Positions 1-64,000 are shown, numbered from the stretch's first letter. The stretch is 64,000 nucleotides of DNA from Yuukianura sp. NJ FZ-2021 (GCA_046563655.1 CM102289.1:4216001-4280000); one strand, 5' to 3'. Program-made: numbers and translations. Notes: a model not told the origin generated them from the sequence alone.

Positions 1-1419
1 AGTCCGTCTGTCGACTGAAAAGTTAGAGCTCCGCTATCATTCTCGTCTCTCTGGAACGTCTCAATACCGCGGATGTCACCATCAGTGTGCTTCCGCCAGT
101 TGTTTAACTGAAAAGTTGGAGCTCCGTTCGACTCTCCTGGCTTTCCGTCTCGGATTCCAGTCTCTCTCGGATTTTCTCCGCTCTCAAAATACCACTCGTG
201 TGTTTCCGTCCTTCATCGGACTTCTCATCACATCTCGTGACCCAGGTGACCTCTGCCTCAAATCTTCCTTTTGGCGACAGCGGACACCAGAACCACCTCA
301 GCATCATGCTCAACACCATCTCCATCACTCAAACCGAATGTCACCGCTCGTGTGCTCTCTCCAGTAACTCAACTGGACGGTTTGAGCTCAACTCGACTTC
401 ACTGGAATTCCAATTGCTGATTCCAGTTCCCTCAACCAACACATCATGGACACCGCCCGTGCGTCCCGCTACCCTCTGACGTCCTCTCATCGGACTTTCA
501 TTTCTGCTTCTTACAGCATCAGGACTTAAACTTAAGTTTCCTTTCGTTTTTCAAATTCCATTAAAGTAAAATCTAGATTTAACTCTAAAATTTAGAATCA
601 CTTTAACATTTAAGCTCTCATAGCTTCTCATAAAATTTAAGTTTCATTTCAGCTTCAATTTTCACGAACATTCATTTCTCATTTTCACTTGTCAATTCAA
701 CTACAGTTGGATTTTGGTGGATTCTTCAATCCACCAAGGCCGCCGAATGTTTGTGGAATTGACAGCGTCAATTCCTCATTTTTATAGATTTTAACCCCCT
801 CTTTTGGTTAAAATTCAACTTAAATTTAGACCCCTTTTTTGGTTCAAATTTCCCAATTTTGGACATGCGCACAGCCGCACTCCAGAATTGCATCACCCAA
901 ATTCCTAACTACGCAGTTAGTTTAGTTTCTGTTTGTTCACTCTTTCTGTCCAATTCATAGTGTCGTTTCAGAACTAGAGTTGTACGGTCATGCCTCTCTC
1001 TAGTTTTCTCACCTTTAGACCTCCATAATTAGCTAATTGTTCACCCCTTAATTAACGTTCTGTTAATTAAATAAGGGTTAAAAGCCCTGATTTTTACGGA
1101 TTTCCGTCTCTTGGTTTTTCCGTAATTTATTCCTAAAAAGTTCATTCCTGAATGAACAATATTTGAAACAAACAATTTTCAATTTGCCTGCAGAATTAAT
1201 TTTCCGACGAAGAGACTTCCATTTTAGCCCTTTTTTGTCTGCCTAAATGCAGCATCTAAAATACATAATTGAAAATTTGAACATTATAGACATGTTGTTA
1301 TTCTTGTTTTTGCCAAAACGTTTTAAAGATATGACTGTTCTGCAGAACTCCGGCGGGAATCAGATGAAAGCGACTCAATTGCATACCTGTGGGATAATAT
1401 GTGACACGGTGGATTAAAC

Positions 1420-1545
1420 TTAGCCGCCCCATTTGCACGGCACACCGTCGTACAGGCCACACCCAGGTTCAGGATCCGGAAGCGCTACTGCTATTGCCGC
1501 TCCAATCCAAAGAACTGCCACAAGAAGAGCTGTGCGTACGCGCAT
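1420..1545 (-). CDS. Small secreted peptide precursor, 41 aa (signal + X-Pro propeptide + one-disulfide peptide, probably amidated)
   Basis: Below the ORF-track cutoff. Hand translation: MRVRTALLVAVLWIGAAIAVA-LPDPEP-GCGLYDGVPCKWGG*. AAAA precedes the ATG, the signal is hydrophobic, and a TATATAAA lies about 80 nt upstream (1621-1630). Confidence 0.7.
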   Translation of the reverse strand: MRVRTALLVAVLWIGAAIAVALPDPEPGCGLYDGVPCKWGG

Positions 1546-2973
1546 TTTTATTTCAGAAGCTTGGAATCAGTAGTGTTTTGCTTTGAAATTCTGTTGCATA
1601 AATGAACTACGAAGTTCAATTTTATATAAATCCTAATTGAATTGGCCTTGATAGAGTACTAATCTGACCTCAATTAATGACTTACAACTCCTCCAATTTG
1701 TTGTGGATAACGGCTTGAAAGTAACCACATCAAATATACCGTGTTGTTCAGCAAAAAATTCACGCCAACAAACTCAAATGTTTATTTTTTTTCAAAATTG
1801 TGAAGGGTGATGAGTACTAAATTCAAAAAAATACTCTGCAGAATATAAATTCGTTTAGACGTACTTTACTTTTTGGTCATAATCCCCCCTCCAGAAATCG
1901 CAAATTTTAAAAAATAAGTCATGGGAAAGATTTTGATGTGTCTACTTTTCACTGAACCGTTTTCGCTAAACCTGCCATTGGAAGCGGTTACACTTCGCGA
2001 CTGATATGATTCCTTTCGAACATAGAATGACATGATTGTTTTATCATGTTTATACTGCGGAAAAAAAAATCTTTATGAAATAATATTATTAATTGGAATG
2101 CCTAGAACTTGATTAATTAAACTACAACTGAATTCACCAATTCAGGAGTTCTAAAATTTCAAGCGATATTCCGGGCTATCGGCGTTCATGGGAATATTAT
2201 GCAGGTACACGCCACATAAAAAGACAGTCACTCAGGTACTTTGTATGCGAGTTACTGTAAGAAAAAGTAACTTCCTACAACCTTGTTAAAAGGAAATTTT
2301 GAAGTAAATTCAATTAATTGGACACAATTTTGTGAAAATACGTCAACAAATGTGTTAGGTTTGATACTATCACCGGATCAAATTATTCCGAATGGCCAAA
2401 CTACTCCTATCTATAAGCAACAAAAGGAATAATACAAAGAAATACTTTCGAAATTCTATTCATGATTATTAAAGCCTAGTCTGAAAAAAAATTCACGTTT
2501 TTTTTTTATTTCTTTTTCACAAAAATTTGGGCCGAAATTCAAGTCGTTCTCGTTGCGCAACCATAGAGCAATCAAAAAACATAAAACTTCATAGTATTTC
2601 AGAAAATGAAACAAATGGTGTCAAAGGATTTTACCAGAAAAGTCGCACAAATATTTTTTCTTTACTGAGTTGCTGCTAAGGAAAGCTAACGTTATAATTG
2701 AAATGTAACTTTTCGTATGGTGTTCGGAACAAAAAAATAAAATAAAAATTCCAAGAGTTCTTTAGTTAAAATCAAAATTTACAGTATTCAAACGTGCTTT
2801 AAATTTCTAGTAGATTTTTTTATGAAGTTTAGGCGTGTTATTGAATTACTTTAAGTGTTTAACTTCTCACAAATACTACTTGAAGAAAATAAGTTAAAAA
2901 TCAGAAAAAAAAAGAATTAGTTGCTACCCGAACTGTGAAGGGCACAAAGTTGTGGCTTGCGAACAACTAAGAA

Positions 2974-4648
2974 ATGGCACTCGAAAGGTAACTACTTTTG
3001 TAAAAATATTGGATAATGAAGTGAGACTTTTTTTTAAGTGAAATTTTAATTTACTAGTAAACTTTTTAATGTTTAATTTAAATCATTCAGGGGAAAAAGG
3101 TGCTCAATAGTGAGTGAGGCGGATATAACCATAAAGCTATTGGAAAAGAATAAATCGATTTCGATTGTTCAAATTGTCCGAGACGATTTAAATGACAAAC
3201 GGCATGTCAAGGAACCTAAAGCATTTAGATATAGCGGAATAATTTACGGGATCTTGGCTGGTATGAGAGCGCTTTTTTGTTAATTTCTACAATCTAAAAT
3301 AATATAACTGACTTTGCTAATTTTTGTAGCTATTATGTTCTCGGGAAGCTTGTTCGTTACAAAAATTTTGACTAAAAAGGACTACCATGCATTCAACATT
3401 GCTTGGTGGCGATACCTAGGAACAACTCTCGTAGCTCCCTTTTTCTTACTCTACTTTTCAAAATTCAAAAAACCTGATCCGAATATCTTCAGCTCCATTT
3501 GGCCTCTAAATCCTTCAACACAGAAAATAGTATTGCTGGTCATTGTAAGACCGAAAATATTTATTTCTTCCGTGCTAACTACATTTAATGCAAGGAAAGC
3601 TATTTGTTTTTAACTTTTGTAGGTTCGCAGTATGATTACTGCAACTGTTTCAACGCTCCAAATAATTGCGCTCAAGTATTTGTCACAGGCTGACGCTGCT
3701 GCCATTTCCTATAGTACACCAATTGCCGTTGGAATTTTGGCACGAATTTTTCTTCATGAACGTTTTGGAATTGTGAGCTTTCTTTTAGGAGTTTTAGCTT
3801 TTCTTGGAGTGTGCGTCTTAGCTAGACCGCCATTACTTACGGGCCAAGCAGCCTTTGACATGGGAAATTTGGTAACTAAAAAAATTCGAAATTTACTTTG
3901 GATTGAACGATCTGATTTGATTGAAATTGAACGTTTCAAATTTTAAATTTGAACAATCCCTAGATTGGAGTAGGGTTTGCCTTCAGTACGATGTTGGGCA
4001 TATCAAGTATCTTCGTGATCACAAGAAAACTTAAAACAGTTCATTTTACAATACTTCTGACGGCAATAGGATATGTCAGTACTGTGATCTGTGCAACTCT
4101 TGCGATTGGATTTCGAGTCATAGACGTTCCGCACTCAGTCAACGATTGCTTGCTGGCAATTACAAGTGCTGCCCTGTTCTGCACAGCCCATTTGTGCATT
4201 GTGGCTGCTCTCCAGCTTGAAGGCGCTGGACTCATCTCGCTCGTCAGAACTGGAGATGTCGTAAGGAACTTTTTTTTATTATTTAAAACAAGAACAGAGG
4301 TAAAATAATGGTAAAAACTTATTATGCTTTAATGTAGTATTATCATTATAAAATGAACATAGGATATTAGACAAACACCATTGATTCATGTTTCGGTTGT
4401 TTTTTTTTTCAAGGTTTTTGCCTTTCTTTGGCAAATGATAGTCGGAGTGTACCCAGATATTTTTAGGTAACTCGAAAAAGAGTCAAAATTGTTAAAAGTT
4501 ACATTTAAATTGTTATAATCTTTTTCACAGTTTGGTCGGCGGAGCAATAGTGATCTTCGCGATCACTTCGAGTGCGCTCTTAAAATGGATTGAGACACTT
4601 CCAAAAGAAGATACGAGGCGACGGAATTTGCGCCTCTGTTTAAAATAA
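2974..4648 (+). CDS. Solute carrier family 35 member G-like (EamA/DMT) transporter, 7 exons
   Basis: Exons 2974-2987, 3091-3260, 3330-3544, 3623-3871, 3964-4260, 4414-4466, 4531-4648 join in frame at GT-AG junctions. EamA-type motifs ALKYLSQADAAAISYSTPIAVGILARIFLHE and ALQLEGAGLISLVRTGDVVFAFLWQ; many TM helices. Confidence 0.88.
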
Positions 4649-5446
4649 TTAACTTTTCAAAGTATAATAAAAATTATTAGAATGTAAATTGAATACATAT
4701 TAGGGGGCGCCCTATTTGAAACACTTGTTTACTCTAATATGTTCCATACACCCGTGAATCCGAATACAACTTCCAAAACTAACTCTTTTTGCCAATGTTT
4801 TCAACGTCGACGTGTTTGTATTGGAGTTTTCGTTTATAGCAATTGCGATAAACGAAAGTGAATCATTTAGTTAAATTCAAAATTTTGTAAACATCACTTT
4901 GGTCCGTAGTCAACTCCTTTTGATCATAGATTAATGGGCACATGAATTTATCCCCGTTTATATATGGTCTACATCGATTAAGACTCATGCATATACGCTT
5001 GGATTTCACAATTTTGAGTGGATTTAACTCGACCGTTGACACTATGTGGGTTTCTACGATTCAACAAGAGTTTCCAAATTATAACAATATACGCATGTCG
5101 AATTTATGAATTTGGTTCATGTTAGGAAGTACTACACAGGATTTTTATTTTTAATAGTATGCAAGTTTTTACAGTTCCACACACTTAAATCACCATTAAC
5201 ATACATGGAGCTAACTTCCGGGAATCTAAGAAACAGATTCCGGATTTTAATTTGATGAATATAATAATAAAATCTGAAAAATGTTAGGATATGAATTCTT
5301 AGTGTAACTATAATTGTAAATATACCGTTGCTCGTCGCTCTAGCTGCGACAATTTAAAAATAAAAAGCAAAACCGCATTTTAGCCGACTGGAAAAAGTAG
5401 TTGATATTATTTAGTTAGTCATCGTTGAATGCCACACAGCAAAATC

Positions 5447-8400
5447 TCAAAATTCCAGAACTTCCCGAATACGAAGTCCTCGTTGTTCAGCATCTTGTCT
5501 CAACGCTTCATCCCTTTCATCATGTCGTCTTTTCCAAATCATGAATATTGCAACAGCGGTTCCTAAGCAAGGATCATGCTGGAACAGTCGGACACGGTCT
5601 CCATAAGATTCGAAAGTTTCTTGAATGGTTAAGTCGATTTCGTGAAGTCTCTGCACATTGATGTAGGGGTTGAAGTCTGTCCAGCTAGCTGAATGGTCCG
5701 GTCGTCTGCGACTTGTTACTACTGCGGTGCTTGAATCGGTTCTATTCGGCAACTTTCGGTAGGAGTCGGTCAGTCGATGCAAATCAGACAGTCGTTCTCG
5801 TTGGAGGTTTTTGAAAGCCTGGTTGCAACCAGCTTGAATCAAACTACTGGCCCCATTCTTGAAAGCTGGTTCCACAAACTCCTTCTGAAGGTATTCAAGG
5901 CCGTCGTCCAGGAGTTTCTTATTCAGATCTTCGATGAAAGAATTAATGTACTCCCCTCTTTCCATCGCTGGAACTTCAGTTTCTTCTGGTTGTGTAAGTT
6001 GAACGTCAAATAATGTTTCGGCCTCCCCGTCCACTTCCAACTGATTCGCATTTTTAACTTTCAATGTATCGATTTCTTGTCTCAAGTGTTGGTTGAGCAA
6101 CTTCACCTGAGTTACCATAAACTGTGGAACAGCAGTTTGCCAAGTCATACTCGTTTTGATTAAGGCGTAAACCATTTCCATTATTCTGAAAGCGTCGTAG
6201 GCAATGTTCATAAGTTTGGAATTTCCGCCCCTCAATCCCTCGCTCAACTTTCGCAGTCCAATCGATGCAAGTGTGGCTGCCAACGCTTTCACTGACGCAA
6301 TGTAGTACGATTGGTTGTCCTCATGAAGCGCATTAATACTCTCCCGTAAGACGTCCAATGCTTGCTTCCTACTCGTACAGGTCTCAAACAACTCGGTTAA
6401 TGTTTCTCTGAGCGACAATACCTAAATTATAAAAACACCTCACTTTTATAACAGCGTTTAAGCATAATGATTAAGATAGAGAAAAATTTAAGACCAGTAC
6501 TATACCTCTGCATGATATTCTTCATGTCCATGAAACAGCATCTCTACAGTACTTCTGAAGTGTTTCAAACAATACAGTCGTAGAGAATCAAGCATTTTTT
6601 CAATGAATATTCCAATCGCAGTTGTCCCTGCGGCGAAAAAAAGCTTTTCACCGACGATCCAAGCGAACTTTTCCAAAGCCTCTTTTACGATGTCCTTTGT
6701 GATGACGGATATAAACGAAGCTCCAGCCGGAACCGATAAACCACCCCAAGCTAATGAAATGGCGACACTGCAGGCTTTGCTCATTCCATACGTCTTCCAC
6801 GAAAAGTTGCCGGTGTAACCTGCCTGTGCAGCAAACACAAGATCTCCAATACCTTCACTAACCAGCAAGCCCACGATTGGTAACGCTGTTCCGCCAGTAG
6901 CAACAGCTAACATAACTCCTGCAGCAATCTGGAAATATTTTGTTGTTTTAAGTAGTTATGTTAACTGAAATTCTAGAAACGAACTTTGCGTTGCAAATTT
7001 AAAAATTGTCAACTTACCTGAGCCAGTGCAATCATAGACAAGCAGAAGGCTCCAGTGTTCCACATGGATCTACCTTGACCCAAAATTGGAAGTTGATCAA
7101 AGTGTTCATCTTGCAGGTCCCGTATTTCGGAAGTATGCATTCCTTTTGGCAGTCTTTTTGAAATGGCGGTGAATCCCTTCTCGACACGCAGGTTTTTCAC
7201 TGTTTTGATTTTTCCTGCTGAAGAAATGAATGCTTCACAGATACTGTCGATGTATTCTGCGCATGTGAAATTAACACTTAGTTCTGTACCATCTTCATCT
7301 ACCACCGTTCTGTACATGTTATCGTAGATGGTGCTAAGCGAGGTTCTGAGAGGACTAGCAGCATTGAAAAAGTTCCGAATTTCCTCTGCTCTTTCGTTTT
7401 GACTTTTATAGAATTCTTTGTACGGCCAGTAAATTTTTATGTCTTTCAGAATCCCAATTTTCAGAAGTCTGGATACAAGAAGGTCAATTTCGAATTTCTG
7501 TGCCCCTTCCACTTCCCGGTAAATCAGAGATAGAACTTCAGCGTTGGTTATGTCGGATGCATGACCTTTGACCTTGACACAAAGCTGCAAAATGTTTGAA
7601 ACCATTCCGCCACTAATTCCTGTTGGTAGCTGAACTATGCCGGATTCGAAGTCTTGTTTCCATTCTAGCGACACTTGTCCTCTGAATTCCGTTACGTTTT
7701 GTAGAATTTCATGTTCCCGAAGTAAAGATTTTTCTTCCAAAGTGAGCTCAAGTTCATTCAGCAACATTTGTGTATTTTGAGTGTTCAAAGCGAATCCAAT
7801 TTCAACTTTTCTCAATGGCGGTTCAATTGATAAACTTTCATAAAGTTCATGGTTGTACATAATCTGAGGAATTTCAGTGGTCGTTGAATTTTGAATCATT
7901 CCAATTTCTTTGAGATCCTCCCAAATCCTTCCGATGGTTTGAATTTTGAATCCTTGTGAGTCAAAAGCTCGCATTTGTGCATTTTTTAGATTCAATTCTT
8001 CGCCAGAGGCAATGTCTCCGACTTTGCTTAGTACCGCTTCATATACGAGCGTATCCAGATGAACTTCGTTCCTGCCAACGGTTCTTTCTCCAACTAGAAT
8101 GTAACCATTCTCGAGCTTGACTTTTTTACTAACTCGGAGTGGCTTTAAAATATTTGAAGGCAGATGACCTTTGACCTGTTCAAAAATTTTCGCAGCTTCA
8201 TTCTTGTAACCTCCGACGTGTTTACTGTAGAGAAATACGGATGGTGACAGTGTGGAGTAACCAAGGAGATCTTCCATTTCAATTAAATGAGGTTCCAAGA
8301 CGTCAATTTCACTACTCAGTTGATCGAGGTAAAGTAGACGCTGTTTATCCCGCCCTTGCTGGGTCAACAATCCCACGCTCAACTTTGACACTAACATTTT

Positions 8401-11400
8401 CAAATCATTCCGGTAACTACATAAACTTCGCTGAGACGCTTTCAAAATTTGTCGTCCGGCTTCGATTTTCTCTTCGCGCAGAAGCAGAATCCCAAGGTAG
8501 TAGTTTGGTATCCAATTGAAGTAAGTATCCATTTCTGCAGCTTCGATCAACACTTGACGAGCTTTATCAAGCAATCCACAAACTTCGAAAACTTTGCCAA
8601 GTTTTACAAATTCCGATGAGATCTGACAAATTGAAACGTCAAACTCTGCGCGTGATGGATTGCGTATTTTTCGAAAATTTGTTGTCACATCTCGCCAAAA
8701 TTCTTCAAAATCGGACCAAACTTCATACTTGTTTCCAGTCAGCTTCTTTTGAATCGAATCCAGCCAAAATGCCCATCGGTTTTTTACTAGAATTTGAAAC
8801 TTGTTTCGAATTTTTGGTGCCCATCTATTTTTAAAATAATCGTAACGACAATTAAGACTTAATCTTTTTTTTTTTTGGTTCATAATACTTTTTTACGCAT
8901 AAATCCAATGAAAACTAACCCTGTAAGGAGATCTGTAAATGACTTTTCATTGCATCGCTCATGAAATTCTTCAAACAACTTTCCTTCCAGTTCGTTTTTC
9001 GGAATTTCAGCAGTCTCAATCTTGTCGATCCGGGCATCTTCTTTATCAAATGCTGCTCGTTCATAGTCCTTAATTGTCCAACCTGGAACTAGATGGGGCA
9101 TCATGACAACGTAGGCTGAGCTTCCTCCCTTTCCCGATCGAGATGTTCTGCCGAAAGCTTGATTCCGAATACGTTTATTTTTAGGAATGTAAGTCAAAAT
9201 AACATGAAGACCACCGGAACACTCCACTTTTAAATCTGTTCCTCTCCCGCCCAAGTTTGTAGCCACGATAATTGTGTTTGGGGGAATGGGTCGTCCATGT
9301 GGGTACTCCTCACATCTACCAAATTGCTGTTCAAATTCTGTAACATTTTGTGCTGTCAGGTAAGGTAACAGGAGTGGACGCGGCTGTATAGACTTTTCGA
9401 ATTCCAGTTGAATGGTTGTTTCTAGAAATTCTAAAAGCTGCCTGGCAACTCTAACGGTTTGGCATAGAATAAGCGACGGTTGGAACGGGAGACGAGGCCA
9501 AGCCGAATTTTTGATTCCCACGTGAAACTCATCCTCTGTGTTTACAATCACAGCCTCGAGAGCTTTGCAACGCCTGTTCTTGTGTGGAGGCATTTCGTAA
9601 AATTGGACGCCGTAGTTCTTGTTTAAAAATTGGCGGGATCGAAGCGATCCTAACGTTCCAGTAATCCCGAAAAGCCGATCTTCAAATTTTTTCAAATACG
9701 CGTGATTGGAAATGAAGATTGCCTGTTAAAAAACAACAGAAAAAAAAATGAAATTTTTTTTTTTTGCATCTTACTTACTTATACTCACCTTAAGACTTTC
9801 AGGAGAAATTCTTTTGCCATGTCGTAGTTGCAAATACTGTTGTCTTCCAAGTGCGTATTGAGAATTGAGCTGTGCTTCGCCTGTATCGATGTCCATCAGT
9901 GTGACATCTGGACAAATGTCTTGATCTGCTATGTCCACTCCATCCGCCAAATAATACTCCCCATCCTCCATGGCTCTGGCGCCAATCGCTTCTTTTACCC
10001 AAGTTTTCAATCGCTTCTCCACGAATGTTTCAAGGCCCCTTGGAATCCGGATCTCTTTAGATTCAATTTTTTGTTTCAGGAGCGCCTCAATTTCACACTG
10101 CCCAACTGTGGTGGAACTGGTAATGACAGCATCCCAAATTTCTATGAAAAAAGGACGGAGGTATCGGAGTTCCGGAATTTTGTATGAAATGAAAAGAACT
10201 TGAGATCCTTTGTCCAGAAGCAAAGAATCCACTTCGTCCACAATCACGTAGTCGGGTTCCCGCCCACCCATGTAACGCCTTCCTTCGTACTTATTGTACA
10301 AGTAGTCTGCTTCAAAACAACGAATTGTTCCGTAAATAACCGAATTCTTGTATTGCATTTCCAATTCCTGTTCCCAGTTTGGTCCCTGACGACACTTAGA
10401 AGACGAAACTTCACCTAGAAGATTAAAAATGAATTCAGTGTAAACTATAAATTAGCATAAATTTAATACAAATATATCCTAAGCTTCTGCTCTGCGCATG
10501 CAGATAAAAGTATAACGCGCTAGAAAAGAACGCAGTGGAAAGCTATAATGCTTCCTTACATTATAATCCAACGCACCTTAGTATTAGATCCAAAATTTAA
10601 AACGAATTGAGTATATTTTCTCCTAGAATCTTTTTGAAGACATGCCTAACGCGCCATACGAACTCAAATTGTTAGGAAGAAATCAATATGAATGCACTCA
10701 CCAGCGCCGATCCCGAACATTTTGTAAAACGGTGCCATGGCTTTAGCACCATCAACTGCCAAACCACAGCCACTGCTCATGATATCCACATTTTTATTGC
10801 AAAGGGCCAAATGTACTGCCAGCATCGCTGAAATGTCAGTCTTCCCTTCACCAGTTGCAATTTGCCCAAATTGAGACTTTCCAGCGGCGTAGCCAAGGAG
10901 ACAAATTAAAACAGCCAGAAGTTGAGTGTCTCTTGGTAAATACCGTCCTTCTACATGAAGTTGAATTCCACGCATGCCCACTGCCACCATTTCTAATTTG
11001 ACTGCTTGAGTATACGCATTATGTTCAGATCTGATCAAGGTTCGCACAGCGTCTGCCCATGTTCGGATGTCCTCCGGTGTGAACTGCATGATTGGGCGGG
11101 AAATGTTTCCGCAAATTTTAGAATTGAACATGAAGCAGATTCGGACCAGTTTGAGCTCAAGCAATACTTCTTTTTGATCCAGGATGAGCTGAGTCCCTGG
11201 CGGCATATCAGCGTTTCCATTTTGTTTCTTAAAAAATTCTTCGACTAAGTACTCGCCAGTTAAATCTGGACTAGACTCCGCGTAACGCTTAAAATGATCT
11301 GGAATACTCATGGTTCTGGCAGTATCTTGTGAAATTAGGTTCAATACATGTGAATTTACAACCCAATATCCATGCCGAATTTTTCTTTCGTAAATTTCGA

Positions 11401-14400
11401 GGTCAAAGGGCTCGCTGTGACCAAAACGATCCAAAACCAAATTGAAAAATTCTTGAGCTTGAGTCTCGGATCCAATTGCAGCTTCAATTTCTACAGCCTT
11501 CTGGATTTGGGCTTCCGAAAACTCAGGAAACTCGCTTCTGTAAAAAATTAACCGTAATATACGTTTCCATTCTGCAGTGCACCTACACTTTTTGACCTCA
11601 GCTACAATGTACTTCAATTCGTCGACGTTGTCGTTTTCATTTTGACAGGATTGTTGAGCCACTTCTAGGATTTTGTTGAAGAAGTCGACCAGAAATGGAG
11701 CTGTGGACATTGGTTGACATTGGAGTAGGTTTTTCATATGCGTGAAGAGGTCAATCAGCAGTGTTCGATGGAGCATCATAGCAGTGAGCAGAGCCTGCAG
11801 AGTTTTGTCAATTTGGGAACAGGAACCAGAATTGTTGAAACCATAGTGATAGTGAACTGCGTTTGACGCTGCTTTTAAAAGACATTCTAAAAGCCACTGT
11901 CTTGGCATAGTGCTCGACACAATTTCTTCGACTTCGGCAAATGACAAATCCGTTGCAGCCTCAAAGAACTTCAGAAACTCATCACTTGGGATTGGCTGAA
12001 GACTGAGTAGTGGAAATATGTTGTTTTTCAACAATTTGATCAGTGGACTTGAACCGCCAAACTTTTCTCTCCAAAGCACTTGGATACAAGCTAGCTGATC
12101 TTTGATTTCACGTGACATCGTAGAACCCCATACTTCTGTCTGGATTTGAACCAATGTCCTGTCCTCTAACGTTCCGAGCCATTCGCACGGTTCCAAGCGC
12201 ATTAGCTGATCAACCACTTCACCACGCAGTGTGACCGGCAACTCTTCAAACAGTAACATTTCTTCTTCCGTTAAAACTTCAGTAAGACGGGTTCTCAAAT
12301 CCGTTTCGGCATTTATCCCTAAGAACCATAAACAAAGAAAAAAAGATAATCAGACACAGACTGATTGGTCAGAGTTCTTTAGTATTTTAGTTTTTAGTGA
12401 CGTAGTGTATTGGTTTTTATGTAAATTAAATTGTAAGGATCCAGAGAATCTAAGATGTAAATCATTATCAATTTTGGGCTTAAGACATTTTACAAAAGTC
12501 GTTGTTTCATGAAACTCAGCTTTAAAAAAATTGCGACGTAAACTCTGCTAAAAATGCATTGCGATGAATTGATATTGCAAAAAAAATGTTCACTGTCAAA
12601 AGAAATAGGGAATTTGAAAATTATTAGGGGAATAGTACACCAAATAAAAATTCTGAACTGCTTTTGTTAAAAAAAAAAGATTTCGTCTCACTTGAATGAG
12701 AATGAATACTAACTACAAGACAAAGTGCTAATCGGTTCTTCTGAATTAAATCTGATTCAAAACTTACCGGCTATGGAAATTTTCGAAAAACGTGGTAATA
12801 CATGTCGATAGCTGACACTTGAGGGGTTGAAATACAATGCGGCATATGATCCTTCATAATTCTGCAGCGCATTATATATTATGACATTGATCGCTGCTTC
12901 ATCTAGTGTAAACATGTTGTTGTGTTCAAGCAGGCTACTCCAGACAAAAACTTTGAACCCAACAGCTTGAGCCGAAGAAGCAGCCGGGAAAAGCTGCATT
13001 CCATCCACAATTTTCCCAACGATATCAGGCTGTGATGTGGCATTCGTCATCATATGTCGCCGGGTCATGATTCCAGTCTCAAAAAGTTGGATAAGTTTGT
13101 AAATTATTTCATGCGACGACTCAAATTTTTCTTCAGTCATCGTTTTGACTTGTTCGCACAAGAATTTCATGGGAACGCGGCATGGGATGGCAAGCAGTAC
13201 TCGCAAACGCTCCGCATCTTCATATCTGAAGTCCATTATCAAGGAGTTAACCAGCTCCAAAATCCAATTTTCCGTTTCGTGGTCAAACTTAGCGGCATTC
13301 AGTACATACTGCTCAACTCTGGAAAGAACATTGGAAATTATTATATTATTCTATGTGACGCGTATATTGTGTCCACTTTACTCAATTTACATTCATACCT
13401 TTCAAACCATGTATTTTCGACATCACCCAGGTATTCTTCGGCGACTTGCAGCATCTCAAGATGTTCGAGGAATTTTGCATGACACGACGCATTTGGCGTT
13501 GACATTGACCTCGTATTTTTTGCAACATTTCGTTCACAAGTAAGCATTCCTTCCAATATTTCCGACGTTACTAAACCAAGGAACGACTTGAAGTCCTTTG
13601 CCGACTGTTCCAAAACACCGATTTCCTGTTCCAGGATTTGTTGAAGCATTTCCGTGTCATTTGATCTCAAACTATGCAAAATTTTCTTTAGCCTTGCGAT
13701 TTGTGGGTTTTGTTTGTGGGCTACAATCTTAGCTAACTTGACGGTTACTTCCCTTTTCACTGGCAATTCTGTTTTATGAAACATGTAGACAAGAAACTGT
13801 TTCAGAAATGTGACGCTAGATGTCCACTCCTCCTTTGGCATTTCTGTTCTCTGCGCATTGAGATAGCTCACTGCATTGACCCAAGCATCAAAATTTTCTG
13901 ACAAATCTAATAAAAAGATTAGTAAATAGTAAGTTTTAGTAAATAGCAAATTTTAATTAAATTTAGTTCAATCCATTAATTTAAGTATGCAAATTATCAA
14001 AATGTTTTACCCAGGGTTTCATACAGCGGGTGGCTGTGAATATAAGTGTCGTATTGCTCAATATTGGATCGTAACAATGAGAGTAGTTGCACCATATCCA
14101 CCTCCTGACCTGCGTTTAGGTCGAACACAATTTTTGTTTTAAGCTCTTGAAGGGAATCGTTGAGGCTGGAGACGTCGAATGTCAACCCGAGGAACGTGAG
14201 TCTTGCTAAATCAAACTGAAATTCTTTACCCCTGCTGTCATCGTCGCTTGAGAGACCGAGTCCTAGAACTTCCTCGGCCATTTCTACACTTCGTGCGACA
14301 TGCAATTTATCCTCAAGCGTTTTTCTTATTTCTTCAGCTGCTCTGAGCCACGCTATGTTTAGAGAATGTTTCACTCGAAATAAGCCTGCCTTCAATCGCC

Positions 14401-17400
14401 ACAAGGAAACCAATACTTCAAACTGGTATGCTGTATCCCTGTCATTGAATAGGTTTTGAGCCTTGAACATAATTACCGCCAATTTGAGCACCTCAATCAT
14501 TACATCTGCGCGAAGATTCCAAACTTGTGAGGGAGTAGATTGGTCACACTGTTGAACAAGTTTCTCAATGTTTTTCAAAATTCTTTCACCTGTAGCTGGA
14601 AGTACATTTTCCTTTAAATCTGACAAAACGCCCAAAACAATGTGAGCCAAAGATATAAACGACGAGGCGCCTTCACTTGAAATGTTGAGGACCAAAACTT
14701 TAACAATTTTCAGCAGAGACTTCCTTCTGGCATCACTGAGCTTCGGATTTGACGGCAATTGATTGTTTGCAATCCATTCAATCCAACCAAAAAGGCAATG
14801 TTCAAGTCGGAGGATACTTTGCTCAATTTCTGTCAAGCTACTGATTGTGAACGAAAAAACTTCCAAATCTAAACTGGCAACATCAAGTACATGAAGTCCT
14901 TCATTGAAATTTGAGAGTTGAGGAAGCCCATTGGCGTAATTGTCATCCAATCGCAATTTGTCCGCCATTGCACTCAAGCATTCCTTGATTTCACCATTGT
15001 TTCTAAGAATCATGGCTCTACCGATGAAAACTTCAAACCCATCTTCGCCATGGAACTTGTTGTATGACCCACTGTACATGTTGCCAATGACTTCAGACAG
15101 TATCGTAGTAGAGTCGGCGCCTTTCACAAGTTCCTGTATGTAGAATTCCCTGTCCTCAAATGAAATATGAGATCGATGTGAAGAAAGAATTTTGAACATG
15201 ACTTCAGCTTTTTCATCTACTTGCGGGTGTCTCGCTCGAAAAGATTTGATTTGTTCGGCAAACGTAACATCTAGGAAGATAGATGATACAAATGTTGGAT
15301 CCAAACCTTCAACTGTAATCTTGAAATTTTCCTCCACAATTTTCAGAATTTCATTCAATTCTGTAGGACTGAAATCCAGGTTCCGAAGGAGAAACTTTGT
15401 CAACGGGACGTCAATGTTATGCTGTTGAGCCAAACTGTTTTTTACTCTTGACTTTGTCATTCCTGGGACTGTATTCAAAAACGACGTTTTTAATTTTTTG
15501 AAGTCTCCGCTCTTCATTTCATCCATAGTTTTAATTTTCGCGAAATAATTTGAAAATCTGGGAAGCTTTGTCCTTTCTACTTCCAAATTGAAAAGTTCTC
15601 GAAAGAATGGAATCAGTTCCTCGGATAAGGTGGATTCAAACACTTCTGCACTCAAAGTCATCAGTTCTTCCCGCTCTCGACGTGGTGTTTGGCCCAGGAA
15701 TTGGTTAGCCCGGCGATAGCCTCTGGCAATCATAGCCCTGAGTCCTGTTTGCTCAGTATTTATTGAAACACTTGAACCTTCATCAGCATAAGTTGAATCT
15801 GTTGGAATCCTTTGCAGCGATTCGTTAAAGTCGTTCAAAGCTTTCCGCTTCTGGTCCCACAGAATTATGTCTCGTAAAATGGATCCAATTCCGATATCGG
15901 TCAGTTTCGAACATCGGTCTTCAAGTGGAGTCGTATCGAAATCGTTCGAACTAAAAATACTTCGGTACCAGCCGAGAATTTGAACTAGGTCTGAATCTGA
16001 AATTGAGCTAATATGAGCTGGAAATGCCCGTTTGAGCTGAAGTAGATCCGATTCGAACTTGTCGCCGGTTCTACATTTTCGGATGATATTTGGAATGAAA
16101 TACTTCACAGGTCGGGGAACTGTGTTCCATTTCCTGAAGCTGCTGCTAACCATGGCCTGAATAGATAGTGTCAATGATCTTGACATAGAATGCTCTAGGT
16201 CTACTGCGGTAGATGCGTACCAGGATTCCAAGGTGGAGTCATTCAACTCCACTCCAGTTATAAGACTGTTGCTGCCACTGCTTGAAGATACTGGATTTGC
16301 GTGGTGGAGGTTTTGATTTTGCCAAGAATTATCTATTGGTGCGGTGAGTGAAGTGTGGATTGTTTCCATCATATTGACAGTGGTTTGATGCTGAAGTCGA
16401 ATTTGTTCCAATATTTTGGCTTTCCTTTCTTCAAGATTTTGCAACTCCAGAGAGCATAATACAAAGTTTCTTTCTGCTACCGCAACTATGTTTGCTGCCT
16501 GTGACGCTTGCGTACTTGACGTGGATTCAGTTACGACGGGTAAGTTTAATGAAGAAGATTGAATTGGAGCAGCATGGTATAGCTGCGCTGGAGTTCTTGA
16601 TGTGGGCTCAGTTTCCGGTGCATCGTTGCCGCTATTACGTTCGTCACTCTTTTCCGTTGTCTTTCCGTCTCTGAACCAAGTTGAGCAATCCGCCTCGACA
16701 AGGCACAGATCCCTTCCATTGTCTTTGTATTCATCCTCCCATTTGGAATGTTGATCAGCTCTTATCCAGGAATGGAGAAACAACCACGACGCTTCTCGAT
16801 ACCAAGCGTTGTCTTTGCCATGCGGTCCACCTTTGCCGCTCCTTCCAGGATTTCCGGGACAACCGCTTTCTCCTCCTTTTCCGTCTTTTGTCTTGATAAA
16901 AAAAATTAAATAGGATTAAATTTGTTCATGCCATTGGTAAATAAGAGGGCAGTACCGATTAATTGAGAAGATTTATTTAGTCATACTTCGAAAAGTGGAG
17001 ATGTCACTTGTACTTCATTTGCGAATACGGTGACTGAGCCTCGAGAGCCGCCTCTTCCGCCTACCGCACCAACACCACCTCTCCCGCCTTTCCTTCCAGG
17101 CTGGCCCTCACTACCTGTCCAGATTCTGATTAATGTATCATTCGGGTGTTCGTCTGGAATCTCCGCGGTTTTTCCTTGTAAACCATTTGCTCCATCTCCG
17201 CCATCTCCACCATCACCACCACGACTGCCATTTCCACCGTTACATAAGATCTAACCAAAGAGGAAGTAAGTATTAATTTTTTTGAGAATCATTGTCCAAT
17301 AGTTTCTCCTCTATACCGTGCCGGTAATTGTGTTTTTGCAAAACAAGAACTCACAAGGGAACATTCCCAACCGGTCGTCAAGTTTTTGAATTTAAAAAAT

Positions 17401-19696
17401 ACAGTCATATTCTGTATGTCAAAAGAAAAATTTCTGCAGCAGTTTTGGTTGCCAACACCAAAAAAAGTACTCCGTCCTAGCTTGAACCCGTAACCCCACT
17501 CCAGAAAAAAAGAGAAAAATATTATTTATGTTGAATTATTTAGCAGAAAATGTCCAGATTGTATAATAAAGCATGCTAAACACATTTTCTGTTGAATAAT
17601 TATGCTTAATTTTTATCCTCATTTTTCGGGAATGAAGGCACGGGGTACATTTTTTTGGTATTGGCGACCAAAACTACTGCAGAAATTTTTCTTTTGCCAT
17701 ACAGAATATGACTGTATTTTTTAAATTCAAAATCTTGACGACCGGTTGGGAATGTTCCCTCGTCAGTTGCTTTTGTAAACGTTTGCCTGAAAATTGGACA
17801 CTAGAATTCATTTTTTTTTAGTGTAAGTTTGTCAAATAGATAACAATGGAGTGCCCGTATGCGCGGTATAGACGAGGATTTAGGGTAAACATTTAAGAGT
17901 CAACCACGTACAGCGGATTTGACGTCTTTAATACTTCATACCTTTAGAAATTCAACACCTTCAAAAGCATCTTTGGCATGGATGAAAATGTTTCCCGCTG
18001 ATTTTCCATCGTTCCCCCTCCGACCGTTTTGTCCATCTGTTCCAGCAGCAGTGACTGTATTTCCTTCTTCTCTGGTTTCAACTCCATCATCTCCACTTAC
18101 GTCTAGGGAAACTGTGTCTTTATTGCTTCCGAGTAACACGGACATGCGCCGTCCTTCGATTACTAAATTTCTACTTCTGCCCAGTTTCCTAGGAAAGTCG
18201 ACATCCAAGAAGACGACTTCCGATCCTTTAACATGGAACTCGAAAAAGTCATCTGAATTTCTTATATTCTCAAGCCGCTCAATTTTACGTACGACGTCAC
18301 TGAGAAAAACGACTGTTCCTTCGACCAAATAGTATTTATGCGTAGGGTAATAGTCCACATTTAATTTGAACTTTTCCTGAAGCAACTTGACGAGCATCTC
18401 CTTTCTCGGCTCCAACTGGACAAAAATGTCGTCCATGTAAAAAGCAGGATCCATTTCCCTGACGTGGTTCAACTCCCGAAGACGAGTATATATTTCTTCG
18501 AATGTAGTCAAATTGTTGTTGTCTGGTTTAAACTTTTGGCTGGACAATGTTTGTTTTAGGCAGGCTTTGATTTGGTACCAAGCGGCAGACGCTTTCAATG
18601 TCTTCAAGTTTTCTTCCAGCATCGATCTCTAAAAAATACGGAGCAACGTAATGAAAAATTACACAAATTCAAAGCAGAACAGACGCTGTACTAACTACCT
18701 TCTGTTAGTTAAGTTACTATTTACCAAGTATGCAATTTGGCTTACATTATTTTCAGAAATCCCCTCCTGCTCGAGTTTAGATTGTTCTCTACGAATCCGA
18801 ATTCTCATTTGCTCCATTCCACGGTCAACATCTTCCGGGACACAAGTATGCAGTTTTATGTTATGCTTTGCCACGTCTCGCCGTTGACATAAAAGTTGTC
18901 GCAGTCCTTCTTCTAAAGCTTCAACTACTCTTTCTTTAAAGTTCTTTAAGTGCTCATCAATTTCTTTTGTCGAAGACACAGTTTTAGACACAACGCATAT
19001 GCGTGGTAGTAAGTAGAGGATGTTATTCTCATCAACAGAGCGTAGAATACAGTCGAGATTGTCAAAACTAGGCGCTGTCTTCAAATTTTCTTCCAAATTG
19101 ACAAGTGAATTGATCACTTGGATGATGTCCTGAGAGCGATTCAGAAAATGGACTGCAAACTGCGTTGGAAGGTTAAGATCTTCAAAATCGTGCATAAGAC
19201 CGTTCATGTAATCTTCGGGGTTTGTGTAGTAGTCTTGCTCATGAACAATTGGATGAAACACGTCCTCTAGCATGAGTACTACTGATTCAGGGCGGAACAC
19301 TTGGTTTGTAACGTCTTCTTCTGACATGTCAAGATGCGCAGCAAAGAGGCTGATGATGTCTGCTTTCCTACAATCTTGTTCGTATTCGCCGAAATAAATT
19401 TGAATCATGGCCCGCGTAAACTCCGAGGGATCTTTCAATGTGCTGGTTAGTTGTTCCCAGTCACGCTTTAAACTCGGTACAAGACAATAATCCTGGAAGG
19501 ATGACGCTACGTGGTATTTCCCAGTAATCTTCTGAAGGATCATAATGCAGAGACTTCCGGCAAAAGTACTGTCTCCAGTTTCACCAACCTTCAGCTTATT
19601 TCTGGAAAGCTCCTCCAGGATTGTTGTCATCTGCAGAAGATACATGTTAAATTTATTGCAAGTTTAAGTATCATTTACTACATCTATATCTCCCAT
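5447..19696 (-). CDS. Giant (~4,030 aa) protein with SecA-type DEAD/helicase ATPase motor, Gly-rich repeats, TPR-like segment and C-terminal hydrophobic region, 13 exons
   Basis: Exons 19696-19679, 19630-18725, 18628-17942, 17250-16987, 16891-14011, 13906-13399, 13318-12768, 12318-10702, 10414-9789, 9722-8920, 8857-7018, 6928-6506, 6421-5447 sum to 12,099 nt in one open frame. SecA motifs in order: QIATGEGKT, IVDEVDSLLLD, GRQQYLQLRHG, LFGITGTLG, IVATNLGGRGTDLK, GGLHVIL, RIRNQAFGRTSRSGKGGS. The first two junctions are the least certain. Confidence 0.88.
17348..17768. mobile_element. MITE-like element with ~120-bp inverted arms, in intron 3 of the SecA-like gene
   Basis: agggaacattcccaaccggtcgtcaag...gtactccg (~17356-17474) is the near-perfect reverse complement of cggggtac...cttgacgaccggttgggaatgttccct (~17641-17760). 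No coding capacity; TSD not resolved. Confidence 0.7.
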
Positions 19697-21959
19697 TGAA
19701 GTTCTCAAGTACGGAGCTCAAAGCTCAAAGTTCCAGCAAGCAACGCCGCGACGTTTTAGAAAGCATATTTTTAATTAATTTTAATTAATATAATGAAACG
19801 TTTTAATTCCTACTCACTCCACTGCGAAATTTTGATTCTCTATACTCTAATTCCCGAAATTCGCATGATTAAATAAAGAAGCTACGCCGGAAGACACAAA
19901 AGCTTATGCTTTTGAAAATAAAAGAATACGCATGCGTAAAATGCAAATTTCCGCTTGTTTCTGATTTACCGGGAAGCACTCTTGCAGAATCCATACTGGT
20001 AATGAGTACAAAGTAATTTAAAGTGTGAAATGTTACACGCACATAATAGTACTTAAAGTGTAAGGTTTGCTTTAAAAAAATGAATTTTTCCCACGCCAGT
20101 TTATAAGGCACTTATCCCATCAAATCCAACACAAATATTTAGATTATGACAGGTAATTTCAGTCCCAGCCCCGACGCTCCAGTTTTTTTTTTTGTCCATT
20201 TTGCTACAATATTTTTTTTTTAACATCTTACGTTTTTTTTAATTACAATCCATGAAGACTCGGTAGATTATAATGACTTACATTTTTGACACCAACGTCA
20301 CTTCCCTCGTGTTCCATTTTGTTGATTTGTTGTTCAGATTCAAAGTAACAATTCAACTGTAACTTGCCACTTCACTTTTTCATTGTATTTACATGATTTG
20401 AAAAAAATTCGCACAAGAACCGTAAAAAGAGTTCCAATTTTTACTTTTTAACTCGCTTTTAACTGTATGGAACAAGTTCACAATTACTTTTAGAAGTTCG
20501 ATATTTCCAACTTTGAAGGAGCAACTGACATAAATGAGTAACAGTTTGACTTCGACAATGAGAGTGTTGAGTGTACAGATACAGATGAAAATGATACGGA
20601 CATGATGAAGCTGGAGCTTTATAATGTTGATTAAGAAGAGTTCACTAGAAATCGACGAGGTTCACAAAATATAACAACTTGTGTCTGACTCAAAGCTGAA
20701 TTGCGATTTTTTATTGCCTCCAGTTTACATTTTTCAATAGATCAAAGTCCAGTTTGCCACATCATCTTGATTATCAATGTTTGAACTTATGTTTGGTGAA
20801 GTTTTAGAATTGATTGGTACCGCTTTTCAACGTAGATTCACAATTTTAGTAATAATTACAAAAATTCATTTGCATTACTTTCAGAGTCGCGCCGCAGCAT
20901 TTTCCTTTGTTAGAAACAGCACAAATTTACACACTTTGTGTCCAAAGTTACTGTTTTTTGAATCTAGAAATGAATACTGATAAAAATGTTTGATGACTCA
21001 TGTTTTCTTGTTCACAGACAAAAAAATATTACTGCACTTGGTGGAAAAGATATAAGCAAAAGTTGACGTGATTCACATAAACATCCTGCACCAAGGACAA
21101 AGCAATAGACATGTTTAGTCTTTTTAAGTTCAAACTTCACTGCTCTTATTCAGTATAACCAAGCAACAGCAACCAAGACGCTATCACTGTGACATTGTGT
21201 ATCATATGCTAAAAAGACTTCTGGCTTTGTAAGTTGCATTGCAAATTGCAATGCAGGTTTCTTCTTTTAATTTTTCCATCACTCGCCTTTACTAAAACTC
21301 TAACCAGACTACAAATCGAAGTGCAAGAGCAAACGCTCATTTCTTTGTGTATTGAACAAATTCGAATGGTTGAAATCTATTAATTGTGCCCCTGCTTGGG
21401 TATTTGAGTAAGTTTCTGCTGTGGTTTCTTTTGACTTTTTTTTAGATTTGGCTGGTTGAGAAACTCTCAAACAAAAATAGTTTTCTCTTGCAAAAGTGGA
21501 TACGGCACTGGCAAGATTTATTCAGGGTGTTTTTTTTTCTTTGTGTAAACTAAACTTGTTTTGTGTGATGTGAGGACATTGGGATGCAAAATTGTGATGA
21601 CGATGAGTGTAGAGTTGCTTCTGTTTCGGTTCCAGCTAAAGATAAGTTGAGGTCAAAGAAGGTCAACTGCATGGGTAGTATCTATCAACAAATGTGAACT
21701 AACGGCATAAAAGCAGTGAAAACATTGCAAAGTGTTAAACTAACCCACCATAACCCAGAATCCAAAGTGTTGCAAATTCGCTTCTAAACAACTTCATTTT
21801 GGTTTGTGTGGAAAACTTTTTAATTTTTGTAAAGGAAAAATGAGCCAGAGCCGATTTCAAGTGGATTCTACAGAATCAAGTAAAAACAACACTTTGCTGG
21901 TGTTAATTTATTTTTTAATTTTTATCAGCTAATACTTGTTGTAGAGTGTTCAAAAAATT

Positions 21960-22962
21960 ATGGAATTTAAAACTCACTCTTTTTTTGGCAAAGGAGATGC
22001 TAACGATGGAACAATTAGTGTTGGAAGGGCATCTCATTCTCTTATGCCCGGAACAAGGTCAAGTACCACCGAAAATGTCAACATTGGGGCCAACAGTGCA
22101 GTTGTTGAGAATTTGTTCCAAAACTCTCAGTTGCAGACAACTTTTAGAGTGCTGAGGAGATACTTGGAATCACTTGAGGACGATTTTGCAGATGAAATCA
22201 GGGAAGCTTTTGACCTTCCCAAACTATGGGAGAAGTTTCAAAGTAAAAGCAAAAACTATAGCTTTATTTTTCGATTTCCCAATCGTCTGACAAATTTGCT
22301 ACAAACGTTTTGAAAAAACGTTTGAAAATGAGTTTTTTTTTTTAATTCTTGTTTTGTTTTTTTTTTTTAAATATTTTAGGTTTAGACTGGAAAATGCAAG
22401 TAGTAGTAGTCCTGGGAATTATCGCGTTGGTTGGATTAGCCGGTTGGTTGAGTTGGAGGGCAGTGTGTTATTGTAAGTCATACATTGCTACAAGTACGAC
22501 TTTAAAAAAATCAAATTGTGGCGTTAGCGAAGAGTGGCCTAGGCAGTTAATTCGTATAACAGGACACGGTTTCTATCGATGCTTAATTTAACAAAAATCT
22601 AACTTTGTTTTATTGCAGTGTATCCCAAAATAGTCCAGTTTTTTTCGACAGACGAAGGGAAGGCTATGATGACCAACATCGGCTCAATTCTGGAAGGCAT
22701 GCGAGTTTTGGCTGTTGATTTCGGAGTTATCCTGTGTGGAGCTGCCGAATCCGTCGTTGGACAAGTGACTGCTGATCCTAGTATGGCTGTCAATGATGCC
22801 CAAGTGGACGACGACAGACTCCACGCAACGGCAGAGTCACTTCAACATGTCGCTTCACCTTCGGCTCAGTCTTCTCCTGAAGCGCGAGAAGCTGTCATGC
22901 AATTCATACAAGCCTTTCTCCGCTGGTACACCAGTTCGTTAATAAATACAGTGTCCAACTGA
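21960..22962 (+). CDS. Orphan single-pass membrane protein (~240 aa), at least 3 exons
   Basis: Exons 21960-22242, 22380-22472, 22619-22962 splice in frame: ...LWEKFQSLDWKMQVVVVLGIIALVGLAGWLSWRAVCYLYPKIVQFF.... One strong TM helix. An upstream ATG exon near 21840 could not be joined in frame. Confidence 0.6.
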
Positions 22963-23869
22963 ATTCATTTCATCAAGATCCCAACGGTGTTCTTAAAGTT
23001 CAGCTAGCTTGCCTTTTTCTCCATTCATAAAATTTACTGACCAAATGTGATTATGCAAGCATGAATAACTCGAAACAAACTACAAATGCTCAAATAAAAT
23101 TTAGACTTGAAAAGATTTTTTTAAGGTGCATAACCACAATTTATACTGACCAACCTGTCTCGATTGTTTAAGAAAAACTTGTCTGTGGTTTTAACCAACA
23201 AGAAACGTTTGAAATTCTAAGAAGCACAAGGTTGTGAAAATATTTTTTATGCCTTTACTAAATTACGAAATGGGATAACCTTGCATTCGGGAGACTCCTT
23301 AACTTGTTTTGATATAACCCTCAAATTCAACAACCTCACAATCACTAGTGCTGCGTTGACTGGTTACAGTTAGGTGGCTACAAATTAAAAAACGATGATT
23401 GCAAGTAGAATGGGGATAGCGGTTACAAGGCGTTCAATTTAGCCTTAAACCAACCCAAGCTTTGTGGAGATCTGCTAAAGGTGACTGCGAACCTCCCTCA
23501 ACCCCAAACATTCGGAGGAGCGCATTCAACCTACCCTCATACACTAGTGGATTGCCGTTAATTACGTGATAACGATTAAGTTTGGTTTCATAAAACGTTT
23601 CAGTCCAATTGCTATCGTATTCTTAAAATGTTCGATTAGGTAAGTCGTCGCTTTGTCTAGATTCTAGAAAAATAGTAGTCCCTGGCATTAGAAATGTTAC
23701 GAGACGAAGTTTGTGAAGTGTGTTTTTGTCGTACAACCACCTTTAGTTCATTTATCACAAAAAGAGAGTAATTCAGCATCCACCCACCAACCAGCGCCAA
23801 GGAAAAAGCAGTAACATCAATTATCAGGGTCTGTCAATCATTACATTACACGATTAATCAATTGACAGG

Positions 23870-25622
23870 ATGGCTGATACCCAGAGTACACGAGCCACTG
23901 CTACAGCTGCGAATTCGGATGGTGCGGAAATTTGCGGCAATGACGTTCTTTATAAGCCGGGAGACGTGATACAAGAATTTAGTCCCCCATTCGTGAAAGT
24001 ATTGAATGATTCCGTAAAAGGTAATATTAGTATTTCGTAACTTAGATTAGTCTCGTCTTTGATAATTGTAGTAACTCCGTTGCTTGTTTGCTTTAGATTT
24101 ACCATTGTACACTCCGGCTGGAGTAAGGGAGAGGGTGCCAATTGTAACACCCCATTCTAACACCGCATTGTAACACCCCATTGTATTGTAACCCAACGAA
24201 CCTCGAGACGTGATCAGTATTGCCAATTTTAAAAAACCTAACACCTAAAACCGCGCCGAAGGCGGGGGGTTACAATGGGGTGTTACCATTGGCACCCTCT
24301 CCCTTACTCCTACCTACACTGCCTTGAATTGTTTACGGCTCACGATAATCTCTGACGATTGAGTTGTCTCGTTTCTTCGGTTTCTCCTTTATGTTTAGAT
24401 TAACGTCTTCTTTATTTCCGCAAAATTAGCTACTTCATAGCCATTCTGCTGCTACAACCTAATAGGGTGTTCAAACACATTTGACGGTGATCTTATGACC
24501 GGTTGTATGAATAATTTTGTGAGGATCGAAAGGGTAATTTGGTTGGTTGACTTTGTTTGTTGTATCGGAATAGGTTTCTACTGTGACTTCTGCTTCAAGG
24601 AATCTGATTCGCTTCGCCGCTGCGCTGGATGCTTACTTATGTACTACTGCGATCGCAAGTGCCAGCGGAAGGACTGGGCACTTGCTCATAAAATCGAATG
24701 CAAATCGTTGTGCTTCAAGACGTACATACCAATTGCTCATCATTTTGAGGCACCGGATTTGGACAGAGATTTTCGGCACAAAGTGTTTCGCCTTTATGCT
24801 CTTTTAAAGCTTCACCCTGCTTCAGCACTTGAACAGTACAAGATGTACGATGGTACCAGTCGCGCCTTCAATGATCTGATTTGGCACGAAGACAAGCTCC
24901 TTCATGAAAAGTCGTACAACTCGGTTCTAAGTTTAATGGCAAATCTGATGGAGAACGAGCCACATTCGCCTCCGCCACCACCGGGGAATTTGTATCATCT
25001 TTTCCGATTGGCAGGAATTTGGAAAACGAATTCCACTGCAATGCTGAACGAAGCTCGTACAAGAGTAATTGGGACTGGAATTTACATCCAAGGGTCTTAC
25101 TTTGACCACGGTTGTCGCCCCACCGCCATTAGTATGGGTAAGGGCATCGAAATGGAAGTTAGGGCCATTCATACAATTAAAACGGGACAGAAGCCGGTGG
25201 TCAGCTACTTGGCAGGTCATCGGCGTCAAGCGGAAAGGGCCAAACTGCTGAAATTGCGCTACGACTTCGATTGTAATTGCGACCTTTGCCAAGAAGAGTG
25301 CAAATTTGGAGATGCCATGGACTATGAACTACTCAAATCATTAAAGGAGACTCCGCCATTAGTCAACTGGAGGACAATTTTGAAGGGAGGTCAGGAAGAG
25401 GTTAAGCTGATGCGGAAGTGTTACGTGGAGTACGACGAGCGAATTTCCAACAAGTTGCTCGTTTTGATTAAGGAAGTCGCTAGCCTATGTGCTCCGAAAA
25501 TGGTTCTACGGGATTTGGCCAACGAGACTGAGAGACACTTGAGAATTACGTTTGGATCTGATTGTGATGATTTATTGGAGCTGAATGATGTCCGACGTAT
25601 GTACGGAATTCCTCGGGCATAG
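23870..25622 (+). CDS. SET and MYND domain protein (SMYD family), 2 exons
   Basis: Exon 1 23870-24020 (MADTQ...YKPGDVIQEFSPPFVKVLNDSVK) joins exon 2 24574-25622. MYND finger CDFC...CAGC...YCDRKCQRKDWALAHKIEC; SET core YFDHGCRP; post-SET YDFDCNCDLC. Confidence 0.9.
24120..24310. mobile_element. Short MITE (~190 bp, ~37-bp TIRs) in the SMYD intron
   Basis: ggagtaagggagagggtgccaattgtaacaccccatt is inverted as aatggggtgttaccattggcaccctctcccttactcc. Internal short taacacc.catt repeats. Confidence 0.7.
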
Positions 25623-26350
25623 AAATCTCTTTTACTTCGACACTAACTGTTTTCTATTCCGTTTTTTAAGCCTGATTCTTTAATTATGTTTAACTTTTAA
25701 GTTTTTGTTTACAAATTACACTCAGGCTAGGCTTTTTTCTTACTTCAATAAACCTTGACTAACATATTGCAAAACTAATACTGCTCATTCGTTAGCTGTA
25801 AATGGATAATACTGAAGTTGAGTGTGTACTGGAAGCTCCAAATACTCTCAACAAAACGAAAGTGTTCGTATCCGTAGATTAACATATAACGTTGAATGTA
25901 CGTTACTACGTATTGAAGTAGTTCCTTGGTGTGTTGGTCGCTGTCTTGTCATGGCACTTGCTTGTTCGGCCCAAAAATTTCCAAGTTAGGAACAATGAGC
26001 TGCGTTTGTGGTGAGGCTGTATATTTAATTTCCATTTTATTTTGATTACCTAAATTTTTTTTTTAAATTCTTTATCACTCTTGTTTGTTAGTGTTTAAAG
26101 GAACCACGAACCACAGGAAGTCTGGATACGCCGAAGGAAGTCATCACATCCGTGATTGGGCCCTACATTTTCACCAGAATTGGGGTAGTCATACCATATT
26201 GATATTTTCATTACGATTACAATACAATTCCATTTCCAAACAGGCAATTGAGTCGAGCAGTTAATTTCAAAAATATGTTGGTTCTAGCGTAGTTGGAAGC
26301 CTAAAGTGATGTGGACTCCATTACTCCCGTAATTTCTGGTATTTTTCAAC

Positions 26351-29300
26351 ATGGACACTAGTGATGATTTGGTGGAAGAAGAAGTTCCAATAGAAGTAGA
26401 ACAAGCCCAAGGTTCATTTACGTTCGTTCATCTTTCACCTGCCTCGCTGTACGGGTCAGATAGATCATCCCGCGCATCTTCCGAAGACAGTACTGGAGGA
26501 AATGGATGCGAAGTCAAATCACCCCAGATCACGACAACCCTGCTTGGTCCTGGACAACAACAACATCGTTCGCGAAAAGGAAATGGCCAAAAAGAAGAGC
26601 AAAGGTCAAAGGCCATAGCTGTGTCAACGGGTGACGAAGAACGAAGTTTCTATCCGCGAGTCATCGGAGCCACAAAGAAGGTGAATCCGGACGTGGGCTC
26701 TCCATATTTGGGATCATCCGAAGGTTCGTCTTGGTTTAAACTATTCTTTTATATTTTGGAAATGCCGCCGACCGATTCGGGGAAGCGGTGGTGCCCTCTA
26801 CACTCGTAAAATTAGCCAATGAAGGTCCGAATTCTAAATTGAAAAGTGCTGAGAAATGCAAAGTATGATCCATGAATGTGGGCGTTTTCAATTCGAAAGG
26901 TCATAAGCAAAGCTTGCTCGCTGTTCCCTGGTCAATTGGATAACTAGAAATTAAAATTCAGACGAATCAGACTTTTAGTCAATCCTGTAGCTATTCGGTA
27001 TAGAATCTAGCCCAATGCAATCTTTAGGTATAATAATGCTTAACATCAAATGGATCTCTGAAGAAAGAATTGCGTGAGATCGAGACGGACGAGGCAAAAA
27101 AGATTTCACTTTTTAGTTTATTTTGATTTTTCATCTCTGTTTTTAGTGTAGGCGGTGGGCTGAGCTCATCCTTCTTTGGTAAGAATGAGGGTGGATGTGG
27201 ATGATGAACACTTTGAATTTGACTAGGAGAAATCGTTAGTCTGTTTTTGGTGTCAGCTCGACTCGAGGTGTGGCTCAAATCAATGAATTTGTGAATACTA
27301 ACTGGTCGTTTTGTTAATTTGTAGGAACTGGGCCGATAATAATCGTTGAACCGGAGAGCGACGAAGAACGAGACCAAGACGAAGAGGGAGAGAGAAAAGT
27401 TATAGAATTACCCATCGAAGTCATTTCTGTTCGAACTCTATCTCGGTCACCAAGTCCCGGAAGTGATTTCGGAAATACAGTAAATGAGATGACCTCTCCA
27501 CGGCCTGTCACCCCTAAAAATGACGAATCGTTTTGGGATAAGATTGGAACCCTTGGAAGAAAAAAGAAAATTAAAGAAGGTAATTTTCTGTGTTCCTACT
27601 TCGTACATTAACCTCTACTTTTAGCTCTGACGGAACTGGTTGATGATTGATATAATTTATTTTGCAGTCCAAGAATTCGAGGAGGAAGGCAAGAATGCAA
27701 TAGAATCACCCGGAAGTCGCATGGCATTTGATATTTCGCCAGAAGATTACGATCTGGGTAAATTCTATTTTCATAGGTAACTAATACTCAGCAGTGAATG
27801 TAAATTGAAAATTTTATTGTTGTGCTTCTTTTAGCTGAGGGAGAGGAACGTTCATTGATTGAAAGAAGAAGTTATTCGGACCCTAAGTTGCAGCAACTGG
27901 TTGGATTGCTCATTGATTGGATTAACGACGAATTGGCAGACCAGAGGATCATTGTCAAAAGCATTGAAGATGATCTTTACGATGGACAAATATTGCAAAA
28001 ATTGCTTGGTAAGTCGAATTTATTTTTTGCGAAGAGTGTGCGTAAGCCACAAGAATTTAATTTTACCTTATTAAATTATAGAGAAACTGACTGGAAACAA
28101 ATTGGAAGTGCCGGAAGTTTCGCAATCAGCTGAAGGACAACGGCACAAGTTAGAAGTGGTTTCAATCGCAGCAACTTTGGCACTGGGCCTTCCTAGATGG
28201 ACAGTGCAGAAGTGGAGCGTCGACGCTATTCATTCTAAGAGCTTGGTGTCCATTCTATATCTATTAGTAGCTCTGGCCAGACACTTTCGAGCACCACTTC
28301 GGCTTCCGGAGAATGTGAATGTTGAAACGGTCGTCGTCACGGTAACACATTCAGTTAACATTAATCGCTTAAAATTCAGTCTGTACTCATACGTTGTGCC
28401 GTTGTCTTATTGCAGAAAAAGAATGGAAAACTGGAGTACAGGCGGGTGACGGAGGAGATCACCTCTACTTATGACGAATTCGGCATGCGATGTGAAAGAG
28501 ATGCGTTCGATACGCTGCTGGACCATGCGCCGGACAAACTCCAAGTGGTGAAGCGGGTATAATACCTACACATAAAAATAGCAATTAGTATTTTCCCTGA
28601 ATCAGGGACCCTGATTAAGAATAATACAGCGGTGAAGTTTCGGAATCGGGGGTGGCCCAGATTTCGACACCATGTTTGCTCCTAGACTAATGTCACAGCG
28701 CTGAAACCGATTGAAAGAATTTTTCGCCGGGAATGAACGGAAGTATTTTTTTTTTGAATTTTCAAAATTGAAATTTCGCCTTAAGGGCACATTAACTTTT
28801 AGTTAGTACAGTTAACTTTTTCTGAAAATAATGTTTTTGCTTCTATTTTGCCTGCGTAGGCTAGGTTTGTTAAAGCGTTAAACAATGTTTTTATAACGTT
28901 TAGGGTAGGTTTGGCTAGGTTCCGAAAAATGTGATTTTTTTTTAAACCTAACTTGTGTCCTGATGGGAAAATTTCAATGTTCAAAATTAAAAAAAATACT
29001 TCCCTTTCTTTCCGGGGAAAAATTAATTTCATAATCGTTTTCAGCAACATCGAATTAGTCTAGGAACAAACACGGCATTGGAATCCGGACCACTCCCCGA
29101 TTCCGAAATTTTTCCTCACTCTTCATTTCTCACAGAGTTTAGTTGCTTTCGTGAACAAGCATCTGAACAAGATCAATTTGGAAGTGACCGACTTCGATAG
29201 TCAATTTCAAGACGGAGTCTATATGTGTCTACTGATGGGTTTGCTCGAAGGTTACTTTGTACCACTGGCGGAGTTTCATCTCACGCCAAGGGATTTCGAG

Positions 29301-29544
29301 CAGAAAGTTTTCAATGTCGCCTTTGCTTTCGAACTTATGGAAGACGCAGGAATCAGCAAACCCAAAGCACGTCCTGAAGGTAACAACGTTTGGTTGGATT
29401 TAAGTTTCGTAACGCTAATTCGAAAGGAATTCGTAACGCTAATGAATTAATGGTTAATGGTTTGCAGATATTGTCAACGGTGATTTAAAGTCAACGTTAC
29501 GGGTGTTGTACAATTTGTTTGCGAAGTATCGTCACATTGGATAG
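26351..29544 (+). CDS. parvin: Parvin (tandem calponin-homology focal adhesion protein), 8 exons
   Basis: Exons 26351-26723, 27325-27579, 27668-27757, 27835-28008, 28082-28341, 28416-28556, 29136-29379, 29468-29544 join in frame. Parvin signatures ESFWDKIGTLGRKKKIKEV, WINDELADQRIIVKSIEDDLYDGQILQKL, RDAFDTLLDHAPDKL, LLMGLLEGYFVPL, RPEDIVNGDLKSTLRVLYNLF. Use of the first exon is less certain. Confidence 0.93.
28637..29110. mobile_element. Degenerate MITE with ~150-bp imperfect inverted arms in parvin intron 6
   Basis: tttcggaatcggggg...gtttgctcctagactaat...ggaagtatttttttt is mirrored by aaaaaaatacttcc...attagtctaggaacaaac...ccccgattccgaaa. Confidence 0.6.
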
Positions 29545-31026
29545 ACCGAGGTAGTGGATCTAACTTCAGTATTGTTTTGTAACGATTAGAGTTAGGGATC
29601 TTACAAGTTTAACCACCCAACGGAATACTAACGGCATAAGTTAATTTATGACTATAACAAAAACTGATTAACCCAGTATGAAAGATAGTACTCCAGCAGG
29701 ATTGCTGCAGACCTCCCACTTTTACGGAGATAGTATTACACTTGTTGCGTTGCATGCATTAAGCCTGTTTTCTTAAATTAAATTGAAATCATATAAAAAA
29801 TAACCTAAAACAGCTTAAAAAAAATAAAATGACAAAAATAATAATTTAATAATTTCGATGGAATTTCTGTGCGAAGTGGACTCCTGAGATTATTGTATTC
29901 CTCGGTTTAATGATAAAAAAAAGTCCTTCATATGAATTCAACACAGTCTTGCCTAACAGGAAGTGACCGTGACCCCATAAGACTATAAAAAAATAATCAA
30001 ATGAAAATGATTGACTATCCTGAACCTGAACTCATGCAAAAACCAAACAAGAAGAGCGTGGCGATTTCTCTGATCTGTAAACGGTTGCAGTTCCTAATCC
30101 TAGGATTTCTCGGATGCTTTTGCTTGCGATTCGCATGGGCTTGAGACAGACGCTCTTATACTTGCGAGTGTACTTCGGCAGTAATATTCTGCGACTTCAC
30201 AAATTAAACAATTTTTAACCCACAAACTTGTTCCCATTAATGAGTTAAAAAAAGCCTAAAACGTGTTGGAATACTGCTGCATAGAAAGATTTGTTTATTA
30301 GTACCATCCAAAATTGGGAAAACTGCAAACGGATTTTAGGTTTATATGCAACATGCAAAATCTGCAACCCCTTTATGTAATTCTAAGATTTTAATAGCGC
30401 AACATCTTAACAATTCCTTTGGATACAACTGCTAATTTCAAGGACTAAATGTTCAAGCCATGTTCTATTCTGCTCTTGATGAATCATAGTTTAAGTCAGG
30501 TCATGGAAGATTGCTTCGAACAAAATTGCTTCTAAAAAATTCGTTTCTAAAGTCACGTTATTTCAAAAGCTATTATTGCTTCTAAAAATACTTTAAGTAG
30601 GTTAATAGGGGGTAGGGAACCCGTATTATCAATATCATTAGGAAAATTAAACTTCGTACCCGGTAAGTATCACTCTATGTATTCTCTTAAATGTAGTGGC
30701 GCTGGAATATTTGGCATGAGGGAGGGGAGTAAATGGGATTTATTCCATTAATAGAAGTCAATTTATGATCGGCGATTGCAATTTAGTTTTCGAAGGCTAA
30801 CCTTAATCAAAAGTCATCCAAAGTTCTGTCTGTCATAGACAAAATGAAAGGTTCTTTCGAGTGACGCTAAAACTAAAAAACGGTTTTCTAAAATTCAACT
30901 CACAAGCAACAGCAATATTAATTATTTCTGAAGAGACAGTTTTGAAGAATTGGTTGATTCTTGACGAGATTCTTCCAAAAACACTCCCAACCAAATCCTT
31001 GGCCGACTTTAGCGGTTCCAGGTCAT

Positions 31027-31363
31027 AAAAGGGCTACTCCAATAAAGGCTACTTTCAATAACGGCTTCTTTAATTAAAGTAAAGTCACTGTTGTCTTCCC
31101 GCGTTTTAAACCTAACCGTCTTACAAAATATATCACATTAAAAATCAAGACACACCTTCGTAATTGCATAAGGGCATCTTTATTGCCCTAAAAAAGCTTT
31201 GATATTGAAAACACTAATCACTATTGTAATTAAATTAAGTATTCTAGGTAACATAATCTAGGTAACAGTGCGTTTACTTTATTTAATTAAAATAGTCCTC
31301 GCTGAAAGTAGCCCTTGTTGGAGTATCCCACACATTTTAAGGCGCTTTTTGAGTAGCCCTTTT
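31027..31363. mobile_element. Possible small MITE remnant
   Basis: aaaagggctactc / gagtagccctttt terminal inversion, plus an inner pair gggctactccaataaaggctactttca / tgaaagtagcccttgttggagtatccc. Confidence 0.4.
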
Positions 31364-32286
31364 TAATTTAACACTTGTCACTTGCTACTACTTTATCTTG
31401 GCTGTTTTTTGCTCGATACAGAGCGGCACACGTTAAGGATATGCAAATTTTTAATTTGCAAAACTCTTAGTTCGGCAAGTTTTGAAAGTTTTAAGAAGCA
31501 AGTATTTTTGGATTGATTTCAACAAATCGACTTTTTGAAAACAGTAATTCTTTTGTAACTTTCACCGTTTCTTCCTAAATTCTTACAACTCCTCTTGAGT
31601 ACAGTCCTAACCACGCTGTACCTTGTTTTACAAGCCTCATCAAATCAGATATTGGCCACAAACTCGTCTATAAAAGACCCCAACGCTGAAGCGGTGTTTC
31701 CAACGTTGTTCATGTTAAATTAAACCGACAACTGGATCGTATTTCCCGTTTCTGTGGTGGCGGACCAACTTGTTCAATTTGGCTGATACTTTCCTAAACG
31801 GTTTTCCGTAAGAACAAATATAAAATAATTCAATATAATATTCGAAACAGTATGTTAGCCAGTAAGTAGGTTGAAACTGATAAGGTTTATTGGTATAACG
31901 CAAGGTTTCAATGTTAATTTAAGCTAACCATATAAAACAAATACCAAAAAGCGTCCATCTTTTCAGTAAAAAACGACTACCAGTTGCGGCCTTTTAGTAA
32001 TCCCAAATCCAAATTTTATAGGGAACATCAAATCACATTTTGCTTCAACTTCCTTTGTTCTTTGGTTTGTATATGTTAAGAAACACTCGTACAATTGGTA
32101 AGAACAGAATCTTGTAGAAAAACTGGGGTCTTTCTCATCTTTATTAAAGAATTGTGCTTATGCATCGTACAGAAATTAAAATTTAATATCACAATTAGAT
32201 ACATCAGGTTTCATAAAGTTAATTGAATTAATCAGAGTTATTTACAGAGTTATGAATTGTTAAATATATTATTTTGTGTTTAGGCT

Positions 32287-33486
32287 ATGGAAGTCGCTGA
32301 AGATTTTAATGTAACTCCAGCGGTAAAGGACAAGAAGAGTGTCATTAGGATCCAGCGCTTGAACAAGCTTATTTTTCGTTTCCAGCGATTTTTAAAATTT
32401 AGCTCCTTCGATTACAAATGCGGTGAACAAGAACCAGACTCCTTGACCATTGGAAGCGATTATAAGATGGTCCGCTATATCCGGTTACTTCCCGTCCTGA
32501 TCGTAGGAACCTTTCTGGTCTTAAACAACGTCGAAGCCGTTTCCGGAGCAACTTCAAAATTTGAAACGCTGTACATTTTCGGACTCAACGGCATCTTTGG
32601 ATCAATGTTTGCTGCTGACGTATTCCTTTTGTTTGAGTCAAACGAAAGCCTAGGAATAGCCGTCATGAATATTATTTTCAAGATGCAGTTCCGCTATTTC
32701 GAAAGGTCTTCAAGAAGTTATGAAATTTGTTGCCTAGTATTTGCAAATTTTGCTACTGTGTACCCCCTGTTCTATATTGGTGGTTTGTACACTACGACTG
32801 TGTACATGCCAGCAACTATGGACAAGGTCATGCGCATTGCCAATTTTTTTGCATTAATTTGGTTTGACGCAGATTCTGACGCAGGAAAGACGGCTATTGT
32901 TGTTGCAAAATTTGTCATGATCCTCATCTTATCAATTTCCCTTGGTCATGCACTCATGGCTTTGGCCTTAGTCGGGCATTGGATAATCACTTACAATTTC
33001 ATTCTGTTGGAATCCCTTAAATTTACTAGTTCCGATACATTTCAAAAGTCCTTTTCTACAGAATACATGCAGTTCAAGGTTCTAGCGGCTGCAGCAGGCA
33101 AATTATTCAACAGGATTTTTACTGTCTTTTACGTTGGACTATTGTTGACCGTAGTTATGTTTTCTTATATGCTACTCAGTGTTAAACAACTTCCTACATT
33201 TTTTATTGTCCCTTTTGCGGCATGCGTTGCTTGTGTTACACTCATTTGTAGTACTTGGTTTGAAATGATGACAAATACTTGTTTGACTTCCTCGGAAATC
33301 ATTTACTTGAGAAAACAAAAGCACTACAAATCACTTTCGCTGCAAAAGTATAAATTTTGGAGCGGGATGATGCCAATCAGAACTCAGGTAGGTGGGAGCT
33401 TCAATTTTGAGAGCAAAGAATTTTTGCTTGTAATTTGGGGCGACATTGTATTTCAAACTATCATCGACTTACTCATGGCATTCTAG
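32287..33486 (+). CDS. Intronless 7TM gustatory-receptor-like chemoreceptor (399 aa)
   Basis: About 400 aa with multiple hydrophobic helices. The C-terminal region (PIRTQVGGSFNFESKEFLLVIWGDIVFQTIIDLLMAF) has the layout of the arthropod GR/OR-superfamily TM7 end. Confidence 0.65.
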   Translation: MEVAEDFNVTPAVKDKKSVIRIQRLNKLIFRFQRFLKFSSFDYKCGEQEPDSLTIGSDYKMVRYIRLLPVLIVGTFLVLNNVEAVSGATSKFETLYIFGLNGIFGSMFAADVFLLFESNESLGIAVMNIIFKMQFRYFERSSRSYEICCLVFANFATVYPLFYIGGLYTTTVYMPATMDKVMRIANFFALIWFDADSDAGKTAIVVAKFVMILILSISLGHALMALALVGHWIITYNFILLESLKFTSSDTFQKSFSTEYMQFKVLAAAAGKLFNRIFTVFYVGLLLTVVMFSYMLLSVKQLPTFFIVPFAACVACVTLICSTWFEMMTNTCLTSSEIIYLRKQKHYKSLSLQKYKFWSGMMPIRTQVGGSFNFESKEFLLVIWGDIVFQTIIDLLMAF

Positions 33487-33725
33487 GAAAAAAAAGTGCG
33501 ATGACTTATTTAATTATTATATATTATTTTATTTTAGTTAATTAAAATCACCAACTCAGAGTTACTGCTTAAACTTAATTTGCTAAAAGTCTAAACTTAA
33601 CTCCGTTGAATTATTAATTCCAACTATTGCATAAGAGGCTTGTAAGAATTTCAAAGAAACATTTAGTCTGCTTTGGTTGTATTTTATTGCAAGTTATGAA
33701 TTTCAAATAAAATCTTGTTTGCACA

Positions 33726-34168
33726 TTATCCAAACCAATAGCCGCGTCGGTAGTATGGACGGTAATAGTTGTTGTATCGTACATGTGAGTGGCCATCGGA
33801 GTAGTAGTCGTGACAATGGTCATGGTAGCAGTGAGAGTGGTCATAATGTTGACGCTTCAATCTCGTTTTTCCATCGACTTCCACAGAACTCTCCTCGATT
33901 TCAGAATTTTTCTTTGGTAACGTTTGTGAAGTTTGTACTTTTCCCAAATTCAAATTTGAGTCGTCTCCAAATTCGGTTTCAGCAATTGAAACTTTGGCGT
34001 GATCTGTGTCAGGAAGAATTCCATCTTGGACTGTTGGTAATGAAGTTGCAATTGTTTCAACTAATACTAAATTGAAAATTCCAATTGAAATCCATGACGC
34101 GGTCCTCTGGAAAGAAAAACGCCATTAAAATTTCTTTGTGTATTTTATTTGATGAGAAAATTTACCAT
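33726..34168 (-). CDS. Secreted prepropeptide with furin site and His/Tyr-rich mature peptide, 2 exons
   Basis: ATG 34168-34166, a 59-nt GTAAAT...CAG intron, then exon 34106-33726: MRTASWISIGIFNLVLVETIATSLPTVQDG...EIEESSVEVDGKT-RLKR-QHYDHSHCYHDHCHDYYSDGHSHVRYNNYYRPYYRRGYWFG*. Confidence 0.75.
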
Positions 34169-34959
34169 TGTAAATCTGGTAAAAAGTCCAGGCAAAGAAG
34201 AAATAAAAGCAGAATACGCAGATAACTTGTAGATTTTTGAAAAATTGCCTAATGTGAGATTTGCAATTAATTTCGGATTTTGAGTTTACGACTTCCACAA
34301 GCTTTGTCTTTTTAGTATTTTTACAGAATGTCACTACGGACAAGGTCAGTTTCAATTTATATACTGGAGGTCCAGCTATTATAATGTCATTTCTATGAAC
34401 TTCAGTACAAAAAAGACTATGACGATAATGCGGCAATAAACAAAAAAGATGAGTTGCATAACCAAGCCTTAACTTCTTTGTTCAGTTTTATTCCGCTAAA
34501 GGCAAATTTCGATTGTAAAAGTCAACAATCCATTTCGTTTAAACATTTTTTGCAGCTATATTCTAGGAATCTTGGCTCAATAGTTATAACAATTAGTTCC
34601 ACATCACTTTTCAATGTCCAACAACTAGTTCTTGACTGGAATGGGTTGGATTTTTCAATGGGGCATCGTCTTTTCTTTCGTCACCAGTTGGATACAGGAT
34701 ACAGCAATTGAAAAACATTTGATTAATGTGTTGACAATGGTGCTTGACTAATTCCTTCATTAAATGAAGGATTTAAGACAAGAACCACAAAAAAGCGAAA
34801 ATTGACAAAACTGCGTAAGCAGCTTTAAGAGACTTTACGAAAGCTTTGTTTTCTATGGAGGGATATTAGTAGCAAAACTAATTAAACTTTCCCCCGCCAA
34901 TTAAAGTTTCCCCAATTAAAAAAGTTAACTTTCGCCAATTAATCAATTGGCGGAAAGTT

Positions 34960-35200
34960 AATCGGGGAAAGCTAAAACGGGGAAAAGTTAATTGGGGGGA
35001 TTTTAAACGGCGAAAAGTTAAATGGGGGGATTTTAAACGGCGAGAAGTTAATTGGGGGGATTTTAAACGGCGAAAAGTTAATTGGGGGGATTTTAAACGG
35101 CGAGAAGTTAATCGGGGGGATTTTAAACGGCGAAAAGTTAATCGGGGAAATTTTAAACGGCGAGAAGTTAATCGGCGAAACTTTAAACGGCGAAAAGTGA
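34960..35200. repeat. 30-bp tandem array (aaacggcgaaaagttaattggggggatttt), left arm of the foldback element
   Basis: Directly visible units. They generate the spurious (PPINFSPFKI)n ORF. Confidence 0.9.
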
Positions 35201-36484
35201 GTGTTTCCCGTCAATAGATTTCTCCCCCCAATTGATTTCACAAAAATACTCAGAGATGATACCGGGCACCTGTAATATATGGGCACCCAAATTATATCAT
35301 ATTTATTTCAAATCTTATGTAAATTAAATTAAACTAATTTCAAAACTAATTAAAATTTTCAATTATTTTTAATTAATATTTAGCACACTTAGTTTACCAT
35401 TAATTAACTTATAATACATTAATGGTTGAATTTAATGTTGCCCATGTATGATGTAGGCGTTGTGACATGGTAAATGACTTTTTCATTTACCATTTTGTTT
35501 TGAAATCATATAGAAACAAGTTCTTAGGTTTCAAACCAATTTAACCATTTTTAATTAAGTTTAAGTTTCTAAGTTGAAGTCAGGTGCCTGGTCTAAAAAA
35601 GTCATGTCAGTTGAACCAACTGCTGCTGGAAGCAATTTCTGGATACCATTCTCTCATCAACGTTAAGGTCAGTGCATAATGAATTTGTAAAGGGCCCCCT
35701 ATTTTTCAATCGTGTTTTTGACCTTAACCAAAGTCAAACTTAATGCTTGCTGTATATTAATTCACTTTTCAGAGCAGCAAACTTCTGAGTCTCCTGAGTC
35801 TTCTGAGTCTCCTGAGTCTTCTGAGTCTGAGTCTTCATTCTCCTCAGCATTAGCAATCCGGGGACAGTCTGGAAAAGCCGGAATGACATTGTCCAAATAA
35901 TGATTCAAGTTCTGAAAAGTGAATTAATATACAGCAAACACGATTGAAAAATATGGGCCCTTTACAAATTCATTATGCACTGACCTTAACGTTGATGAGA
36001 GAATGGTATCCAGAAATTGCTTCCAGCAGCAGTTGGTTCAACTGACATGACTTTTTTTAGACCAGGCACCTGACTTCAACTTAGAAACTTAAACTTAATT
36101 AAAAATGGTTAAATTGGTTTGAAACCTAAGAACTTGTTTCTATATGATTTCAAAACAAAATGGTAAATGAAAAAGTCATTTACCATGTCACAACGCCTAC
36201 ATCATACATGGGCAACATTAAATTCAACCATTAATGTATTATAAGTTAATTAATGGTAAACTAAGTGTGCTAAATATTAATTAAAAATAATTGAAAATTT
36301 TAATTAGTTTTGAAATTAGTTTAATTTAATTTACATAAGATTTGAAATAAATATGATATAATTTGGGTGCCCATATGTTACAGGTGCCCGGTATCATCTC
36401 TGAGTATTTTTGTGAAATCAATTGGGGGGAGAAGTCTATTGACGGGAAACTCAATTGGGGGGAGAAATCTATTGACGGGAAACA

Positions 36485-36740
36485 CTCACTTTTCGCCGTT
36501 TAAAGTTTCGCCGATTAACTTCTCGCCGTTTAAAATTTCCCCGATTAACTTTTCGCCGTTTAAAATCCCCCCAATTAACTTTTCGCCGTTTAAAGTTTCG
36601 CCGATTAACTTCTCGCCGTTTAAAATCCCCCCAATTAACTTTTCGCCGTTTAAAATCCCCCCAATTAACTTTTCGCCGTTTAAAATCCCCCCAATTAACT
36701 TTTCCCCGTTTTAGCTTTCCCCGATTAACTTTCCGCCAAT
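36485..36740. repeat. 30-bp tandem array (inverted copy), right arm of the foldback element
   Basis: Reverse complement of the left array with a slightly different unit number and order. Confidence 0.9.
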
Positions 36741-36994
36741 TAAATTTTCGCCAATTGATTAATTGGCGAAAGTTAACTTTTTTAATTGGGGAAACTTTAA
36801 TTGGCGGGGGAAAGTTTAATTAGTTTTGCTACTAATATCCCTCCATAGTTTTCTTTATCAACTCTCTGTGACCAGCCTAATTAAAGTTCATCGAAAAATA
36901 AATTGATTGAAACGGTTTATAAACCATATCCAGCTGAAAGCGAAACAGTAGCTTTTGATTCATTTTTAAAGTTGTTGTTTTCTTTGTTTCCAAA

Positions 36995-37333
36995 ATGAAG
37001 CTGTACATAGTTGGCCTTATGATGGTTATTTTTGTTGGCGTCTTCCTTAATTTTGCAACAGGTTAGATTTTTGTATTTAGCCTTGGAAAGTATTGCTTAG
37101 ATTTCTAACAACTGGCAAATATTAAGCTTCTTTTAAATCTTTTAGGAGACTGTTTTGGCAATGCTAATGGACAGGGCTGGCGCTATCACTGTACAGTGAA
37201 ACAAGAATGTCAGGGCATTGGAGAGTCGGCAGAGGAAATTGAGCGATGTGAGCGGCGCTACGACCAAGCCCAAGCGGATCCTGCATACAAGCAACGCGTT
37301 TGGTCCAACAAAGAGTACTTGTCAGATATTTGA
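36995..37333 (+). CDS. Small secreted 4-Cys protein (~84 aa), 2 exons
   Basis: Exons 36995-37061 and 37146-37333: MKLYIVGLMMVIFVGVFLNFATG-DCFGNANGQGWRYHCTVKQECQGIGESAEEIERCERRYDQAQADPAYKQRVWSNKEYLSDI*. Phase-1 intron right after the signal peptide; aataaa at ~37412. Confidence 0.8.
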
Positions 37334-37698
37334 AATCTTTGGTTAAAAACCGACCTTCAATGTTCAGAAGGCAAATCAGAAAACTCTTAAAGTACCAAAC
37401 AACAAAATATAAATAAAAGTTGATTTGTCAAAATTCACAATGCAAAAATTTTGTTGTTACCACACTAGGTTATAGCTTCCCACGTCCTTTTAGCCAATGC
37501 CAATCAAATTTATTGCTGGTATTCGACAGAGTTTGATTCAACATAAATACTTTCTGTAATTGCGGTGAAAAATCCACATACGCATAGTAGAGCAAAGGCA
37601 GTACAACAACTTTTTTTGCTGTTGTGACGAGTATTATTTTTTATTACTAACAATAAGTAAAATTATTAACATTTCAGGAAGTGTTGATTTTCATATCT

Positions 37699-40395
37699 CT
37701 ACGCGGTAGGTGTGTATCCAATGATGAACTCCACATTATCATGGAATTTACGAATATTTCTGCCAGGAATAGTTTTCTGATAGAAGTCGTCACCCGGCTG
37801 CATGGAACAAAAATGTGTGCATTTTTAGCTTAACTTTACTAGTTGAAAATAGTAAAAACGTAAATATTAAACAGTAATAGTAAAAATGAAAATTGTAAAA
37901 ACTTGCCAGTGATACGTGTGTCCTGAAAATGAAACGGTTAATTCGCTTGAGTCTGCCAGTCTCCGATGCGTAGAAGGCAGCACACAGGCTTTTGTACTCC
38001 TCAATTTGTAATGATTTCAGTTCTGAAAATTAAAGTTTTTCGATTAAATTAAAAACCAAAAATATTGGATTTTATGTTAAATTCCTTAATGATTATACAG
38101 CGTGTCACACTTACAACTGAACACCTTCAGTGTAAACAACTTATTCATTTTTTAAACCATGAGGGGATTTCTGAGCTAATTTCTGAATTATTGAAAAAGT
38201 TTGAAAAGTTGTAATAACTTTTCAAGGCAACTAAACAAAAAGACACAGGAGCTTTCTAAGGTAGTCTCACGAGCGGTTTTTTCAATTTTTTTCGCGATAT
38301 TTTTTAGTGGGGCGGATTGTTTGTTATTAACTTTGCTCTGACAACGTTTTCCGTCGGTCGGAGTACAAAGTCAAATTCCTCCATTGTAACCACCCAGTGT
38401 AGCCAATAATGGGGCTAGTGGTGTAGATTGGTTTTAGGATTGGAAAATGGAATAGACAAATTTTACGCTTATAATTACTACGAATTCAATGCAACTCTAT
38501 GGCAAATAGTTGATTTGCATAAAATACTGAACACTGGTTACAAGTAACACATCATTGTTACCTCAACCAACCTTTGTACGAATTTTATAAAGTTTTATTT
38601 CCCTGGAAACCGAACAATCCGCCCCACTAAAAAATATCGCAAAAAAAATTGAAAAATCCGCTCGTGAGACTACCTTAGAAAGCTCCTGTGTCTTTTTGTT
38701 TAGTTGCCTTGTAACTTTTCAAATTATTGAAAATTTTTAAAAAGTTTGCAAATATCCCTCCATGTTTTGTAACTTTTGAAGCGGTTGTCATGGAAATTAT
38801 TTTAGGGTATTCAGTTTTAAGTGTGACACGCTGTATTTAAGTCTGAAGAATTAAATAGAAATAAATTTGTCTTTACTTTTCAGCATATTGATTGGACTCC
38901 CAATTTCACAAGGGTTCCCTCGCCGATTTTCGATTTCCTGCAACACGTAGTTCTCTGTGGCGTTGTTATCGTCATAAACCCTAGAAGGTTCAGCAGTCAA
39001 AACTTCCCATGAATCTCCAGTTATAACGAGGCGTTCCAGATGAGGTAATTCAGCAATTAATGAACAAAACGCCCCATAGTCGGGAGACATCGACGTACCG
39101 TTATACTCACAATTTATATAAACAGTCAATTTTTTCAAATTAGGGAAAAGCAGATGAGCATTATTTGCAGTTATGTTTGTCACACGAGTCAAGCATAGTT
39201 GATGGACATTGTAGAAATGATCAGTGGGCAACTCGGGAAAGTCAGGATAGTGGCTCCCTTTTTCAAAAAATTTGAGCTTGGACAGAGGCAACGTTTGAAT
39301 CCACTTCCACAATGCGGTTTTAAGATTCACTTCAAGTTCAGTCGGAAGGGAAATGGCGAGCGCAACAATTCGAGGTTGTGGTTTCAAGGCCACGAGTTCC
39401 TTGCAAACACTGTGGAATGTATTTGTGATAATTCCAAGACGGAGTTTGACTTTTGCTGAAGGCAAGCGCAGAAGACGCAGAAAGTCTGGCAGTTTTTGTA
39501 CTTCTGGTGTACGCATGATATCTTCATGATAGTTTGTGCGGTTTGGCAGAAAATTCCAGACCCATCCGCGACCAGGATAGTCGTATTCGACAAAGCAAAA
39601 GTAGGGGTAGTATAACAGCGAAAGGACTTCCAGACGAGGGGAATGCTTGATGATGTTTTCAAGCATGGTGGCCTGGTCAGACGAGCTATGGCGGAATGCA
39701 GAGTCGATCAGTATAAATTTGACCTTGAGCTTCTTTAAATTTTGAAACGCTTGAGCGTAACTTGCTTCATCCGGAGCTGGAAACTCAACTTCGTACAGCA
39801 TCGCGAGTGAAAGTGACGTCAGCATTGACGTGTGGAAAAGAAGCGTGTGAACGGATTGCATATATTTTGATGCATTCATACCGCCGTGGATTTCCCATGC
39901 ACAAGTTTTATACGTGTAGCTTTTGCGAAAGTTGAATTGAATCGTTAGTCGGTTAACTTCTGATCCATAACTTCTTAAAAATTCTTCGATAACGTTTGCA
40001 GCAATGGCAACGTCAAAGTGAAACGCAAACCTGGAAAATGGAATTTGCGTTGCTGCGGTTGTCCTCATGAGCCACGAGAAGTATCTGAGTCATTGTTTGT
40101 TCGGAACGTTACAGCAGTACGAGCATTTCTTAACAAGAGCATCATAGCCGGGCTGTCTCTCCAAGTACTGCTAACGAGGCGACAGTTCAAAATATCTTCC
40201 AACGGAAGTGACGAAAATATTCCGAAGAATATCTGCTTAAAAATTATAGATTAAAAACGTAATTAAATATAAAAAATGCTAGCTGTTTAAGTGAAACTAC
40301 CACAATCACTGGAAACTAACCTCATGCGAAAATCCGTTAATCAAATTGTCCTGCAGATTTGATGCTGCGAGTATATTTGATTCAATTCCCTCCAT
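37699..40395 (-). pseudogene. F-box/LRR-like gene copy A, frameshifted just after the F-box
   Basis: Paralog of 41134-43262. F-box GFSHEIFFGIFSSLPLEDILNCRLVSSTWR, then a 1-nt deletion near 40089 (GAC-TCAGATAC vs GACATCAGATAC in copy B) leading to TGA. The downstream 405-aa frame is intact. 3' exons near 38022-37905 and ~37830-37699 are approximate. Confidence 0.7.
38098..38833. mobile_element. Tc1/mariner-type MITE (736 bp, TA TSD) in an intron of F-box copy A
   Basis: TA|cagcgtgtcacactta...taagtgtgacacgctg|TA, with a long internal inverted pair ~38223-38320 / ~38613-38711. Absent from the matching intron of copy B. Confidence 0.85.
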
Positions 40396-41133
40396 TTGTT
40401 GTTTTGTTTTTTCCAATCACAAAGTATAGAAGAAAATTTCAAAAGTTCAAGCTTCTAGGTTAATGTAGGAGCAAAACATGAAAAAAAAAGTTTCCAAAAG
40501 AACGAAATAACTGCCAAAGCGTTACACCCGAAAATAGATGGATTATTTTTATATAATTGGAAATTTTCCCTGAGGCAGTTTGCCCTTTTCTTCCATTCTG
40601 ACGCTCATGCGAGTGAATCTGAAATTGGGAATTTCGACGACCATCTCGGTTAACCAAGTCGTTAGCCAAAAATAATAAATCAAAAATCAAACATTACGCA
40701 TCATGTTTTCCAGTTTGGGGTGTGTACTATTTATAGACAGTGTATAGCTTAATTAATAATATATGAAAGTACATCGAATTAAAACATTACGTTTCGAGAC
40801 ATTGATTACGTTCGATGTGTTAAATAGCCAACATGATTTAATTAAGGAATTTTAAGAAACGTAAAAAAGAGAAATTTGGATTGTTGATATTTATTTTTGG
40901 CGTTTGTTGTTTGTTATTTTTTTGAATTTGAATTTTAGACGAGGAAAATTATGAAAAAAATATAAAAACTCACATTTTTTTTGTACAATAATGGTAAAAT
41001 AAATGCATAGTGCAATGCGGTAATACAAAAACTTTATTTTTGCTTTTTTGACGAGTGTTATTTTTTAATGGTTCCTAGAAATGCTGATTTTCATTTTCCA
41101 CATTTGTATGCAAACATACATGTTAAACATTCA

Positions 41134-43262
41134 TCAACGAATATATTCGATGATGAACTCCACATTATCATGGAACTTACGAATATTTCTGCCAGGAACA
41201 GTTCTCTCAAGGAAATCGTCACCCGGCTGCATGAAAGAAAAAGGTTCGTATTCTAAGTTTAACAATCTATTTAGAAATAGTCAAGGTTGCTATAGCAACC
41301 AATTGTATTGCTACAAGAGGTTGTTCCGTACCTCCGACTTTTAGAAAAATTGAGTGAAAACAACTTTTTCCGCCAATTTTCCGCCAATTCCGTTACATTA
41401 TATACAAATCATTACCATAGTAAGGCACGGCGAAGCAAGTTTTGCAAATTATTTAACAAAATTAAAAAACGTCGAGTTAACGAATAACCTCTTGTAGCAA
41501 TCAACAATCTGCTTGTTTACCCACCTTGGAAATAGTAAAAACATGTTAAGAACTTACCACTGCTAATTGTGTCCTAAAAATGAAACGATTAAGTCGCTGG
41601 AGTCTGCCTGTCTCTGATGCGTACAGTGCACCACATAGGCATTTGTGCTCCGCCTGAATTTGTAATGATTTCAATTCTAAAAATTAAAGTGGTTCGATTA
41701 AATTAGATTCTATAGATTCTATTTTGATTCCACAATTGTTGCTCAAGTATTAAAAAGTTAGCAGAAACAAATTTCTCTTTACTTCTCAGTTTAGTGATTG
41801 GACTCCCAATTTCACAAGGGTTCCCGCGCCGAATTTCGATTTGCTGCAACACGTAGTTTTCTGTGTCAATGTCTATTTCGTCACCCCTGGAAGGTTCAGC
41901 AGTTAAAACTTCCCACGAATCTCCAGTTATAACGAGGTGTTCCAGGTGAGGTATCGCAGCAGCTAAAGAACGAAAAGCTTCATAGTCGACTGACATCGAA
42001 GTACCGTTATGCTCACATCTTATATGAACAGTCAATTTTTTTAGATTCGGAAAAAGCAAATGTGTATTGTTCGAAGTTATATTTGTGACACGAGTCAAAC
42101 GTAGTTGATGGAGTGTGTGGAATTGACCCGTGGGCAAATCGGGGAAGTCAGGAAAGTGGCCACCGTTTTCAAAAAATTTGAGCTTGGACAGAGGCAACGT
42201 GTGAATCCAATACCACAATGAGGTTTTAAGTTGCAACTCAAGTTCAGCAGGAAGGGAAACCGCGATGGCTACAATTCGAGGTTGTGGTCTCAAGGTCATG
42301 AGTTCCTCGGAAACTTTTCGGAATGTATTTGTGATAATTCCAAGACGGAGCTTGACTTTTGTTGAAGGCAAGCGCAGAAGACGCAGAAAGTTTGGGAGTC
42401 TTTGTACTTCTGGTGTAAGGATGATGATATGATAGTTTATGCGATTTGGGACTGAGCAGAAGTAAGGGTAGTACAACAGCGAAAGGACTTCCAGACGAGG
42501 GGAATGCTTAATGATGTTTTCAAGCATGGTGACCTGGTCAGACGAAGTATGGCGGAATGCAGAGTCGATCAGTATAAATTTGACCTTGAGCTTCTTTAAA
42601 TTTTGAAATGTTTGAGCGTAACTTGCTTCATCTGCAGCTGGAAACGCAACTTCGTACAGCATCGCGAGCGAAAGTGACGTCAGCATTGACGTGTTGAAAA
42701 GTAGCGCGTGAACTGATTGCATGTATTTCGATGCATTCATACCACCGTAGATTTCCCACGCACAAATTTTATACGTCCTGCTTTTGCGAAAGTTGAATTG
42801 AATCGTTAGCCTGTTTACTTCTGATCCATAGTTCCTGAAAAATTCTTCGACAACGTTTGCAGAAATACCAACGTCAAAGTGAAACGTAAACTTGGAAAAC
42901 GGAATTTGCGCTCCTGCACTTGTGCGCATGAGCAACGAGAAGTATCTGATGTCGTTGTTTGTTCGGAAGTTGATAGCAGTGCGAGTATTTTTTAACATGA
43001 GCAGCACAGCCGTGCTGTCTCTCCAAGTACTGCAAACGAGGCGACAGTTCAAAATATCTTCCAACGGGAGTGCCGAAAATATTCGATAGAATATCTGCGT
43101 AAAAATAATAGATTAAAAACATAATTAAATATAAAAAAAAATCTATCTGTTTAGTAAAACTACCAAAATTAGTGGAAAACAAACCTCATGCGAAAATCCG
43201 TTAATCAAATTGCCCTGCAGAGTTGATGCTTCCAGTATACTATTTGATTCAATTCCCTCCAT
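41134..43262 (-). CDS. F-box protein with LRR-like C-terminal region, copy B, 4 exons
   Basis: Exon 1 (MEGIESN...NGFSHE) splices to IFYRIFSALPLEDILNCRLVCSTWRD (F-box). LRR-like segments FQNLKKLKV, SPRLEVLSL, FPNLKKLTV, IPHLEHLVI. Last-exon junction phase unresolved, so the 3' end is approximate. Confidence 0.8.
41307..41501. mobile_element. Small inverted-repeat insertion (MITE-like) in the last intron of F-box copy B
   Basis: attgctacaagaggttgttc / gaataacctcttgtagcaat inverted ends. Not present in the matching intron of copy A. Confidence 0.5.
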
Positions 43263-44336
43263 TTGTTGTTTTTCTTTTTTTCCAATCACAAACTAGAAAA
43301 AAATTTCAAAATTTCAAGCTTCTAGGTTAAAGTAGGCGCAAGAAATGAAAAAGAAAAATTTCAAAAGAAGGAAATAACCGCCAAAGCATTACACCCGAAA
43401 ACAGACGGATTATTTTTAAAAGTGAAAATTCTTCTCGAGGCAGTTTACCCTTGTCTTCTATTCTGACGCTCTTGCAATTTCAAGTACCATCTCGGGTTAA
43501 CCGAGTCGGTTAGCCCAGAATAATAAATCAGAAATCACATGTCACTCGTCGTCGTCATGCTTTCCGATTAGGGTGTGTACTACTATTTATAGACAGTCTA
43601 TGGAATTAGTTAATTAATAGTTAACTAATAATTAATAGTTAACTACGAATTAATTTATTTATGAAAGTACGTCAAACTAAAACATTTCTTTTCAAGAGAT
43701 CGATGGTGTTCGATGTTTTATATGACCAACATGATTAAATGAAGCAACTTAAGAAACGTAAAAAAGTGAAATGTGGATCGTTGATATTTATTTTTGGCGT
43801 TGTTATTCGTTATTTTTTTGAATTTTGTTACTGTAAACGAGGAATATCATTAAAAAATATAAACGCTCACATTTTTTTCCAAATTGTCCTGTCTGTAATG
43901 ACTGCTTATGTAGGTTTTGGAAACTGTGTTCTAAGTTGGTGCGCATCCCCTTCCACAAATTAGGTTTGTGGAAAAAATGTTCATAAAAATTTTATAGTTC
44001 GAATTTCTCAATTAAGAAATCAATCATTCTTCTGCAAAATGGAAAAAAAGAGGTGGAAAAGGGGAAATGTTCTTATTGGCAACTGAGACTCTTTTGACCT
44101 CGAAAACTGCTTTAAAAAGTTAATTCAAAAACAAGTAAAGTGGAATGTCTATCAATTACTTAAGACCAATTCTGACTTCACTTCCTTTAGAAAAGTTTAT
44201 CAAATTTTTAAATTTCAATTTCCTCTAAAGTAGAATTCAATTCAAATGATGGTTCGACTTTTCCAAATACGTCATCGAAATAACTGTAGTGTAGATTCGT
44301 TTGCACACGACAGTATTTAGCAACATCCTTAGAAAT

Positions 44337-45824
44337 ATGGGTCTTCAAATTGCGTCGACGTTGAGAATGATCGCTTACCTCACCCAAATGTTGTATTCGA
44401 TCGGCATTGTTCCATTCAAATGGAACTGGAATAATCAAGCATTAGAAGGAATAACTACACGTAGGGAAAAAATACGTTATGTCACAACACTTGCCGTGAC
44501 ACTTTCCATCAAGATGGCCATCATAGTTCAATTCCTCGGGCTAGTGGCGCAAGGAAAGGTCGATCCTCAGAACAGCCTTGATACGTACAGAATGGTCATT
44601 GCTTTTGTATTCGGATTCTCTGCTATGTTCGACCTCCACATTTTTATCATGGCAGCCGAACTCATCAGAACCATGAACGTCGTGTGCCTTTACTTCAGTT
44701 CGTTCATACGTAAGCCATCCAGCTCTAATTACACTTACATTACTGGTCAGCAGTATGGCCCTGAACTTGTATAACTTGAGAGACCTGAACAGTATAAAAT
44801 TATGATGCAATTTCTACTTAAAAAATTTCACTTTAGTACAACTAAACAAAAAAAAGCTTCATATACCTATTAATACTGGTTGATGTGTGATTTGGCAGGC
44901 AAGTACACCTTGCGTAAATCAAAGACGCAAAGCAATTGGAGCACCATACTCTTGGGTGGGTGTATTGGATGTATTGGAGTTTCAGCATGCCTTGGCCTGC
45001 CGTTGTTGCTTCTGCGCACATGTGCAATGCATGTGCTTGCACCATTGGCTCCATCTCTTGTGTGTGTAGAAGTGGACGGAAAATTCAAATTCGGATCTAC
45101 TTCATTTGGCATTTTCATGGGGGCGGTTCAAGCCATCATCGCCATTTTTGTCACTTCGTCATTCACGTTCCTCATAACATTGACCCTTCCAATGGTCACA
45201 TTTGGGGCAGCTCTCACTAGAGAGTTCAGGTAACCATACAACCTGAAATTTGAAAATTTTCATTAGTATTAGTATTCCAACTTTGCAAACGCGTTATAAA
45301 AAATGAATTTAAGTTGAAGCTCTCGATCATTGTCTGTAAAAAGCGTACAGAGTGGAATGACGAAATCAAGCCTCCGGAAATGGGATCACTGGAGTGTGAA
45401 CTACAAGGGGATTCAAATCATTCTAACGGAGGTCAACAATTCAGTAGGCTACCCCGTGTTGGGTCACATCATTGGGTCAATCATGATGCTTCACGTCATC
45501 GTTCTCGTGTCAATGTTGCTGCTGTACACAACCGCGTCGCGTCTCTCCATGATACTTTTAGGCTTCATCCAAGCCGTAATTATGACGATCTACTTCTGCA
45601 TTTTCAAAGCGTCGGAGGTTGTCGACAACTTACTGATGTCAGTAGAGGTGAATAGGCGTCAGTCCGAAAATACGGCTTACAACAATACCTACTTCAGATC
45701 CTTCTTTCCAGTGTTCCTAGCAGTGGGGCATTGGACGCAGATTGATAAAGTCATGCTCTTCACAGTCCTGGACATTGTATTGAACCAGACTTTGGATACT
45801 GTCATTGGAATCTCATCGAAATAA
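44337..45824 (+). CDS. 7TM gustatory-receptor-like chemoreceptor, 3 exons
   Basis: Exons 44337-44709, 44899-45229, 45320-45824 join in frame (~400 aa). GIVPFKWNW near the N-terminus; C-terminus PVFLAVGHWTQIDKVMLFTVLDIVLNQTLDTVIG parallels the 32287 protein. Confidence 0.65.
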
Positions 45825-47449
45825 AAGAAAAGTGGGCTAATAGTTCCTATAGTAACTGGCCGAATCAGCAACAACATTATATATTGTCGCCTCATCGTCT
45901 GAAATGCATCTGGAACCTGGTTTAATTTTTTAAACTAAAGATTGACGGTGGCTTGTATTACCACAAAGTCATGCAGGAAATGAAAATAAAATTGGCTGTA
46001 TAATGCTTGCGATTAATTAATGTGTTCAACCTTATTCAATTTACTGAGGACAACAGGTTGATTGGTTATTTTCAATGAGTAGCCTGGAATGTTTGTATCT
46101 CTTGAGCCGTTTCCACTTTTCCAGAGATGGAGTTGAAGGAACATGGTCAAATTTGTATGAGCAGTGCAATTTATACACGAATTTGTAACTCCCGGAAGTA
46201 GTGTTAAGCACTATACCCCAGTTTCCTAGTTGCGAAGCTTTCCATAAATGCCACTTTAAAAGCAAAGCTCAGGCTTTCTCGAACCTTTCTCAAAAATAAC
46301 TATTAAACAGTTTTTTCCAAAATCCAAAGTTAGATTTTCTGTATTAACAAGTTGACTAGAAACCTCACATTTCAACTTAAAAAACGAAAAAAGTAATGAA
46401 AACTTGAATATGATCCAAAGACTGTTACGGGAATCAGAGCTTCGTCGCGGTTTTCTCTTGGTAGAACCTGCAAAAACACCTTGCACTTTTTAGTTTTCAC
46501 TTTCCGCTTGCAAAGTTGGCTAAAATTAGATTCGCCTAATATAAACCGCTAATTCTTGAGCTCAATGTTTCAAAAATGTCATCCTATTACTCCGTGCAGT
46601 TTGGCAGTGTGTTGCGCCTAGAACAAACAAACCAAACACTTTCAACGAAAACGTCCGTCCTAATAAGTATTTTTATTCTTTTACAGTAGATTACTGTTTT
46701 ACGATATTTCTTAATTTTCCAACCCTAAAGTGTCACACTACAAAGTATAAAGTAGGAAGTTCATAAGAAAGTTATCGCAGGAGATGTTAACTTAAAAACT
46801 TCAATCTTTCCAAGCATGTAAACGAGATACGTTAGAATGTGAATGAGAAATTTTGCATACAAGCTAAATCGAGAAAGTGGTTTTGGAAAAACTGATTGTT
46901 TCCATAAACGTCACAATGGAAGCCACAAAACCATGAAGATAAAAGTGCTTTCTAAAAATAGACAAACCGTAGTGCAAATATGAAACTGCAAATATGAAAA
47001 TCCCAAAAGGAAATGTACATGTTGACATTTATAATCTTGTATGAGCAAAACTAGTACACTGGTTTATCAGTTGTGATAAAACAACTCAATCACTCTACGC
47101 TGGATTTCCGCAATTTTCGAGTCAATACTTTAAGAAGTCTTATTTCAAAGGCTGGATGAAAGTGTGAAGGAAAGTCGTTTTGCCAATTTCTTAGATTAAA
47201 TTTCTGCTTAATTAAACGCAATTAGTGTTGATTTGTGAAGTGTTGTATCTTATGAAACTACTGTACTACTTACTAGTACTTCGAAACCGTGTGACTGTTG
47301 TGTTCAAATTCCTGGAATAATCCGAAAATACAGGTATGACAATACTTTTCTTTCTGAATAATCATTGGTTAAATTGAATAGCTTACTTTTAAAATTCAGA
47401 ATTTCTTATTCAGTTATTTTACTTTCAAACATAATTAATTTCAGATATA

Positions 47450-48577
47450 ATGCCGCGGTTTCGTTCAAGATTGTTTTTTCGCCGCTTCCGTCCAAAAATA
47501 TTTGTATTGTTTGGTGTCCTTTTTAGCACCATTGTTGTGTTTGGTTTTTGGACAAACCCAAAAGTGTTGCTCAGAGATTTTATTTATTTAGTTCGTCCAA
47601 TCTGGGATAAACCAGCAAGTCAACCGAGCATTGTCATACCACATTTCTACGCCGAGAATTTAAGTAATGCGCAGTTGTGTCATCTTCATGGTTGGACAGC
47701 ACGGACAGTTGATGAAGAGCCTGCAGTTATCGACGCTGTGATATTTAGCACCGAAATTGACATGTTGGAAATTCGTCTACGAGAATTATGGAATGTCGTT
47801 GACAAGTTCGTAGTGATTGAGACGAACTTGACTTTCACTGGAAAAGACAAGCCGCTTCACTTGGCTGAAGAAATGGCTAAATTCGAATGGGCGAAGGAGA
47901 AACTCGTGTATTTCGCCGTTGATGGACTAGTCAGTACGTTACCAAAAGGACAGACGCCGTTCTACAACGAAATCAAAATGAGGTCAAACATGGCTCATGT
48001 TCTGGCTTCAACCGCAGTTGGACTAAAAGTCGGCGACCTAGTTATTGTGAGTGATGTCGACGAAATTCCTTCGGCCAAAACTGTTTCTCTACTAAAATCT
48101 TGCAAAGGTTTTCCATCCGGACTTCATTTGCAAATGCGCAACTACATGTACTCGTTTGAATTCTACATCGACAGAGACAACTGGAAACCGCATGTTGACG
48201 TGTACAAAGGCGGACGTCCTGGGTACCATCATCAATTTGCTTCCAATTACGTTCTGGCGCATGCGGGATGGCACTGCTCCTTTTGTTTTAGATACTTGGA
48301 CCAATTTGTGTTCAAAATGCTAGCTTACTCTCATACTGACAGGGTAACTAGGGATGACCTATTGGACAAAAATAGGATTCAGGAAAAAATTTGCAGAGGT
48401 GCAGATATTTTTGATATGTATCCGGAAGCCTATACGTATCGAGATTTGATTTGGAAAATGGGAAATTTGCCTAAAACGGATTCAGCAATGGATGTGCCTG
48501 ATTTCATTGTACAAAATGCGGAGAGGTTTAAGTTTTTACTACCCGGTGGCTGTCAGCGTGAAGACAAACCTCAATAA
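47450..48577 (+). CDS. Glycosyltransferase family 17 (beta-1,4-N-acetylglucosaminyltransferase, GnT-III/MGAT3-like), plant/fungal type
   Basis: Type II TM anchor; motifs VIDAVIFSTEIDMLEIRLREL, FVVIETNLTFTGKDKPL, IVSDVDEIP, YMYSFEF, AGWHCSFCF, KMLAYSH. Intronless CDS. Confidence 0.92.
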   Translation: MPRFRSRLFFRRFRPKIFVLFGVLFSTIVVFGFWTNPKVLLRDFIYLVRPIWDKPASQPSIVIPHFYAENLSNAQLCHLHGWTARTVDEEPAVIDAVIFSTEIDMLEIRLRELWNVVDKFVVIETNLTFTGKDKPLHLAEEMAKFEWAKEKLVYFAVDGLVSTLPKGQTPFYNEIKMRSNMAHVLASTAVGLKVGDLVIVSDVDEIPSAKTVSLLKSCKGFPSGLHLQMRNYMYSFEFYIDRDNWKPHVDVYKGGRPGYHHQFASNYVLAHAGWHCSFCFRYLDQFVFKMLAYSHTDRVTRDDLLDKNRIQEKICRGADIFDMYPEAYTYRDLIWKMGNLPKTDSAMDVPDFIVQNAERFKFLLPGGCQREDKPQ

Positions 48578-48892
48578 ATTTTAAAATTGGTGCTAATCTG
48601 ATTTTATTTTTAACCGCATTTGCTTCTTACTGGAATGTCATAATTTCTAAACAAAGCAATTTTTTTTTGGTTAGAAAGCAATGCTTAGGTTCGGTGGAAC
48701 GTGGAACACTGGTTACCTGCTAGAAAGCATTCACAGCATTTATGGAAATTTGGGAAAATTCGAAAATTTATGATGCATGTATCTGACAATACATGTGAAA
48801 ATGTTGACAGATTTTGTAGGAAACGGTAGGATTTTAACTATATTCTTAAAGCTATTTCCAAATTTTGTTGCTATTGTTTAAAAAATATTCTT

Positions 48893-50917
48893 TCATATTT
48901 GACTACTTTTAATTTTGTAACATCCAAAACTTGTGCCAAATTCTATCATCATAGTCATTATACCCAGAAGCAATCCGACCCCTAGAATTGCAAACAATCC
49001 AACGAAACTGGTCAACGTCAAAACTTTACTGTCACTCGTCAATTGTTGGTATACTTCCAACGCCTTACGATTGGTGCCCTCATCCGGAGAGTTTTGAACC
49101 CAATGAGCAGCGCGAGCACCACTCTCCGACAAATCCTGTGTTGTCCATAGAGTGGATATGCCTGATGCCCAAATTTTGCCAATGTAAGAATTAAAAGTTT
49201 CTGTTATCGGCGACATCTTCCGGAAACTCCAAGCAATTTGCTGGCCACTGAACACAGAATCCTTGGACTTCAGAACAAGTTCAATTTTTTGGCGTTCACT
49301 GACGGTGGAATTTGTGCGTACAGCATAACTTCCATGGACGTTCCAGTCGAGGCAAGCCACATCTTGTCCTCCGACGACTGCAGCGATACACTCCTGTGAT
49401 GAATTGATTAACTGAGCTCTTCGAATGATTTCATGCTGCATTGGATCTTTGGACGTTATGGCGTAGTTGTAGGCCACGCCCCCGTAGTACCGAAAGAGTA
49501 GTTGATAGTTTTGGTCAATCAGTTGCGCATGCGTAAGTGGAATTTCCTTCGGCGTGTTAAATGTAAGGAAGTAGACGAGGCGAGATCGGTAACCTGCCGA
49601 AACCACTAAACAAAAGAACATCCAGACGAACCAAAGTGCTCTAGCTCGAAAACCGCTCCAACTTTTAACGCTAGCGGATTGCTCAAGGCCAACCGCCATG
49701 ACAGCAATGGTAACCACCGGAATTAGTTCATATGCAGAGTTTAGAGATGGTTCCGTTGACACAATTTTAACACGAAGTGACAAATAGAAAACCGGAACCA
49801 GGAGTAGCGCTACCACGAATGTAAAAAACCACACAGTACTTTGAAGCGGAGAAAATATTGCGCGCCAAGTTCTAGCAACAGATGGAGCTCTGATGAAGAA
49901 AATCCTTTGCAATTCTTCGAGTGACGAAGAGTGGTCCACCACTACATGACGAGATTGTGTGGTTCCAGTTCCCCAACCAATGTCAGCTTGTCGATTCAAT
50001 ACTTCACCAACAACGCCAAACCATGATCCATTTTTCATAAATCCTGACGAACCGCCGCTATTTGCATACTGAATGGTGAACGTGAAATTATATTTCCGCG
50101 AAGAGTCCACAATCAATCGATAGTAAATTCCAGTAAATGTGGAAGATTTCAACGGCTTACCAAATTTATCAGCTTTGAATTGCAACCAAGGAGTTCCCAA
50201 AACTGAACTAGCAACAAAATGTGCTCCATTTAACAAGTTTGGGCAAGTCCGCATGTGCAAACCACGCAGTAAAGATAGGTCATATTCCATGTCGGTACAT
50301 CCGTCGGTAATCCGGAACCGGGAATCCAAATTCTGGATGTGGTAGAACTTGTATCTTATTTCGGCGGGAAAGTTAGTATGACGAAAGTGTCGAATGGCTG
50401 TATCACTAGCCGAAAAAATGAAGTAGTCTATGTGTGGCCTGGATACTCTGGATAGAACTATGGACTTTGTCAAGCGTTCCAACTCCGCATAAGTCTCATG
50501 CTTGTATGCAACAGAAATGAAAACTAGTTGACATTGGAATGAATGTCGAAGTGGTCCAGGGTACTTTGGAAACATCAATTCTTCTTCTGTATAAAGCATA
50601 CGAAAATATTGTTCCGTTTGTTCTGTCTTTGAAATCGAATTACCGAATATGAATAGAACTGAAGGAAGCAATTCGTCAATAGGTGCAATGTTTGTAATTG
50701 TGTTTTCGAGGTCAACGCTGGAGTCACGTTGGATGTCATCCGAAGAAACGACAATTGTTTGCGTGGAGCATCCGCATGCGCAGAATGCTCCGGAATAACA
50801 ACCAATAAGCAGATATGCAAGTGAGAGCGTTCTTGCTACGATTCTAGGAGTTTTGTGAAATACTAAGATAATCCATTCAAACACAAGCAATACCAGAAAC
50901 GCCGTGAGTAGACTCAT
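48893..50917 (-). CDS. Divergent ionotropic receptor (variant iGluR, IR family), intronless
   Basis: S1 lobe NGSWFGVVGEVLNRQADIG...RHVVVDHS; M1 after IFSPLQSTVW; M3-like WFVWMFFCLVVSAGYRSRLVYFLT; S2 lobe; final TM LTLTSFVGLFAILGVGLLLG. First ATG at 50917 (the ORF track starts at GTG 50944). Confidence 0.88.
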   Translation of the reverse strand: MSLLTAFLVLLVFEWIILVFHKTPRIVARTLSLAYLLIGCYSGAFCACGCSTQTIVVSSDDIQRDSSVDLENTITNIAPIDELLPSVLFIFGNSISKTEQTEQYFRMLYTEEELMFPKYPGPLRHSFQCQLVFISVAYKHETYAELERLTKSIVLSRVSRPHIDYFIFSASDTAIRHFRHTNFPAEIRYKFYHIQNLDSRFRITDGCTDMEYDLSLLRGLHMRTCPNLLNGAHFVASSVLGTPWLQFKADKFGKPLKSSTFTGIYYRLIVDSSRKYNFTFTIQYANSGGSSGFMKNGSWFGVVGEVLNRQADIGWGTGTTQSRHVVVDHSSSLEELQRIFFIRAPSVARTWRAIFSPLQSTVWFFTFVVALLLVPVFYLSLRVKIVSTEPSLNSAYELIPVVTIAVMAVGLEQSASVKSWSGFRARALWFVWMFFCLVVSAGYRSRLVYFLTFNTPKEIPLTHAQLIDQNYQLLFRYYGGVAYNYAITSKDPMQHEIIRRAQLINSSQECIAAVVGGQDVACLDWNVHGSYAVRTNSTVSERQKIELVLKSKDSVFSGQQIAWSFRKMSPITETFNSYIGKIWASGISTLWTTQDLSESGARAAHWVQNSPDEGTNRKALEVYQQLTSDSKVLTLTSFVGLFAILGVGLLLGIMTMMIEFGTSFGCYKIKSSQI

Positions 50918-52387
50918 TGCTTCTCTAGATTTCTCAGAAACCACAATGGCGGTTGTGTGACGACAACAATACGTTTTCTCTGCATCTTTTTCTCAAATTT
51001 TCAAAGTTGCATGTATGTATGGTGCACACTTTAAGTCCAAAGTTCACCAAATGACAGAAAAATTGGTTAGAAATTACCTCAGTGTTACTGTTGTAGCATT
51101 CAATGCAAAGCGCAGAGATATTCAGGGAACACTAGAATTGCGTGCGTGTGTGTGTGTATGAAAATCGAATTTAGCAGGGTGATTTAGAAATCTCCGTCAA
51201 GTTTACATTCGAAGTTTTCTTATGTCCAATTACCCTTGATTATATGACGTAAAAAGCAAATGTGTCGCTTTAGAAATGCAACCTTGTATTTAATTTGAGG
51301 GTAAGTCATATTTAGTGACACATTTTGGCAACATGCCTTTCGTAGCAGGAGTAAAATTTATGAGGCTGTCAATATCATTAAGTTAGTATGTCACTTAACC
51401 TGACACGAGATTGTATGGAGACAATATCATGTCCAATGAAACGATCGTTTCGTTGGCCCTCGTTAAGCGTTTTCAGTCGTTATGAGCAGGCGTCAGACAC
51501 TCTTCGCGTACATTGTTTAAGATGACATGTTTTAAATTTCAATAGATTTTCGACACAAGAAAATAGTAAACGACTATTTAATTCAAGCAGTTTTTCGACG
51601 GCTGCGCCGAAGCAGACTTAAAGGATGAATTGGAATGATTTTTCCAATTCTTGTTTATTATTAATTCAAAATTCATCTAGAACGCTCGAATTCAATTTAT
51701 TAGAAGTTAATTGCAAACCAAAACCTCAAAGTCAGTGCATCTTCTGGCTCCACCACCAAATGGAACGAGTAATTCCCCTGGCTTACTTTCTAAATAAAAG
51801 CCAGGAATTACGGTATTCCTATCTCCTCGTATTAGACATCGTCCAATGTAAATTGTCTCCCTGTCCTTCGTTCTTCCGCCCTTGATTACTTGTCGTCCGC
51901 GAACATCTCGCGAGTTGACCCATTGCAAATTGGCGTCGTTTCGTGGATTTGTGAGAACCGAGAAGTTTTCTTTATATATGGTTTCACCCCCTCCGAAAGT
52001 AACGTAACATTCATCTTCATCTAGAATTGATTTGCCGATAAGTAGATGACCTTCGTGGTAAACTCGGCATACATAGAATGTTCGTCCATCGATTTCGTAA
52101 CCGGCGGGGAATGGGTTTGTGTTCCTAGCCGACTGTGTAATTTTTCTGAATCGATAGCCATAGCACCCTAGGAGTTCCATTTTTAAATAGAACATAAATA
52201 TAACACAATTTTCAAAAAGAGGTGATGAATAGAATGCTAACCTCTGCAGTCATGCATTGCATTGATTCTTTCAATGTCTACAACGCTGAACGTTCTGTCA
52301 TCTGAAGCTCCCGGGCCGAGTGGGATGTTTTTCGGAGTTGGCGGTTTCGGCCAGTAGCATTCTGTCCAGTCGGCCATTAGAGCTATA

Positions 52388-53837
52388 CAGTGAGAGGCAC
52401 GAAAACCTGCACACCTCCATAGTAATTATTTTGTTTATTTTGCCAAATCTGGGGGGAAAACTGTTGCACAAACAACCTAACAATAATCCTGTGTCTAAGT
52501 ATAAATTCGAAGATTTAACTAGATTTCATGTTCAAAGTGCTTCCCTTCAGCAACGATGCAGTACTCCAAGCGATCATAGAATGCTCGGCGAGCGTTTCGA
52601 AGTGTATCTGGAGTGATGGCAGCGAAAGCATCTCGTATTCGTTGTTGCAAGTCTTGAATTGTAGGGCTACGTACCAGAAAGACTTGGTGTTTGATAATAC
52701 CCCAGATGCAAAAATCCAAAGGTGAAAGGTCAGGAGACCTAGCAGGCCATGGAATTGGTCCATCCCTACCAATCCATCTTCCAGGAAATGTATCGTTTAA
52801 ATAGGCTCGTACATCTTTCAGCCAATGGGCTGGAGCACCGTCTTGCTGAAAGTAAATCTCATCGTCTCCAGCAATTTGCTCCAATGCCGGCCCAATTTCA
52901 TCTTGAAGCATTTCCAAATATCCTTGCCCGTTGATATTACCTTCAAAGAAGAAGGGGCCGACAATTCTGTCTCCTAGGACACCAGCCCACACGTTTACTT
53001 TTGGGGCATTTTGCGACTTACAATCTGACATCCAGTTGAGGGTTGACTTGAGACCAATATCTAAAAGGAAGTGATGTTTTCCTGCTTTTGAGTGGCTGCA
53101 GCATGGTACCATTGAAGGTTAAATAATTTTTCGGTAATTTTCGAACCTGAAATTTTGGTGATTAAATCTTCCGTTGCAAAGTACTAAAAAGTTGCTTCGT
53201 CGCTAAAGCAAATTCGTGAACTTAAATGTGGGTCTGCGTCGCACAGGTCAATCAACTGCTCATAAAACTCAATTCGGTGTTTTGGGTCATCGTTTGTTAG
53301 CGTTTGAAGAAATTTCATTTTGTAGGGATGGAACTTCTGAACTTTCAGAATTCGCTTAATTGATCGCTTCGAAATTCCAGCATGGTTGCTCAAGTCCCGC
53401 AAACTTGAATGTGGATTAGCATCCAAAAACGCTACAACTGCCGCTGAGATTCCATCGTTCGTTACAGGTTTTGCTCTTTTGTATTTTCGGTTTTCCTGAT
53501 TTCCTAGCTTTGCATTCTTCTGAACGGCCAATTTGACAGTGTTGACGGCAGGAATTGGCAAGTTAGGATGAATTCCAGCGAAGACCTCCCGCGCTTTCCT
53601 ATAACTCCCTTGTTCGTGATAAAGGGCAGCCATTTGACCCCTTTGCTGGCTTGTGTATTGCGCCATTTCTAAAACTTGAACGCAGTGGAGATAGTGGAAA
53701 CGAAAATACAAATTTTTCAGTTTTTTTAAATTTAGAATTCTGAACTCAGGTTGTTGATGAACAGAATTTCCCTCCATGGTTTCAATTGTAACCAAGGCAA
53801 CAAATTTGGGGTGTGCAGGTTTTCGTGCCTCTCACTG
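52388..53837 (-). mobile_element. Tc1/mariner-superfamily DNA transposon, DD41D (rosa/Visitor-type), 1,450 bp
   Basis: Perfect 28-bp TIRs CAGTGAGAGGCACGAAAACCTGCACACC with TA duplication on both sides. Transposase motifs FSDEATF, FQQDGAPAH, WPARSPDLSPLDFCIWG, with 41 residues between the 2nd and 3rd Asp. Confidence 0.95.
52519..53666 (-). pseudogene. Defective DD41D transposase with one intron
   Basis: Start MAQYTSQQR at 53666. A stop plus frameshift follows DEATF (~53184; NGRFNHQNFR continues in another frame). GT-AG intron ~53146-53061. A second 1-nt shift lies in YWSQVNP/WMSDCK (~53038). Confidence 0.8.
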
Positions 53838-55451
53838 TATAGTCAAATGGAATATCGATGGCAGCTTGATCCAGATTTCGAACCTTGGAATAAAAAAATA
53901 ACATTTTTGAAGTACAATGCTTAAAATTCTACCGAAAATGTTTTCAGAAACGCGTTACTTTGTCAGCAAAACCTCCTTTGCAAGAATCCTGCTTTTCGGT
54001 GTCCCAGTAAATGTACTCGTCTCTGTCTGTCCTATCCTGCTCATGTGGGAATCCAAGTGTATGACCCAATTCATGCAAGTAGAATGGTAGTGGTAGACCG
54101 CTACTGAATGTCGCTTCCTGCCCTTTGTCAATAAACTCTCTGCAATTTTAGACGCAATACAATTTCCAAAATTTCAAAATTGTACAAAATCAGAAAATTT
54201 TGTGGTTTTATTACGGCCGCCGTCCCATATGCGCCGAGCAGCAGTTTCCAAGCTCGAGAACAACCCAGTATCTGTCCCCACTTTCTTTTGGTCTGAATCG
54301 AACGCAAGTTCTGTCTTGAAAGTAACGTGTCGCCCTTAAGAACATTTCACGGTCTCTGACTGGGAAGTCTGGACGAAAGTCATAAGGAATAATACCGTGA
54401 GGCCAAACGTAAGAAATGCCGGACCTTTTCACCTATGGCAAAATATTTTTGAAGTTTCAGCAAAGAAAAATAATTTTAAATCATTTTTTTACCCTGGTGT
54501 GATTTGCGCATCCCTGCACGGAAACGAAAGTTAAAACTACGAGTAGCAGTGTTACAAGATACATCTCTGGTCGAATTTTTTTTTGCAATTTCTAACAATT
54601 AATTTTTGTTTCGTTTCGTAACTATTTATACAGATAGATGCATATGTTGGAAGTGTTCCAAGTGACATGGAATAGATTTATGCACAATTTACAAACCTTT
54701 GCCACATATAAGTAAAGAAATATTAATAACAATTTTTAGTAGTTTTCTCTTAAAACGAATTATGAAAAATACTTTTTAGTTTTAAGTAATAAACAATGTT
54801 TTGAACCTTAATTTAAAAACACTTGGATGAAACTTAAATACTAGAGATAAAATATTTCCAATAATTCTCTTCCGGGAGGAAGAGAATTATTTTGCCACAT
54901 ATTGTTTTTTAATTCTGCGAACCTTTTAAAAACGACTATAAATTTGATGTTTTGCTGGAAGTTTTGTTTGAAAGTCAGCGACAATTTTTTTTTGAATTAG
55001 CTGTGGACATGCTGATAAATTTACGGTATAAAAAGTGAAATATCTCGATTGCCACGGTTCACACAATTAACAATATGCAATAAACATGGCAATAAAAAAA
55101 GGAAGTGACAGCAAATATCTGAAACATTTGGCAACATTAAAAATTTTTATACAAAATATAGATGTTATAACATATAATGTATCACCTAAAACACTTGAGG
55201 TATTTGGCAAACCTTGAGACGAGTAAACGTGCTATAGTTTTTTTTAATAAAGTTTTAACATTTGGGTGTTATTATTTGTAAGTTCAAAAACTTTAAAAGA
55301 TATTTATAAAGTCTAAAGTTCTAAAGCCGTTATATGTGCTAAGGCGTCGTCGTAGTATTCAATAGTGACCCAAACAATGGTCACCTCAAATGTCAAGGTC
55401 ATTGTGGATCCATTTGAACCTTAAGTATAATTTAAAGGAAACTGTGATAAA

Positions 55452-56318
55452 CTATGAACGAATAAGACTGTTAGAGCGTTGTGCATCAAGGGGTTGGATT
55501 TTGGATTGGGTCTTATTATTCGAAACGCCACGATTGAATCGCTGGTTTTTGTAATCATAAAACGCTGCGTTCTTTGTGTTAAATCCATACTTCTTAATTT
55601 CGCTTAATACGCTTGATTTTGTGGCTTCCGAAATTGTTGTTTTTTTCGTAAGGACGAACCAGTCGAGTGAATTTGATTTTTCGTTGCAAGGCATCACTAG
55701 CACTGCGTTTTCGTTGTCGGTCCACATAATGCTATCCACTGCTCTTGCTGTCAAAAATGATTTTTTTTGTGATTTGTACTAGAAGAAATGAATGAGAATG
55801 AAAACGATTTTGTACTTTACCTGCCGACTTGATGTCACTTCCTGGCGTGCCCCACAAACTCAAGCACACCGTAGACAGTATATTTTTGGGAAAACTTTGT
55901 GAAGTAGGGAAGCACGCTTTTGAAAACGATTTTGACCCACCAAATCCCGTGATTCTGTAGTATGAAAACAAACTCATGACACGAAGGTCAATGAGGTCAA
56001 GTTCAGCCGAAGAACGGGCGTGTCTTCCGAGAAGCACTTCGGCTGTAAGGCGGTATGCTCTTTCTGATGCCATTGGCATAAACCAAGTGCCAGGGGCACC
56101 TAGCTTCAAAATTTTCAAACGCAATTAATTTTCTTTTTATTATTGTTATCAATTGTTTTTTTTACCCAAAAGAAGTTGACTGGACCAGAAAACGGTGCGA
56201 TTGATTTCTTGTCATTTGGACAACTGAGTTCTTTGAAGTCTTCAGATTTTAAAACGGAATTATTTTGAGGCACAGCTTGCGCAACGAATACAATCAGCAC
56301 ACAAAATGAAAATTTCAT
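55452..56318 (-). CDS. Secreted lipocalin/apolipoprotein-D-like protein, 3 exons (possible frameshift)
   Basis: Signal MKFSFCVLIVFVAQA; N-terminal CP followed by GTWF (lipocalin GxW); TDNENAVLVMPC; WFVLTK plus a terminal amphipathic helix ...IKKYGF. The obvious exon 2/3 junction is out of phase by 1 nt. Confidence 0.5.
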
Positions 56319-56961
56319 TGTTTTTTACTGAAATTTTACAATTCTTGCAAGAATAAGAAAGAATGTACAATTATTGTGGATGCCTATTTCATAAATGATA
56401 AACACTGTGAGATACGGAAATGCTTACGTTATAAAGTTTTAATGCTCAGATTGCATAATGTTACATAAGATGAAGATCTTGCAACAACATTCAACCGGTT
56501 ATTGATTCAACATTTCTTCAAGTTTATGAAGTGTAATGTAGTTTTAATGGAAGGATGGAACGAAAAGATACGGAGTAATTACCATTAGCCACTCGATTAG
56601 CAATCAAAAATTACAATCTCAGGAAAATTTATTTATAATGTATGTAGTTTCGGAATACTTTCTCCGTTTCGGTTCTTACGCACTTTGCTCATTGGCCGAA
56701 ATTTTTTGATGCTTTTCAATTGGCCGCGACCACACGGAACCAGAATCGCTTAAGTGACTTCAATTCTTTGAGGTTTTTTAGTAAAGTGGCTTATATCGGT
56801 CAGTATGATTAATGCTTCATTTAAAAAATTATTACCGTTTAACGCTACATCATAATCAGCATGTCTGTTTGAAAATTTGTAATTTAAATTAAGGTCAGTT
56901 GACTTAATTTTCCTCCTATAAAAAGTTGTGTATCGAGTGCGACCGTCTAGAATTTGCAACT

Positions 56962-57408
56962 ATGAATTTCAACCTCGTTTTCACGTTAGTTTTGGCTGGA
57001 TTCGTTGTGACACTTGTCACCGGTAAGGTTATTTCCAGCTGCTGAAATTTCTTTCATGTACTAAATTTAATGCAAAATATAACTTGAAAATATGTAACGC
57101 GTCTTTTTTCAGGGGAAACGTCTGAGGAGCATTCCTGCGATGAATTTTGTCCCAAGGGCGCCAACGGATGGGAGCGAGAGGCAAGTGCAATTGATTCCAA
57201 AACTAATTTGCGAAATTTAAAATTTCCAGATTTTTACTGGATGAAATCTACGTTGATCTTACAACGATCTGAACCTATGATCAATTTTTAGCATGAAGCT
57301 ATGAGAGTATGCTGTCGGCAGCACGGATTTCAGGGAGGATGGTGCTCGACGCGTGGAAGAGAAGCAGACCAAGTAACAGTTGCAATTTGTTGCAGGGATT
57401 GTAAATAA
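56962..57408 (+). CDS. Diapausin-like cysteine-rich secreted peptide (8 Cys), 3 exons
   Basis: Exons 56962-57022, 57113-57180, 57292-57408 (second intron GC-AG): MNFNLVFTLVLAGFVVTLVTG-ETSEEHSCDEFCPKGANGWEREHEAMRVCCRQHGFQGGWCSTRGREADQVTVAICCRDCK*. The CDxxCP...CCRxHG pattern matches insect diapausin. Confidence 0.75.
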
Positions 57409-57997
57409 TAATTGCAATCACTCCAATGTAAATGTTAGTTTTTACGCTAACTGTTGCGTAAAACTCTTAACAATCTTAATAAAAAAAATTTCAATTCCAT
57501 TTTTGTGTTGAAAATTTTTTAATGTTGTGGCTATAGCTTACACGGTAAATAAACTTCAATAATTAGTAAAGGCGTAAAACATTTTCGCGCGTAGTTTTTA
57601 TTTGTTTTATTTTTCATGCAAAATTTCACAATTTTACAAACTATTACTATATAGTTAAAATGAAAGTTGTTTATGAATAAAAGTTGTTTTCATATTTTCA
57701 ATTTTTCACTGAACACGTTTCACAATCCGCGAAAAGCCACACATGATCCTTTTGCTCAGTGATCCATGATTAGAGTTTATCTGATGGTCTATCAGTGTTG
57801 AAAAACAGCTTCAATTTTATCTTCTATTAAAAAGATAAGCATTTGCCACCATACCACTTTGCACCACCATTTCATTTCATTTGGCATTTTGCGCTCCTAA
57901 AGTTTCAAAGGCTTAAGTTAACTTTTAGTCCAAAAGTTATAATTTTTACAACTCCAAGGTTACGGGCACACAAGCTATCGCAAGCGTAAGCGAAACA

Positions 57998-60900
57998 ATG
58001 GATGCAGTAGGCGAACTCTCGCTGGTAAAAACTAAATCACGGTTCATAATTCTTTTGGATTTCCTTTTTACACAATGGATTTTTAAAAAATGTGATAGGT
58101 TATTCGAATTTATATTTCTTGCAGCAAAGGAATTCTTGCGAGAAGCTGAGGGCAATGTTTAAAGATTTGTTTAACGCAGAGTACTATTCAAGCACGCTTG
58201 GACTACAAAAAAGAGCTGGACTTCATATTCGACTGGAGACTACACACGCGCGGACGGTTGGAAGTTCGAAATATGTGGACTTGGAAACGAGGATCCTGGA
58301 AGATGTCTCAAATGCAAACGGTCCATTGTCGACACTGGTTGTTGGGGATTCTGGAACTGGAAAATCTTGGTTAGCACTCAACTTAACCAAGCAATTGTTC
58401 GACTCTACACGACCGGAATTTCAAAACAAAATCCCACTGTACATTCCCCTGGGTCGAGTTGAAAACATGATCAGTCAGCAGAGAGCTCAAGCATCCAGTA
58501 GGTTCAGGTCGGACATTCTGTTTAGTTACATAATGAATCATACGAATCATTTTCCAACAAAAATTCATGACAGAGAATTGCAAAATTTGTATTTGGATCT
58601 CTGCGCATGCGAGTTGATTTTAATTTTGGATGGATATGATGAACTTAAAGTCAAGTTCAATTTGTGGGAAGAAAACCGTTGGAGAAGTAAGCACTTTAAG
58701 AATGTTCGAACAATAGTTTCTAGTCGTCCTATTGCACTAATTGGTCTTGACGTTTCGAAAATATTTGGATTTTCGGATCAACGTCAATGCAGTTATGTCA
58801 TATTGCCCTTAGAAGGGAACCTTGTAGAGAAGTATATTAGTCAAGTACCATTATTTTTACAATCGATTGAATACGATTCAAATGTCAATGACCCTTGGAT
58901 GATGACCAAATCAATTACAAAGGATTATCCACAATGGGAATCTGTGCAGAAGGATTCCGAGTACAAGTACTGGTTTTTAGACAGACTTCCAGAGTTGCAG
59001 GGATTGGCACAAAATGTTTTCCTTTTGACAATAATTTGTCAACTGTTGCCTAAATTAGTAGAGACTGAGCGAATTGGTAGTAACGGGAAAGATGTAACTG
59101 CCGAATTTATGCTGAAATTACAAGAGATTTGTAGAACAGAGGTTCTTTTGTATGATAGGTTTACTGAAACTTGGTTCAAATATCAAGTTGAACGAATGGA
59201 AGCGACTGGACATGCGCATTGTCTTTATGAAAATCGTTATATACTGCATCACTATATGGGTGGTTACGCACAAAATTTAGCAATGCATTGTGCTCTGACG
59301 CGTGGAATGCTCTCAAATGGTGAAATTCAAGAAGATAAAACATTGTTTTGGAATCTTTGGACTCCTTGGAGCCCGAACTCAGAAGAATTTCATAGAGACA
59401 AGAGTTTAGAAGAATTACTTTTTCCACAAAACGAAAATGACACAAATGAAGATCGTGTAGGAAATCTCAAATTTTTGAGAGATTCTTGTTTGATGCGATA
59501 CGAGTCCGGAGTTAAAATTTTTAGATTTTTCCACTTGTCGCTTTTTGAATATTTTTTGAGCAGAGAAGTTTTTGAAAGATATCGTGGCACACTAAACTAC
59601 TATTCCAATTATGACAGACGAAGAGAGGGAGTTTACTTTCTAATTAATCAAAGTAATATTAATGATCCAGAATTTAGCGGTGTTTTGTCCATGCTTGTTG
59701 GTAGAGCTGAAACAGATGAAAACTTTCAAGCCACTTTGCTAGAAGCAATCAAAAAGTCTGCTACACTTCCTGGAATTGAGCGAATGGCTTCAAATGCTTT
59801 CACAATTTTAAATTTAAGTGGTTATAGTTTTTCTGGGAGAAACACCGAGGATGACAATTTTCAAAATATTCAAGTCCCAGGAGCAAATTTTAGTAATTCC
59901 ATTTGCGGAAACAGCGATTTTAGTGGTTCAAATTTTGAGAATGCAAAATTGAATCAAGGGTGGTTCCAAGGGTGTAATTTTCAAGGCATAAATTTTAAAA
60001 ATACCTCATTCGGACAAATTCCACCAATTTACATTGGCGTCGAGACGTCTCTCGTGCATGATATGTTGTGTTGCACAATTGATGGATTTCAGCACGTAGT
60101 ATTATGCTGTCAAGAGTATTGTGCAACCGAGGATAAAATGCAACTGTACTTGAAGAATTACAAATTGAACGCAGACTTTAAATTTGTGGAATTCACTTCA
60201 ATTTTTATACTAGACTTTAATGAAAAAGAACAATATCTGTTTTCTCTAATTCAAACTGAAACAAGCGTATTTCTTTTTTTGTTTGTCGAGTGTGTCCTGG
60301 GTTTTTTAAGTGAGGAATTCATGGGTCCTGCATATTGGTTTGAATTCAGTTTCAACTCGCTCGTAAATTCTGGGAAATTTGGAGAATCCGACTTGAATTT
60401 TTCGCACCATTTAGAAGTTTTCAATGAACGGCACTCAACACAAAAATTTATTCTGTTTTTCCGAAACAAAAATCCTGAATTTTGTGACAAGGAAGCATTA
60501 AAGTCGGTGTATGGAAAAAACCGAGAAATTGGCTTCCGAGAAGATGGGGTTCCTTCCGGGGTGTGTAGGATCAAATTTATCTGGGTGCCGTTTGGATCAT
60601 TTAAATTTCTTGTTTCGATTTGGTTTCGAGAGATAGAGGAAATTGGAGGGATTTGTCTAATGGAAAATATCCAATACATTTCGTTTTTACATGATTGGAA
60701 GCCGATTTTATGCAATAAGGAAAGCGTTGCGTTGGAAATATTTTGGCAAGTTCACCATGCCGATGATGAAGGAATGCAAGAGGCGTTTTTGTTTAACCAA
60801 ATCTCTATACACTGTCGTGGATCATATTTTGATGACAACGTGGTTTTGAGCTTTCCAAGTACTGCGAATATTTACTTTTTTGACATAAAAACCAATCAAG

Positions 60901-62954
60901 TACTCACTGTCTTGAAGACTGACTGTTTCGTCAGAAGTATATCAAATCATGAAAGTGCGACGTCTGAACACATAGCGTTCGCCCATCTTATGGACCATTT
61001 TAGAAAAAGAATAGACAAAATGTTAACCATTATCATGAGAAGGAGCACAAGTTGTTTCCTTTCCGAAAATTTAGACTTTATTGCACGAAAAAGCCCAGTT
61101 TCAACAGACGTGTTTAGTGTTAAAACTGGAACGCTATCGAAAAATGTTCTTCAAGATTTGCAAACGCCTGTTACTTTTAAACATTCCATTGAGAGTACTT
61201 ATGTGGTTTATATTTTAAGGGGTTCTTTACATTTCGAGAAACTTGAAATGATTCACATTTTTCCTAAAAATGAGACGCGCGCCAAGGTTCCTGTTGAAAA
61301 ATATTTTTCAGAAGATGGTCTGTGCGTAGAGTTCCCTTGTCTAGCACTAGCTGCGTTCTCGGATATTTATAAATTTTTACCTGGGGCTGATCATTTTAAT
61401 AAGCAGGGAGTGCTGCTGACACCTCACAACTTGGCGGTATCGTTTTTCTGCCCTTATGGTCCTCCAGGTTCTGCTAGAGTACCTAAATTAAATGGGGCTG
61501 ATGCTAAATGTGGGCAAGGGTGTCCCCTAAAAGGTATACCATACGATCGAATATCTCAAGAAACTGAAATTTTGATGTTTCAAAATTTGCAGAAAATTCT
61601 GTTCAGAAATGATAAAGAACTTTCTTGCTATAATGTCACTGAAATTAACTACGGTGACACATTCGGTTTGGAGTTGGTTCATGACTTGACATTTACTTGT
61701 GATTTTGAACATCCGGAGTTTGCTTTTGATCCTAATGAAAAGCGTGCGTATATTTTCATCAAAAAAAGTACTGATATTGACCGTATCGGTCTGTGGGATA
61801 TGCAAAACAATACGTACAAGACTTTCAGCGTAAAAGACAAACAAACATTAGCACAAAGTAATAAAAGTCTATGTACCGTTCTGTTAGAAACTAAAATCAT
61901 TCAAGGATACTACGAAGAAGACTCTTTTTACATACAACGTTCAAATATATACAGTAAATTGCACGTAGAATGTCCTGTACATGTTTCCTCAAGTTCAAAA
62001 TTAGGCTGGATTGTAGCCCAGTTTCGGAATGGAGATTTAGTGATTTTAGAATCCAGGAAATTGGAACCCTTATTTGTCTTTTTTGGGTTCACTCCTGGGT
62101 ATAAATTTCATATAACGCTTAAATCTCTTCAACAAGTACGGATTGCGATTGTCAAAGACTATGCTGGAAAGATAGTTTGGCTGAGTATAAATGCCGTTTC
62201 TCTAAGGCAATATTATGAGCAAGGAAAACTAAAAGAATTCAAGGATTGGAAAGTTGATAAAAGTGAAGTTCCAAGTTCTAGTCTTTCGTTGAAGGAAGTT
62301 GACGTATCTTGTTCACGATCAGTGGACGAGGGATTTCGGTCACTGTTTAGATTTCATCGTTCACTTGGGTCTCCGTCAGAACGGGCCGCATATCACCCAT
62401 TTTGCAATTTGTTTATACCAGTAACAGAGTACCAACATTCCATTTTAGTAACTTCTGACTATGAACCACCGGTTGACTTGACTACCGTCTGGACAGTGAC
62501 AGTTATTGCTAAGAAGGGTAAATTTAAACTTAGAAAAAGAGTGCAACCACATTCAACATTGATTATTGAAGGAATTTTACACGGGGGGCACTTTGTGATT
62601 AGAGCAGAATTAACACGAGACAGTGACAATAACGTAAACATCAAATGCGAATCATATAGAGGGAAATTAAACTATGAAGAAATCATTAACCAATATTTTG
62701 GAAAGCAACTTCAGGTGAATCCTAAAATGGGAATGAAATTGTTGAAAAATATTTGGGTAGATACGTATAATCCACAATGGAAGTACGACTTGTTGGTTCA
62801 CAATTGTAATAGCTGGTGTAAAGAAAAACTACAGGTATTGAACATTGAAGACAAATTTAAGTCTAAATCGTACAAATTGTTTGTTGACCTTCCGAAAGAT
62901 TTTGGTTTACGAGGATTTAAATTCACTAAAAAAACACACCAGAAAGTAAAGTGA
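57998..62954 (+). CDS. STAND/NACHT NTPase with pentapeptide repeats, long beta-rich region and C-terminal permuted papain-like (PPPDE/LRAT-like) domain, ~1,620 aa, 2 exons
   Basis: Micro-exon 57998-58024 (MDAVGELSL), 100-nt intron, exon 58125-62954. Walker A VVGDSGTGKS, Walker B LILILDGYDE, IVSSRP, FRFFHLSLFEYF; ASNAFTILN followed by pentapeptide repeats (ANFSNSICGNSDFSGSNFENAKLNQGWFQGCNFQGINF); C-terminal HSTLIIEG...YDLLVHNCNSW. Confidence 0.88.
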
Positions 62955-63172
62955 TTGTTACGTCGTAATTATTCGTACATATTTATATTTGTACTAAATT
63001 ACAAACATTGCCATTGTAATAGTTTGTAGTTACTATTTTTACTTCAAAGCAAAATATTTTAAAATGTTTAAATAAAGAAAAGTTGGAATAGTATTCTCAT
63101 ATTTTTAATGAAAATGGTGAGTTAGTTATTGTTAAGGAGAACGTCCATCCACATTGCATTCACAACGCAACT

Positions 63173-63914
63173 ATGAATTCCAACCTCTTTTCACGTTAGT
63201 TTTGGCTGGAGTCGTTGTGACACTTGTGACCGGTAAATTTAATGGCAAGTGCTGGAATTTCGTTTTTTCTAAATCTAATGCAAAATATCTCTTTCTTGTT
63301 GCGGCATTGTGCATCTGTCGCCATGTCCTCTGAAGTGAGAAATGTGACAGTTCACTCTCGCTTTGAATGCAAGGTTATGCAGTACATGAGTTAACCGTCG
63401 CTGCACTTCAATTCAATTTTGACAACAAAAGGGTTGAAGTAAACCATATACTGGCTAATTGTACCAAACTTTTGTTTTTTGCCCTATTCGTAAATTTAAC
63501 GATTAGCGTGTCAAACTGGTACATACGCCACACTCTAGACTATTTCCGTTGCCGATAGGCAACGCAATAGTCTAGTAATCTAAAAATCTGTATAAAAGCG
63601 TCTTTCAGCTTTCAGGAGAAACGTCCGAGGAACATTCATACGATGAATTTTTCTGAAGGGCGCCAACAGATGCGAGCGAGAGGCAAATGCAATTGTTCCA
63701 AATTTACAAAGTTTGTGACATTGCAAATTTCCAGATTTTTACTGGATGAAATCTGTGTTGATTTTATAACGACCTGAAACTGATGATCATTTTTTAGCAA
63801 GAAGCTTTGAGAGTATGTTGTCGACAGCACGGATTTCATGGCGGATGATGCTCGACACGTGGAAGAAAAGCAGACGAAGTAACAGTTGCACTTTGTTGCA
63901 GGGATCGTAAGTAA
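63173..63914 (+). pseudogene. Pseudogenised duplicate of the diapausin-like gene
   Basis: Colinear with 56962-57408 including introns and 3' flank, but with a 1-nt deletion in exon 1 (early TAG), Cys-to-Tyr change and TGA in exon 2, TGG-to-TGA in exon 3, and ~300 bp of extra DNA in intron 1. Confidence 0.85.
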
Positions 63915-64000
63915 TAGTTTCACTCACTCCAACGAAAATGTTAGTTTTACGTTAAATATTGCATAAAAATGTGAATAAAAAATTTTAAACTCTAGTTTTG

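Follow-up and report, generated by a model that had tools for sequence, protein, structure and literature searches.

A bacterial-type NACHT gene of probable horizontal origin, with a putative C-terminal Cys/His enzyme domain, among animal-type genes of Yuukianura sp.

Introduction

A gene for an NLR-like NACHT protein lies near the end of a 64,000-nt window (the whole stretch of DNA that was analysed; GCA_046563655.1 CM102289.1:4216001-4280000, with positions counted from its first letter) in the company of animal-type genes. The architecture of the encoded protein is not that of animal NLRs, which raises the question of where the gene came from and which parts of its product could sense a trigger and act upon it. 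The gene structure, the modules of the protein, its relatives and its genomic surroundings were analysed, and the explanations that could account for them were weighed against each other.

Results

Gene structure and transcription

A single open frame on the + strand extends from 58050 to 62954 (1634 codons from stop to stop) and ends in a TGA codon at 62952-62954. Residues are numbered from 58125, the first letter of the predicted exon 2 (58125..62954, + strand; 1609 codons and the stop), which encodes the 1609-aa protein P0001. Similarity to relatives starts about 6 residues before M11, the first in-frame Met, and the stretch from the stop at 58047-58049 to 58125 contains no in-frame ATG, nor does the frame 58050-58154; therefore, an ATG located further upstream is required. 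The predicted exon 1 (57999..58025, + strand) comprises such an ATG, at 57999 rather than at 57998 as originally predicted, and 8 further codons (MDAVGELSL, weakly resembling the N-terminus of the relative P0011), and is followed by the donor CTG/GTAAAA of a predicted spliceosomal intron of 99 nt (58026..58124, + strand; CTG/GTAAAA...TTGCAG/CAA). The splice signals of this intron are like those of a 75-nt intron (GTAATAAAA...TTGCAG) of the neighbouring astacin gene, whose joint is present in the RNA-like run X3.

Parts of the ORF are found in X3 at a depth of 1.5-22, with values of about 0 in both flanking intergenic stretches. At the 3' end, depth is 14.1 in bin 62666-63006 and 0 in bin 63007-63347, and a candidate polyadenylation signal (AATAAA, 63071..63076, + strand) was read from the sequence 117 nt after the stop. 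None of the RNA-like contigs spans exon 1 or the 58026-58124 intron. Hence the gene model first proposed, 4.8 kb in one exon with a single 5' intron, holds for the open frame, pieces of which appear in X3, whereas the intron itself is uncovered by RNA-like contigs and, judged from its sequence features and from the need for an ATG, is plausibly real.

NACHT module, pentapeptide repeats and relatives

The NACHT NTPase core was located at 58335..58739 (+ strand) on the basis of Pfam, motifs and phmmer relatives reaching E 5.6e-84. Residues 71-205 match the Pfam NACHT profile (PF05729) with 26.6 bits, just under the cut-off of 26.7; the relatives P0014, P0019, P0020 and P0022, which match the NOD of P0001 at E 1e-36 to 1e-47 (phmmer), pass the same profile with 33.7-43.5 bits. 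NACHT-class STAND proteins are defined by the motifs GxxxxGK[ST] and hhhhDGxDE and by a downstream [ST]SRP-type motif. All of them are present in P0001, as Walker A GDSGTGKS (58344-58367, + strand; residues 74-81), Walker B ILILDGYDE (58617-58643, + strand; residues 165-173) and SSRP (58719-58730, + strand; residues 199-202). The P-loop starts at residue 74, or 83 when exon 1 is counted, no further than about 80-90 residues from the start and in agreement with the ~80 aa predicted, and no N-terminal domain was found in P0001 or in its nearest relatives. The core is followed by the NACHT-associated helical/winged-helix part of the NOD (58740..59786, + strand), which belongs to a region aligning with relatives over residues ~45-640, and by a pentapeptide-repeat beta-helix segment (59787..60029, + strand), assigned by Pfam and motif position, that includes the motif ASNAFTIL (59787-59810, + strand; residues 555-562). 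The expected succession of this motif and pentapeptide repeats was recovered, with a Pfam Pentapeptide match (PF00805) directly after the NOD that spans residues 586-621 (29.9 bits; cut-off 20.2), and the same combination occurs in the bacterial relatives P0030 and P0281-P0283.

An exhaustive phmmer search with residues 1-1200 retrieved 755 proteins (E<=1e-3), with P0010 at the top of the list (E 5.6e-84, 40% identity). Nearly all of the best matching stretches stop near query residue 635, where the pentapeptide segment ends, and the NOD module is homologous across about 590 residues ending in AxNAxTIL. The sole organism-named matches, obtained by word search, are NACHT-pentapeptide-WD40 proteins of Mortierella, Entomortierella, Linnemannia and Glomeribacter, with 23-26% identity. 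The kinship to Mortierella-type proteins suggested at the outset is thus borne out by these named matches but not by the nearest relatives, which, by sequence comparison, are a separate subfamily, whose members have no effector at the N-terminus and carry a conserved Cys/His domain at their end. A phmmer search of all PDB chains with the NOD, a set that we take to include several animal NLR structures, gave no match at E<=1; together with the lack of a death fold or LRR, this agrees with the non-animal architecture originally described.

A C-terminal Cys/His domain with a predicted papain-like fold

The distinct C-terminal domain that had been predicted was found at residues ~1386-1596 and is kept in relatives. 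This domain (62280..62912, + strand; about 210 residues, alignment A1) is a putative permuted papain-fold hydrolase or acyltransferase. It matches the family HMM at E 2.3e-73 and occupies the extreme C-terminus of 60 of the 160 family proteins. An N-terminal extension of more than 150 aa was found in 2 of the 36 proteins with the domain, the other 34 having 150 aa or less, versus 30 of the 52 without it; the Fisher p of 2.7e-7 is not independent evidence, because the association between this domain and a short N-terminus tracks the tree.

Alignment A1 singles out His1476 (62550-62552, + strand), Glu1482 (62568-62570, + strand) and Cys1561 (62805-62807, + strand), conserved in 62, 63 and 61, respectively, of 63 distinct domains. 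The His/Cys pair is kept together in 61 of the 63, and the sole protein without the His also lacks the Cys. The corresponding motifs in P0001 are HSTLIIEG (1476-1483; His...Glu-Gly) and NCNSWC (1560-1565; Asn-Cys-x-x-Trp), and an NC motif with the Cys at the N-terminus of a helix is presumably a feature of permuted papain-fold families. In the AlphaFold model of the domain (pLDDT 72.2), the Cys (A1 position 192) begins the helix 192-201 and the His (position 107) lies just before the strand 108-116; His precedes Cys in the sequence, an arrangement that, in the model, fits a permuted papain fold. The fold matches include TseH (6v98, Z 9.6), CLN5 (6r99, 7.9), DeSI-2/PPPDE (2wp7, 6.7), YiiX (2if6, 5.6), MARTX RID (5xn7, 5.5) and PLAAT4 (7zot, 5.1), against a structural background of Z 7-8 that only TseH exceeds. 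We take these six proteins to be permuted papain folds of the NlpC/P60 superfamily, and eight of the nine best structural matches to be permuted papain-like enzymes. The best Foldseek E-value was 1.5e-2, a profile search of the PDB with the domain yielded nothing relevant, and Peptidase_C97 (PF05903) scored 14.4 bits, far under its cut-off of 29.2, with weak matches in 4 of 16 family members (best E 0.0053). On the predicted structure, the domain is probably an enzyme of the permuted papain fold, a class assignment of medium confidence, and it is likely the effector, the "warhead" that appeared to be missing. The view that the protein lacks an effector therefore probably stands for the N-terminus only, since the conserved His/Cys pair and the papain-like predicted fold make a C-terminal one likely.

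An orphan middle region

Between the pentapeptide segment and the Cys/His domain, where relatives have their WD40 sensor, lies a stretch of about 750 aa (60030..62279, + strand; residues 636-1385), of a length in keeping with the presumably beta-rich region predicted to follow the pentapeptides. The degenerate propeller proposed for it was not demonstrated. No Pfam match was obtained for residues 636-1385 even at E<=10, no similarity was found to the middle region of any relative, a search for WD40 blades gave 0 matches, and no internal repeats were detected (z=0.3, versus 85 for the control). The AlphaFold model of the region is unusable (mean pLDDT 35.1). A single, faint blade-like relic was found at residues 1200-1225 (hhalign E 0.039), and the nearest ESM-Atlas clusters are WD40 types (0.90-0.91), which we regard as a lead only. 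The closest relatives, P0010-P0012, also lack a WD40 match in Pfam. The middle region varies among subclades and is flanked by conserved modules, a pattern that would also be expected of a diversifying sensor.

Phylogeny and bacterial loci

A tree of the NACHT-pentapeptide module was built from 59 rows under LG+G4; 35 of the 59 have no established origin, and the set contains no named metazoan NLRs. The window protein forms a 7-member clade with P0010, P0011, P0012, P0160, P0013 and P0014 (support 100/99). The groups that enclose this clade count 13 rows (95/97), 32 rows (100/100) and 47 (100/97). Sequences traced to bacteria (G104, G057, G324, G001, G199 and a metagenome) are placed at deeper nodes and in a neighbouring 14-row clade. 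The nearest rows with an established origin are bacterial, that of the partners in the 7-member clade and of P0015-P0019 and P0050 being unestablished. The Mortierella and Entomortierella sequences belong to the outgroup half of the tree; 2 of the 8 outgroup rows are on the wrong side of the root. The nesting of the window clade among proteins traced to bacterial contigs fits the horizontal acquisition put forward in the original prediction, as far as a sequence tree can tell; if many of the nearest relatives were eukaryotic, the direction or age of the transfer could differ.

The bacterial loci themselves were located. The 2.0-Mb contig CAVYTG010000001.1 of a gammaproteobacterial MAG encodes P0030 without a single difference, and the gene there adjoins a paralogue and a RhoGAP-domain gene. 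At metagenome loci, full-length members lie beside TolB, OmpA/Pal, FolD and an amino-acid permease, and one metagenome contig carries three family copies 3 nt apart. The C-terminal domain was detected at E<=1e-6 in 11 of 400 sampled genomes of the bacterial class of the P0030 MAG (one further genome was unscored), in frames of mostly 1400-1570 aa.

Most of the bacterial genomes in which the family occurs are small (1.5-2.8 Mb). The RhoGAP neighbour hints that family-bearing bacteria may live inside eukaryotic cells, and bacteria in such habitats also take genes from their hosts.

Neighbourhood, composition and duplication

The neighbouring genes are of animal type; among them are DM9, Tc1/mariner, an ionotropic glutamate receptor and an astacin gene from which two introns are spliced. 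GT17, the sole neighbour searched, has its best named match in a springtail (54% identity). The GC content of the NACHT gene (0.37) is like that of its neighbours, its GC3 is 0.34 versus 0.37-0.50 in them, and its codon use correlates with theirs (RSCU correlation 0.78), the middle region being the part of the gene with the weakest match to the host (0.54).

A direct repeat flanks the gene, with an upstream copy at 56956..57463 that is ~84-86% identical to a downstream copy at 63167..63968, with which the next tandem unit probably begins; the two copies are spaced by 6.2-6.5 kb. One contig of run X2 covers 63785-64000, continues for 127 further letters and then enters sequence matching 57628-57748, and therefore the upstream gene region recurs just beyond the end of the window. 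The repeat and this contig point to a tandem duplication. The summed contig depth of the DNA runs X1 and X2 over 58574-59937 reaches 7-18 times the single-copy level, a value that is not a copy number and that hints at near-identical NOD paralogues.

Discussion

The explanation that we favour, with a probability of roughly 0.6, is that of a host-integrated gene of the bacterial STAND type, acquired horizontally from bacteria and then expanded. A eukaryotic lineage with animal-type genes would have taken the gene from bacteria, this being the direction of transfer that we infer; it would then have gained a small 5' exon and an intron, acquired a host-like composition and been duplicated, whereas its sensor region would have diverged until the WD40 signal was gone. 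In the proposed mechanism, the ~750-residue middle region would bind a trigger, the NACHT module would exchange nucleotide and oligomerise, and oligomerisation would gather, and so switch on, the C-terminal permuted papain-fold domains. The His1476/Cys1561 pair may then act as a thiol hydrolase or acyltransferase on a peptide or isopeptide bond (PPPDE-like) or on a lipid acyl ester (LRAT/PLAAT- or CLN5-like), with cell death or an immune signal as the presumed outcome.

A bolder version, which we put forward tentatively and would sooner bet against, is that an invertebrate-type animal lineage recently captured a bacterial NLR together with its C-terminal thiol-enzyme warhead, spliced it in and expanded it to a family in which the NACHT chassis and the warhead are near-identical between copies, while the sensor was rebuilt as a new fold without repeats. 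If true, it would represent the independent emergence, visible to this day, of a family of innate-immune receptors in animals out of a gene for bacterial defence.

The family might instead be old in eukaryotes (protists, fungi and invertebrates), with bacterial copies derived from hosts by way of intracellular bacteria and the window gene inherited vertically and evolving fast. The genome size of 1.5-2.8 Mb in most bacterial carriers, the eukaryote-like RhoGAP gene next to one bacterial copy, the 35 of 59 tree rows without established origin and the at least seven divergent members of the window clade (30-40% identity) would suit such a history. We nevertheless consider it unlikely, since bacterial rows branch around the window clade at several places that are deep and apart from one another, bacterial copies occur in tandem arrays with 3-nt spacers and in core-gene neighbourhoods (Tol-Pal, FolD), and no solved animal NLR structure matches the NOD at E<=1; moreover, NACHT diversity is described as greatest in bacteria in the text of a preprint (Kibby et al., bioRxiv 10.1101/2022.07.19.500537).

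Far less credible is a joining of foreign DNA, from a symbiont or a contaminant, to host sequence by mis-assembly. The bacterial-type architecture, the mere ~1 kb of window 3' of the gene and the lack of a single Logan contig that links the astacin and NACHT genes would be compatible with it, but the GC content of 0.37 and the codon use are like those of the neighbours, the start codon can be reached only through a host-like GT...AG intron, and, with a best relative only 40% identical, no donor-like sequence is known. The junction is covered in 30 of 30 bins in X1 and in 29 of 30 in X2, and X3 covers only genic parts of the stretch compared, with spliced joints of the astacin gene and pieces of the NACHT ORF; being from one sample with the runs that match best, these runs are not independent of the assembly. 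It is likewise improbable, to about the same degree as an old eukaryotic origin, that the gene is a decaying or non-immune relic, whose middle region would be a degenerating propeller without sensing, or that the C-terminal domain is a structural cap. The middle region does lack repeats, relatives and a confident fold, shows the weakest codon match to the host (0.54) and holds one faint WD40-like relic, and a catalytic assay for any family member was not found in the literature. However, a stop-free frame of 4.9 kb in DNA of 37% GC is unexpected for a relic, both Walker motifs have stayed intact, as have the His/Glu/Cys residues, ORF pieces are present in the RNA-like run X3, and the middle region varies between conserved modules as a diversifying sensor would. 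Host integration of a gene acquired from bacteria remains our preferred reading.

Comparison with known systems

The closest likeness is to NLR-related bacterial NACHT (bNACHT) proteins with pentapeptide and beta-propeller repeats, such as P0030 and, on metagenome contigs, P0281-P0283, whose NOD modules are homologous to that of P0001 (E 1e-28 to 1e-45). Both share the same order of parts from a short leader to the Cys/His end, that is, NACHT, a helical extension ending in AxNAxTIL, pentapeptides, a long region and the C-terminal Cys/His domain, and the bacterial examples likewise lack an N-terminal effector. Some bacterial NACHT proteins carry their effectors at the extreme C-terminus, after repeats, according to the text of the same preprint (Kibby et al., bioRxiv 10.1101/2022.07.19.500537). 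The differences are that bNACHT proteins have about 14 WD40 blades where P0001 has no recognisable one, and that P0001, unlike them, is encoded among eukaryotic genes and depends on an intron. The Mortierellaceae/Glomeribacter proteins P0002-P0009 have NACHT and pentapeptides in common with P0001 (about 80% of residues 1-700, at 23-26% identity), but none has the C-terminal Cys/His domain. The two included in the trees, P0002 and P0004, are placed in the half opposite to that of P0001, and their NACHT begins only at residues 564 and 619, so that, unlike P0001, they have long N-terminal parts.

The C-terminal domain resembles permuted papain-fold enzymes in having, in the model of P0001, His before Cys and the Cys at the N-terminus of a helix. 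It differs from them in lacking sequence-level membership (14.4 versus 29.2 bits for Peptidase_C97), in about 80 extra conserved N-terminal residues and in its fusion to a STAND protein, whose end it forms. Canonical animal NLRs (NLRP, NLRC, NOD and NAIP) are also NACHT-class STAND NTPases, and the same tripartite logic of sensor, switch and effector would be expected in P0001. No Pfam match to CARD, PYD, BIR, DEATH or LRR was obtained in P0001 at E<=1; whereas canonical animal NLRs combine an N-terminal effector with LRRs, P0001 has neither, and its putative effector is at the C-terminus.

Gene model and domain layout of the NACHT gene

The gene occupies a single open frame on the forward strand (58050-62954), which closes with a TGA stop at 62952-62954 and is followed by a candidate polyadenylation signal, AATAAA, read from the sequence at 63071-63076 on the same strand. 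With numbering of the 1609-aa product (P0001) begun at 58125, the protein carries Walker A (GDSGTGKS) at residues 74-81, Walker B (ILILDGYDE) at 165-173, SSRP at 199-202 and ASNAFTIL at 555-562. Pfam placed NACHT at residues 71-205, with 26.6 bits versus a cut-off of 26.7, and Pentapeptide at residues 586-621, with 29.9 bits versus a cut-off of 20.2. The parts listed in the original prediction (NACHT, ASNAFTIL, pentapeptide repeats, a middle of about 750 residues and a distinct C-terminal domain) are thus borne out. Among all PDB chains, none matched the NOD module (NACHT with its helical extension) at E<=1.

In the long exon, the earliest in-frame methionine comes at residue 11 (58155), and no ATG was found in frame between 58050 and 58154. 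Since similarity to relatives starts already around residue 5 (CEKLRAMFKDLF..YY versus VEKLEKHFRDRYY in the relative P0010), an upstream ATG is needed. The gene model proposed earlier supplies one at 57999, as the start of a nine-codon exon that is followed by a donor (CTG/GTAAAA), a predicted intron of 99 nt and an acceptor (TTGCAG/CAA).

Genomic neighbourhood and transcription

Animal-type genes in the window are an ionotropic glutamate receptor (48896-50992, - strand), a DM9 protein, Tc1/mariner remnants, an astacin metalloprotease, F-box and MYND-finger genes and a GT17 glycosyltransferase. Relative to these neighbours, the NACHT gene shows an RSCU correlation of 0.78, a GC3 of 0.34 versus 0.37-0.50 and a close overall GC content. 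The gene is real and host-integrated.

The astacin gene (HELGHTLGFPHEQDRTDRDEY; 53883-54432, - strand) contains two GT...AG introns, of 75 nt (GTAATAAAA...TTGCAG) and 76 nt (GTAACG...CCAAG), both visible as joints in contigs of X3, one of three sequencing runs (X1, X2, X3) that come from one sample and are each recorded as 'DNA?'. Contigs of X3 cover only 17 of the 30 bins across the gene region: depth is about 0 at 54482-58232 and after 63007, and lies between 1.5 and 22 over the astacin exons and parts of the NACHT ORF. Because depth is restricted to these exons and ORF parts and falls to about 0 in the flanks, we infer that X3 is RNA-derived, and because both astacin introns are spliced out of its contigs, that it is cDNA-like despite its label. 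Accordingly, the NACHT ORF (or copies of it with 95% identity or more) would be transcribed at a low level; X3 coverage leaves out 57892-58232, the stretch that holds the predicted intron of the NACHT gene.

Other features of the window were also recorded. The GT17 gene (47435-48574, + strand) is a single exon with a Pfam E-value of 6e-136, and its best named matches are scattered over two springtails (the top one at 54% identity), sciarid flies, an oribatid mite, Mucorales, chytrids and plants; its history may be patchy or involve transfer. A bdelloid rotifer as host was judged unlikely, since the 120 GT17 matches listed include no close one from a rotifer and the best named one is the springtail. 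The Tc1/mariner-type transposase remnants (52519-53831, - strand) lie in two frames with weak DDE_3 and HTH_Tnp_Tc3_2 matches, and contig depth at their edge is very high (1572 in X1). A run of long frames (151-972 codons) at 5447-19663 on the - strand resembles one giant gene, three pieces of which match SecA DEAD-like or SecA P-loop domains (E 1.7e-9, 4.4e-7 and 1.5e-7), unusual matches for a eukaryotic gene. Two frames of about 400 codons each (32284-33486, +; 38851-40089, -) gave no Pfam match at E<=0.001, and neither Rfam families nor tRNAs were found in the window.

Relatives and distribution of the family

A word-based search returned only NACHT-pentapeptide-WD40 proteins of Mortierella, Entomortierella, Linnemannia and Glomeribacter, at 23-26% identity, which agrees with the original prediction, where such proteins are placed in Mortierella-type fungi and fungal endosymbiotic bacteria. 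That search had missed closer relatives: exhaustive phmmer with residues 1-1200 recovered 755 proteins at E<=1e-3, led by P0010 (E 5.6e-84, 40% identity), P0011 (35%) and P0012 (33%), and almost all of the best matching stretches stop near query residue 635. Among 18 relatives scanned with Pfam, WD40 content forms a gradient, from P0010-P0012, with NACHT and pentapeptide but no WD40, through weak matches in P0013-P0015, to strong ones in P0016, P0017, P0021, P0027 and P0030.

The family was also traced to bacterial genomes. A collection scan with P0017 found no relative, and the same query across 400 genomes yielded mostly WD40 matches, with a best NOD identity of 38% (genome G357), a tally in which three unpublished genomes are counted and on which none of the present conclusions depends. 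A pattern scan with a seven-sequence sub-alignment (A2), over one genome per prokaryotic species, found two gammaproteobacterial MAGs. An ORF on a 2.0-Mb contig of one of them (G001, the only genome of its order in the collection scanned) translates exactly to P0030, which consists of NACHT, ASANAITILN, pentapeptide repeats, about 14 WD40 blades and then the C-terminal domain. At this locus (L013, G001:C1:1286000-1296000), P0030 adjoins a NACHT-pentapeptide-WD40 paralogue of 874 aa and a 594-aa protein whose RhoGAP domain is of eukaryote type, a neighbour that hints at a lifestyle tied to eukaryotic cells. A second family copy on the same contig (L002, 3565-6756) has DDE transposase and integrase genes on its flanks and is without the NACHT part, for which reasons it looks IS-disrupted.

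Six family loci were found in a metagenome scan, with TolB, OmpA/Pal, FolD and an amino-acid permease among the neighbouring genes, and three full-length metagenome proteins (P0281-P0283) share the layout of P0030. One of the metagenome contigs (Ga0233425_10003746, L016, 2479-12894) carries three family genes in tandem, 3 nt apart, whose WD40 parts are GC-rich (0.53-0.57) versus the flanks (0.42-0.47). When 400 genomes were sampled from the class of this MAG, 11 contained the C-terminal domain at E<=1e-6 (one further genome was unscored), mostly within frames of 1400-1570 aa. Local scans located ORFs combining a full NOD with the C-terminal domain in G001, G057 (three), G104, G324 and metagenome contigs.

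Phylogeny of the NOD module

Two trees were compared. The quick one holds 88 NOD modules, picked among 163 examined proteins because they span most of the module. The careful one (LG+G4, ultrafast bootstrap/SH-aLRT) has 59 rows, chosen from the first tree with the addition of nine ORFs from the loci. Both agree. The window's protein groups with P0010, P0011, P0012, P0160, P0013 and P0014 (100/99), and this clade is nested in sets of 13 (95/97), 32 (100/100) and 47 rows (100/97), with bacteria-traced rows branching at ever deeper nodes (G104/G057, then G324, then G001) and more of them (G199 and a metagenome cluster) in an adjoining clade of 14 rows. Two fungal rows sit in the outgroup half, and two of the eight chosen outgroup rows fell on the wrong side of the root. 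In keeping with the horizontal origin first proposed, the window clade lies inside sets with bacteria-traced rows, 35 of the 59 rows being of no established origin.

The middle region

The original prediction read the middle (residues 636-1385) as a degenerate propeller. Pieces of this region gave no Pfam match even at E<=10. In pairwise BLAST, the middles of P0010 and P0011 resemble each other (32-33%), as do those of P0012 and P0160 (55%), and that of the window's protein is similar to none of the relatives' middles. An HMM derived from WD40 blades within the family detects blades in P0015 and had 0 matches in the middle, and a self-similarity test found no internal repeats there (z 0.3 versus 85 for P0030). 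An AlphaFold model of residues 560-1609 from a seven-sequence alignment reached a mean pLDDT of only 35.1 and was left out of the fold search. On the side of a propeller stand three weak signals: a length similar to the WD40 stretch of relatives (about 600-650 residues), a faint trace of a blade at residues 1200-1225 (hhalign E 0.039, with a score of 16.4 versus 12.1 for a shuffled control), and WD40 clusters as nearest neighbours in the ESM Atlas, at values within the stated chance range (0.90-0.91, 162-169 shared features). With Pfam, BLAST, blade HMM and repeat tests all negative and the model failed, a degenerate propeller is possible, and replacement by another fold is an equally open reading.

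A conserved C-terminal Cys/His domain

When residues 641-1609 were searched with BLAST and phmmer, the last ~210 residues proved common to many family members, WD40-rich ones included. With an HMM from a 16-sequence alignment (A1), this domain was detected in 60 of 160 family proteins, at the very C-terminal end. Across 63 distinct domain sequences, Glu1482 and Trp1564 are kept in all 63, His1476 in 62 and Cys1561 in 61. The only sequence without the conserved histidine, P0043 (His to Arg), has also replaced the cysteine (Cys to Ser), as would be expected of residues that act jointly.

At the sequence level, ties to known families were weak. Sub-threshold matches to Pfam Peptidase_C97 (PPPDE), placed at the Cys motif, were obtained in 4 of the 16 aligned members, and the domain falls outside Pfam C97 membership. 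Against the PDB, phmmer gave arginine kinase at E 0.5 and nothing else, and a profile search one irrelevant match (E 0.37); a word-based search with the C-terminal alignment returned only three proteins. In the ESM Atlas all matches were below 0.9 and serve as leads only, comprising Rotifera clusters and one cluster with Peptidase_C97 in 31% of its members.

An AlphaFold model from the 16-sequence alignment (pLDDT 72.2, pTM 0.63) places the cysteine at a helix N-terminus and the histidine at the start of a strand. Foldseek with this model gave a best E-value of 1.5e-2 and none at 1e-3. An independent structure search ranked TseH (Z 9.6), CLN5 (7.9), DeSI-2/PPPDE (6.7), a Euglena respiratory supercomplex chain (6.3), Aichivirus 2A (6.3), YiiX (5.6), MARTX RID (5.5), a Bacillus cysteine peptidase (5.4) and PLAAT4 (5.1), only TseH lying above the stated background of 7-8. 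Eight of these nine top matches are presumably permuted papain-fold (NlpC/P60, LRAT, PPPDE) thiol enzymes. On these grounds, the domain is quite likely a permuted papain-fold Cys/His enzyme.

N-terminal extensions longer than 150 aa occur in 2 of 36 proteins with the C-terminal domain versus 30 of 52 without it (88 tree rows), a contrast that is not independent evidence because the trait follows the tree. These sequence data would fit a domain that takes the effector's place. According to the text of the Kibby et al. preprint (bioRxiv 10.1101/2022.07.19.500537), some bacterial NACHT effectors are located at the extreme C-terminus. In our literature search, the domain term NCC-H turned up together with NACHT only in that preprint, and nothing relevant was found linking NACHT and PPPDE. 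The accessible part of Kaur et al. (2020; PMC7159879) does not describe the domain, which is conserved and apparently uncharacterised.

Tandem unit and additional copies

The gene is bracketed by a direct repeat (56956-57463 and 63167-63968, ~84-86% identity), and one X2 contig covers 63785-64000, continues for another 127 letters and then matches 57628-57748. Owing to this repeat and contig join, a second unit of ~6.4-6.5 kb probably begins at the window's end; within the window, no other paralogue was found.

Summed contig depth, which according to the tool's own warning is not a copy number, is 422-909 in X1 and 352-597 in X2 over 58574-59937, mostly 49-74 (one bin 134) and mostly 64-80 (one bin 14), respectively, over 59938-61983, and 267-399 and 64-144 over 62325-63006. 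Depth is thus several-fold over single-copy level across the NOD and C-terminal domain but not raised over most of the middle, except that X2 is near single-copy level in bin 62325-62665. Contigs also jump 97 nt (59371 to 59469) and 1064 nt (58599 to 59664). The uneven depth and the contig skips suggest near-identical paralogues that differ in structure, and hint at several copies with near-identical NOD and C-terminal domain but a different middle. Tandem and dispersed copies of the gene are probable.

Origin and significance

The gene is a member of a catalogued NLR-like family of bacterial type, and its subfamily combines the lack of an N-terminal effector with a conserved C-terminal Cys/His domain. 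In the history that we favour, the gene would have been acquired horizontally from bacteria and then domesticated and locally expanded, its sensor would have changed until it was no longer recognisable, and the output would come from the C-terminal papain-fold domain; for this whole chain we estimate a probability of roughly 0.6.

The C-terminal domain offers a testable candidate effector of permuted papain fold which, if confirmed, would account for signalling by NLR-like proteins that have no N-terminal effector. The conserved chassis, set against an unrecognisable middle, would provide a natural system for the study of sensor replacement or diversification in NLRs. The main value of the gene would lie in being a legible recent example of NLR transfer and a pointer to a candidate effector domain.

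Kibby et al. (bioRxiv 10.1101/2022.07.19.500537) use trees to argue for several bacterial origins of eukaryotic NACHT proteins, in events proposed to be ancient. If the history favoured here is true, the window's gene represents a much younger and more legible case of transfer than those events, with the bacterial layout (AxNAxTIL, pentapeptide segment and C-terminal Cys/His domain) still intact and coexisting with a composition like that of the host, a probable intron and further copies, probably both tandem and dispersed.
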